Shown: positions 1 to 64,000, numbered from the stretch's first letter. The stretch: DNA of 64,000 nucleotides from Hemiscyllium ocellatum (GCF_020745735.1 NC_083435.1:36233090-36297089), one strand, 5' to 3'. Made by a program: numbers and translations. Notes: a model not told the origin generated them from the letters alone.

Positions 1-960
1 TCTAGCAAATCTCCCTGCCAGTATATTAGTCGCCCCCACCCCCCTTCCAATTTAGATGCAATCTATCCTTCTTGTACAGGTCACTTCTACCTCAGAAGAG
101 ATTCCAGTGATCCAAAAATGTGAATCCTTCTCCCATACACCAGCTCCTCAGCCAATTATTCATCTGCTCTATCCTTCTATTTCTACCCTCATTAGCTCGC
201 AGCACCAGGAGTAATCAAGATATTACTACTCTTGAGGACCTCCTTTTTAAATCTCTGCCTAACTCTCTATATTCTCCATTCAGAATCTCATCCTTTTCCC
301 TTCTTATGTCATTGGTTCCAACATGTACAATGACCTCTTGCTAGTCCCTCTCCCCTTTTGAGAACATTCTTCACTCTGTCTGAGATATCCTTGATTCTGA
401 GACCAGGGAGTTAACACACCATTCTGATTTTTCACTGCTGGTCACAGAAATGTTGTCCATGCCTCTGAATAGAGAGTGCCCTAACACAATCGATTGCTTG
501 GAACCCGACGTACCCCACATTACATGAGAGCCAGTCTTGATACCAGAAACTTGGCTGTTCCTGTTACATTCCCCTGAGACCCCATCACCCCTTACATTTT
601 CCAAAAAACATCCTTGTTTGAAATGGGGATAGCCACAGGAGACTCCTGCACTTCGTGCCTACTCTCCTACCTTTCCTGGAGGTAACAATCTACCTGACTT
701 TATCTGTGGCTTTTCTGCCTTCCTGTAACTGCCATCCATCACACCCCCTTTCTCTAGTAAATTCCTCATTGCCTCCAACTGTTGCTCCAACTGATCCATG
801 CGATTCAATATGATTCGCAACCAAGCACATTTCCTGCAAACAATCATCAGTAACATGAAAACCCTCTCTAACCTCCCACATCCGACAGGAAGAGCATATC
901 ACTCTGCTAAGGGTCATCACTGCTCCTTCACAATATACAAACCCAGAAAATAGCACCGTC
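1..960 (-). mobile_element. CR1-type LINE, decayed ORF1 region (N-terminal Cys motif plus SGNH-esterase-like part)
   Basis: Minus ORFs 690-956 (CSSCRMWEVRE..CRKC), 659-856 (LNRMDQLEQQLEAMRNL) and 371-604 (SIVLGHSLFRG, similar to the esterase GDS motif). Frameshifted. Confidence 0.75.
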
Positions 961-1440
961 TTATTGCGCTGGAAAGCAGTGCTCCAGGCTAACTGGGAAC
1001 GTTTGGTTTATATTTCTAAAAAATTAATCAAGAGACAGGTTTCAATTAAACAAATAATCAAAAAATAATTTACTCTATTCAGTTCTGCAGACTTCCAGCA
1101 AGGTTACACATTAAAAATTATGAACGTATCTGTTCCTGTGCTGGTTCCTCCAAGGTCAGCTGTGAATTTCGCTGTTTGTTAATTTTCCAAGACACACTCT
1201 GATATCCACAGATCCGTGAACTCTTTGTCTGCCTTTCCTCCTTTTAAAAGTGCTGTTGTTTTGACTTTTCTTTCTCTCCCAAGTTCCAAAACAATGCAGC
1301 AGCATGTACAACAGTAATTGCTGCTCCTGGAACTTGAGAAAATCACCCGAACACCTAAAATACCTCAAAAAAGAGCAGCTCTTCCAGACACATTTTCTTT
1401 CCTGTCCTCCAGCTTGGATTACGCAGGACAGCCCAGATCC

Positions 1441-1990
1441 TTCTCAACTCTTCCTCTTTATAAACCCATCCTGATGCCTTTTAAATCCTGTTATTGTACC
1501 AGTCTCTATCACTTCCTCTGGCAGCTCATTCCATATTTGCACCACCCTCTGTGTGAACAAGTTGCCTCTTAGATCGCTTTTATATCTTTTCCCTCTCACT
1601 TTCAACGTATTCCCTTTAGTTTCGGACTCCCCTATCGTGGGAAAAAGAGTTTGGCTATTCACCTTATCTATGCCCCTCATGATTTTATAAACTTCTATAA
1701 GGTCACCCCTCAGCCTCCAACACTCTGGGGAAAATAGCCCCAGTCTATTCAGTCACTCACTACAGCTTCAAACCTTGTCAATCTTTTCTGAATCCTTTCA
1801 CATTTCCGAAGCAGGAAGTCAAGAATCTAACATAGCATTCGAAAACTGGCTGAATCAATGTTCTGTACAGCTGCAACATGATATCCCAACTCCTGTCCTC
1901 AATCCACTGACCAATAAAGGCAAGTAGACCAAACACCTTCTTCACTATCCTGTCAATCTGTAACTCCACCTTCAGGAACTATGACTCTAC
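1441..1990 (-). mobile_element. CR1-type LINE 3' fragment (ORF2 C-terminus)
   Basis: ORFs 1778-1969 (LQLYRTLIQPVFECYVRF) and 1444-1680 (RGNLFTQRVVQIWNELPEEV) are typical CR1 ORF2 C-terminal peptides. Confidence 0.85.
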
Positions 1991-2916
1991 ACCCCAAGGT
2001 CTGTTTGTTTGGCACCACTCCCCAGCACCCTATCATTAACTCTATAAATGCTGCTATGATTTACCCAAAATGCAACAACTTTTATTTAAATTAAACTCCT
2101 CAGCCCTGTTTTGGTGTCATCTGCAAATGAACCATTAATAACCATTCCTCCTATATGCACATCCAAATCATTTATAAAACTGACAGAAGATGGACACAGG
2201 AGGTGAGTAACTTAAAGCAATTGATCCTCATCTCCATTCAGCCAGGCTCAGGGGAAGAGATTTCACAGCCCCACGCAGGGAGAGGGTCCTTGTGAATAAC
2301 ACACAGAGTCCGATCGTGGGTCAGTGCCTGTGGGAGGCTGACAGTGGTCACGGTCAGACATGGACTACATCCCCCAGAATGCAGCCTGTGATTGAAACAA
2401 ATGACCAGGAAGACTGGGCCTGTTGTGCCAGGACAGTGGGAATGTGAGCGCTGGAATTCTGACCCGGATCAGAGAGCACATTGCTGATTTGCAACTACCC
2501 ACCTTGTTCTCTGTGTTGATATGTCATGTTGGTCTCACTGAGTTAAAGATTTTGATTCTAAGTTTCCGAATCCCAAACTTCCAGAGCCTTTTGGGGTTTC
2601 CAGGTTCCCACAGCCCTGTTATTGGTGAAGTACTCGTCAATTTCCCTCAGGAATAATCTCACTAGAATTACAAGCAGATTCCCTTGTATTCCAGGCTTCA
2701 GCACCAGACATGGGCCCAGATTGTCCAGTAGCCAGACAGTCAGAGACTGGACACACCCTGAGAGAAGAGGGTCTGGACCCCTCAGAATTCCTGACTCACT
2801 GAATGGGATTTGTCTGGGAAGTTTCAACTTCTGATGGACAATTACCTCGCATCCGGAACCCTCTGGAAAGGTCTCAGGTTCTGAGGTTAGGGATTGGAAG
2901 CTTCTTTAACTCCTAG

Positions 2917-3560
2917 TGTGATGATGCTGTCACTTTAAAAGGTTGTTGGTGTCCTAGTTTTTGTTTTGAAGAGAGGTTGTAAGGTAGAGGCACCAAACTC
3001 CCTGCTGATGATGACTGAGGTAAACCAGTTGTGAGGCCTTGGGGTTTTTTTAAGCTGGAACAGTAGAAGCAGTCTGAATGGGCGTGGCCAGCTCTCACAG
3101 ATCCAGATTTCTCAGTTTGGTTTTATTCAGCTGCATCAGAAGCTTTTGGGGTCTCAAAAGAGTTGGCAGCTTCAGTGAATGTCACCTGGCTAATACTGTC
3201 TGCATTTTCTTCTTGATATTATTTCCTCCAGGATTGGAGAACTGTATGTTAGAATCTGTGTCTGAATTTACCTTTTTGCCAAGGTGTTTATGGGATGTAA
3301 CAATTGGAACAGTTAATTAATAATAGGGACTGTATTCGGTTACATTTTCAATTATTAAGTTATTCAAAATTCCTTTTGCTTTTGTTTTTATTTTAATGAC
3401 AGCTTTTAAATAAATTGTGTTTTGCTTAACGTTGAGTTGTTTGACCAGTTGCATTGTATCTGGAACACAGCATTTCCTATCTAGCTTTAAAATAAGAAGC
3501 AGTTCAGATCGAGGCTACCTTCTTCAAATATTTTGAGGGGGGCTGGTCTGGTCCATAACA
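2917..3560 (+). mobile_element. Probable solo LTR
   Basis: Starts TG (tgtgatgatg) and ends CA (ccataaca), about 644 bp, with internal AATAAA near 3410. Flanks CTAG/CCAG could be a 4-bp TSD with one mismatch. No coding sequence. Confidence 0.55.
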
Positions 3561-5064
3561 CCAGAGAACTAGAAAAACGACCATCGCTAAACGTACTGCT
3601 GATCCCTCCATTCACACACTGACGAGGATATCTGGTCAGCGTGGACAAGTTGGACTGAACACACACACTTGTTCTGTGACTGTTTAATTCATTGACCCCA
3701 TCCCCTCAAACCCATGACCTGACATTCTGCAACCAACACTTGACCTCTCCCCAGCACCAACACTAGCTCACCGTCTCCAGATGTCTGTCAGACTCGCAGT
3801 GTATCACCCTGGACAGACAACTGGGACACAACACAGAACTCCATAACTGGATACCTAACAAGGCCCCCTCACCAGCCCACTGTGGCACCCAAACACCATT
3901 CCATTGGTACTCAACATCCCCAACACTCACCAGTGAGTTCCCAAACTGCCCCTTGCCCAACCACTGAGGAAGTGCCTTTCTGGGACACTTAACTACACCC
4001 CTCCAACCATTCACTCACTCCTTCACCTCAACCAAGGCCGATCTACCCCACCAGCACGAGTAAGGACAGGACACAGCGATATCGGGAAGAATGGGAACTG
4101 AACTGTCTGGGGAGGTAACCCCCCAGGACAGGTACAACACGATGTTTATACCCCTATCAATGGGATCCTTGGTGACCTCACTGGAGAGTGAAATCGGGAG
4201 AGGGTCAAACCAGCATTTCAACCAATCCCAACAATTCCCAACAGCCCGGAGCAGTTAAAATTATTCCCAATCAACACAGAGCTAGAAGTAAATCCAGGAA
4301 CAGAGAGAATCTTGATATATTTCCAATGTGTTTCAGAAAATTTGCAAAGCAATTGGCTGCATTCCCATCTTGGAAGTCTCATTGCATCAATGGTCATTCT
4401 ATTGGCTGTTATTGTCGGGATAATCAGAATAATCATCTGGAAAAGATCACGGAGAGGTAAGAATCAGAGAGAGGGGAATGTAGAACTGAGGGGACAGAGT
4501 GAGTGTGGGGGAATCTCCAGTACTGGGAGTACAGGGCACTGTGGGGAATGGAACTGATTGAATCCCCACACACAGATACACATGTATAAACACATCTCGT
4601 TCCCTGTCTGATCATCCTTTATGTGATCAGCCCAGACCAGGTCTAATATTGATCATTAAACCCACGCACCCAATCAGATCCTCACTGAGTGAATATTAAT
4701 GGAATGGAAGGGGTTTTCTGCATCTCCATAAAGTGTAAGGATAGACGGGAGTATGGGAATGAGGATTTCTGACACAATCCCTGTAAAACCTTCCTTCCTG
4801 CCTTGTGTGGGCACCATCTCCTTGATAAATTGTGAAGATCTCTCTCCCTTAATTAGTTTGTGCAGTTTTGGATGACTTATTACTTTGGTTTGACCCTCGC
4901 GTGTGACTCTGATACCGATCATGTTATTCCAGGCATTTGGGTTGTCTCCATCACCACCGTATTTTTAATCTCTGCCTCATGTAATGGGATTCTGGGTCAT
5001 CCCTTCTCTTGTTATCCAGCTGTTGACACTTTCCTCCCAGCGTCTGACACTTGTGATCACCTGC

Positions 5065-5275
5065 AGAGACTCCACTCACCCCATTTGGATGATCTTTTGA
5101 GCTCTCTGCCCATTGATCTCCCTGCTGATCAATTCGGTGTCTATGTGCTTCTCTCTCACTTCACCTGAGGGAGGGGCTATGCTCAGAAAGCTTGTGATTT
5201 CAAACAAACCTGTTGGACTGTAACCAGGGGCCGTGTGTGATTTCTGACTGTGTTCACACGAGTGCAATACCAACA
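5065..5275 (+). mobile_element. Penelope-like element 3' tail (family 2) with degenerate hammerhead motif
   Basis: cac-CTGAGGG-aggggctatgctca-GAAAGCTT-gtg followed by aaacaaacctgttggact..tgtgtgatttctgac, homologous to 16540-16625 and 53016-53110. Confidence 0.55.
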
Positions 5276-5460
5276 CCCCCCTCAATCTCCCTCCCCTCAC
5301 ACTTGTTGTGTTCACAGTCTCTGAGAATGGATTACTCCCCATCCTAATGGACATTTATTTTGTTTCTGCAGGTTCACCAAATGGGACCTACACAACAGCT
5401 CCCAGTAAGTGACTGAGGGGACAGAGTGTTGGGAATGATGGATAAGGTAATGAGAGGTGG

Positions 5461-5790
5461 AGAGTAGATTCCCTACAGTGTGGAAACAGGCCCTTCAGCC
5501 CAACAAGTCCACACTGACCCTCCAAAGAGTAACCCACCCAGACACATTGCCCTACCCTATATTTACCCCTGACTAACACATCTAACACCATGGGCAATGT
5601 AACATGGCCCATTCACCTGACCTGCACACCTTTGGACTGTGGGAGGAAACCGGAGCACCCGGAGGAAACCCACACAGACACAGGGAGAATGTGCAAACTC
5701 CACACAGACAGATACCCGAGGTGGGAATTGTACCCGGGTCCCTGGTGCTGTGAGGTAACAGTGCTAACCACTGAGCCACCGTGCTGCCCC
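5461..5790 (-). mobile_element. tRNA-derived SINE (HE1-like)
   Basis: Minus strand reads GGGCAGCACGGTGGCTCAGTGGTTAGCACTG (A box) and GGTACAATTCCC (B-box-like), then core gtggagtttgcacattctccc and a CR1-like tail (gggctgaagggcctgtttccacactgtaggga). Confidence 0.9.
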
Positions 5791-6692
5791 TATTAGAGTG
5801 TAGAGTTATATTTGCCAGGGTGTTGCTCAGGTTGACGGGTCTGTCTCCTCACAATGCTGTTTCTCAGCCAACACTCTCTTATCATCCTGTTTCTCTACTC
5901 CATGTCCCCAGTGTCTCTCCTTCGAACTGTCACCCTCCATTCTCTTCCCCCACTGCCCCTCCCTCCACTCACTCACCCTTAATTCCCACTGGGGAGTGCT
6001 CGGAGAGTCTGGTTAGTTAATGCTGAGGATGATTAAATCCTGCGTCCAGTGAGTGATAGAGAATATCTCACACTGTCTCATTTTATATTTGATATAACTT
6101 CTCATGTTCTGTTTTTATTTTCTCAGCTTCTGAAGTCTCTGGTGCAGCTTCTTCATGATTCAGTAAGTGACATGGCAACTTTTCCCTGACTTCAATTTAT
6201 TTAGATTTAGATTCTCTAGATTTTTTTGCAACATTTTCACATCCCTCCTGACCCTGTCCCACTCTCCCAGACACTGTTTAACCGTTTCAGACTAATTCCC
6301 CTCCCCTCCCCACCCTGTCCCACCCTCCCAGTCACTGTTAAACCCTGTCAGACTAATTCCCCTCCCCTCCCCACCCTGAAGTGATTGCCTTGTGTCTCTT
6401 CATTCCTGACCTTGGGGTTTCCTGGGCCCCGCTGCAGGACATTCCTGGAGCCTCATTGCGGAATAACGGGATTCTCCTGTTCCAGTGTGAACATGGACAC
6501 CATTGTCTGTCCTTCCATATCACAGCAGACACACAGAATTACAGCTCATTGCTCACACTCAATTCCTTCAAGACTGAGATCAATTTTTCTGGGAATGTGT
6601 TTCCACAGATTAAACAGTGGATCCCAGATCCGCACATTTGTATCCTGGTTCTTCAAGTGGGACCTTCTCAAGTTGTGTTTCTATCCTGTCTC

Positions 6693-7555
6693 ATGTTCAG
6701 CACTATTTGCAACTCCTCAGACACTGAAGCAGTCCATGTTCAAATGCAACAAGATCTGGACAATATCCAGGCTTGTACTGACAAGTGGCAAGTAACATTT
6801 GCGCCACACAAATGCCAAGATATAACCATCACCAACAAAAGACAATCTCACCACCACCCCTTGGCATTCAATGGTGTTACCATCACTGAATCCCCCCACT
6901 GTCAACAGCCTGTGAGTTTTCATTGATCAGAAACTCAGTTGGACTCACCACATAAATGCAGTGTCTACAAGAGCAGGTCAGAGGTGAGGGATACTGTAGC
7001 AGGTAACTCGTCTCCTGATTTCCCAAAGCCTGTCCACCGACTACAAGACCCAGGTCAGGAATATGATGGAATACTCCCTGCTTGCCTGGATGTGTACAGC
7101 CATCTCAACATTGAGGAAGCTTGACACCATCCAGGACCTAGCAACGCAACTGATTGGCACTGCATCCACCAACATCCAGTCCCTCCATCACTGACACTCA
7201 GTTACAGCAGTGTTTGCTATCTACAGAAATTCATCAAAGATCCTTAAACAGTGCCTTCCAAACCCACAACCACCTCCATCTGGAAGGTCAAGGTCAGCAG
7301 ATATATGGGAACACCACCACCTTCATGTTCCCCTCCAAGCCACTCACCATCCTGACTCGGAAATATATCACCATTCCTTCACTGTCGCTGGTCAAAATCC
7401 TGGATTTCCCTCCCTCATGGCATTGTGGGTCAACCCACATGAGGTAGACTGCAGCAGTTCAGGAAGGCAGATCACCACCACCTTCTCAAGGGCAACTAGG
7501 GACGGGTAATAAATGCTGGCCAGTCAGAGACACCCACATCCCACAAAAACTGAAT
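6693..7555 (+). mobile_element. CR1/L2-group LINE 3' part (family distinct from the canonical CR1 copies here)
   Basis: Peptides QQDLDNIQACTDKWQVTFAPHKCQ and RAGQR; 3' end ggtaataaatgctggcc..cccacatccca. Paralogs at 10494-10890, 33130-33560 and 39230-39865. Confidence 0.75.
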
Positions 7556-7799
7556 CAATACAAAAACTGGGGGAGGGGTGATACATGGTTATTGTCTCTG
7601 GAGCAGGAATCCAGTGACCAAAGTATCATTCCAGAATGAGAAGCCTCTTTCTCCTCCAGGGAGTTGTTCAATTTTCACACCTGGATGTGACAGGACAGCA
7701 GAGCTTCGATCTTATCTATCGATTGTGGAATCACTAAGTTTTGACTCTGCTCCCTCTGCTGTTTACTGCACGATCAGTCCTGATCTGACACTTCACTGA

Positions 7800-8050
7800 C
7801 CAACACCATCGCTTACAAGTTCCCCTCCAAGCCACTCACCATCCTGACTTGGAAATATATTGCACTTCCTTCACTGTCACTGGGTCAAAATCCTGGAATT
7901 CCCTCCCTAATGATATTGTGGGTCTCCCTCCACCACATGAACTGCTGCTGTTCAGGAAGGTACCTCACCCCCACCTTCTCAAGGACAGTTAGGGATGGGA
8001 AATAAATTCCAGCAGCCAGTGATTCCCACGTCTCTCCAGTGAATAAAAAA
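7800..8050 (+). mobile_element. Second 3' end of the same CR1/L2-group LINE family
   Basis: aagttcccctccaagccactcaccatcctgacttggaaatatat.. repeats the 7330-7550 sequence and ends in gaataaaaaa. Confidence 0.7.
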
Positions 8051-8400
8051 GACATCATTTTTCATCTCTGCCTGATCCTGCTCCTGTGATCCCTCCCACA
8101 TTCCTCATTGAACCGGGATTGGTCCCCCGGCTTGTTGGTAATGAGAGACTGGGGGTTGGGTTGAGCCATGAGGTGACAGTTTGTATTGGATGGCAGTTCT
8201 GCTGGTGTTGATGACCCACAGGACCTCATGGACACACAGTCTTCATCTGCTCGACCTGTTCACATCCCACAGGAGGGGAGGGAGGGGGTGTGCCATGAGG
8301 TTTAATGGGGAAATGTGTTCTACAAGATGGTTATTGGTGGGTCAGGGGGCATGTGAACAGTCTGTATCCCCCGGACACTGGGCTCTCTGTACCTGACTCT

Positions 8401-10493
8401 CAGGGGGAGAAGGAGGAACTCAAAAATTAGAAACCAATCTCACTGTTGAATGCAGATTACAAAATTCTGTCAAAGGTAATCGCCAACCGGGTCAGGTCAG
8501 CTCTGGGGTCGGTGATTCACCCTGACCAAACCTGTGCTGTGCCGGGCAGGAAGATCGCTGAGAGTCTCGCACTCCTCAGGGATACGATCGCGTACGTGCA
8601 GGACAGAGGGTTGGACGCCTGCCTGATCAGCCTGGACCAGGAGAAAGCCTTTGACAGGATATCAAACAGGTATATGAGGGATGTTCTCTCCAAAATGGGC
8701 TTTGGGGAGGGAATCTGCAATTGGATCAGACTGCTCTACACCAACATCGTCAGTGCAGTCTCAATCAATGGGTGGGAATCAGATAGCTTCCCAGTCAGAT
8801 CTGGAGTCAGGCAGGGCTGCCCTCTCTCTCCTGCCTTGTTAGTGTGCTGCATAGAGCCATTTGCCGAGTCCATCAGGAAGGATGCGAGCCTGAGAAGGGG
8901 TGACTATTCCTGGCAGCGGGGGCCTGCAGGTTAAGGCCTCCCTGTACATGGATGACGTTGCCATTTTCTGCTTGGAGCCGCTGTCCGTGCGCAGACTCAT
9001 GTGCATTTGTGACCAATTCGAACGGGCCTCGGGGGCCAAGGTAAACCGAGGCAAGAGTGAGGCCATGCTCTTCGGGAACTGGGCCGACCAATCCTTGATC
9101 CCTTTCACCGTCAGGACCGACCACCTGAAGGTGCTGGGTATTTGGTTCGGGGGGGGCTGGGGCGTGCGCCAAGTCTTGGGAGGAGCATATCAGCAAAGTG
9201 AGGCAGAAACTGGGCAGATGGAAGCTACGGTCGCTCTCCATCACGGGAAAAAACCTGGTCATCAGGTGTGAGGCACTGTCATTGCTGTTGTACGTGGCAC
9301 AGGTCTGGCCTATTCCCAGAACCTGCGCTGCTGCAGTCACCCGGGCCATCTTCCAGTTCATATGGAGGTCAAAGATGGACCAGGTCCGAAGGGACTCACT
9401 ATACAAAGATCTGGGCAACGGGGGAAAATATACACCCAATGCCACCCTCACCCTGATGGCCACCTTTGTGTGTGGCTGCATCAAGCTGTGCGTGGATCCC
9501 CGGTACGCAAACACCAAGTGTCACTACGTACTGAGGTTCTACCTGTCCCCGGTGTTGCGAAGGATGGGCCTGGCCTCGCTGCCGCGGAACGCTCCGAGTA
9601 GTTGGACCGTTCCGTACCACCTGTCCTTCGTGGAGAAATTTCTGAAGAAAAACACCTTTGACCACAAGTCCATCAGGAAGTGGTCAGCACGTAGTGTCCT
9701 CGAGACCCTTCGGGAAAAGGAGAGGGCGGATCCTGTCGAGCGGTTCCCTGAGCAGACTGTCAAAGCAATTTAGCAGAATGCCTCATCACCAGAACTTTCC
9801 AACAAGCACCAAGACATGGCTTGGCTGGTGGTGAGAAGGGCTCTACCTGTGAGATCCTTTATGCACGCCCGGACTCTCAGCCGCACCGCACGCTGCCCTC
9901 GAAGCGGCTGCGGGGGGGACGAGACTGTCACCCACCTCCTTCTGGAATGTGCCTATGCAGAGGATGTCTGGAGAGGAATGCAGTGGGGTTTGTCGAGGTT
10001 CGTCCCGAGCAGCGCCGTGACGCGGGACTCCGTGCTCTACGGCCTGTTCCCCGGGACACACACCGAGACGAATATCAACTGCGCCTGGAGGGTCATCAAC
10101 TCGGTGAAGGACGCTCTCTGGGTGGTCCGAAACCTGTTGATCTTCCAGCTGAAGGAGTTGACCCCGACTGAGTGTTGCAGACTGGCACATTCCAAGGTCC
10201 GGGACTACGTGTTGAGGGACGCGCTGAAGCTTGGGGCAGCTGCCGCCAAGGCGCGGTGGGGAAAGACCACCGTGTAACATCTGCCTGTCTAAAGAAGATC
10301 AGGGGGCCCATGCAGTCATTTGGGCTCTGCTGATGCCTCAGCTCAAAATGTAATTGTACAGACCTGTAACTAAGAATGATTACTCTGTTTTCGGTATGCA
10401 AACAAATGGAATGTTTACATGTGTATGGCATGTCCAACTGTATAAATCATGAAAGTATTTATGAATAAAGTATATTTTTGAAGTAAAAATAAA
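8401..10493 (+). mobile_element. Tx1-group (L1 clade) LINE, 3' half: RT domain, C-terminal CCHC region, 3' UTR and A-rich tail
   Basis: ORFs 8446-8934 (PISLLNADYKILSK, SLDQEKAFDR, GVRQGCPLSP), 8900-9271 (LYMDDV), 9198-9773 and 9816-10277 (CPRSGCGGDETVTHLLLEC). Tail AATAAAGTATATTTTTGAAGTAAAAATAAA. Confidence 0.92.
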
Positions 10494-10890
10494 TCATTGA
10501 TCAGAAACTCAGTTGGACTCACCACATAAATGCAGTGTCTACAAGAGCAGGTCAGAGGCTGGGGATACTGCAGGGAGTAACCCGTCTCCTGATTTCCCAA
10601 AGCCTGTCCACCAACGACAAGACACAGGTCAGGAATGTGATGGAATACTCCCTGCTTGCCTGGATGTGTACAGCCATCTCAACACTGAAGAAGCTTGACA
10701 CCATCCAGGACCTAGCAACCCAACTGATTGGCACTGCATCCACCAACATCCAGTCCCTCCATCACTGACACTCAGTTACAGCAGTGTTTGCTATCTACAG
10801 AAATTCATCAAAGATCCTTAAACAGTGCCTTCCAAACCCACAACCACATCCACCTGGAAGGTCAAGGTCAGCAGATACATGGGAACACCA
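10494..10890 (+). mobile_element. CR1/L2-group LINE fragment, near-identical to 6921-7320
   Basis: ORFs 10513-10698 and 10728-10943 nearly match 6939-7124 and 7154-7447. Confidence 0.8.
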
Positions 10891-10954
10891 CCACCGTCAT
10901 GTGTTCTCACAAGATGGTTATTGGTTGGAGAAGGGTGCAGTGATCTGTCTGTAT

Positions 10955-11345
10955 CCCCCCCACACTGGGTTCTCTGGAACCTGACTCTCACCATCAATCC
11001 CCCCCTCCCCCACACTGGGTTCTCTGTACCTGACTCTCACCATCAATCCCCCCCTCCCCCACACTGGGTTCTCTGGAACCTGACTCTCACCATCAATCCC
11101 CCCCTCCCCCACACTGGGTTCTCTGTCCCTGACACTCACCATCAATCCCCCCTCCCCCACACTGGGTTCTCTGTACCTGACTCTCACCATCAGTCCCCCC
11201 CTCCCCCACACTGGGTTCTCTGTACCTGACTCTCACCATCAGTCCCCCCTCCCCCACACTGGGTTCTCTGTACCTGACTTTCACCATCAATCCCCCCCTC
11301 CCCCACACTGGGTTCTCTGTACCTGACTCTCACCATCAATCCCTC
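10955..11345. repeat. Minisatellite, 49-50 bp unit, about 8 copies
   Basis: cacactgggttctctgtacctgactctcaccatcaatcccccctcccc recurs at 10961, 11011, 11060, 11110 and onward. Confidence 0.95.
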
Positions 11346-11661
11346 CCTCCCCAACCAATCTCAGATTTCCCGTTTCCAGACTGTTTAATGTTTTATAAAT
11401 CCCATCAGGTGCTTCCTTTCCTGGTAGAATAGCCCAATTCTCTTTGCCACCTGACCCAGAACTTTGACCCTGGGGGTGAGCCTGGGTGTTTCTCTCTCTG
11501 CACTCCCCACTTCCACACTCCCCCCTCCCCCAGGGTCGGAGTGTCTCCCCTGTGACTGTGCCCTGAATTAGACTCAGTACCAGGAAGAACACCAGGGTCC
11601 ATGGGATTCCCAGCCAGCCCAGGCTTAGCAGTGACTGATACTGACCTGTGACCCATGACCC

Positions 11662-11985
11662 AGGGTGACACCATGCCTCAGTGGTTAGCACTCCTGCCTC
11701 ACAGCCCCAGGGACCTGAGTTTGATTCCAGCCTTGGGTGACTGTCTGTGTGGAGTTTCCCTGAGTCTGCATGGGGTTCCTCCGGGTGCTCCAGTTTCCTG
11801 CCCCAGTTGAACAGGTGCACCTTGGGTAGATTGGTCATGCTCAATTGGCCACAATGTCTAGGAATGTGCATGTGGATTAGCTATGGAAAATGCAGGGTTA
11901 CGGGGTGGAATAGAGAGGAGGGTCTGGGTGGGATACTCTTGAGAGGGTCAGTGTTGACTCAATGATTCATGAATGGCCTTTAATC
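11662..11985 (+). mobile_element. tRNA-derived SINE (HE1-like), diverged
   Basis: cctcagtggttagcactcctgcctcacagcc..gagtttgattccagccttgggtgactgtctgtgtggagttt..gggtgctccagtttcc. Confidence 0.8.
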
Positions 11986-14072
11986 TCCCAGTTCCCAGAG
12001 AGAGAATGGAAAGCTGAATTCTGTACTCATCGGGAGAGACTCAGGGAAAACACAGGGCGGGAAAGGAAAGGATCAGCAACATTCTGGGAATACAGTGTCT
12101 CTATTCCAATCAGGGACTGGGAATTAAACACTCTGAGGGGAAACAGCTTCTGTTTACAAACTGGAAAAACCAGTAATACAACAATCTTTGGAGACTGCCC
12201 CCTATTTGGTGAGAAATTTGATCCATTGTTTGATGTGAAGCTGCAGAAGCAGAAAACTGGAACAAGTGCAAAGTGATGACCCGGTCCCAGTGACGGGGAA
12301 GCTCCAGCACAGCCAGGCTGAGGTTCAGGCTCTGAGCCAGGAAGGCTGCGGCTGAGAAGAGGCCTCCCCTCCCCCACCAGCTCAAGAGCATCAGGACAGC
12401 ACTAGGACCCTGGGATCCCCCTCTCACAGTAAACATATGGCTCAGTTCTTCCAACTGGGGGAGGTGACGGTACATCGGGATTGTCCCTGGGGCAGGAATC
12501 CAGCAACCCAAGTGGAACCTCCTCCTCCTACATTGAGTTGTTGAATGACCATGACTGGATGTGGTAGGACAGCAGATCTGATCTGTTGGTTGTGGAATCA
12601 CTGAGCTCTGTCTCTGCTGCTCCTGTTATTTACTGCACACCTCGGCCTGTTCTGTAGCTTCACCGATGATCACCATCATCTGCAAGTTCCCTCAAAGCCA
12701 CTCACCATCCTGACCATCCATTCCTTCACTGTCACTGGCTCCAAATCTTGGCATTCCCTCCCTCCCTAATGACATTGTGGGTCTGCCTCTGGCACATGGA
12801 ATGCTCCATGAGGTTCACTGGGGAGATGGGTTCTCCCATGACTGCAGGGAACCAGCTGAATCTCCATGCTGGATTCTCTGTACCAGCCTCTCACCATCAA
12901 CTCCCATACTGGATCCTCTGGAACTAAACATCCCACACCACTCTCTGTCATTAATCCACTCCATGAAGCCCCCACACCACACTCTTCGTTTCTCTCTCTG
13001 CACTCCCCTCCCTCCCCCAGGGTCGGAGTGTCTCCCCTGTGACTGTGCCCTGAATTAGACTCAGTACCAGGAAGAACACCAGGGTCCATGGGATTCCCAG
13101 CCAACCCAGGGTTAGCAGTGACTGATACTGACCTGTGACCCATGAATGGCCTTAACTCTCCCAGGTCACATTGAACTGACCCTCAACAACTGCTGATACG
13201 AGGACCCAGGGTACTGAAGGAGGTGTCTCGGGAAATCATGGATGCGTTGGTAATTATTTTCCAGAATTCGATAGATTCGGGATCGGTTCCTGAGGGTTGG
13301 AGAGTGGCTAATGTTATACCACTTTTTAAGAAAGGTGGGAGAGAGAAAGCAGGAAATTATAGACCAGTTAGTCTGACCTCAGTGGTAGGAAAGATGCTGG
13401 AGTCTATTATAAAGGATGGGATTACTGCACATCTGGATAGTAGTAACAGGATAGGACAGAGTCAGCATGGATTTATGAAGGGGAAATCGTGCTTGAATTT
13501 TCTTCTTGAATTTTTTGAGGATGTAACTCTGAAGATGGATGAGGAAGATCCAGTAGATGTAGTGTACCTGGACTTTCAGAAAACTTTTGAGAAAGTCCCA
13601 CATAGGAGGTTAGTGAGTAAACTTAGGACGCATGGTATTGGGGGGCAAAGTACTAGATTGGATTGAAAATTGGTTGGCTGATAGGAAACAAAGGGTAGTG
13701 ATAAACGGCTCCATTTTGGAATGGCAGGCAGTGACCAGTGGGGTACCACAGGGATCCATGCTGGGACCGCAGCTTTTTACAATATATGTTAATGATGTAG
13801 AAGATGGTATCAGCTATAACATTAGCAAATTTGCTGATGATACAAAGCTGGGTGGCAGGGTGAAATGTGATGAGGATGTTAGGAGACTACAGGGTGACCT
13901 GGACAAGTTAGGTGAGTGGGCAGATGCATGGCAGATGCAGTTTAATGTGGATAAATGTATGGTTATCCACTTTGGTGGCAAGAACAGGAAGGCAGATTAC
14001 TACCTCAATGGAATTAATTTAGATAAAGGGTCAGTACAGAGAGATCTGGGTGTTCTTGTACACCAGTCAATG

Positions 14073-14434
14073 AAACTCAGATTTCTCCAGTTTCCTCATT
14101 TCCCCTCCCCCCACCTTGTCTCAGTCGATTCCCTCGAACTCAGCACCGCCCTCCTAACCTGCAACTTCTTCCTGACCTCTCCGCCCCCACCCCACTCCGG
14201 CCTATTACCCTCACCTTGACCTCCTTCCACCTATCACATCTCCATCGCCCCTCTCCCAAGTCCCTCCTCCCTACCTTTTATCTTAGCCTGCTGGACACAC
14301 TTTCCTCATTCCTGATGAAGGGCTTATGCCCGAAACGTCGAATTTCCTGTTCCTTGGATGATGCCTGACCTGCTGCGCTTTAACCAGCAACACATTTTCA
14401 GCTCTGATCTCCAGCATCAGCCGACCTCACTTTT
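14073..14434 (+). mobile_element. Short non-coding PLE-tail element (family 1) with a 14-bp TSD
   Basis: TACACCAGTCAATG at 14059-14072 and 14435-14448. Body is homologous to the 3' end of the coding PLE at 22021-22400 (minus). Confidence 0.85.
14308..14343 (+). ncRNA. Minimal type I hammerhead ribozyme motif
   Basis: ATTC-CTGATGA-A-GGGC ttat GCCC-GAAAC-GTC-GAAT: stem I ATTC/GAAT, stem II GGGC/GCCC, palindromic ACGT stem III, GUC cleavage triplet. Confidence 0.8.
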
Positions 14435-15775
14435 TACACCAGTCAATGGAGGTAAGCATGCAGGTATAGCAGGTAGTGAAGAAGGCTAATAGCATGCTGG
14501 CCTTCATAACAAGAGGGATTGAGTATAGAAGCAAAGAGGTGCTTCTGCAGCTGTACAGGGCCCTGGTGAGACCACACCTGGAGTACTGTGTGCAGTTCTG
14601 GTCTCCAAATTTGAGGAAAGACATTCTGGCTATTGAGGGAGTGCAGCGTAGGTTCACAAGGTCAATTCCTGGAATGGAGGGATTACCTTACACTGAAAGA
14701 CTGATGTGACTGGGCTTGCATACCCTTGAGTTTAGAAGACTGAGAGGGGATATGATTGAGACATACAAGATTATGAAAGGATTGGACACTCTGGCAGCAG
14801 GAAACATGTTTCCGCTGATGGGTGAGTGCCGAACCAGAGGACACAGCTTAAAAATACGGGGTAGACCATTTAGGACAGAGATGAGGAGAAACTTCTTCAC
14901 CCAGAGAGTGGTGGCTGTGTGGAATGCTCTGCCGCAGAGGGCAGTGGAGGCCCAGTCTCTGGATTCATTTCAGAAAGAGTTGGATAGAGCTCTCAAAGAT
15001 AGTGGAATCAAGGGTTATGGAGATAAGGCAGGAAGCGGATACTGATTAGGAATGGTCCGCCATGATCATACTGAGTGGCGGTGCAGGCTCGAAGGGCTGA
15101 ATGGCCTACTCCTGCACCTATTGTCTATTGTCTATCGACCCACAAGCTGCTGAGTGAAAATCTCGTGAAATTATGAGCAATGAATTCAATCAACAACAAA
15201 CAATTATTTATTGATGACTAACCACAATTATCAATGTTAATGGTCAGTTTAATGATATAAATAGGAAAAGATTGTTTTCCCATTTGCTTATTTACTTCCT
15301 AAAAATTGTAAATAAAATTCCACATTGGATCTAATTTACACGACACAAAGTACAAAGTCAGTCACATCCTTTCAGTGCAGTCTGCGGCTCTCTGAGCTGC
15401 CTCACTACATTTATAATTGTTGGTTATATATCACAATATACACATCACGTTAATCAGACAGCTCACTCAAGGGGTTTTATAAGGTCATCAATCTCTTCCT
15501 GTCCTGTGGTGGGAGGGCTGCAGACAAAGACCTGGCCTCATTCAGCATCTATGGGACTCTCAGTCCTGATTGGTCTTGGATGTGGTTTCCTTCTGTATCT
15601 GGAAAGAGTTTCTGTGGAACACTGACTCCCACAATCTCTCAAAATCCCCATTCTGGGTCTCACATATTATTGGTGGATGGGGTTAGGCTCTGAAAGGGTT
15701 AATGCTGTGGAGTACATTAAGCACTGCCCAATATGATGATGTCACACGGACTTGGGAATCTCATGAAAGAAAAAG

Positions 15776-17099
15776 TTTTGTCCCAGTCAGTGAATTATCG
15801 GCGCAATACTTCCACCTGCTGGTGGTGTGTGGTACTGCGAACAATAAATTATCCCACTGGTGACGCTGATGGTACAGGTCTGCCACCTCCTGGCGACAAA
15901 CGGAACTGCGGCATTCATTCAGCGTCGATCACATCGAAGACAGGAGGAAATAGCAGTGGGACATGTAAAGGTGCATTTCAATGGCATGTTGATAGGAATC
16001 ACAGAAACATCGTCAAAACACATCACCCAAAAATAATGGTGTCAGCAATTTGGAAGTAAAATTGTTGAATTTGATGTTGAGTCTGGAAGGTTGTCTCTCA
16101 AGTTATTGTAATTATTCATCGGAAGAGTGTAGGTACAAAATAGATAAGTTGGAATGAGATTGAGTCAATTAAAACCATGTGACTGGAAGTTCAGGGTCAT
16201 GCCTGTAGAATAGGGAAGTTCTTTATCTGACAAATTGTATTTCGAGAAATAACTTCATAATCAACGATGGCAATGCAGTGGCTTGAAGGTGGAAGACGGA
16301 CAATAGCACCACCAACTGCCCAGAGCTGGTAATGCAGGAAAAGAAGAGATCCGTAGAGTACCGACATCGGCCACAAGGTGGTGGTGTTGCTCCATCAAGA
16401 ATACGATGTGGCCCGCTCCATTCGAAACGATGAAAGGACTCAACAACAAATTAAGTTTGTTCAAAATATCGTTTCTGTTGCATGACACTGAGATCATTTG
16501 CTGTAAATTCTGTGTCTTATGATCCTGTTCCACAGCTACCACAGAAGGAGCAGCGCTCTGAAAGCTAGTACTTCCTAATATACCTGTTGGACAAAACCTG
16601 ATGTTGTGTGATTTGTAACTTTGTTCATGAAGAATAGTTTCTGTAAACCCCCCAGCGCCACAGCCACCTGCAGCCGGGATGATAGTTATCACCAAAAAGT
16701 CAGAGAGAGACCCCACTGGGCCCTTGTCCTATTCTGTGCGATTCTATGATATTGTGAGAATTGTGATCACTCACAGATCCCCCAGGAACCTGGAAAACAC
16801 TCACCTTGGTGTTGGATGAAAGTTGCCTGAGTGATCACGTGTTTTGTAAGGAGGGGGAAATGAGACCTGTTCAATCACCACATGGTCTTTGTATGGTATC
16901 ATCTGCCTGGACTGCACACAAACCAACACTTTCCACTGTCAGCAAATTCCTGCAGATGCTGGGACCTGGACTGAAAACAACTAATCCAGGTCAGACAGCA
17001 CCCATGGAGAGAGAGCAAGGGAACGGTCTGAGTCTACACGAGGCAACTTAGATATATGTGACAATAATAAATCAAATCAAGCTTGCATCTCTCGCACAC
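15776..17099 (+). repeat. Inner arm of an inverted segmental duplication (partner 31535-33069)
   Basis: ORFs 16806-17051(+) and 31572-31817(-) differ at about 4 of 81 aa; ORFs 16261-16716(-) and 31907-32338(+) also match. This arm lacks about 200 bp present at 32690-32900 and ends at an N gap. Confidence 0.9.
16440..16625 (+). mobile_element. PLE 3' tail (family 2) with truncated hammerhead; mirrored at about 31990-32180
   Basis: gaaggagcagcgctctgaaagctagtac..cctgttggac..gttgtgtgattt. The CTGATGA core is missing. Confidence 0.65.
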
Positions 17100-17230
17100 N
17101 NNNNNNNNNNNNNNNNNNNNNNNNNNNNNNNNNNNNNNNNNNNNNNNNNNNNNNNNNNNNNNNNNNNNNNNNNNNNNNNNNNNNNNNNNNNNNNNNNNNN
17201 NNNNNNNNNNNNNNNNNNNNNNNNNNNNNN
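17100..17230. other. Assembly gap
   Basis: Run of N. Confidence 1.
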
Positions 17231-17239
17231 ATTCATAAA

Positions 17240-18012
17240 AATGCGAGGTGCTGCATTTTGGGAAAGCAAATCTTAGCAGAATTTATATACTGAATGGTAA
17301 AGTCCCAGGGAGTGTTGCTGAACAAAGAGACCTTGGAGTGCGGGTTCATAGCTCCTTGAAAGTGGAGTCGCAGGTAGATAGGATAGTGAAGAAGGTGGAT
17401 TGAGAGTATTGATTTTGGAGTTGGGAGGTCATGTTGTGGCTGTACAGGACATTGTTCAGACCACTTTTGGAATATTGCGTGCAATTCTGGTCTCCTTCCT
17501 ACTGGAAAGATGTTGTGAAACTTGAAAGAGTTCAGAAAAGATTTACAAGGATGTTGCCAGGGTTGGCGGATTTGAGCTATTGGGAGAGGCTGAACAGGCT
17601 GGGGATGTTTTCCCTGGAGCGTCTGAGGCTGAGGGGTGACCTTATAGAGGTTTACAAAATTATGAGGGGCATGGATAGGATAAATAGACAAAGTCTTTTC
17701 CCTGGGGTTGGGGAGCCCAGAATTAGAGGGCATAGGTTTAGGGTGAGAGAGGAAAGATATAAAAGAGCCCTATGGGGCAACTTTTTCACTCAGGGGGTGG
17801 TACATGTATGGAATGAGCTGCCAGAGGAAGTAGTGGAGGCTGGTACAATTGCAACATTTAAGAGGCATTTGGATGGGGATATGAATAGGAAGGGTTTGGA
17901 GGGATATGGGCCGGGTACCGGCAGATGGGACTAGATTGGATTGGGATATCTGGTCAGCATGGACAGGTTGGATCGAAGGGTCTGTTTCCATGCTGTATAT
18001 CTCTATGACTCC
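17240..18012 (+). mobile_element. CR1-type LINE 3' fragment
   Basis: ORF 17431-17934 (LYRTLFRPLLEYCVQFWSP..GNFFTQGVVHVWNELP); tail ctgtatatctctatgactc. Confidence 0.92.
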
Positions 18013-19319
18013 ACATAGAGAGTATATAAAAGGCAGATGAATTCCTGTCACCTCCAGAACAAGACAATCCCTGTTCCATGAGATTCCTTCCACAGTTATG
18101 AAGATGCTACTTGACAAACCCAGACATTAAACCCCCAGACAGTCTAACTGTCCATTCGCTGTTTGCTCAGACTGCAGCTGACAACACACATAGGATCCTC
18201 CCCAGGAATGTACCAGGAAGAAAATGACTGGATGTAAACAGGGAGCGTCTGGGTGATAGGAGTAAAAGTCCCATGACACAGTCAGAGACAGTTCAAATGG
18301 AGCCTGGATCTCTGAAGAGGATTTAATGGGATAGTTCCATAGTTGTTGTGTATTGTTTCAGCTTGGGGCCCCTGTAAACAAAGGTTTGTTATGAATAAAG
18401 AATATTTTTGCAATATGTCCCTTCTGCTGTGTGAGAAGCTCCAGCTGAGAGCACTGTTTACTCGGTGCTTTGTGCTGCACTGTGTGACTGGGGCTGTGTG
18501 TTGGATATTGAGTGTGTTTATTGGAAGCATTTCCCTCTGATTTCCAGGCTGAGTTTTGTTAATGGTTCATTCCTGAATATGAGAAGGTGAAATGTAATTA
18601 CCAGGAGGTGCAAAGTGTCTGGATTCTTATTTATTTCCTGTTGTTGAATTCTGAGCATGTATTGAAAACTGGTTATTATCTGGTGGACTGATAATTATCT
18701 CTGGGTAAAATTCCTGGAACTTCCTTTTTCCAATTTTGGTTCGTAACATCAGCTTCAACTTTCCAAAGCTGACACCAGACAGGGATTACAACAGTTTAAA
18801 CAGGTCAGTATCATCTTCTGAAAAGACACGAGGATTGAGCAGCAAATGCTGATCTCGTGAAGAATGGGCTCACCTTGTGAGGGTTTGAATGGCAAAGGAC
18901 TGAGGAATCAGCCCATTTATAAAAGAGGTCAGGGTATTGGAAGAAATTATCCTTCGTTTTCCTGACTTACAGAAGGATTGCAGTGTACCAGAGAATACAG
19001 AGAGGATAGACATCACAGTCAGATCCTGGGCATCACCCAAGGAACAATTATACAACTGTGGTCCTATCAAAGCAAGGCTGAACACAGAGAAAGTTGGGCA
19101 GTGAGATCATCATCTGGAAAGTGGGTGGGTCAGGGAACCTTTGACAGATCATCAGATCTGAAACTGGTCAGTGGTGTGGAGCCTTCCATCAGCACCAACC
19201 TTTCTGAGGATTTGGGTGTGGGTGATCAGTCAGGGTGAGGCTGGGAGGAAGTGTGAGTGGGATCTGAATGTGATGAGAGCTTCAATCATTCATCAAGCCT
19301 CTCCATGAACATCTGACTC

Positions 19320-21050
19320 ATTCCTACAGGGGAGAGGCTGTTCAGGTATGAGGTGTGGAAGTGATTAAACTCAGTTAGCACCAAGTGTTCATCTGTTGTG
19401 TATGTGTGTTCATACAAGAACTATTACATGGTAGAGAAGCCTTTCAACAGTGAGTGAACTTTTCCAATTACAGACACATTTGTGCTGCAGAATAATCATT
19501 CAGATTTGAGGTTTGTAACCAGGATTTTCAAAACCCATCAGGTCTTATGAGTAATCAACATGTTCATATCGGGAGAAAACCATTACATGTGATGTGTGTA
19601 ATAAATCATTCCCATCGTCATCAACCCTCCTAGTGCACCAATGTATTCACACAGGGGAGAGACCATTCATGTGCAAGAAATGTGATAAATCATTCTCCCA
19701 GTTATCAAACCTCCTTAGACACCAACATGTCTACACGGGAGAGAAACCATTCCAATGTGAGGACAACTCATTCTCTCAAGCAGGAAACTTCCACATACAC
19801 TGATGCAGTCACAGAGGAGAGAAGCTATTTCATTGTGTGGTGTGTGACAACTCATTCCTGGCTTCATTCAGACCCCTCCTCCATCAGAGGATTCACACGG
19901 GGCGGGGGGAGAACCCATTCAGGTGTGAGGGGTGAGACAAGTCATTCTCACAAGCACCAAACCTCTGTACACACCAATGTCTTCCTACAGGAGAGAAACC
20001 AACGTGAAGTGTGTGACCAATCATTTTTGCAGTCAGGATACCTTCATTTACACTGGCAAGTGCACACAGCAGAGAAATTATTTCAGTGTGAGGTGTGTGA
20101 TAAATCATTCCCTCTTCATCAAGATTTCTGCTCCACCCACAGACTCACACAGGGGAGAAACCACTCCGATGTGAAGTATGTAACAAATCGTTCTCATCAC
20201 CATCAAACCTCCGCACACACCAACGTCTCCACACTGGGGTGAAACCCTTCAGGTGTAAGGTGTGTGACAAATCATTCTCTCAGTCAGGAGACCTCCGCTT
20301 GCACTAACGTATTCACACGAGGAGAAGTAGTTTATGTGTGAGGTTTGTGACAAATCATTCTGTAACTTATCCCAACTCCTCTGACATCAGAGCATTCACA
20401 CGGGGGAGAGATCATTCAGCTGTGAGGTGTGAGTCAAGTCATTCCCAATATCATCAAGATCCTGCTCCACCAGGGGATCCATACAGAGGAGAAACCGTTT
20501 AGGGGTGAGGTGTGTGATAAATCATTCCCATGATCAGAATATCAACACATACACCAAAGTATTCCCACAGGAGAGAAATTGATTCAGTGTGAGGTTTGTG
20601 ACAAATCATTCCCCACTTCATCGAGACTCCCGCTCTGTCAGAGGATTTATTTGATGGAGAAGCAATTCATTTGCAAGTTGTCATTTTCTGGGTCATCAAA
20701 TCTACACAAGCATCAGCACACACAGGGGAGAACCCGGTCATGTGTGATGTGTGAATCAAATCATTCATGAATTTCTCAGCTCTGCACAGTCTTCAATGCA
20801 TCCACACAGGGAGGTTCGACTGAAATGTGAAAAGTGAAAGAAATCACTCTCCTGCTCCATAAAGGATCTACACTGGGATGTAACCCTTCAAATGTGAAGC
20901 TTTCATGATGTCTTCAACCATCTGGGAATCCAGAGAGTTCACACATGGGAGAAATTCTTCAGCTTTCTAACTGTGTGTTTGTATCGTCAGTGTGTCTCCT
21001 GTCCAGCAACACACACACACAGGGGAGAAACGCTTTTGGAGTGAGTTCAA
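19320..21050 (+). pseudogene. Decayed tandem C2H2 zinc-finger array (roughly 15 or more units)
   Basis: Repeated ~84-bp units with cacacaggggagaaaccattc (HTGEKPF) linkers. ORF 19594-19803 reads [44 protein letters not shown]. Many stops, frameshifts and lost C/H ligands. Confidence 0.88.
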
Positions 21051-22020
21051 TAATAAAACTCTCACATGGCTGTCAGATCTCCTGGAGCAGTGCATGTTCT
21101 GGATAAACCAAACCCTTCCAGTATTAGTTCACTGAAAACCAAGCCTCGTTATTCCATGGGTTCTCACAAGGGTGAGATGTGACCAGATGGTTAATACCTG
21201 CCTGTGATGACAATCGAAAAGGAGCAAACTGCATTAACTGTAACAAATGCACACCCCGCAGTGGGACACAAACATGTCATTAATTGCTAATATGCAAAAC
21301 ATTAACTAATCCCCAGTCAAAATCCAAACACACACTCACCTCTTTCATTCAAAGGCTGAACAAGACAAACAATAATTTCGGGAATATCGTGAATACACAA
21401 TAAGTTGGTAAAAAGGCACAAAGTCTATGGATCCCAATTCAATCCGAAAGATGAAATAAAGTGACGTTCTCATCGCTATGTTTGTTTTTTTGTTGTTGAT
21501 GTCATCATGTTGTTGCCAACTTTGGAACACCTCAGACAGTTGTCTCTCAGTTAGGTCTTGGTCTTAATTTCAATTTGAAGTTTTCATTCAAAGACTTTAC
21601 AAAGACTTTGAATGTTATTTATTTTCCAATTAAAAACAGGAAACAAATTGATGTCACTTGCTGACTGGCTTGAAGGTCTGAACTCATCTCCCTCCTCTCA
21701 GTTCAGTGACAAACTTCCCTCTTAATATTAATTAGAACTTTTTACTGGGTAATGTCACTTTGAATGAAAGGAGATTTGGTGCCAGTGTGTAACACTGCAG
21801 TCTGGAATCCAGTTTCCATCCAATGTAGCTGCTCATGGAACCGTAGTGTCTGCATGGTTCCTCTTCTCCTTCGAGGGGTGTAAAACCTCAGAATCCAAAT
21901 ATCACTGTTCTCAGGCTTTATTTCCAGATAAAATATATCTTACCAAATATAAAGAGAGCATTCACTTCATAACCACTTCAGTAAAACTCAAACCAAGATC
22001 GCCCAGTTTATGCGTGTTGG

Positions 22021-23585
22021 GAGTGTGGTGCTAGAAAAGCACAGCTGGTCAGGCAGCATCCGAGAAGCAGGAGAACTGATAGTTCAGGCACAAGCCCTTT
22101 ATCAGGAGGATAAAGGGGAGGGGGAGCTGAGAGAGAAATGGGAGGGAGGTGAGGCTGGGGGAAGTTAGTTGGGAAGGGGATAGGTCGATGAAGGTGGTGG
22201 GGAAAGGTGACAGGTCAGAGTGGAGGGTGGCTAGGAGGGAGCAGATACTTGGGAAGGACAATGGACAGGTGAAGATGGTGGTGCCAAGTTGGAGGTTTGG
22301 GACTGGGATAGGGTGGGAGAAGGGGAAGTGAGGAAATCCACTTTGATCCCAAGTGGTTGCAGGGTCCCAAGGTGGAAGATGAGGCATTCTTCCTCCAGGC
22401 ATCGGGTGGGTATTGAATTGAATCGAATTTATTGTCCCATGTACCGAGGCACAGTGAAAAGCTTTGTCTTGTGAGCAACACAGGCAGATCACAGAGTTAA
22501 GTAGCACAGGTAAGTAAGTAATAGGTAAACAGCAGCAAAAGCGAAAACACAGGGACAGGCGAACGTTAAGAGTTTGTCAGATCTGCATGTACCTGGTGGA
22601 GTGGGACGGCGGGTTGAAGTGTTCAGCCAATGAGACGGTGGGGACGGTTGGTGCGGGTGCCCCAGAGGTGTCTCTGAAACTATCTGCAAGTTGGCGCCTG
22701 TCTCCTTGATGTAGAGGAGACTACATCGGGTGCAATGGATCCAGCAGATGATGTGTGTGGAGGCACAGATACATTTCTGTCAGATGTGGGAGGCCTTGGA
22801 TGGAGGTGACAGGGGAAGGTGTGTGGGCGCAGGTTTTGAACTTCTTGCGGTGGCAGGGGAAGGTGCCGGGACTGGGATGTGGGCTGGTGAGGGGGGGGGG
22901 GGGGCATGGATCTGACAAGGGAGTTGTGAAGGGAATGGTCTCTCTGAAACACAGGTGGAGGTGGGAGGGAAATATATCCTTGGTGGTGAGGTCAGTTAGT
23001 AGTTGGCGGAAGTGGCGGAGGTTAATGCAATGTATCTGGAGGTTGGTGGGGTGGAAGGTGAGGACTGGGGGGTTCTGATCTTGTTGCGATTGGAAGGGCG
23101 TGATTCAAGGGCAGAGGTGCAGGAAGTGGAGGGGATGTGCTGGAGGGTATCGTCGACCACATGGAATGGGGGGGGGGGGGGTGTGGAATTACAATCTTTG
23201 AAGAAGGAGGCCATCTGGATTGTTTTATGGTGGGACTGGTCCTCCTGGGAGCAGATGCAGCGGAGGTGGAGGATTTGGGAATAAGGGATGGCCTTTTTAC
23301 AAGAGGCAGGTTGGGAGGAGGTGTAATCCAGGGAGCTGTGGGAGTCAGTGAGTTTGTAGTCTATATCTGTGGTTAGTCGAATGCTGGAGTTGGAGATGGA
23401 GAGGTCCAGGAAGGGGAGAGAGGTGTCTGAGATGGTCCAGGGGAATTTGAGGTCAGAGTGGAAGGTGTGAGTGAAGTTGATGAACTGTTCAACCCCCTCA
23501 AGGGAGCACGAGGCAGCACCGATACAGTCATCAATGTAGCGGAGGAAAGGGTGGGGAATGGTGCCGGTGTAACTGTGGATGACCG
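22021..23585 (-). mobile_element. Penelope-like element, 5'-truncated and frameshifted: RT C-terminus, GIY-YIG nuclease and family 1 tail
   Basis: Minus translations FLRYIDDCIGAASC (about 23510-23560), MASFFKD (23214) and IHCTRCSLLYIKETG (about 22700-22745). Degenerate hammerhead CTGATAA-AGGGCTTGTGCCT-GAAC at about 22075-22110. Confidence 0.85.
22412..22585 (-). mobile_element. Short 3' tail of another non-LTR element nested in the PLE
   Basis: Minus strand ends caataaattcgattcaattcaat (polyA signal plus pentamer tail) and interrupts the PLE sequence. Confidence 0.45.
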
Positions 23586-24006
23586 AGACGGTCCAGGTGA
23601 ATTTGAGGTGGGGGTGGAATGTGATTTGGTGAATGTGATGACCTTTTAACCTTTATAAGTTTATAAGTGACCTTGCTTTGAAAACTGCAGTTAAATTTCC
23701 AAATTTGGAGTCAACAACTTGAAACTTCCCTGTGGGCTGATACCCAACAATTGAAGAGTTGTAGGCTGTTTATTTTTTTTAAAGAAGCTGTGAAACGTTT
23801 TGTTGAAGTGTGATTTCTGAATCACTGGTTTGGATGTTTGAAAGCGGGTTTACTTGCAGCATACACAGATGCAGGTTCGTGGCTGCAATTTACAGGTCAG
23901 AGGGTTCTCCTTTGTCAGCTAAAGTTAAAGTGTTAATTTTATGAGTTAATATGGAATGAAGTAGCACTGGCCGCTTCATTATCTGCTGTTTTAGAATTGT
24001 ATACTT

Positions 24007-24320
24007 TTAGATTAGATTAGATTCCCTACAGTGTGGAAACAGGCCCTTCAGCCCAACAACTCCACACCGACCCTCCGAAGAGTAACCCACACAGACCCAT
24101 TTCCCTCTGACTAACGCACCTATCCTATGGGCAATTTAACGTGGCCAATTCACCTAACCGGCACATCTTTGAACTGTGGGAGGAAACCGGAGCACCCGGA
24201 GGAAACCCACGCAGACTCAGGGGGAGAATGTGCAAACTCCACACAGACAGTCGACTAAGGCTGGAATCAAACCTGGGACCCTGGTGCTGTGAGGCAGCAG
24301 TGCTAACCATTAGGCCACCT
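24007..24320 (-). mobile_element. tRNA-derived SINE (HE1-like)
   Basis: Same core as 5461-5790; tail (TCTAA)n seen as ttagattagattagatt. Confidence 0.9.
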
Positions 24321-25091
24321 TGAGGAGTGGAAGTCACGTGACCAATGCCGCCATCATTGGGTTTATGACCCGTGCAAATGTTAAGTGGAACATTATTAAT
24401 ACATCACCTTATTGGATGGATGGAACTTACCATTCAATTGTGTGAGGGATTTTATTTCCAACAGGTCCTTTGTAGTAGATGAGAGCACACTCGTCAGTCT
24501 TCCAGACCCATCAGGAGGTCCCTGGATGTCACTTTTTTGCCTGATGTTGACTTTGTGGAAGATTATTTATAATTCCAGTTAAATAATTATATCATCCTTT
24601 CTTTAATCACAGTCACTGCACATGGCTATACAAATAAGTATGACCAATTGTTTTTCACATCGTTCTTGTCACAACAACGCCATGTCGGTGAAACAGAACT
24701 TGGGTCATCTCCCAGGCAGTGAGGTTTGTATCTAGAGCATTAACACCAACTGGACAATGCAATGCCCAGATTGAGAAAGAGATCCTGGCTTGGAGTTCCT
24801 TCCATTCACTCGGCTGCTCACTAACTACTAAAAACAATCGCCAAAAGCAGAAAGGACAACCTGACAGTGGTAATCCCAAGCAGCAGGTCATCAGGAAAGA
24901 AATACTGATCATAAGACATGGGACTGCCCAGAAATACCTTTGCGAAAATTTTCCACTCTCCTCTCATTGATCTTTTTAAAAGTAACCTAGATATCCACTT
25001 TCCTCAAACCTGACCACAAAAATGATCAACCCTGAAGCAGGCAGAACAACAAGAGTTACTGTCTTCCTCTGACCATCTTATGTACAACAAT

Positions 25092-25765
25092 AGAGTCATA
25101 GAGTCATAGAGATGTACACCACGGAAACAGACCCTTCAGTCTACCCATCCATGCCGACCAGATATCCCAACCCAATCTAGTCCCACCTACCAGCACCCGG
25201 CCCATATCCCTCCAAACCCTTCCTATTCATATACCCATCCAAATGCCTCTTAAATGTTGCAATTGTACCAGCCTCCACCACATCGTCTGGCAGCTCATTC
25301 CATACACATACCATCCTCTGTGTGAAAAAGTTGCCTCTTAGGTCTCTTTTATATCTTTCCCCCCTCACCCTAAACCTATGCCCTCTAGTTCTGGACTCCC
25401 CAGTCCCAAGGAAAAGACTTTGTCTATTTATCCTATCCATGCCCCTCATAATTGTATAAACCTCTATAAGGTCACCCCTCAGCCTCCGACGCTCCAGGGA
25501 AAACAGCCCCAGCCTGTTCAGCCTCTCTCTATCCTCCAAATCCTCCAACCCTGGCAACATCCTTGTAAATCTTTTCTGAACCCTTTCAAGTTTCACATCT
25601 TTCCTAAAGGGAGGAGACCAGAATTGCACACAATATTCCAACAGTGGCCTAAACAATGTCCTGTATACCTGCAACATGACCCCCCAACTCCTGTACTCAA
25701 TACCCTGACCAAATAAAGGAAAGCATACCAAATGCCTTCTTCACGATCCTATCTACCAGTGACTC
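25092..25765 (-). mobile_element. CR1-type LINE 3' fragment
   Basis: ORF 25177-25731 is a CR1 ORF2 C-terminus; tail (ctatgact)n. Confidence 0.92.
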
Positions 25766-26645
25766 AAAGCTGAGTACACTCTCGTTCAGGGATAGGAATG
25801 TAATACAATCCTGTTCACTCCGAAATGGACCAGCATTTGATAATGCCTTTCATATCCACCAGATGTCTCCCATCCCGTAACAGTCAATCAGCTACTTTTG
25901 GAGATCAGTCATTGTTCCAGTGTCCATGCACGTGACAGCTTCTGCAAACGTCCCTGTGACAGTGACCGAACAATCTATCTCTTGTGGTGCTGACTGACAG
26001 CCAAGTACAGGCCAGACGCTGGGGACAACTCCCCCCACTCCTCCTTGAAGAAATGGCATCAGAATATTTACATCTCCCTGAGAGAGCAGGCAGGGCCTCA
26101 GTTTAGTGTGTCAGCCAGAAAGTGGTAACACTGACGTGACAGCACTCTCTCTCCATTAGACCGGAGTCTGACAGAATAACACACCCTTGTACACATGCTC
26201 CAGTTTCATGGTCGCATTAGGTATGTGCATATCCGGGTGGGGAAAAGCAACTGACATTGCTGTGTTTTATAGGGTTCAGTTGGGAATATGATTCTTTAGA
26301 ATAACCTTGACAGAATAACCTTAGGAATAGCCTTTACATGAGTGCAATGAAATGATTGCAATTTCATTGCTTTAGCACCAGTCTTGGTACAGGGTACTTA
26401 GGTACAGATACTTTAAATCTTGTTGTAGAATTTAAAGAAAGAACTAAACATTTATTACAAAGCTTTCCAAAGTACTTGAACTATAGAATAAGAATAAAAG
26501 GTATTTTTAGAAGTTACTCAAATTAACGACCATTCAACTGAGGCTGTGCCCACTGGGCTTGAGAACACAATGCCTCACTGCCTCCATGCACTGGCCTCGG
26601 GCCTGGGGCTTCTCTCTGGAACTCGCCTCTGAGACTGGTCCCAGC

Positions 26646-26964
26646 TTGGACAGCCTCCCCCTCTGGGCTCTAACCCGTGAGTTTCCATCTGGGACCCATC
26701 CCCTCCACTCTCCATGGCCTGGACAGCCTCCCCCTCTGGGCTCTAACCCGTGAGTTTCCATCTGGGACCCATCCCCTCCACTCTCCATGGCCTGGACAGC
26801 CCCCCTCTGGGCTCTAACCCGTGAGTTTCCATCTGGGACCCATCCCCTCCACTCTCCATGGCCTGGACAGCCCCCCTCTGGGCTCTAACCCGTGAGTTTC
26901 GATCTGGGACCCATCCCCTCCACTCTCCATGGCCTGGACAGCCTCCCGCTCTGGGCTCTAACCC
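26646..26964. repeat. Minisatellite, 71-73 bp unit, about 4.4 copies
   Basis: tggacagcc recurs at 26647, 26720, 26793, 26864 and 26935. Confidence 0.95.
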
Positions 26965-27784
26965 ACGACTCTGTCTCTGTGACTCACCTTTAATAGGATG
27001 TGCATAATTGGGAAAGTTATTTTGTGAAAATGAACCTAGATTTCAGTGGGTGAGTATTCTAACTAATCATTTCCTAGCTCGGATTTGATTTCATTTGATT
27101 TATTTGTTGTTATGTGTTTTTTGTTACAAAATACAGTAAAAAGTGTTGTATTGTGTTATCATTCACTGGCATCATCTTAAAACACACACAAAAACCCAAA
27201 GCATTGAATATACAGGCAGCAAAATAAAGGAAACAATGTTCAACTTGACAGTCCCTCTTGTTCACTGCCTCCCCCATGGACCTGGGGATGAGGTACGAGG
27301 CCCCCTTTGCCAAGCTGCTGCTGGCATGGAAGTGTCTACTCTTCAGCATGAAATAATCAGAGCTGCCTTCAAAGGATTTGTCTGTTCAAGTTAAAAAACT
27401 TCTACTGCATGAACAATGGCCGAATCCAAGGTCACAGATATTAACCAGAGGATTTTTTTATTACAATCTAATGTTGAACTGAAACTTCAACTGTCCTCCA
27501 TAAATCGCTTTTATGTAAGGATAAAAGGGATTAGTTAGACACTGATAGTAAGGCAGTCATGACCTGTAAAAAGAGCAGGAGTTAACATTTTATTTCATAG
27601 TCACTGTAAAATCCTTAACCTTAAAAGAAATCATGTTAAATTTCCATAATCGAAATCAGATTCAAAACAGTCTCAGATCTCAAGCTCCTGGGAACAAAGC
27701 ACAAACACTCAATCACCAACAAACAAATGTGCATTCAAACTGAATCACAAAGGGTTAAATTTTCTACCAGCTGTACAGCTCTTT

Positions 27785-27794
<10 letters not shown>

Positions 27795-27847
<53 letters not shown>
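27795..27847. repeat. (CA)n microsatellite, about 26 units
   Basis: Perfect AC run. Confidence 1.
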
Positions 27848-27848
<1 letters not shown>

Positions 27849-27849
27849 C

Positions 27850-29322
27850 ATCCCACAGGCACTTTCTGAGCTTCCCACAACAGCACCTCTAGGTGCTCCT
27901 CGCTTCCCCCCTCTATCTTTTGAATATCTTTCTGGATGTCTGGCCATGAGTTAGTTACAAGGTGTACCCTCAGTAGCCCTTCAGCTACTAGCCCTTCCGA
28001 CTTGAAGCAGAATCTGATCCCTCCTGACTGAAAGGCTGTTTTCCATTGACATATAGATTCAATCATTTACAAACCCAGTCTTCGTCCGACCCATCCTTTG
28101 GCCAGAAGACGGTGGGACAAAGAATGGATTCCTTAGTCCACACAAAGCAACAATATTTCATCATCTTTTTCCTATCTTTTCCCCTTGTCCCATTTTTCAA
28201 CATCCATCCCAAGTGTGGACTTTCTGGAGGGATGTCTTCTGGGAATTCTTTCCCCTTTATCCCAGGTGCCTCATTTTTACTTCCTTTGCCTCCCATCGTG
28301 GTCAACCCATCAGTCCCTTAATTTGACAGGGATCACACTCCCAGTCCCCAAGGCAATTCTAACTCAAACCCCAATCAAACCCAGGGGACTCTAACCTCAA
28401 TCAAACTTCGGGGACCATCCCTCCCAAAGGACTTTCTGGAGGTACGTTGTCAGGGACCCCGCCTCCATTCCCATTTCCTTTTTTATCCTCAGAGGCTCTG
28501 TCCTTACCCTCAGTGCAGCCTATATTGAGTTTCTTCGTTAGTCCCTGATTAACTACTAGAAATCAATCCCAGCCACCAAGGCAGTTCTTAAAAGTCAATG
28601 TTCCTACCTTGGTCTGTGCACGGAGTTGCCTGGCCGTTCTCCGCATTCAGAGCTGGCTTTACTCTCCCCACTGCATGGTTCTGATGTCTCCTTTCAAAGA
28701 TTCTTACCACTAATCCAAGGCACGAGACCGCTCCTCAACCAGGAACAGGACGCATCTTCTCAGTGTCCAGGGACAGCCTTTCCCTCCCAGCGATGGAAGA
28801 TATCCCGGACCAGCCCCCAATTGTGGGAAATAGAACCCACTAAGTTCAATAATTTCAGTCTGAGACAAGATCTGAAGCAGCAGTATTTCACTCTCGTGGT
28901 CTATTTTTAGCGTATATCCTCCCTCACTGCCAGCTGCTTCCTTGCTTGCTAAAGCGATATTTCCTTCCAGTCTTTGCCCATCCTGAGCGTTATGACCTCC
29001 TGATTGTGGTCTGGTTTGTTTTTGCAGAAGCGGGAACCAGATGCTTGTACCTGTTTGGACAGACATTTCTAGCTTAACCTATACCCCCTCCCCGCACAGC
29101 ACCTTATCTACTTGTCTGTAACATCTACATTGTTTTCAGGCACATTTCATTCTTGTATGTACATTTTAGCTAATACAAAAACAATTATACATTTCCTTCA
29201 CATAGTTTTCATTCTTGTTAACTCAGCCCTTGGCTGAAACAATTACACACTGGTGTGAGTTCATTTACCTTGCATAAGTAATTATGGTTGCAGAAGTAAC
29301 AATGCTTTACCTATATCCCATA
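27850..29322 (-). mobile_element. Class I (gamma/epsilon-like) endogenous retrovirus remnant: 5' LTR, PBS-Pro, leader and internally deleted gag
   Basis: PBS TGGGGGCTGGTCCGGGAT (28802-28819), 2 nt after an LTR end ..CCCACA (28822). Gag ATG at 28296: MGGKGSK..IPPESP..WPKDGSDEDWVCK*LNLYVN, then capsid-like HLVTNSWPDIQKDIQKIEG..LLWEAQKV. The outer LTR boundary is uncertain. Confidence 0.8.
28802..28819 (-). promoter_or_regulatory. Retroviral primer-binding site, tRNA-Pro
   Basis: 17/18 match to the canonical Pro PBS TGGGGGCTCGTCCGGGAT. Confidence 0.85.
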
Positions 29323-29399
29323 CATTCCTGGTTCAATGTTGCTTGGGGACAAATGTAACTGATCCCACTTGTTGGGAATTGATCCCTGCAGTACAGGGA

Positions 29400-29655
29400 C
29401 AGGGACAAAACCTCCACACCATCTCTCCAACAAGCATCCCACCCAGACTGACTGTATAACCCTGCATTTCCCATGGCCAATCCACCTAACCTGCACACCT
29501 TTGGACTGTGGGAGGAAACTGGAGCACCCACAGGAAACCCACACAGACACAAGGAGAACGTGCAAACTCCACACACACAGTTCCGAGAGGCTGGAATTGA
29601 GCCCAGATCCCTGGTGCTGTGAGGCAGCAGAACTAACCACTGAGCCACTGCACCA
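29400..29655 (-). mobile_element. tRNA-derived SINE (HE1-like)
   Basis: Minus strand GTGCAGTGGCTCAGTGGTTAGTTCTGCTGCCTCACAGCACCAGGG..GGCTCAATTCCAGCC..GGAGTTTGCACGTTCTCC. Confidence 0.85.
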
Positions 29656-31185
29656 ACAGGTTGGTGTCTGAAGGATTGTGTGGGTCTGGTGCACATTGTA
29701 CAAAGTTCCCCTGCAGGAAGCACTGAGCCTTCAGCCCACAGACCAGATGGGGCCAGAAACCGATGAAATGGAGGCTCCCAACATGGATGTGACTGGAGCC
29801 AGGCCTCATGGAGCAGCTGAGGAAACCCCGCCTGCAGCTGCCAGGGCAGCTCGAGAGCAGCTGGGGGTTGACGGATTTGGACATTGAGAAGGAGAACATC
29901 CCTCTCCCTCCCCCAGGAAATCAGAGAGAAGAGCAGTGGAGATGGAGGGAAACAAGGGACATTTTAGTTCAGCAGCAAATAGACTTTGCAGGATGTTTGT
30001 GGGAGATATTACTGAACAATGTCAACTTCATCTGGTCAGGTCAAAACCTTTCAGATCATTTATATTAATGACCAGTTTCTCTACTTTGTAAACTGCTTCA
30101 ATGACATGTCATTTAAAATTGTTTTGTACAATTTGAAATTATTCCAGGCCAATCTATAAATAAAAAAAGGACTCCACACAGAACAGGGACAGTTGAAAAT
30201 TTAGTAATAGAACACTTCTTAAATAAAACATTTCCCCAAAGTGAAACAGTAAAAATTCACCTTCTCATCAGTGCCTGACAATGACTCTCACAGGGGCAGG
30301 AGGGGGGGCAGGTAAAGCCGACTTGCCCAGTTAGAGCTGCCACCCTCATGCCTCCTGTATCTCCCCCTGTGCCCATGTCCTGCCCCCCTCCTGTCCCAGA
30401 GACATGCCCAGCAGCTGAGAACTCCTCCCTGGGGAGCTGCTGGCCAGAAGCTGCATCCATGAGAGCTCCAGCTGCTGTCCCGTGGGCCTGCCCTGTTTCT
30501 GTACTCGGAGCTGGCAGGAGGCCTTCTATTGGGCTGCTTTGTATTCCTGCCCGAGCAGCTGTCTCCAACTGCTGGGTTTGTATTGGCCTCTGGTTAGGGG
30601 GCCTTGCAGCATCCTCCATGTGGCCAGAAGGATTGAGATGGGTCTGCTTTGGACCAGGCAATGCATCAGGAATGCTTTTTCTCCAAAGGCCCAGCTGCTG
30701 AGTAGCCCTTGTCTGAAGCCCTCCCCCATCTCCTGTGTGGAAGTCATTTTGTCACCTACTAATTGTGTGGAAACCATGTTATCACGTAACTCAGCGCCAC
30801 AACCTGAAGAAGGCCTTTTTAACCTCTGTCAAGGAATCCTCAGCAGCAGGACACAGGGAGCAGCTGGACTTTAACTCTGGGGCATGTCACAGTGTGAGAT
30901 TAGAATGGGAAAGCAGGATGGTCACACAAACCATTCACTTTGATGCAGTAAAAGGTTGGGTTGCTGCAGAATTCAGCAGCAGGGCAACCGAATGTGGAAC
31001 AGATCCTGTGCATGGATAATCTAGCACATAACTGTGGAAGGAATCCCATGGAACAGGGATTGTCTTGGTATGGAAGGGACATGAATTCATCTGCCTTTTA
31101 CATAGTGCGTGTGTGTGTCTGTGTATGTATGTGTGTCTGTGTCTATGTGTGTTTTTGTGTGTGTGTGTCTGTGTGTCTACTGTGT

Positions 31186-31480
31186 GGGCGGCATGGTGGC
31201 AAGCACTGCTGCCTCACAGCGCCTGAGACCCAGGTTCAATTCCCGACTCAGGTGACTGGCTATGTGGAGTTTGCACGTTCTCCCCGTGTCTGCGTGGGTT
31301 TCCTCCGGGTGCTCCGGTTTCCTCCCACAGTCCAAAGATGTGCGGGTCAGGTGAATTGGCCATGCTAAATTGCCCGTAGTGTTAGGTAAGGGCTAAGTGT
31401 AGGGGTATGGATGGGTTGCGGGTCGGTGTGGACTTGTTGGGCTGAAGGGCCTGTTTCCACACTATAAGTAATCTAATCTA
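31186..31480 (+). mobile_element. tRNA-derived SINE (HE1-like)
   Basis: gggcggcatggtggc..ggttcaattccc..gggctgaagggcctgtttccacact..taatctaatcta; flanked by TG-rich simple sequence. Confidence 0.9.
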
Positions 31481-31534
31481 TGTGTGTGTGTCTGAGTCTG
31501 TGGGGGTGTCTCTGTGTCTGTGTGTGAGAGAGAG

Positions 31535-33069
31535 ATGCAAGCTTGATTTGATTTATTATTGTCACATGTATCTAAGTTGGCTCGTGTAGACTCATACCGT
31601 TCCCTTGCTCTCTCTCCATGGGTGCTGTCTGACCTGGATTAGGTGTTTTCAGTCCAGGTCCCAGCATCTGCAGGAATTTGCTGACAGTGGAAAGTGTTGT
31701 TTTGTGTGCAGTCCAGGCAGATGATACCATACAAAGACCATGTGGTGATTGAACAGGTCTCATTTCCCCCTCCTTACAAAACACGTGATCACTCAGGCAA
31801 CTTTCATCCAACACCAAGGTGAGTGTTTTCCAGGTTCCTGGGGGATCTGTGAGTGATCACAATTCTCACGATATCATAGAATCGCACAGAATAGGACAAG
31901 GGCCCAGTGGGGTCTCTCTCTGACCTTTTGGTGATAACTATCATCCCGGCTGCAGGTGGCTGTGGCACTGGGGGTTTAGAGAAACTATTCTTCATGAACA
32001 AAGTTACAAATCACACAACATCAGGTTATAGTCCAACAGGTATATTAGGAAGTACTAGCTTTCAGAGCGCTGCTCCTTCTGTGGTAGCTGTGGAACAGGA
32101 TCATAAGACACAGAATTTACAGCAAATGATCTCAGTGTCATGCAACAGAAACGATATTTTGAACAAACCTAAATTGCTGTTGAGTCTTTCATCTTTTCGA
32201 ATAGAGCGGGCCACATCGTATTCTCGATGGAGCAACACCACCACCTTGTGGCCGATGTCGGTACTCTACGAATTTATTCTTTTCCTGCATTACCAGCTCT
32301 GGGCAGTTGGTGGTGCTATTGTCCGTCTTCCACCTTGAAGCCACCGCATTGCCATCGTTTATTATGAAGTTATTTTTCGAAATACAATTTGTCAGATAAA
32401 GAACTTCCCTATTCTACAGGCATGACCCTGATCTTCTAGTCACATGGTTTTAATTGACTCAATCTCATTCCAACTTCTCCTTTTTGTTCGTACACCTACA
32501 CTCTTCCGATGAATAATTACAATAACTAGAGAGACAGCAATATCTCATCTTTCTATTTGTAACCTTCCAGACTCAACATCAAATTCAACAATTTTACTTC
32601 CAAATTGCCGACACCATTGTTTTTGGGTGATGTGTTTTGGTGATGTTGCTGTGATTCCTATCAACATGCCATTGAAATACACCTTTACATGTCCCACTGC
32701 TATTTCCTCCTGCCTTGCTCTCACCATCACTTCACCATTTCGCCTTCCGCTCTCTGCCCTGTCTTCTTTCTGCATTGCCTCCTGTTCTTATCGCACCACC
32801 GCATTTTTCCCTGCGTCTCCACAAACACAGAATCTGCAACATCTTTGACCTTTTCCCAGTTTTGGCCAAAGTTCACAGAACTGAAACATTTTGATTTTGT
32901 GAAAGTGCGATCCATTGGATGTGATCGACACTGAATGAATGCCGCAGTTCCGTTTGTCGCCAGGAGGTGGCAGACCTCTACCATCAGCGGCAACTGCGGG
33001 ATAATTTTTTGCTTGCAGTACCAGACACTACCAGCAGGTGGAAATATTGCACCGACTGGGACAAAACTG
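31535..33069 (-). repeat. Inner arm of an inverted segmental duplication (partner 15776-17099)
   Basis: Reverse complement of 15776-17099 with about 200 extra bp. Confidence 0.9.
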
Positions 33070-33129
33070 TTCAGATCCATTCAATGTGACAGGAGGCACA
33101 GAGGGGAAAATTGTCCAGAAATACTGCCC

Positions 33130-33560
33130 CTTAAAATCCAATGGTGTTACCGTCCCTGAATCCACCAGGACCAACATCCTTGGGGTTACCATTGACCAGA
33201 AACACCATTGGACTCAGCACATACACACGGTGGCTACAAGAACAGTCAGAGACTCGGAATACTGCGGTGAGTAAGTCACCTCCTGACTCTCCAACACCTC
33301 TCCATTACCTACAAGGCACAAGCCAGGAGTGTGATGGAGTATTCCCCTCTTACCTGGATGGGTGCAGCTCCAACAACACTCAAGGAGCTTGACACCTTCC
33401 AAACCCACAGCCACTTCCATCGGGAAGGAGATGGGCAGCAGATATACAGGAACACCACCACCCTCAAATTCCCCGCCAAGCCATTCACCATCCTGATTTG
33501 GAAATATATCACTGTTCATTCACTGTCACTGGGAGAACATTCTGGAATTCCCACCCTCAG
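33130..33560 (+). mobile_element. CR1/L2-group LINE fragment
   Basis: ORFs 33038-33274 (TNILGVTIDQKHHWTQHIHTVATR) and 33331-33582 (MMEYSPLTWMGAAPTTLKELDT). Confidence 0.75.
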
Positions 33561-33733
33561 GGCACTCACCCCATTTGGATGATGTTTTGATCTCTCTGTC
33601 CTTGGTCTCCCTGCCCATAAATTCTGTTTCCTGTGCTTCCCTCTCACTCCACCTGACCAAGGGCTGATGCTCCAAACACCAGTGATTCCGAAGGAACCGA
33701 TTGGACTCTAACCTGGTGTCATGGGAATTCTGA

Positions 33734-34230
33734 CAGTAACCTGGGACACACCCGGTCTATCACTAACCAGGGTCAGTAACCTGGGACACACCCAGTCTAT
33801 CACTAACCTGGATCAGTAACCTGGGACACAACCGGTCTATCACTAACCAGGGTCAGTAACCGGGGATACACCCAGTCTATCATTAACCTGGATCAGTAAC
33901 CTGGGATAAACCCGGTCTATCACTAACCAGGGTCAGTAACCTAGGACATACCCGGTTTATCACTAACCAGGGTCAGTAACCTTGGATACACCCGATTTAT
34001 CACTAACCTGGATCAGTAACCTGGGCACACTCAATCTGTCATCAGCCTGGGTCAGTAACCTGGGACAGACTCAGTCTATCACTAACCAGGGTCAGTAACC
34101 TGGGACAGACCCAGTCTATCACTAACCAGGGTCAGTAACCTGGGTCACACTCGGTCTATCACTAACCTGGATCATAACCTGGGACACACCTGGTCTATCA
34201 CTAGCCAGGGTAGTAACCTGGGACAGACCT
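33734..34230. repeat. Minisatellite, 40 bp unit, about 12 copies
   Basis: cagtaacctgggacacacccggtctatcactaaccagggt; cagtaac recurs at 33734, 33774 and onward. Confidence 0.95.
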
Positions 34231-34299
34231 GAGAGCTGGATAGGAGCAGACTGGAGCCTTGGAGCAGAGCGAAAGCGGTAATTGAACTGGAGGTGGTTG

Positions 34300-34570
34300 T
34301 GGAGCTGGGGGAAGCTTGCTGTGAAGGTGATAGGTACATGCAAGTGGGTGGGGTTTGGGAGAATTGATGGGGATAGGTCAGTGTGGAGTGTGGAGTGGAT
34401 AGGTGGGAAGAAAAATAGACAGGTGGGACAAGTCAAGTGGAGGGTGGGGTCTGAGATGAGGTGGGGCGTGAAAGATGAGGAAACGGGATGAAGTCAACAT
34501 TGATGCTGTGTGGTTGGAGGGTCTGAAGGCGGAAGATGAGGGATTGCTCCCCCCAGGCGTGAGGTGGGCT
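34300..34570 (-). mobile_element. PLE 3' fragment (end of GIY-YIG region and purine-rich tail)
   Basis: Homologous to 22140-22410 (LIFRLQTLQPHSINVDF). Confidence 0.6.
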
Positions 34571-34932
34571 GGATTTTGCACTTTGTAGCTCAGGGTGTTG
34601 ATGCCCTTGCTTGATAGGTTGGCAAAGAAGCAAATGGTGGTAAGACATGGAGCAGATGGTGACTGAGAGCAGTTAAGAGGGAAGGTGTTTAAGCCACATG
34701 TTGAGAGATATAGTGAGGAAATAGAGGGAAATGGTCGCATATGCAGCAGAGATTTGGTGGGCTTAACGGTTTTAAACTTAGGACTGCTCCTGCTTGGAGA
34801 GGGAAGAAAGGTATACCAAAGACTGCCCGAGCAAACTTGGGCGCTTACGTAGCAGCGAGAAGGCAAAGTTGCAGTATAACAGCACTGCCTACAGAAAACG
34901 TGCAACTCAGATTCTGTCATTGGCTTGTAAAT

Positions 34933-35057
34933 CAGGGGAGAGCGCGAACGCAGTCCCCCACTACCACAAATTTTGCAGTCGAGTATCCCGCATGTGGGGA
35001 CATCGCAGGTGTCAGCACACCCAAAGTGCAATGGGATAGCCTTGACCTGGGAGCACC
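34933..35057 (-). ncRNA. RNU1: U1 snRNA gene, nt about 40-164, 5' part replaced by a Tx1 tail
   Basis: Minus strand GGTGCTCCCAGGTCAAGGCTATCCCATTGCACTTTGGGTGTGCTGAC..AATTTGTGGTAGTGGGGGACTGCGTTCGCGCTCTCCCCTG. U1A loop ATTGCAC, Sm site and SL4 are intact; followed by a 3'-box-like AATGACAGA. Confidence 0.93.
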
Positions 35058-35807
35058 TTTTTTTTATTTCAAAAATATACTTTATTCTTAAAATAGTCAT
35101 AAAATAATTTGATACACTGTACATTTGGTAATGCCATACATATGTCAACATTTACATACACAGCTCAGAATTTTCATTATTACATACAGATCTGTGCATT
35201 TCTCATTCATATATTGAGCTGAGGCGTCAGCAGAGCCCAAATGACTGCAGGGCCCCTTGATCTTCTTTAAACAGGCAGATGTTAAACGGTGGTCTTTCCC
35301 CACCGCGCCTTGGCGGCAGCTGCCCCAAGCTTCAGTGCGTCCCTCAACACGTAGTCCTGGACCTTGGAATGTGCCAGTCTGCAACACTCAGTTGGGGTCA
35401 ACTCCTTCAGCTGGAAGATCGACAGGTTTCGGACCGCCCAGAGAGCGTCCTTCACCGAGTTGATGATCCTCCAGGCGCAGTTGATGTTTGTCTCGGTGTG
35501 CGCCCCAGGGAACAGGCCGTAGAGCACGGAGTCCCGCGTCACGGCGCTGCTCGGGACGAACCTCGACAAATACCACTGCACATAGTCACCCCTCTCAGGC
35601 TCGCATCCTTCCTGATGGACTCGGCAAATGGCTCTATGCAGCACACAAACAAGGCAGGAGAGAGAGGGCAGCCCTGCCTGAATCCAGATCTGACTGGGAA
35701 GCTATCTGATTCCCACCCATTGATTGAGACTGCACTGACAATGTTGGTGTAGAGTAGTCTGATCCAATTGCAGATTCCCTCCCCAAAGCCCATTTTGGAG
35801 AGAACCT
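35058..35807 (-). mobile_element. Tx1-group LINE 3' segment with an internal deletion of about 1.07 kb at 35578
   Basis: RT piece VLSKMGFGEG..QGCPLSP..SLRGVT is fused to the C-terminal SRFVPSSAVTRDSV..RWGKTTV*. 3' UTR and tail AATAAAGTATATTTTTGAAATAAAAAAA abut U1. Confidence 0.92.
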
Positions 35808-36599
35808 CTCTCACTGTAACCTGTGCGGAGAGGCGGGCCACATGTACAAGGCCTGCCCAAGACGAGGAGACGCCACCTACGCACAGATGGCCGGAGGTGG
35901 TAACACGAGCTGGAGACCTGACTAGGACCAGCAAGGCACCACAAAACAGCACGGGAACGGCGTCTGGAGGCACCGAGAAGGAAGGGAAGGTTTTGTGGAG
36001 CAGACGGCAGACAGCAGGCGATCCAACCTCCTTCAAGGCAGGCCGAGGAAATGGAAGAGGAGGAATCAAAGGAAGCAGAGGATTGGATCACAGTCAAAAA
36101 CAGGAAGAGGAAAACTCTCGGGGGCCCCAAAGCCACCCAGAGAAGGGGGAAACGACACCAGCAAGTCGAGGATACAGGCAGCTCTTCCGATGGTGAGGAC
36201 GGGCGCAAGAAGGGTCGCCACCAGAGGAAGAGACAGAGCGCCATGGGGAGAAAGGAGGGCAGCACCACCCAGGAAGGGAAAGACGATCCCTCTGTGGGGA
36301 TGGGTAAAGGCCTCCCCCCACCCGGTGAGAACCAAGAGGTACCCACTGGCCCACAGCTCCAGGTAACTGGGAGCAGCGGTCCTGTGACAGCCCCGCTGTC
36401 AGATGGAGAACTGAACAGTGCGGACCCTGGGCTCGACACAAAGACACCAGAGCGGGGAAATGGCTCCAGCGTGGAGCCGGACAGCTACCTCAGCCCTGGG
36501 ATGGTCCAGCAGTTTGCCGTCACCACGGGGATGCACACAGCTACCCCAGAGGAGCAAGACCAGCAGCAAATGGACACTGTTAACCTTGTAAATTGTTAA
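35808..36599 (+). mobile_element. Tx1-group ORF1 C-terminal half (gag-like zinc knuckle, basic and acidic low-complexity tail)
   Basis: CNLCGEAGHMYKAC (CCHC knuckle) at 35815. ORF 36051-36599 stops 1 nt before the ORF2 ATG. Confidence 0.85.
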
Positions 36600-36600
36600 A

Positions 36601-38100
36601 ATGGGATTTAAAATTGCCAGCATCAATGTGTGTAGCATCAAATCGGCTACGCGATGTGTTTCAACGGTGGCCTTCCTGGCCAGCGTTAAAGCCGACCTCC
36701 TGTTTCTGCAGGAGTGTGGGATACCGCACCTCAGCAGCTACAGGAGATGGTCGAGCTTGTGGGCCCATGGGCAGTCAGTTTGGTCGGGGGGCAACGATAG
36801 CCGCGCCTCCGGCCTGGGTATCCTGTTGCGAGGAGGCAACGTCACCATCTCCGAGGTTAAGGAGGTGGAGGGCGGGAGCCTCCTCGTCGCCGACGTTATG
36901 TACAGGAATGCTCCCCTGAGACTGATCAATGTGTACGCCCCAGTGGGTAAGAGTGAACGGTTGGCCGTCCTGCAGCAGCTTCCACTGTTGCTGGCTACAT
37001 CCAGGCTGGTCATTCTGGCCGGAGACTTCAACTGTATCATTGATGCAGATGGACGATCCGGCGGGGGGGACAGTAAACTGGACGCCACGTCCAGTGCCCT
37101 GATGGACGCGGTAAAAGATGCCAAGCTGCACGACGTCTTCAGCACCCCTGCAGACGGAGCGCAGCGTAGATACACCTGGTCACGGGCAGACGGGTCTATC
37201 CGCTCAAGGATAGATTACCTGTTTGTGTCCCGAACGCTCTCGGTCAGATCCACCGATGTCAAGCCGGTGTTCTTCTCTGACCACTGCCTCCTGCTGGCCG
37301 ACTGTCACCTACAGAACGAGCAGCGGGTGGGTAAGGGAACGTGGAAGCTGAACACCAAGCTGTTGACCCCGGGAAACATTGAGGAGCTCAAGAGGGACTA
37401 CGCAGGTTGGAGAACCGTGAAGCCCCTCTTTGAGTCTCCAGCAGACTGGTGGGAAACAGTTAAAGGGAACATCAAGAGGTTCTTCATCCTCAAAGGTGTT
37501 CAGGAGGCGAGAGAGAGGCGGGGAAAACTGTCCCAGCTCCAGGAAAGTATGCAGAACCTGCTCCTGCTGCAGACGATGGGGGTCGATGTCACGGAGGACC
37601 TCAAGGAGGTGAAGGGCCAGCAACCCTCACTCTTTGCCTCGGAGGCCTCCAAGATAATCTTCCGGTCCAGGGTCCGCTCGGTGGAGCAGGACGAGACGTG
37701 CTCACGTTTCTTCTTCCAGAAGGTGCACAAAGAGAGCTCTGTGCTCGGCAACCTGAAGGAAGAAGACGGCTCGACAACGTCATCTCAGGCTGACGTCATG
37801 AGGATCAGTAAATCCTTCTATGCCAGTCTGTATGACGCGAAGCCAACCGACAGCTCAGCCTCCCAGTCGTTCCTGTCGTCTATCACGGAGGTCTTAGACG
37901 ACAGAACACGCGAGAGGCTGGACCAGCCGCTATCTCTGGACGAGCTGACCAAGGCCCTCGAGTCCTTCGAAAAGAATAAAACTCCTGGAAGCGATGGCTT
38001 ACCGGTCGAGCTCTATTCCGCTCTGTGGGACTTGATTGGCCAGGACCTGCTGGAGGTGTATGTCAGTATGCTTCGGGCAGGTACCATGAGCGAATCCTTG
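36601..38100 (+). mobile_element. Tx1-group ORF2 N-terminal 500 codons, uninterrupted (APE endonuclease, linker, start of RT)
   Basis: ASINV, FLQECG, NVYAP, AGDFN, SRIDY, FSDH and KTPGSDGLPVELY. Homology ends at AGTMSES; the rest of ORF 36601-38277 is unrelated read-through. Confidence 0.93.
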
Positions 38101-38346
38101 TTAGTTAGTACATTCCTTTATTATCTCTATGTTCCATTAGCTTTAACATTTTATGATTTCTGTGCGTCATCATTGTATTTTGCCCTCTGTGTAAGAATTC
38201 TTTGGTTTCTTGCCCAAGGTTACCATGTTCCTGGCATAACAGAGGTGACTTCTAGTTCATGCTTCATTATGGCCTAGTCGATCATTAGTTTCATAATTTA
38301 GCTTTTATTCATTAAACTTCAGTTTTAGTACAGAAATTACCTCACT

Positions 38347-38640
38347 NNNNNNNNNNNNNNNNNNNNNNNNNNNNNNNNNNNNNNNNNNNNNNNNNNNNNN
38401 NNNNNNNNNNNNNNNNNNNNNNNNNNNNNNNNNNNNNNNNNNNNNNNNNNNNNNNNNNNNNNNNNNNNNNNNNNNNNNNNNNNNNNNNNNNNNNNNNNNN
38501 NNNNNNNNNNNNNNNNNNNNNNNNNNNNNNNNNNNNNNNNNNNNNNNNNNNNNNNNNNNNNNNNNNNNNNNNNNNNNNNNNNNNNNNNNNNNNNNNNNNN
38601 NNNNNNNNNNNNNNNNNNNNNNNNNNNNNNNNNNNNNNNN
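38347..38640. other. Assembly gap
   Basis: Run of N. Confidence 1.
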
Positions 38641-39865
38641 TACATTAACCATATCACAGGGGACCAACCCCGGTTCAATGAGGAATGTGGGAGGGATCAC
38701 AGGAGCAGGATCAGGCAGAGATGAAAAATGATGTCTTTTTTTATTCACTGGAGAGACGTGGGAATCACTGGCTGCTGGAATTTATTTCCCATCCCTGACT
38801 GTCCTTGAGAATGTGGGGGTGAGGTACCTTCCTGAACAGCAGCAGTTCATGTGGTGGTGGGACACCCACAATGTCATTAGGGAGGGAATTCCAGGATTTT
38901 GACCCAGTGACAGTGAAGGAAGTGCAATATATTTCCAAGTCAGGATGGTGAGTGGCTTGGAGGGGAACTTGTAAGTGATGGTGTAGCTCAGTGAAGTGTC
39001 AGATCAGGATTGATCGTGCAGTAAACAGCAGAGGGAGCAGAGTCAGAACTTAGTGATTCCACAATCGATCGATAAGATCGAAGCTCTGCTGTCCTGTCAC
39101 ATCCAGGTGTGAAAATTGAACAACTCCCTGGAGGAGAAAGAGGCTTCTCATTCTGGAATGATACTTTGGTCACTGGGTTCCTGCTCCAGAGACAATAACC
39201 ATGTATCACCCCTCCCCCAGTTTTTGTATTGATTCAGTTTTTGTGGGATGTGGGTGTCTCTGACTGGCCAGCATTTATTACCCGTCCCTAGTTGCCCTTG
39301 AGAAGGTGGTGGTGATCTGCCTTCCTGAACTGCTGCAGTCTACCTCATGTGGGTTGACCCACAATGCCATGAGGGAGGGAAATCCAGGATTTTGACCAGC
39401 GACAGTGAAGGAATGGTGATATATTTCCGAGTCAGGATGGTGAGTGGCTTGGAGGGGAACATGAAGGTGGTGGTGTTCCCATATATCTGCTGACCTTGAC
39501 CTTCCAGATGGAGGTGGTTGTGGGTTTGGAAGGCACTGTTTAAGGATCTTTGATGAATTTCTGTAGATAGCAAACACTGCTGTAACTGAGTGTCAGTGAT
39601 GGAGGGACTGGATGTTGGTGGATGCAGTGCCAATCAGTTGGGTTGCTAGGTCCTGGATGGTGTCAAGCTTCTTCAGTGTTGAGATGGCTGTACACATCCA
39701 GGCAAGCAGGGAGTATTCCATCACATTCCTGACCTGGGTCTTGTTGGTGGACAGGCTTTGGGAAATCAGGAGACGAGTTACTTGCTGCAGTATCCCCAGC
39801 CTCTGACCTGCTCTTGTAGACACTGCATTTATGTGGTGAGTCCAACCGAGTTTCTGATCAATGAT
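38641..39865 (-). repeat. Outer arm of an inverted segmental duplication (partner about 6915-8150), made of CR1/L2-group LINE pieces and unique spacer
   Basis: ORF 39340-39633(-) is identical to 7154-7447(+); ORF 38988-39209(-) differs from 7578-7799(+) at 3 aa. Confidence 0.92.
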
Positions 39866-40862
39866 AACTCACTGACATACTGACATACACCTCCAGCAGG
39901 TCCTGGCCAATCAAGTCCCACAGAGCGGAATAGAGCTCGACCGGTAAGCCGTTGCTTCCGGGAGTTTTATTCTTTTCGAAGGACTCGAGGGCCTTGGTCA
40001 GCTCGTCCAGAGATAGCGGCTGGTCCAGACTCTCACGTGTTCTGTCGTCTAAGACCTCCGTGACAGACGACAGGAACGACTGGGAGGCCGCGCTGTCGAT
40101 CGGCTTCGCGTTATACAGACTGGCATAGAAGGATTTACTGATCCTCATGATGTCAGCCTGAGATGATGTTATCGAGCCGTCTTCTTCCTTCAGGCTGCTG
40201 AGCACAGAGCTCTCTTTGTGCACCTTCTGGAAGAAGAAACGTGAGCACGTCTCGTCCTGCTCCACGGTTCTCCAACCTGCGTAGTCCCCCTTGAGCTCCT
40301 CAATGTTTCCCGTGGTCAACAGCTTTGTGTTCAGCTTCCACGTTCCCTTACCCGCCCGCTGCTCGTTCTGTAGGTGACAGTCGGCCAGCAGGAGGCAGTG
40401 GTCAGAGAAGAACACCGGCTTGATGTCGGTAGATCTGACCGAGAGCGCTCGGGACACAAACAGGTAATCTATCCTTGAGCGGATAGACCCGTCTGCCCGT
40501 GACCAGGTGTATCTACGCTGCGCTCCGTCTGCAGGGGTGCTGAAGATGTTGTGCAGCTTGGCATCTTTTACCGTGTCCATCAGGGCTCTGGACGTGGCGT
40601 CCAGTTTACTGTCCCCCCCGCCGGATCGTCCATCTGCATCAATGATACAGTTGAAGTCTCCGGCCAGAATGACCAGCCTGGACGTAGCCAGCAACAGTGG
40701 AAGCTGCTGCAGGACGGCCAACCGTTCACTCTTACCCACTGGGGCGTACACATTGATCAGTCTCAGGGGAGCATTCCTGTACATAACGTCGGCGACGAGG
40801 AGGCGCCCGCCCACCACCTCCTTAACCTCGGAGATGGTGAAGTTGCTTCCTTGCAACAGGAT

Positions 40863-41075
40863 GGAGCTGAAAATGTGTTACTGGAAAAGCGCAGCAGGTC
40901 AGGCAGCATCCAAGGAGCAGGAGATTCGACGTTTCGGGCATAAGCCCTTCTTCAGGAATGAGGCTTATGCCCAAAATGTCGAATCTCCTGTTCCTTGGAT
41001 GCTGCCTGACCTGCCGGTTGTTTTCCAGCAACACATTTTCAGCTCTGATCTCCAGCATCTGCAGACCTCACTTTC
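40863..41075. mobile_element. PLE-tail (family 1) insertion arranged as an inverted repeat, with a 15-bp TSD
   Basis: TCCTYGCAACAGGAT at 40848-40862 and 41076-41090. The left half (minus) and right half (plus) are copies of the same tail. Confidence 0.85.
40924..40959 (-). ncRNA. Minimal type I hammerhead ribozyme motif
   Basis: Minus strand ATTC-CTGAAGA-A-GGGC ttat GCCC-GAAAC-GTC-GAAT; all core positions intact. Confidence 0.8.
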
Positions 41076-41851
41076 TCCTCGCAACAGGATACCCAGGCCG
41101 GAGGCGCGGCTGTCGTGCCCCCCCGACCAAACTGACTGCCCATGGGCCCACAAGCTTGACCATCTCCTGTAGCTGCTGAGGTGCGGTATCCCACACTCCT
41201 GCAGAAACAGGAGGTCGGCTTTAACGCTGGCCAGGAAGGCCATCGTAGAAACACATCGCGTAGCCGATTTGATGCTACACACATTGATGCTGGCAATTTT
41301 AAACCCCATTTTAACAATTTACAAGGTTAACAGTGTCCATTTGCTGCTGGTCTTGCTCCTCTGGGGTAGCTGTGTGCATCCCCGTGGTGACGGCAAACTG
41401 CTGGACCTTCCCAGGGCTGAGGTAGCTGTCCGGCTCCACGCTGGAGCCATTTCCCCGCTCTGGTGTCTTTGTGTCGAGCCCAGGGTCCGCACCGTCCAGT
41501 TCTCCATCTGACAGCAGGGCTGTCACAGGACCGCTGCTCCCAGTTACCTCTCCTTTTACCTGGAGCTGGTGGTGAAGAATCAGTGGACAGAGCTGAATAT
41601 AATCTGTCGAATAAATTGTTGAAAGAGGCAATTTGAGCAACACTGGAATAGATAGGCAGTAATAGAGGGAAATGGAGCAAATGCGGGCGCAGATTTGGTT
41701 ATTTGAAGGGCTTGGTCCTCTTATGAAAAGCTTTGAACACAGCGGTTTATTGCAGGATGAAGTAAGACGTGCGGTATTATCTGCCGATTTGGGTGAAACT
41801 GAATTGAACGTCGGTGCGCGGGAGATAGGAAGCCGTATGAAGCACAAGTGA

Positions 41852-41865
41852 GCGCCATCTACTGA
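41852..41865 (-). promoter_or_regulatory. CTCF-like motif just downstream of the U1 gene
   Basis: Minus strand TCAGTAGATGGCGC is a 13/14 match to CCASYAGRKGGCRS. Motif match only. Confidence 0.45.
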
Positions 41866-41889
41866 AAGATCTGCTTTTTGCTGGTAAAT

Positions 41890-42016
41890 CAGGGGAGAGC
41901 GCGAACGCAGTCCCCCACTACCACAAACTTTGCAGTCGAGTATCCCGCATTTGGGGACATCGCAGGCGTCAGCACACCCAAAGTGCAATGGGATAGCCTC
42001 GTCCTGGGAGCACCAC
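41890..42016 (-). ncRNA. RNU1: U1 snRNA gene, nt about 38-164, 5' part replaced by a Tx1 tail
   Basis: 5 differences from the 34933-35057 copy over 125 nt; Sm site reads AAGTTTGTG; followed by a 3'-box-like AAAAAGCAGA. Confidence 0.93.
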
Positions 42017-42460
42017 ATTTTTTTTTATTTCAAAAATATACTTTATTCGTTAAATATTCATAAAATAATTTGATGGACTGTACGTTAGGTAATGCCATTC
42101 ATATTTCCACATTTACATAAACAGCTCAGAATTATCATTATTACATACAGATCTGTGCATCTCTCACTCACATATTGAGCTAAGGCGTCAGCAGAGCCCA
42201 AATGACTGAAGGGCCCCCTGATCTTCTTAGACAGGCAGATGTTACACGGTGGTCTTTCCCCACCGCGTCTTGGCGGCAGCTGCCCCAAGCTTCAGCGTGT
42301 CCCTCAACACGTAGTCCTGGACCTTGGAATGTGCCAGTCTGCAACACTCAGTCGGGGTCAACTCCTTCAGCTGGAAGATCAACAGGTTTCGGACCACCCA
42401 GAGAGCGTCCTTCACCGAGTTGATGATCCTCCAGGCACAGTTGATGTTCGTCTCGGTGTC
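42017..42460 (-). mobile_element. Tx1-group LINE 3' end, 5'-truncated
   Basis: DTETNINCAWRIINSVKDALW..RWGKTTV*, 3' UTR and tail AATAAAGTATATTTTTGAAATAAAAAAAA abutting U1. Confidence 0.92.
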
Positions 42461-45400
42461 CCTGCACCACCCTGTTGCTGCTGTCCCTGCACCACCATGT
42501 TGCTGCTGTCCCTGCACCATCCTGTTACTGCTGTCCCTGACCCATCCTGTTCCTGTTGTCCCTGCACCATCCTGTTACTGCTGTCCCTGCACCATCATGT
42601 TACTGCTGTCCCTGCACCATCCTGTTACTGCTGTCCCTGCACCATCCTGTTACTGCTGTCCCTGCACCATCCTGTTACTGCTGTCCCTGCACCATCCTGT
42701 TACTGGTTTCCCTGCACCACCCTGTTACTGGTTTCCCTGCACCATCCTGTTACTGCTGTATCTGCACAATCCTGTCACTGTTGTCCCTGACCCATTCAGT
42801 TCCTGCTGTCCCTCACTCATCCTATTACTGATGTCCCTGCACCATCCTGTTACTGCTATCCCTGACCCATCCTGTTACAGCTGCCCCTGCACCATCCTGT
42901 TGCTGCTGTCTCTGCACCATCCTGTTACTGCTGTCCCTGCACCACCCTGTTCCTGCTGTCTCTGCACCATCCTGTTACTGCTCTCCCAGTAGCATCCTGT
43001 TATTGCTGTCCCTGCACCATCCTGTTACTGCTGTGCCTGCACCATCCTGTTCCTGCTGTCCTTGCACCATCCTGTTACTGCTGTCCCTGACCCATCCTAT
43101 TACTGCTGTCCCTGCACCACCCTGTTACTGTTGTCCCTGCACCATCCTGTTACTGGTTTCCCTGCACCATCCTGTTACTGCTGTCCCTGCACCACCCTGT
43201 TACTGCTGTCTCTGCACCATCCTGTTACTGCTGTATCTGCACAATCCTGTCACTGTTGTTCCTGACCCATTCTGTTCCTGCTGTCCCTGACTCATCCTAT
43301 TACTGATGTCCTGACACCATCCTGTTACTGCTGTCCCTGACCCATCGTGTTCCTGCCCTTCATGACCCATCCTGTTACTGCTGTCCCTGACCACCCTGTT
43401 ACTGCTGTCCCTGACCCACCCTGTTACTGCTGTCCCTGACCCACCCTGTTACTGCTGTCCCTGACCAATCCTGGTCCTGCTGTCTCTGACCCATCCTGTT
43501 ACTGCTGTCCCTGACCCATCTTGTTCCTGCTGTCCCTGCAGCACCCTGTTACTGCTGTCCCTGCACCATCCTGTTACTGCTGTCCCTTCACCATCCTGTT
43601 ACTGCTCTCCCTGACCATCCTGGCACTGCTGTCCCTGCACCACTCTGTTACTGCTGTCCCTGACCCATTCTGTTACTGCTGCCCCTGCACCACCCTGTTA
43701 CTGCTGTCCCTGCACCATCCTGTTACTGCTGTCCTTGCACCATCCTGTTACTGCTGTCCCTGCACCACCCTGTTATTGCTGTCCCAGATCCATCCTGTTA
43801 CTACTTGTCCCTGATCCACCCTGTTATTGTTGTCCCTGCACCATCCTGTTACTGCTGTCCGTGCACCATTATGTTACTGCTGTCCCTGCACCATTCTGTT
43901 ACTGCTGTCCCTGACCCATCCTCTTACTGCTATCCCTGCACCATCCTGTTACTGCTGTTCCTGACCCACCCTGTTACTGCTGTCCCTGCACCATCCTGTT
44001 ACTGCTGTCCCTGACCCATCCTGTTACTGCTGTCCCTGCACCATCCTGTTACTGCTGTCCCTGACCCATCCTGTTACTGCTGTCCCTGCACCATCCTGTT
44101 ACTGCTGTCCCTGACCCATCCTGTTACTGGTGTCCCTGCACCATCCTGTTTCTGCTGTCCCTGCACCATCCTGTTACTGCTGTCCTTGCACCATCCTGTT
44201 ACTGCTGTCCCTGCACCATCCTGTTACTGCTGTCCCTGACCCACACTTTTACTGCTGTCCTTGCACCATCCTGTTACTGCTGTCCCTGACCCATCCTGTT
44301 ACTGCTGCCCCTGCACCACCCTGTTACTGCTGTCCTTGCACCACCCTGTTACAGCTGCCCCTGCACCATCCTGTGACTGCTGTCCCTGTCCTATGCTATT
44401 ACTGCCGTCCCTGACCCATCCTGTTGCTGATGGCCTTGCACCATCCCGTCACTGCTGTCCCTGGTCTATCCTGTTACTGCTGTCCCTGCACCATTCTTTT
44501 ACTGCTGACCCTGCACCACCCTGTTACTGCTGTCCCTGCACCATCCTGTTACTGCTGTCCCTGCACCATCCTGTTACTGCGGTCTCTGCACCATCCTGTT
44601 ACTGCTGTCCCTGACCCAGCCTGTTACTGCTGTCCCTGACCCACCCTGTTACTGCTGTCTCTGCACCATCCTGTTACTGCTGTCCCTGACCCATCCTGTT
44701 ACTGCTGTCCCTGACCCATCCTGTTTCAGCTGTCCCTGCACCATCCTGTTACTGCTGCCCGTGCACCATCCTGTTACTGCTGTCCCTGCACCATCCTCTT
44801 ACTGCTGTCCTTGCACCATCCTGTTACTGCTGTCCTTGCACCATCCTGTTTCTGCTGTCCCTGACCCATCCTGTTACTGCTGTCCCTGACCCATCCTGTA
44901 ACTGCTGTCCCTGACCCATCCTGTTACTGCTGTCCCTGCAGCATCCTGTTAATCCTGTCCCTGATCCATTCTGTTACTGCTGTCCGTGCTCCATCCTGTT
45001 ACTGCTGTCCCTGCACCATCGTGTTGCTGCTGTCCCTGACCCATCCTATTACTGCTGTCCCAGACCCATCCTGTTACTGCTGTCCGTGCACCATCCTGTT
45101 ACTGCTGTCCCTGACCCATCCTGTTACTGCTGCCCCTGCACCATCCTGTTACAGCTGTTCGTGCACCATCCTGTTACTGCTGTGCCTGCACCATTCTGTT
45201 ACTGCTGTCCCTGCATCATCCTGTTACTGCTGTCCCTGACCCATCCTCTTACTGCTGTCCCAGATCCATCCTGTTACTGCTGTCCCTGCACCATCGTGTT
45301 GCTGCTGTCCATGACTCATCCTATTACTGTTGTCCCAGACCAATCCTGTTACTGCTGTCCCTGCACCATCCTCTTACTGCTGTCCTTGCACCATCCTGTT

Positions 45401-48400
45401 ACTGCTGTCCTTGCACCATCCTGTTACTGCTGTCTCTGCACCATCCTGTTACTGCTGTCTCTGCACCATCCTCTTACTGCTGTCCCTGACCCATCCTGTT
45501 ACTGCTGTCCCTGCACCATCCTGTTACAGCTGTTCGTGCACCATCCTGTTTCAGCTGTCCCTTCACCATCCTGTTACTGCTATCCCTGATCTATCCTCTT
45601 ACTGCTGTCCCTGACCCATCCTGTTACTGCTGTCCCTGCAGCATCCTGTTAATCCTGTCCCTGATCCATTCTGTTACTGCTGTCCGTGCTCCATCCTTTT
45701 ACTGCTGTCCCTGCACCATCGTGTTGCTGCTGTCCCTGACCCATCCTCTTACTGCTGTCCCAGACCCATCCTGTTACTGCTGTCCGTGCACCATCCTGTT
45801 ACTGCTGTCCCTGACCCATCCTGTTACTGCTGCCCCTGCACCATCCTGTTACAGCTGTTCGTGCACCATCCTGTTACTGCTGTGCCTGCACCATTCTGTT
45901 ACTGCTGTCCCTGCATCATCCTGTTACTGCTGTCCCTGCATCATCCTGTTACTGCTGTCCCTGACCCATCCTCTTACTGCTGTCCCAGATCCATCCTGTT
46001 ACTGCTGTCCCTGCACCATCGTGTTGCTGCTGTCCGTGACTCATCCTATTACTGTTGTCCCAGACCAATCCTGTTACTGCTGTCCCTGCACCATCCTGTT
46101 ACTCCTGTCCCTGACCCATCTTGTTACTGCTGTCCCTGCACCATCCTGTTACTGCTGTCCCTGACCCACCCTGTTACTGCTGTCCCTGCAGCATCCTGTT
46201 AATCCTGTCCCTGATCCATTCTGTTACTGCTGTCCGTGCACCATCCTGTTACTGCTGACCCTGACCCACCCTGTTCCTGCTGTCCTTCCACCATCCTGTT
46301 ACTGCTGTATCTGCACAATCCTGTCACTGTTGTCCCTGACCCATTCTGTTACTGCTGACCCTGACCCACCCTGTTCCTGCTGTCCTTGCACCATCCTGTT
46401 ACTGCTGTATCTGCACAATTCTGTCACTGTTGTCCCTGACCCATTCTGTTACTGCTGTCCCCGACTCATCCTATTACTGTTGTCCTGGCACCATCCTGTT
46501 ACTGCTGTCCCTGACTCATTGTGTTCCTGCCCTTCATGACCCATCCTGTTACTGCTGTCCCTGACCACCCTGTTACTGCTGTCCCCGCACCATCCTGTTA
46601 CTGCTGTCCCTTCACCATTCTGTTATTGCTGTCCCTGCACCATTCTGTTACTGCTGTCCCTGCAGCATCCTGTTACAGCTGTCCGTGCACCATCCTGTTA
46701 CTGCTGTGCCTGCACCATTCTGTTACTGTTGTCCCTGCATCATCCTGTTACTGCTGTCCCTGACCCATCCTCTTACTGCTGTCCCAGATCCATCCTGTTA
46801 CTGCTGTCCCTGCACCATTGTGTTACTGCTGTCCCTGACCCATCTTGTTACTGCTGTCCCTGACCCACCTTGTTACTGCTGTCCCTGACCCATCCTGTTA
46901 CTGCTGTCCTTGCACCATCCTGTTACTACTGTCTCTGCACCGTCCTGTTACTGCTGTCTCTGCACCATCCTGTTACTGCTGTACCTGCACCATCCTGTTA
47001 CTGCTGTCCCTGACCCATCGTGTTCCTGCCCTTCATGACCCATCCTGTTACTGCCTTCCCAGACCACCCTGTTAGTTCTGTCCCTGCACCATTCTGTTAC
47101 TGCTGTCCTTGCACCATCCTGTTACTGCTGTCCCTGATCTATCCTGTTACTGCTGTCCCTGCACCACCCTGTTACTGGTTTCCCTGCACCATCCTGTTAC
47201 TGCTGTATCTGCACAATCCTGTCACGGTTGTCCCTGACCCATTCTGTTACTGCTGTCCCTGACCACCCTGTTACTGCTGTCCTCGCACCATTCTGTTATT
47301 GCTGTCCCTGCACCATTCTGTTACTGCTGTCCCTGACCCATCCTGTTACTGCTGTCCCTGCACCATTCTGTTACTGCTGTCCCTGACCCATCCTGTTACT
47401 GCTGTCCTTGCACCATCCTGTTACTGCTGTCCCTGACCCATCCTATTACTGCTGTCCCAGACCCATCCTGTTAGTGCTGTCTCTGCACCATCCTGTTACT
47501 GCTGTCCCAGACCCATCCTGTTACTGCTGTCCCTGCACCATCCTGTTACTGCTGTCCCTGACCCATCTTGTTACTGCTGTCCGTGCACCATCCTGTTACT
47601 GCTGTCCCTGACCCATCCTGTTACTGCTGCCCCTGCACCATCCTGTTACAGCTGTTCGTGCACCATCCTGTTACTGCTGTGCCTGCACCATTCTGTTACT
47701 GCTGTCCCTGCATCATCCTGTTACTGCTGTCCCTGCATCATCCTGTTACTGCTGTCCCTGACCCATCCTCTTACTGCTGTCCCAGATCCATCCTGTTACT
47801 GCTGTCCCTGCACCATCGTGTTGCTGCTGTCCGTGACTCATCCTATTACTGTTGTCCCAGACCAATCCTGTTACTGCTGTCCCTGCACCATCCTGTTACT
47901 CCTGTCCCTGACCCATCTTGTTACTGCTGTCCCTGCACCATCCTGTTACTGCTGTCCCTGACCCACCCTGTTACTGCTGTCCTTGCACCATCCTGTTACT
48001 ACTGTCTCTGCACCATCCTGTTACTGCTGTCCCTGCACCATCCTGTTACTGCTGTCCCTGACCCATCCTGTTACTGCTGTCCCTGCACCATCCTGTTGCT
48101 GCTATCCCTGACCCATCGTATTACTGCTGTCCCTGCATCATCCTGTTAGTGCTGTCCCTGCACCATTCTGTTACTGCTATCCCTGCACCATCCTCTTACT
48201 GCTGTCCCTGACCCATCCTGTTTCAGCTGTCCCTGCACCACCCTGTTACTGGTTTCCCTGCACCATCCTGTTACTGCTGTATCTGCACAATCCTGTCACT
48301 GTTGTCCCTGACCCATTCTGTTACTGCTGCCCCTGCACCATCCTGTTACTGCTGTCCCTGCACCATCCTGTTACTGTTGTCCCCGCACCATCCTGTTACT

Positions 48401-51400
48401 GCTGTCCCTTCACCATTCTGTTATTGCTGTCCCTGCACCATCCTGTTACTGCTGTCCCTGACCCATCCTGTTACTGCTATCCCTGATCTATCCTCTTACT
48501 GCTGTCCCTGCACCATCCTGTTACTGCTGTCCCTGCACCATCCTGTTACTGCTCCCCCTGACCCACCCTGTTACTGCTGTCCTTGCACCATCCTGTTACT
48601 GCTGTCCCTGATCCATCCTGTAACTGCTGTCCCTGACCCATCCTGTTACTGCTGTCCCTGCAGCATCCTGTTAATCCTGTCCCTGATCCATTCTGTTACT
48701 GCTGTCCGTGCACCATCCTGTTACTGCTGACCCTGACCCACCCTGTTCCTGCTGTCCTTGCACCATCCTGTTACTGCTGTATCTGCACAATCCTGTCACT
48801 GTTGTCCCTGACCCATTCTGTTACTGCTGACCCTGACCCACCCTGTTCCTGCTGTCCTTGCACCATCCTGTTACTGCTGTATCTGCACAATCCTGTCACT
48901 GTTGTCCCTGACCCATTCTGTTACTGCTGTCCCTGACTCATCCTATTACTGTTGTCCTGGCACCATCCTGTTACTGCTGTCCCTGACTCATCGTGTTCCT
49001 GCCCTTCATGACCCATCCTGTTACTGCTGTCCCTGACCACCCTGTTACTGCTGTCCCCGCACCATCCTGTTACTGCTGTCCCTTCACCATTCTGTTATTG
49101 CTGTCCCTGCACCATTCTGTTACTGCTGTCCCTGCAGCATCCTGTTACAGCTGTCCGTGCACCATCCTGTTACTGCTGTGCCTGCACCATTCTGTTACTG
49201 TTGTCCCTGCATCATCCTGTTACTGCTGTCCCTGACCCATCCTCTTACTGCTGTCCCAGATCCATCCTGTTACTGCTGTCCCTGCACCATCGTGTTACTG
49301 CTGTCCCTGACCCATCTTGTTACTGCTGTCCCTGACCCACCTTGTTACTGCTGTCCCTGCACCATCCTGTTACTACTGTCTCTGCACCGTCCTGTTACTG
49401 CTGTCTCTGCACCATCCTGTTACTGCTGTCCCTGCACCATCCCGTTACTGCTGTCCCTGACCCATCGTGTTCCTGCCCTTCATGACCCATCCTGTTACTG
49501 CCTTCCCAGACCACCCTGTTAGTTCTGTCCCTGCACCATTCTGTTACTGCTGTCCTTGCACCATCCTGTTACTGCTGTCCCTGATCTATCCTGTTACTGC
49601 TGTCCCTGCACCACCCTGTTACTGGTTTCCCTGCACCATCCTGTTACTGCTGTATCTGCACAATCCTGTCACGGTTGTCCCTGACCCATTCTGTTACTGC
49701 TGTCCCTGACCACCCTGTTACTGCTGTCCTCGCACCATCCTGTTACTGCTGTCCCTTCACCATTCTGTTATTGCTGTCCCTGCACCATTCTGTTACTGCT
49801 GTCCCTGACCCATCCTGTTACTGCTGTCCCAGACCCATCCTGTTAGTGCTGTCTCTGCACCATCCTGTTACTGCTGTCCCTGCACCATCCTGTTACTGCT
49901 GTCCCTGACCCATTCTGTTGCTGCTGTCCCTGACCCATCCCGTCCCTTCTGTCCCTGCACCATCGTATTACTGCTGTCCCTGACCCACCCTGTTACTGCT
50001 GTCCCTGCACCATCCTGTTTCAGCTGTCCCTGCACCATCCTGTTGCTGCTGTCCCTGACCCATCCCGTCCCTTCTGTCCCTGCACCATCGTATTACTGCT
50101 GTCCCTGACCCACCCTGTTACTGCTGTCCCTGCACCATCCTGTTACTGTTGTCCCTGCACCCTCCTGTTACTGCTGTCCCTGCACCATCCTGTTACTGCT
50201 GTCCCTTCACCATCCTGTTACTGCTCTCCCTGACCCATGCTGTTTCTGCTGTTCATGACCCATCCTGTTACTGCTGTCCCTGACCATCCTGTTACTGCTG
50301 TCCCTGCACCACTCTGTTGCTGCTGTCCCTGCACCACCCTGTTACTGCTGTCCCTGACCCATCCTGTTACTGCTGCCCCTGCACCATCCTGTTACTGCTA
50401 TCCCTGATCTATCCTCTTACTGCTGTCCCTGCACCATCCTGTTACTGCTGTCCCTGATCCATCCTGTTACTGCTGTCCCTGCACCATCCTGTTACTGCTA
50501 TCCCTGACCCATCCTGTTACTGCTGTCCCTGCACCATCCTGTTACTGCTGTCCCTGCACCCTGTTACTGCTGTCCTTGCACCATCCTGTTACTGCGGTCT
50601 CTGCACCATCCTGTTAATGCTGTTCCTTACCCATCCTGTTACTGCTGTGCCTGCACCATCCTGTTACTGCTGTCCCTGCACCATCCTGTTACTGCTGTCC
50701 CAGATCCATCCTGTTACTGCTGTCCCTGCACCATCGTGTTGCTGCTGTCCGTGACCCATCCTATTACTGCTGTCCCAGACCAATCCTGTTACTGCTGTCC
50801 CTGACCCATCTTGTTACTGCTGTCCCTGACCCATCTTGTTACTGCTGTCCCTGACCCACCCTGTTACTGCTGTCCTTGCACCATCCTGTTACTACTGTCT
50901 CTGCACCATCCTGTTACTGCTGTCCCTGCACCATCCTGTTACTGCTGTCCCTGACCCATCCCGTTCCTGCCCTTCTTGACCCATCCTGTTACTGCCTTCC
51001 CAGACCACCCTGTTAGTGCTGTCCCTGCACCATTCTGTTACTGCTGTCCCTGCACCATCCTCTTACTGCTGTCCTTGCACCACCCCGTTACTGCTGTCCC
51101 TGACCCACCCTGTTACTGCTGTCCTTGCACCATCCTGTTACTACTGTCTCTGCACCATCCTGTTACTGCTGTCCCTGCACCATCCTGTTACTGCTGTCCC
51201 TGACCCATCCCGTTCCTGCCCTTCTTGACCCATCCTGTTACTGCCTTCCCAGACCACCCTGTTAGTGCTGTCCCTGCTCCATCCTGTTACTGCTGTCCGT
51301 GCACCATCCTGTTACTGCTGTCTCTGACCCACCCTGTTACTGCTGCCCCTTCACCATCCTGTTGCTGCTGTCCGTGCACCACCCTGTTACTGCTGTCCCT

Positions 51401-52235
51401 GACCCATCCTGATTCTGCTGTCCCTGACCCATCCTGTTCCTGCTCTCCCAGTAGCATCCTGTTACTGCTGTCGCTGCACCATCCTGTTACTGCTGTCCCT
51501 GCACCTTCCTGTTACTGCTGTCCCTGACCCATCTTGTTACTGCTGTCCCTGCACCATCCTGTTACTGCCGTCCCTGACCCATCCTGTTGCTGCTGTCCCT
51601 GCAGCATCCTGTTACTGCTGTTATAGCACCATCCCGTTACTGCTGTCCCTAATCTATCCTGTTACTGCTGTCCGTGCACCATCCTGTTACTGCTGTCCCT
51701 GACCCACCCTGTTACTGCTGTCCCTGCACCATCCTGTTACTGCTGTCTGTGCACCACCCTGTTGCTGCTGTCCCTGCACCATCCTGTTACTGCTGTCCCT
51801 GATCCATCCTGTTACTAATGTCCCTGCAGCATCCTGTTAATCCTGTCCCTGCTCCATCCTGTTACTGCTGTCCCTGCACCATCCTGTTACTGCTATCCCT
51901 GCACCATCCTGTTATTGCTGTCTCTGACCCATCCTGTTACTGCTATCCCTGCACCATCCTGTTATTGCTGTCTCTGACCCAACCTGTTACTGCTGTCCCT
52001 GACCCACCCTGTTACTGCTGTCCTTGCACCTTCCTGTTGCTGCTGTCCCTGACCAATCCTGTTACTGCTGTCCTTGCACCTTCCTGTTACTGCTGTCCCT
52101 GCACCATCCTGTTACTGCTGTCCCTGATCCATCCTGTCACTGCTGTCCCTGCACCATCCTGTTACTGCTGTCCCTGACCCATCCTGTTACTCATGTCCCT
52201 GACCCATCCTGTTACTCATGTCCCGGTGCCATCCT
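42461..52235. repeat. Very long minisatellite, 25 bp unit (ccatcctgttactgctgtccctg[ca/ac]), about 390 copies
   Basis: 25-bp period (e.g. 44041, 44066, 44091). The many Cys/Leu/His ORFs are frame rotations of the unit. Confidence 0.98.
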
Positions 52236-52239
52236 GTTG

Positions 52240-52800
52240 AAGAGTGTTGATGCCCTGGCTCGATGGTCATAGTGCAGTGTGGGATATGTCAGGCCACGAA
52301 GTTGCAGAGTCTGATTCAGCTGCTGCTCATGGCCCACAGTTTGTTCTGGATGGCCTGTATTCAGTGGGTAGCTCTATCCTCACTCTATCCCATTCAGCAT
52401 GATGGCAGCATTACCCAGCATGCTGTTTGTGAATGTACAAACCAGGGTGAGTGTATTGTAAGCAGGAAGCAGTATCTAATAAACAAAGCTGAGTAATTCC
52501 ACAACCAATGAATCAGATCGAAGCTCTGCTCTCCTGTTCCATCCAATCCTGAATGGGGCAGGAATCTCCAACAACTCACTGCAGGAGGAGACTCCTCAAT
52601 TATCCTGATCCTTAATAATGGCAGGCCCCAGCACACCAGATGCTGTTTCTAATGCCCTGGGCAACACTGGATAGACAATCAATTTCATTCCTTAGATCAC
52701 AGGTTGACATGTGTGGCCCTTTCCCATCACCATGTTCAGTGAAACAGTTCAGTTTGCACTGATCTGGCTGTTCCAGGCAAGGTATGTATTTGTTGTCCAA
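52240..52800 (-). mobile_element. Old CR1/L2-group LINE internal fragment
   Basis: Weak similarity to the 38655-38730 paralog and remnant peptides (WPDISHTALXPSSQG resembling RHIPHSTITIKPG). Confidence 0.4.
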
Positions 52801-53015
52801 ACATCATTGTCCTGAATTGAGTGTCTATTCCAGAGGACAGTTAGGAGTCAGCAGTGTCTGTGGGTCTGCAGTCACATCTGGGCCAAACCAGGACAGAATG
52901 GCAGATTTCCCTCCTCAAAGAACACTTAATCAATGAAGAAATGTTTTCCCACAAATTGGTGCTCTTTTTCACAGTCACTATTCTGACAACAGACTGCAGT
53001 TCCTCGATTTAATAC

Positions 53016-53115
53016 CACCTGATGAAGGAGCAGCGCTCCAAAAGCTAGTGCTTCCAAATAAACCTGTTGGACCTTAACCTGATGTTGTGTGATTTTTAAA
53101 TTTGTCTACCCCAGT
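53016..53115 (+). mobile_element. PLE 3' tail (family 2) with a hammerhead motif mutated at G12
   Basis: CAC-CTGATGA-A-GGAGC agc GCTCC-AAAAGCTA-GTG followed by cttccaaataaacctgttggac. Confidence 0.75.
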
Positions 53116-54719
53116 CCAACACCAGCACCTGCACATCATAGATTTAATTCCTTCGCTTTAATTCCATCAGATAAATGTTGTCAGTTATGATCCTCTGTCC
53201 CAGAGAATTAGTCTGGGCCTGTGGATAATTAACCCAATAATATTGGGCCACTCTCTCCATTGCGAAATGTGAGTAAAAACAAAACTTATAGCATTTCTCG
53301 GAAACGGTTTCATTGTCGGGAATAACTGCAAATGAACAAAGTGAAAGTAAAATGTTTTGCAACCCCACCCTATCTCTGAGATAGCAGCAGCATTTCCTGT
53401 ACAAGTTCAGACTGTTCCAGTCGGGTAACAGAAATATCAGTGCCCACAGTCAATAATCCTTATTTACGTCTGATTGCAGCTTGACTCCACATCCCAATAC
53501 CTGTCGATACAAGATATTTAGTCACTGAAACAATCAGAGACTGACGTGAACTCCCTGCAAGGACGAGAGTCTTCGGCAGTGTTTCTGTTTTCTAACAAGT
53601 GCTGTTGTTAAAAAAGAGCCGAGATCTCAGTGAAAACCCTGGTCCCTCCAGTCCCGATAGTGATCTCCCCCACAGCTGGATCACAGACACTTCATGTACA
53701 GGTCAGTGAAATAGATTCATGTGGGAGGGAACCTGTGAGTGTGAGTTTAGTTGTTTGTGTATATGAGTGTGAGGGCTGTCTCCTACATTACTGTGAGACA
53801 GTGAGAGGGTGGCTGAATGTGATCAATGTTATGTCAGTGTAATAGCAGCTGCATGTGTGTGAGATCCCATTTGGGTGGGTGTGAGTGGGAAATGAGTGTC
53901 TGACTGTGAAGCATATACCCCTGTACTGTGCTTTTATACAAATGTGTGTGACACAACCCGATGGAATATCCAGCAAACTGGTGAAAACAATATATTGGTC
54001 CGGCTCATCTCTTATCGCTCCACCTGGAGGACTCGTATGACTAGCTCAATTCCAAATTCCAAATATGACCTATTTTTCTGGGCTCTTTCTCTCTCTGAGT
54101 TACACTGGTTAGACTGTAACAGCAACATCCGTTTTGAGGTTGCTGATGTGTTGTGACACACAGATAATTTTGGATCAGTCCCCTCACCCTTCCCTGACCA
54201 ATGGGACTGGGAGACTCAGTAACTCCACTGCCGCCTCACTCACTGCAGTGATTCCCCCACAAGTGGAAAAGCAGGTACTTCATGTACAGTTCAGTGAAAT
54301 AATTTAATGTCAAGGGATCCTGTTGAAAGTGAGTTAACCTGTTTGTGTGTATAAGTGTGAAAGAGCCTGGTGTGTTCTTGTGATACAGTAAGAATGTGTG
54401 TGAGTGTGACAATGGCTGTGTTAGTGTGACAGGAGTTCCATGAGTATGTCCCATTTATGGAGTGGGTGAATAAATCACATTTATGTCAGACAATGTTTTG
54501 GGAAATGTGTATGATGACAAAACCACAGCCCTGTATTTGCATGTGTGTTTTAAATTTAATATCAAACAAGGCAAGTTCTGCTTTACTTATTAATGGTGCT
54601 GATGTAACCACACCTGCAGTTCTTTGTACAGTATTGGTCTTTAATGAAGGTTACAAAGACATTGGAAGCCGTTCAGTGAAGGTGTATTAGTCTAATACCC
54701 GGATTTGTGAGGTTGGTGA

Positions 54720-55026
54720 GGATGAAGAAAGGTTGGACAGTCTCTGTTTGTATCTGCTGGTGTTTATATCGGCCTGGAGGGGGCGACTTGATTGAACCAG
54801 ATATGATCAGGAGGGATCTTGGCAGGTTGATGTGGAGAGGGTCTTAACTCTTCAAGGGAGAATCGAGAATGAGAGATCGTTCTTTAAAGATAAGGGGCTC
54901 GTTCATTTAAAACAAATATTGGGGACAACATTTCCTCTGGGTGGGACATGAGGAATTGGAACTCTCTCCCCAAAACACAGTGGGAATAGATGCTTGAATA
55001 TTTATGACAAGTGCAGAACAGATTCT
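54720..55026 (+). mobile_element. Highly decayed CR1 3' fragment, abutting the L1 tail
   Basis: Residual similarity to CR1 3' coding sequence (ggggcgacttgattgaa..ttaaagataagggg..tggaactctctcccc). Confidence 0.5.
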
Positions 55027-58000
55027 TTTTTAATAGATATTTTTATTGAAAATTTAACATGGTTTTACAAACTTACAAAATAATACATGGTAATACAAAT
55101 ATTAATATACAATTAAATATTAAATAAATAATAACCAAAATCTAACAAACAAAAAGAAGAGATTTTAAAAAGGAGAAAACAAAACTCAACTAACTACTAA
55201 TCTAACTTATAACTAACCAGAGCGTATAATACAATATCTTACATTACTCAAGAGGAAAAAAAGGATAACATAGTAATTAAATAGTGAAGTACGTGCTCTG
55301 AACCAATTAATATCAAGTCATAATAAAGCCCGTATGCATGTGGGATTCCTTCCCCAAGGGCCCCCGGACCAGCCAGAACCACTACCACAACTAGATGAAA
55401 GCCCTTGACAAAATGGCTGAAATATCTGTATCTATATAATTCAGGAAGGGCTGCCATATTTTATAGAATAATTCAGTTTTTTGGTGCACCATATTTGTAA
55501 GGAAGTCAAGGGGAATACATTCCGTGACCAACCTATACCAATTCGAAAGTCCTGGATGGCCCTTGGCTACCCAGTTTACGAAGATATTTTTCCTTGCACA
55601 AAAGGAGAGAATGGAAAATAATTTCCTCCCGTGCACATCCAGGGAAGGCAGGCTCGAAAAGTACAGGAGAAGAGATACTGGATCTACTTTAATTTCCGCT
55701 TCCAAGATTTTTGTGAAAGCATTTGCTACTCTGACCCAGTATTTGTGGATCTTATAACATATCCACAAGCAGTGTGTGAGAGTCCCCAACTCTATTTTAC
55801 ATTTGGGACACACTGGAGATGCTCCTGCCTTAAATTTTGCCAATCATTCCAGTGCTATAAGAGTCCTTTAACTGAATGGCTTGGGTTCTATTACAGATGG
55901 AGATTTTTCTGGCATTTTCCCAGATGTCATCCCACATTTCAGTGAATATTTCCAACCCCAATTCCTGATCCCATGTTCTAAGCAAACTTCCATGTCTTCC
56001 GAAACTTCATTATGTAAGAAATGATAGAGAGTGCTGGCCACAGCACTCTTCTTTCCCTATCTGATTTATAATTCTATCTAATAACATAGTCTTCTTCTGG
56101 ATGTAATCTCTAATTTGGAAGTATCGAAAAAGGTCCCCATTAGGTAATCAAAATTTCTGGTGCAGCTGTTCAAAAGGCATCATGACCCCCTCATCAAACA
56201 GATTTCCTAAACAGGAGATACCCCTGGACCTCCAGGATTTAAATGTGGCGTCTGTGAGCCCTGGTTGAAAACCCCATGCCCCCACTATTGGAGTATAAGG
56301 GGAGTTTTTAAGTGAATTATCCTCATTTTGCTGCATTATCTTCCAGGCTTTAATGGTGTTTAATACTATAGGGTTTTTAAATAGTCCATAATGGCTTTCC
56401 TCTTATCTAAAAATAAGAGCTTAATAAGAGGACCCTTTGCTTGAGAAGCCTCGATGTCCAGCCAGATTGCTTGTGGGTCAGATGAGACTCAATCGGCTAT
56501 GTAGCTTAATAAAGAGCTCAGCTGATACTTCCTAAAGTCTGGAAAATCCAGCCCTCCCCTTGCTTGTGGAAGCTGTAGCTTCTTTAACTTAATGAGTGGC
56601 TGTCTATGATTTCAGATAAAGGAACCAAGCCAACCATACAATTTGCGCAGTGCCGGCCTCACATTCAAAACCCTTCTAATATTATTAGATGATCTATGGC
56701 CCTTGATAAACACCGTCTGATCCTCTTTGATGATATATGGCAATACCCTCTCCAGCCTCAATGCTAATATTTTAGAAAGAATTTTAAAATCTACATTTAG
56801 CAAAAATATTGATCTGTATGATGTGCAATCTTCTGGTTCCTTTCCCTTTTTTGAGAATGAGAGAAATATTCACCTCTCTCAATGAAGGCAGGAGGCAGTC
56901 CTGACTACACATGTCCATAAGTGGACCAGCTAATATGCCTGTAAACTCTTTGTAGAATTCAACCTGAAATCCATCTGGGCCAGGTGCTTTTCTGCTCTGA
57001 AGCTGCCTAATTTTTCAAGTACTTCCTGGGTTGTTAGGGGAGCATTCAGGACTGACACCTGTTCCAGGGTTAAGTCCGGAAAGGACAGGCTTTTAAAAAA
57101 AGGACTCCATCTTCTTGGCTCTATCTTCACAATCCTGAAATTTATACAAATCAAAGTCAAGCTTTCTGAAGATTGTATTGATCCTTTTATGATCATGAGT
57201 CAGAGGGGGCGGGGTTATATCCCCAGTACTTTGGGTATCCTGTCAATCTCTGGGTTCATAATACAATTAAAATCTCTCCCTGTAATTGTGTAGCGAGCCC
57301 TGAAAGCCATCAGTTTGGAGAATGCTATAAATTTGAAAAGATGCGTCGGGGGACAATAAAGATTCAAAATTCCATATTCCTCTCCATTTATAAGGGTTTT
57401 AATCAGTATGTACTGTCCAGATAAATCTTTTATCTGACTTAAGATTTTGAAAGAGATTCTTCCGAATGAGAATGACTACTCCCTTACTTTTTGAACTGAA
57501 AGATGAAAAGAAGGCCTGATCAAATCCTCCCTGTTGTAATTTCAAGTGTTCTTTATCCGGTATATGTGTCTCCTGTAAGAGAGCTATATCAACCATTTCT
57601 TTTTTGAGGTTTGATAATATTTTCTTCCTTTTTCTTGGTGAGTTACTCCCCTTGACATTCCAGGTGCACCATTTAATCGAATGACTAACCATAATTGTCC
57701 AGGCAAGTCTGAGACCCTCTAGGAGGAAGAACCCCATCCAAAACACCCTGAGCAGAGACCAAAGAAAATTCACAAAAATAAAGATTCTTTAATACACTCA
57801 CGCCAATATAGTAAAAAAAATTTCAAAATTTTAAAAAAGTATATAAAACATATTTAAAATGAGATTTTCCCCCTTGCTTCCAGGGGGCATCACTTCCTAT
57901 TAGTAAACCCATTGTATCTTCTCCCAACTAGCGCCCCACCCTCATAATAAAATAGAAAAATTCAAATGTACTATAAAGCTAAAGTTAACAGTGAGTACCT

Positions 58001-58400
58001 ACCTCCCCAATCCACACCAACACCTAGATACATTTAGTACAGATAATACCATGTATAAACATATAAAACTATAAAGTTACATTCTCAGCAGGTAATAACA
58101 AGTATAATAACACAAAAAAGGGGGAAAACCCCACTCTAAAAGAAAGAAATAAGGTAGGACAAAGCAAACGCCCCCCTCACCTGAATCAACTAAACCGCCT
58201 GACCTATTAAAAAAAAGGAAATTGGATAGTGGAGAACAAAATAAGCCCCCTCTCTATCTCCCAGGGATGATATTAAACAATAAAGGAAATAAGGGAAAAA
58301 TAAAGGGTAAACCGGGGTGGGGGAGCAGAACAGCATCATTAACCACACAGATTAATTCTCACAATCTATTTAAGAGAGTCCAAAAATTCCTTGGCCTTCT
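55027..58400 (-). mobile_element. L1-clade LINE, 5'-truncated, frameshifted and internally deleted (ORF1 end, long AT-rich spacer, ORF2, 3' UTR)
   Basis: ORF1 end EKAKEFLDSLK* (58366); ORF2 ATG at 57692 (KWCTWNVKG..LQETH); LLNVDFKILSKILALRL; C-terminal CPKCKIELGTLTHCLW; polyA signal and A tail near 55030-55050. Confidence 0.9.
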
Positions 58401-58765
58401 CCGTGCTGGGCCCTCTGTCCTCCAAACTGGGCCCGCTGTCCTCCTTGCTGGGCCCGCTGTCCTCTGTGCTGGGCCCACAGTTCTCCACACTGGGCCCACT
58501 GTTCTCCATACTGGGCCCACTGTCCTCCGCACTGGGCCCGCTGTCCTCCGTGCTGGGCCCACTGTCCTCCGCACTGGGCCCACTGTTCTCCATACTGGGC
58601 CCACTGTCCTCCGCACTGGGCCCGCTGTCCTCCGTGCTGGGCCCACTGTCCTCCGCACTGGGCCCACTGTTCTCCACACTGGGCCACTGTCCTCCGTGCT
58701 GGGCCCGCTGTCCTCCGAGCTGGGCCCACTGATCTCCACACTGGGCCCATTTTCCTCCGCACTGT
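58398..58765. repeat. Minisatellite, 21 bp unit (ctgggcccactgtcctccgca), about 17 copies
   Basis: Direct periodicity. The unit has no stop codons, which explains the overlapping ORFs on both strands. Confidence 0.95.
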
Positions 58766-59584
58766 GCCCACCTGAAGTCCACGCCCTGGGCTTTCACCAC
58801 CATCAATGCCATCCAAGCGCAGGACAAGGTAATCCAGTTTTAAAAAATGTCTCGAGGGGGAATACAGAAAGAAAAAGTAAATGGGTCAGAGTGGATGAGT
58901 TCCAGCACAGGAGCCCTATTGTACCACTATCTTGGACCAGAAATCTGTGGGATAAAGTTTTCCTTCCTCTGGGAGGATGGTATTGTTGTAGATTTAATTA
59001 GTTCTTGAGGAGAGGTTACATGATCCTCAGCAAGTTTAGTGCAAGAAGTGGTTTGTTACAAATTGAGGAACTGTATCCAGCCTTACACAATGCCCAGTCT
59101 CTCCATGGATCCATGGTGCTTCTCTCAAGTCTCTCTCTCTCTCTCTGTCATGGCCTCTTTATCACCACAAGGGGAGCTATTACTCTCACTCTCCCAGACA
59201 GTCACCCTCCAACCAAACCTTTTCTTAGCCAGCTCCTCTACAGGGAAAAGGTTCCCCTTTATTTATAGCTGGTCAAAATATAAATTAAAGCAAAATATTA
59301 AAAAATAATTAATAGAGAAGGAAAAGTTAGAGTATGAGAGAAAGTCAGCCAAAAATATAAAAACTGATTGCAACATTTCTTTAGATATTTGAAGAATATC
59401 GAACAATGTGAGTGTTGATCCATTAGACATTGAGTTTGGCGAATATGTTATAGAGGAGAAAAGATAAATTGAACAGATATTTAGCATCAGGCTTCATTAA
59501 AGAGGATTCAATTAGCATCCCAGAAACAGCTGTAAATCAGGGATTAATAGGGAGGGAAGAACACCAGAAAATTATAACCAGCAG

Positions 59585-62500
59585 AGCAGAGAATCACAGA
59601 GCCATACAGCACAGAACCAGACCCCTTGTTCCAGCCAGTACACACTGACTATATTCCTGAACCCGAGTAGTCCCACCAGCCTGCACTTGGCTCATATCCC
59701 TCCAAACATTCCTGTTCAGGAATTATCCAATTGTCTCTTAAATGTTATCACTACGTCCACATCCATAATTTTCTCTGGCACTTCATTACACACGAACCAC
59801 TTTGTTTAAAAATATTGCCCCTCATCTCCTTTTTAAATCTTTTTCCTCTCACATAAAAATATGCCTCCTAGTTTTGAACTCTCTTACCCTCATGAAAAAA
59901 ACATTGTCAGTCAACTCATTTATGCTTCTCAAGATTTTGTAAACTTCAATAAGGTCACCCCTCAGCCACCAATGCTCCAATGAGGAAAGGTCCCAGTCAG
60001 TCCAGTCTGTTTTTATATCTCAAATTCTCCATTCCCAGCAAAATCCTGTTAAATCTTTTCTGGACTCTGTCCAGTTTACTAATATACTTCTTATGACAGG
60101 GCACCCAGAACTGGACACAGTACTCCAGAAGAAATCTCACCAACTTCCTGTACAACCTCAACATGATGTCCAAACTCCTATATTCAAAGGTCTGAGCAAT
60201 GAAGGCAAGGAAGCTAAATGCCTTCTTCACCACCATGCCCACCTATGATGCAAATTTCAAACAATTAGGTACCTGAACCCCGAGGTCACTCCATTAAACA
60301 GCACAGGAATGGGCCCATCAGCCCAAAATGTTGTGCCAAACCTAACATCAAATTAAACCAAGTCCTTCTTCCTGCCCATGGTCCAGGTGTATTCAAGTCC
60401 TTATCTTAAAGTCCCTTAGATGCCCTGATTGATCTGTTGTAGCCACAACCCTTAGCAACATGTTCCAGACTCCTACCACTCGATAAAAAAATGCCCCTCT
60501 CATCTCAATTGAACTATCTGCCTCTCACCTTAAATGTGAGAAAATAATCTAACTGCCAACTCTGTCTATGAATCTCATAACTTTGTCGACTTCTATCGAT
60601 TCTCCCCTCAGCCTCTGCTGCTTCAGAGAAAACAACCCAAGTTTTTCTGGCCTCTCCTTATAGCTCATACCCTTTAATCCAGGCAACATCCTGGTAAACT
60701 TCTGCACCCTCTCCAAAGCTACCAAATCGTTCCTGTAATGTGGTGACGAGAATTGAATGCAATACCTGTAGTGTGGCTGAACCAAAATTGTATAAGGATG
60801 CAACATGACATCCTGTACTTCATTCCCTGACCAATAAAGACAAGCATGCCAAACACCTTCTTTACCACAGTATCTACTTATGTGGCCACTTTCAGGTCTT
60901 GAACCCCAAGATCCTTCTGTATATCAATACTGTTCAGGACCCTGCCATTATCTGTATACTTTACTTGAACATTTGATCTCCCAAAATGCAGCACTTCACA
61001 CCTACCTGGATTAAGCTCCATCTGCCATTTCCTCACCCATATCTGCAACTGATTTATATCCCAAAATATCCTTTGACAACCTTCTATACTATCCACAACT
61101 CCACTGATTTTTAAATAATTGACAAACTTATTAAACCATCCATCTACATTTTCATCCAAATCTTTGGTATACCACAAGATCCCAGTACAGATCCCAACAG
61201 AACACCACTGGTCAGGGACCTCCAGCCTGAATAACACCCTTCCACTACTACACTCTGTCTTGTATAGGTAAGTTAATTGTGAATCCACACAGCCAAGTCA
61301 CTGTGAATCCTTTGCATCTTAATCTTCTAGATGAGCCTACCAAGAGAAAAATTGTCAACAGCCTTACTAAAATCCCTGTAGACAAAATCCATTGCTCCAA
61401 CCTCAAAAACGTTAATCAAGTCAGTTAGACATGACCGGCCCTACACAAAGCCATGCTGACTGTTCCTAATTTGGCCATGATTTTCCAATGCATGTAAATC
61501 CTACACATAAGGATTCTCTCCAATAGCTTCCCAACCACTGATGAGAGACATGCCAGTCTATAGTTCCCTCGATTATCTATATTTCCCTTCTTGAACAGAG
61601 GAACAACATTAGCTGCTCGACAATAGTCAGGGCCTCTCCAGTGGCTAGTGAGGATACGAAGATCTTGGTCAAGGCTCTGGCAATCTCCTCTCTTGTCTCT
61701 CTCAATAACCTGAGAGAGATACCATTAGGTGGTGGTGACTTATCCATCTTAATGCTCCTTTGAGAGACCCAACACCACTTCCTTGTTGATCTCAAAATGA
61801 TCTAGCATATTAGCATTCTCCACACAAATCTCAATATCCTCATATTCTTCTCCTGGGTGAATATTGACACAAGGTACTCATTCAGGATCTCACCCACCTC
61901 CTCTGCCTGCAAGCACAAGTTCCCTCCTTTATTTAAGTGGCCCTACCTTCTTGCTAGTTGTCCCTCTGTTTTTAATGTGCCTCCAGAATGTCTTGGGACT
62001 CTCTTTAATCCTACTTGCCAATATCATTTCATGGACCCTTCTTGCTCTCCTAATTCACAACTTGAGTTCTTTTCTGTTTTTTTAAAAATATTCATCATGA
62101 TATCAGCTTCCTAAATCCTGCATCGGCTTCTTTTTACCTTTTGACTAAATTCCCAAACTTCGTCGTTATCCAAGGGTCCCTTACCTTGTCTCCTTATTGT
62201 TCTTCCTTTTAGAAACGAAGGGCTTATGTCCGAAATGTCGACCGTCCTGCTGCTAGGATGCTGCCTGACCTGCTGTGCTTTTCCAGCACCACATTTCTTG
62301 ACTCTGACTCCCCAGTATTGACAGTCCTCACTTTCTTCTCCTTACAGAAACATGCTGGTTCTGAACTCTCCCCAGCAGGTCTTTAAACAACCCCCACATG
62401 CCAAATATGGACCTGTCTGATAACACCTCCTCCCAATTTACACTCCCTAGCTCCAGCCCAATATGGCTGTAATTTGCCTTCCCCAATTTAGTGCCTTCCC

Positions 62501-62930
62501 TTAAGGTCCTGAATTTACCCTTATTCACAGCTACCTTCAAACAAAAGAAGTTGTGATCACTATTTCCCAAATCGTGTCCAACTGAAAAGGGTCAATCTCC
62601 TGGCCAGGCACTTTGGGCAATGTAAGGTTAGGTATGGCCCCTTCTCTGATTGGTGCTTTTCAACATTACCCAGGGCCCTGGCATTATTTGCATAAGTCCA
62701 GTCCTTGTTTGTTTTGCCAAGATGCACGACCTCACATTTATCCAAATTTATCCACAGACTATTGTCCCAATTGATCAAGATCCCTTTGTAATCTTAGATG
62801 ACCATCTTCACGAAACATTATATCATTCATTTTGGTGTCATCTCCAAACTTACTCATCATGAATCCTCTGTTCTCATCCAAATCATTTGTACAAACGACA
62901 AACAAAAGTCAAACAGATCCTGATGAATTT
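59585..62930 (-). mobile_element. Cluster of old CR1-type fragments, mostly minus strand, with a degenerate PLE tail at about 62215-62335
   Basis: ORFs 59997-60242, 60549-60806, 60878-61288, 61577-61795, 62328-62570 and 62560-62778 all give CR1 ORF2 peptides. Confidence 0.8.
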
Positions 62931-64000
62931 CATTCTATGGTCTCAAAAGAATTAACTTGTGCGATAGCGGACACATCAGATTTAATTTCCGAAATCTCAT
63001 TAGATTTAGGCTAGGTTCCTTTAAATTATCAAATGGCAAACTCAACTCCTTTATACAATAAGGGAGAGAGGGAGCCAGAAATCAGAAAACTGAGCAACTT
63101 ACACTGAGCTCAACAGTCACAGGGAGAACGTTTAAAATTAATATTTAAGGGTGGTACAACAGGGTACTTTAGAAACATTTGAGGTAATCAGGCAGAGCAA
63201 ATATAGTTTTGTCATAAGGAAATCATGTTTAACTAATTTATTGGAGTTTTCCGGAAAAGTAACTTACACTGGAGAAATACAGGAACATGTAGATGTACTG
63301 TATTTAAATTTCCAGAGGCAGTTAATAAAGCATCACATCAAAGGTGAAAGAAGAATATAAAATCTTCTGATGTCAAGAGTAACATGGATTGTAGATTGGC
63401 TGTCTACCAGGAAGCAGAGAGTAGGAATAAGTCAATCTTTCTCAATTTGGCATGATGTCACGAGTGATGTGCCAATGGGGCTTGAGCTCTTTCCAATTGA
63501 AATAAACGATATGGATCGAGGGTCAAAGGTATGGTCGCTAAATTTGCTGACAAGAAAATATAGTGAGGAAAATGAGTTGTGAAGATGTCATAAGGAATCT
63601 ACAATGGGATGTAGATAAGTAAAGGGAATGGATAATTGTTTGGCAAATGGATTACCATGCCGAAAAATGTGAAATTATTCAGTTTGACAGAAAGAATAAA
63701 AAAGAAGCATATATCTAAATGATGAGATGTTGCAGAAGTCTGAAATGCAGATGGATCTGGTGTTCTAATGCATGAATCCCAGGATATAAATATGCAGGAA
63801 TAAGTAATCAGAAAAACTAATAGAATGTGGCAGCTGATTGTGAGGAGTTGGGAGGCTGTGCTTCAGTTATACAGGGCAATGGTAAGACTGTATCTCGAGT
63901 ACTGTGTACAATGCTGATCACTGTACTTGCCATTCATGTTAATGTTGGAAGCAGCTTAGAGAAGGTTTACCAGACCAATACCTGGAATGAGTGGATTGCC
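62910..64000 (+). mobile_element. Old CR1-type RT fragment
   Basis: KSCLTNLLEFSGKV..VDVLYLNFQ (63151-63360) and WLSTRKQRVGI (63370-63582). Confidence 0.8.

What the first reader, a model, noticed from the sequence alone, without database searches (positions are those of the whole stretch)
34933..35810. Tx1-group retrotransposon apparently targeting U1 snRNA genes (junction 1)
Seen: on the minus strand the Tx1 tail AATAAAGTATATTTTTGAAATAAAAAAA runs directly into GGTGCTCCCAGG, i.e. U1 from about nt 40 to its 3' end. The same junction recurs at 42016 (about nt 38), just 3' of the U1-70K loop. Established: Tx1-group elements often target multicopy small-RNA loci (Keno at U2 snRNA, Mutsu at 5S rDNA, Dewa at tRNA-array spacers). 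Inference: this is a U1-specific family with an APE endonuclease that is still open in the 36601-38100 copy. I cannot check whether a U1-targeting family has already been described in cartilaginous fish.
Basis: partly seen in the sequence, partly recalled or inferred. Interest (0 to 1): 0.85.

Follow-up and report, generated by a model that had tools for sequence, protein, structure and literature searches.

The report
LINE insertion hotspot inside U1 genes
An abundant Tx1-like jumping gene of this shark-type genome has landed again and again at one five-base spot inside U1 spliceosomal RNA genes, yet about 98% of its copies lie elsewhere, so it prefers U1 rather than being specific for it.

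Summary
On the minus strand a LINE tail plus poly-A runs straight into U1 nt 40-164 (35057-34933) and again into U1 nt 38-164 (42016-41890). The two copies are independent: they sit in different U1 gene types, join at different bases and have different 5' structures.

Genome-wide I found at least 25 such junctions, from at least 14 independent events.
- All join at U1 G37, G38, G40 or G41.
- All are in the sense orientation, with 0 antisense.
- They lie in at least five U1 flank types.
- The LINE tails differ from the reference copy by 1-20%.
- One event is complete: promoter, U1 1-45, LINE, poly-A, U1 38-164, with an 8-bp target-site duplication.
- A divergent relative of the LINE sits at G38 too.

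The family is not U1-specific. Its tail 27-mer occurs 1216 times and about 1-2% of tails are U1-joined. Even the narrowest sub-subfamily has 3 of 45 in U1. The other copies have ordinary 8-20 bp duplications at unrelated sites.

Best reading: this is a moderately site-selective Tx1-like LINE whose own nicking preference makes U1 stem-loop I a recurrent hotspot. I found no published U1-targeting LINE. Other windows of this scan noted the same thing.

The parts
34933..35057 (-). U1 snRNA gene 3' part, nt 40-164 (copy 1; type-B body with C42T)
   Evidence: Rfam hit; alignment by eye to intact U1 genes
35058..35065 (-). poly-A (A8) of LINE copy 1, joined directly to U1 G40
   Evidence: sequence
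35066..35580 (-). LINE copy 1, end of ORF2 plus 3' UTR (reference copy L091 positions 4160-4685), with AATAAA
   Evidence: blastn to L091, 95-96%
35582..35825 (-). LINE copy 1, RT fragment (L091 positions 2647-2878); an internal deletion separates it from the 3' piece
   Evidence: blastn 98.7%; Pfam RVT_1 on ORF 35539-36069
35813..38100 (+). oppositely oriented LINE segment: ORF1 zinc-knuckle end, then ORF2 APE and linker (L091 positions 39-2339). ORF 36601-38277 is open for 558 aa but homologous only to aa 1-500, with no RT. It is either a twin-priming-type 5' inversion of copy 1 or a separate copy; the N run leaves this unresolved
   Evidence: blastn 95.7%; Pfam Exo_endo_phos; BLASTP 96% over 500 aa
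38347..38640 (.). N run (gap or masked), left unread; it hides whatever lies 5' of the inverted segment
33217..34932 (-). genuine U1 type-B 3' flank (3'-box region, 40-bp minisatellite 33734-34229), as at the end of the 2.6-kb U1 array at C113:37.20 Mb
   Evidence: blastn 92-96% to L049/L050; TRF
41890..42016 (-). U1 snRNA gene 3' part, nt 38-164 (copy 2)
   Evidence: Rfam hit
42017..42026 (-). poly-A (A9, 42018-42026) plus one extra T (42017) at the junction of LINE copy 2
   Evidence: sequence
42027..42459 (-). LINE copy 2, 5'-truncated: only the last ~430 nt (L091 positions 4241-4683)
   Evidence: blastn 94%
42457..52238 (-). 25-bp minisatellite (392 units) abutting the 5' end of copy 2. 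The junction-proximal unit carries CAACAGGGTGGTGC, which is U1 nt 31-44 with one mismatch. It includes GTGGTGC, the same 7 bases that start the 3' U1 piece, so it is a possible TSD or U1 remnant
   Evidence: TRF
39876..41889 (-). genuine U1 type-A 3' flank. The old LINE fragment at 41549-39876 belongs to the type-A repeat unit and is also found downstream of intact type-A U1 genes
   Evidence: blastn to L031, L039

Best explanation
A young, high-copy LINE of the L1 superfamily with Tx1-like features inserts by ordinary target-primed reverse transcription at many genomic sites. Its ORF1 has ZCCHC3-type RNA-binding domains and three CCHC knuckles. Its ORF2 has APE, RT and zf-RVT domains, and the element ends in AATAAA plus a short poly-A. 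Its own nicking machinery has a heritable preference for the bottom strand of U1 snRNA genes at the 3' side of stem-loop I (nt 35-41). Roughly 1-7% of insertions, depending on subfamily, are therefore primed there, always in the U1 sense orientation. The two window junctions are two independent products of this hotspot. What is shown: the recurrence, independence, strand specificity and the TSD. What is inferred: that the preference lies in the element's endonuclease/ORF2p. In most events the upstream half of the U1 gene was lost or rearranged during or after insertion; the cause is unknown.
For: Junction census:
- At least 25 junctions, all at G37, G38, G40 or G41.
- They sit in at least 5 U1 flank types on 10 or more contigs.
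- At least 14 events are distinguishable by junction base, U1 type, LINE subfamily and 5' truncation point.

Evidence for ordinary TPRT into U1 genes:
- L073/L075 is a complete insertion: U1 promoter, U1 1-45, 12-nt filler, LINE, A8, U1 38-164, with TSD GTGGTTCT.
- L092 shows U1 1-34 joined to a LINE 5' end.
- There are 19 sense and 0 antisense junctions.

Evidence that the preference belongs to the element:
- U1-joined copies occur at every level of a ladder-like tree of 430-nt tails (10 label changes).
- A divergent relative (81% in the ORF2 end, unique 3' UTR) also sits at G38.
- Every broken U1 3' half in an exact-anchor census (17 of 17) is joined to this LINE lineage and to no other repeat. 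This argues for the element and against general fragility of the site.

Evidence for ordinary behaviour elsewhere:
- Non-U1 copies have normal 8-20 bp TSDs.
- Nick sites are re-used next to older copies, which fits moderate site selectivity.
- The APE catalytic motifs are intact in the window ORF.
Against: - No nicking assay was done.
- I could not derive a shared motif between U1 and the other target sites; only a weak Y|A or N|GT appears at the nick.
- The junction is fuzzy over 5 nt, unlike classic site-specific elements.
- Only 3 LINE-joined U1 5' halves were found against 16 or more 3' halves with comparable exact anchors. Simple TPRT with a TSD does not predict this.
- The copies sampled for the tree were not drawn at random.
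Confidence: 0.6

Rival explanations
1. One reading: a strictly U1-specific sublineage with its own specialised APE lives in U1 genes. The dispersed copies belong to non-specific relatives that merely share the 3' end.
For: In the tail tree the U1 label is clustered (10 changes against 16.2 in shuffles). L064, L065 and L067 form a small clade from three independent U1 events. The only detectable copy of a divergent relative is in U1.
Against: The L064/65/67 sub-subfamily, defined by a diagnostic 42-mer, has 45 copies. Of these, 42 are dispersed on about 30 contigs, and several are confirmed to have non-U1 flanks. Old dispersed copies exist beside old U1 copies.
Confidence: 0.15
2. Target-side cause: U1 genes break or expose a 3'-OH at the stem-loop I region, for example through very high transcription, R-loops or hairpin extrusion. 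The LINE machinery merely uses these ends without needing its endonuclease.
For: The junction is fuzzy over 5 nt. Most events lack the upstream U1 half, as expected for one-ended or degraded breaks. The site lies at the loop/stem boundary of stem-loop I.
Against: All 17 broken U1 3' halves in the census are joined to this LINE lineage only. Orientation is strict. An 8-bp TSD event shows a staggered cut typical of an endonuclease.
Confidence: 0.12
3. RNA-level origin: the reverse transcriptase copies U1 snRNA from its 3' end, stalls at the U1-70K-bound loop (nt 28-37) and jumps to a LINE poly-A tail. The chimeric cDNA then enters U1 genes by homologous recombination.
For: The junction lies exactly 3' of the U1-70K loop. 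The family often forms head-to-tail joints: 10 of 11 LINE-flanked tails are in the same orientation, and about 10% of young tails are followed by the element's own ORF1. The missing U1 5' halves would also be explained.
Against: The flanks are genuine U1 gene flanks for 1.4 kb or more, and each matches its own unit type. The TSD-bearing event with promoter and U1 1-45 upstream cannot arise this way. No LINE-U1(38-164) chimera with a random downstream flank was seen among 21 loci.
Confidence: 0.05
4. One ancestral insertion was amplified by segmental duplication and array dynamics of the U1 clusters.
For: Some loci are clear duplicates: L070/L071 plus three on C190, L073/L075, L076/L077, L078-80. 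L066 and window copy 2 share the same U1 unit subtype.
Against: There are four different junction bases, at least five U1 flank types, LINE tails 1-20% diverged from the reference copy, and different 5' truncation points (4599, 4241, 3989, 3842, 3685, 1974, and copies over 1.6 kb long).
Confidence: 0.02

Closest known systems
Keno (Tx1 clade, U2 snRNA gene-specific non-LTR retrotransposon; Kojima & Fujiwara 2004, as cited in PMC4494074 and PMC3706591)
   Same: An APE-type, L1/Tx1-group LINE with a poly-A tail, inserted in the sense orientation at a defined position inside a multicopy Pol II snRNA gene.
   Different: The target is U1, not U2. Keno is described as specific for its target, whereas here only about 1-7% of copies are in the target and the junction varies over 5 nt.
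Tx1-Mar and other crocodilian Tx1 families with target preference (PMC4494074)
   Same: Tx1-type elements that show preference rather than absolute specificity, with other copies elsewhere. The same paper links Tx1 elements to U1/U2-derived sequences.
   Different: Their preferred target is a Mariner DNA transposon or microsatellites. That paper's working criterion (a sequence type in more than 20% of flanks) is not reached here.
Tx1L of Xenopus laevis (P14381; target Tx1D)
   Same: It is the best reviewed-protein match of the ORF2 model (Foldseek E 1.8e-64, 28% identity over 781 residues, against 24% for mammalian L1 ORF2p). It shares the APE, RT and zinc-binding C-terminus architecture.
   Different: The target is different. 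At 28% identity it is only a distant relative, and no tree was built.
Dada-U1 DNA transposons (PMC3706591, PMC8869645)
   Same: The only published transposons I found that home to U1 snRNA genes at a fixed site.
   Different: They are class II elements with a transposase. Their site is CTGCGAAT/GCGAAT further 3' in U1, not the nt 37-45 used here, and their TSD is 6-7 bp.
Utopia (restriction-like-endonuclease LINE, U2-specific; PMC4640811)
   Same: A LINE lineage that targets snRNA genes.
   Different: It has a different endonuclease type and clade, and its target is U2.

Membership tests
Tx1 clade of non-LTR retrotransposons | ORF2 with an N-terminal APE endonuclease, an RT and a C-terminal zinc-binding (CCHC) region | tested here: met
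   Pfam Exo_endo_phos, RVT_1 and zf-RVT on L091 ORFs; Exo_endo_phos on window ORF 36601-38277
Tx1 clade of non-LTR retrotransposons | ORF1 of the RNA-binding-domain plus CCHC-knuckle type, not the Transposase_22 type of vertebrate L1 (from my own knowledge of ORF1 types) | tested here: met
   RBD_ZCCHC3_1st, RBD_ZCCHC3_2nd and zf-CCHC (3 knuckles) in the ORF1 region of L012
Tx1 clade of non-LTR retrotransposons | The RT groups with Tx1 reference elements in a phylogeny (the RTclass1/Repbase criterion) | tested here: inconclusive
   Only indirect evidence. The best Swiss-Prot match is Xenopus Tx1 ORF2 (28% identity) ahead of L1 ORF2p (24%). The nearest database proteins are unnamed amphibian RTs at 43-48%. 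No reference Tx1, Keno or Mutsu sequences were available for a tree.
Target-specific (sequence-specific) non-LTR retrotransposon | Most copies, or by the criterion in PMC4494074 more than 20% of flanks, lie in the target sequence | tested here: not met
   About 10 of 1216 exact tails; 1 of the 30 best tail matches, and that one is the window's own query copy; 0 of the first 100 listed young tails on contigs C1-C111; 3 of 45 in the narrowest sub-subfamily
Target-specific (sequence-specific) non-LTR retrotransposon | Independent insertions at the same position and in the same orientation of the target | tested here: met
   At least 14 independent events at U1 G37-G41, all sense, none antisense
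U1 snRNA gene (RF00003) | Full-length U1 with the 5' splice-site recognition end and stem-loop I | tested here: not met
   Both window hits pass the Rfam threshold, but nt 1-37 and 1-39 are replaced by the LINE tail. No U1 5' half is present in the window. They are disrupted gene remnants.

The most novel reading that the evidence does not exclude
U1 gene arrays are the long-term home of this LINE lineage. A U1-homing activity encoded by its APE/ORF2p has been kept through successive subfamilies and a sister lineage, while most progeny scatter. This would be the first LINE known to home to U1 snRNA genes, and a living intermediate between generalist and strictly site-specific Tx1 elements.
Probability: 0.3. 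Interest if true: 0.7.

Novelty: new variant of a known kind. Interest (0 to 1): 0.55.

Why it matters
Site-specific LINEs (R2, Keno and others) are models for how retroelements find safe havens, and are starting points for programmable gene insertion. Their specificity is usually seen only in its finished, all-or-none form. Here one family shows both behaviours. It has a roughly 1e5-fold enriched, strand-specific hotspot in a 5-nt window of U1, and about 98% of its copies are dispersed. That makes the origin of target specificity testable with natural proteins and a defined 20-30 bp target.

U1 would also be added to the small RNA genes used by non-LTR elements. The papers I could search list U2, U5, 5S and tRNA loci.

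Roughly one U1 locus in five in this genome is disrupted in this way, and insertions sit at array edges. The element may therefore shape U1 gene-array evolution.

Tried and rejected
- **Single-duplication origin:** rejected.
- **A 3-nt deletion shared by both window copies (GGTGCTCCC):** rejected. It is U1 GGCGCTCCC with a CpG-to-TpG change at nt 42, so the numbering stays at nt 40 and nt 38.
- **Inverted segmental duplication to explain the LINE at 41549-39876:** rejected as the main cause. That fragment is part of the normal type-A U1 unit. The 96-98% similarity and near-symmetry of the two arms around the N run remains unexplained.
- **A U1-specific sub-subfamily:** tested with a diagnostic 42-mer and not found.
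- **Clade names from databases:** the sequence search and the ESM Atlas gave only generic RT names.
- **5' junction of the young array-edge copy L065:** the 900 nt I could still fetch were an unrelated RT element.
- **A common target motif between U1, the element's own ORF1 hotspot and TSD-defined sites:** none found beyond a weak Y|A or N|GT at the nick.
- **Literature:** four full-text searches found no LINE that targets U1. Repbase Reports are not in the library.
- **Not attempted:** RNA-seq or read-based tests.

Full report
**1. What is in the window**

Rfam finds two U1 matches on the minus strand, at 34933-35096 and 41890-42057. I aligned them to intact 164-nt U1 genes of the same genome. 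Only the 3' parts are U1.
- Copy 1 is U1 G40-G164 (35057-34933). It is preceded by A8 (35058-35065) and a LINE 3' UTR ending ...GAATAAAGTATATTTTTGAAAT.
- Copy 2 is U1 G38-G164 (42016-41890). It is preceded by one T, A9 and the same tail.

The apparent 'GGTGCTCCC' is U1 GGCGCTCCC with a CpG-to-TpG change at nt 42, not a deletion.

Each piece continues into a genuine U1 gene 3' flank.
- Copy 1 matches the flank at the end of a 28-unit, 2.6-kb tandem U1 array (type B, C113:37.20-37.27 Mb) for 1.7 kb or more.
- Copy 2 matches the 12.5-kb type-A U1 repeat for 1.2 kb or more. This includes an old LINE fragment (41549-39876) that belongs to that unit.

The window holds no U1 5' half and no U1 promoter.

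**2. The two LINE copies**

I used a natural copy (L091) as the yardstick for LINE positions.

Copy 1:
- It consists of positions 4160-4685 and 2647-2878 on the minus strand.
- It abuts an oppositely oriented segment, 35813-38100, which corresponds to positions 39-2339.
- That segment carries the ORF 36601-38277. It is 96% identical to ORF2 over aa 1-500 (APE plus linker, catalytic motifs present).
- Homology then stops at 38100, so there is no RT.
- The layout looks like a twin-priming 5' inversion. The N run at 38347-38640 hides the decisive end, and I left it unread.

Copy 2:
- It is only the last ~430 nt (42459-42027).
- Its 5' end abuts a 9.8-kb, 25-bp minisatellite.
- The last minisatellite unit contains CAACAGGGTGGTGC, which is U1 nt 31-44 with one mismatch. 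It includes GTGGTGC, the first 7 bases of the 3' U1 piece.
- This may be a U1 remnant with a 7-bp TSD, but it is not proven.

**3. The rest of the genome**

The window is C113:36.233-36.297 Mb of a 3.98-Gb assembly.

*U1-joined copies.*
- A search with tail plus U1 found 21 junction loci.
- An exact pattern found 19, including new ones on C190, C110, C108 and C60.
- An anchor in U1 nt 44-69 found 16 LINE-joined 3' halves plus one joined to a divergent relative.
- All junctions are at G37, G38, G40 or G41.
- By junction base, U1 flank type (at least five), LINE subfamily (tails 78-99.5% identical to the yardstick) and 5' truncation point, I count at least 14 independent events. Some loci are plain duplicates.
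- Antisense junctions: 0 against 19 sense.
- L073/L075 is a complete insertion: U1 promoter-proximal sequence, U1 1-45, 12 nt of filler, an internally deleted LINE, A8, U1 38-164, with TSD GTGGTTCT.
- L092/L093 shows U1 1-34 joined to a LINE 5' end.

*The family is not U1-specific.*
- The tail 27-mer occurs 1216 times.
- Of the 30 best matches to the tail alone, 29 have unrelated flanks.
- A listing of 100 tails of the young subfamily, covering contigs C1-C111 only, shows no U1.
- The sub-subfamily that contains three independent U1 events (L064, L065, L067) has 45 copies by a diagnostic 42-mer. Of these, 42 are dispersed.
- Dispersed copies have ordinary TSDs of 8-20 bp at unrelated sites.
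- The U1 share is therefore about 1-2% overall and up to about 7% in one sub-subfamily.
- The chance expectation is about 1e-4 copies, so enrichment is of the order of 1e5.

**4. Is the preference a property of the element or of the target?**

- In a tree of 430-nt tails, U1-joined copies appear at every rung of a ladder-like topology, next to dispersed copies of the same age. The sampling was not random.
- A relative with only 81% identity in the ORF2 end, and a 3' UTR found nowhere else, also sits at G38.
- No unrelated repeat was found joined to U1 at this site.
- Strict orientation and the TSD point to a staggered endonuclease cut followed by target-primed reverse transcription.
- I therefore favour an element-encoded preference (0.6).

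The family shows other signs of moderate site selectivity.
- A new copy's poly-A sits exactly at the 5' TSD of an older copy in five loci.
- About 10% of young tails are followed by the element's own ORF1 at GCGGACGTGTACTGCC, with a similarly fuzzy joint.

Two things remain unexplained.
- I could not find a motif shared by these sites.
- Only 3 LINE-joined U1 5' halves exist against 16 or more 3' halves. Most events therefore lost or rearranged the upstream target, as in both window copies.

**5. What kind of element it is**

- ORF1 has ZCCHC3-type RNA-binding domains and three CCHC knuckles.
- ORF2 has APE, RT and zf-RVT domains.
- An AlphaFold model (pLDDT 85) matches Xenopus Tx1 ORF2 best among reviewed proteins: 28% identity, against 24% for mammalian L1.
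- The nearest database proteins are unnamed amphibian RTs at 43-48%, plus partial elasmobranch proteins.
- It is therefore L1 superfamily and Tx1-like. Clade membership is likely but was not tested by phylogeny.

**6. Comparison with what is known**

- Papers by Kojima and colleagues list U2 (Keno, Utopia), U5, 5S (Mutsu), a tRNA spacer (Dewa), microsatellites and transposons as Tx1/LINE targets.
- Dada-U1 DNA transposons are the U1-homing elements they describe, at a different U1 site (PMC4494074, PMC3706591, PMC8869645, PMC4640811).
- Four searches found no LINE reported at U1.
- Other windows of this scan noted the same junction type.

**7. Verdict**

- The claim 'U1-specific family' is not supported.
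- The accurate description is a recurrent, inherited U1 hotspot of a mostly dispersed Tx1-like LINE.
- It is a new variant of a known kind, of moderate to good interest.

Noticed in passing
genome: C185:13711734, 13973435, 15925799; C847:46513; C1070:6928, 37784: Six copies of a chimera in which U1 nt 1-30 runs directly into the 5' end of U2 snRNA (…GATACCATGATTAGTGCTTCTCGGCCTTTTGGCTAAGATCAA…). It recalls the snRNA-headed SINEU elements.
   Followed up: no
window 42457-52238; also C113:36.4907-36.50 Mb: A 25-bp minisatellite of 392 units, whose exact unit occurs 375 times, all on one strand. Among the first 100 hits listed it appears at only two loci in this U1-rich region. Its unit resembles U1 nt 31-44 (3-4 mismatches on average, 1 in the unit next to the LINE; shuffled probes average 6.5). 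It may have been seeded by a U1-LINE 5' junction.
   Followed up: partly
loci L007, L008, L010, L013, L017, L019, L022, L026, L087; one search list: About 28% of non-U1 LINE tails are followed head-to-tail by internal sequence of the same family (10 of 11 in the same orientation). About 10% of young tails are followed by the element's own ORF1 at GCGGACGTGTACTGCC, inside the first RNA-binding domain, with the joint varying by a few bases.
   Followed up: partly
loci L007, L026, L022, L010, L092/L093: The poly-A of a younger copy sits exactly at the 5' target-site duplication of an older, 5'-truncated copy. The same nick position was therefore used twice at different times.
   Followed up: partly
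L094 = C113:37288960-37289900: A divergent relative of the LINE (81% in the ORF2 end; its 3' UTR has no other copy in the genome) is joined to U1 at G38. It lies 12 kb upstream of the type-B U1 array.
   Followed up: yes
window 36361-38100 (+) and 41549-39876 (-), around N run 38347-38640: Two LINE segments in inverted orientation are 96-98% identical to each other, more alike than either is to other copies. They end almost symmetrically about 890 nt from a centre near 38990. This could be gene conversion between inverted repeats, a palindromic rearrangement or an assembly effect.
   Followed up: partly
genome C113 and unplaced contigs: There are three main U1 gene types. Type B forms a 28-unit, 2.6-kb tandem array (37.203-37.274 Mb) with a LINE-hit unit (L065) at its upstream edge. 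Type A lies in 12.5-kb repeats (39.78-40.86 Mb, and a variant at 5.5-6.9 Mb). Type C lies on many unplaced contigs about 50-60 kb apart. About 94 U1 copies are continuous across nt 13-70.
   Followed up: partly
genome: C108:38898419 and C185:23189976: U1 nt 1-~53 is followed by a shared non-U1 sequence (…GCTGAGAAC), possibly another U1-headed repeat.
   Followed up: no
window 8402-10493 (+): A further 5'-truncated copy of the same LINE family with a non-U1 flank.
   Followed up: no
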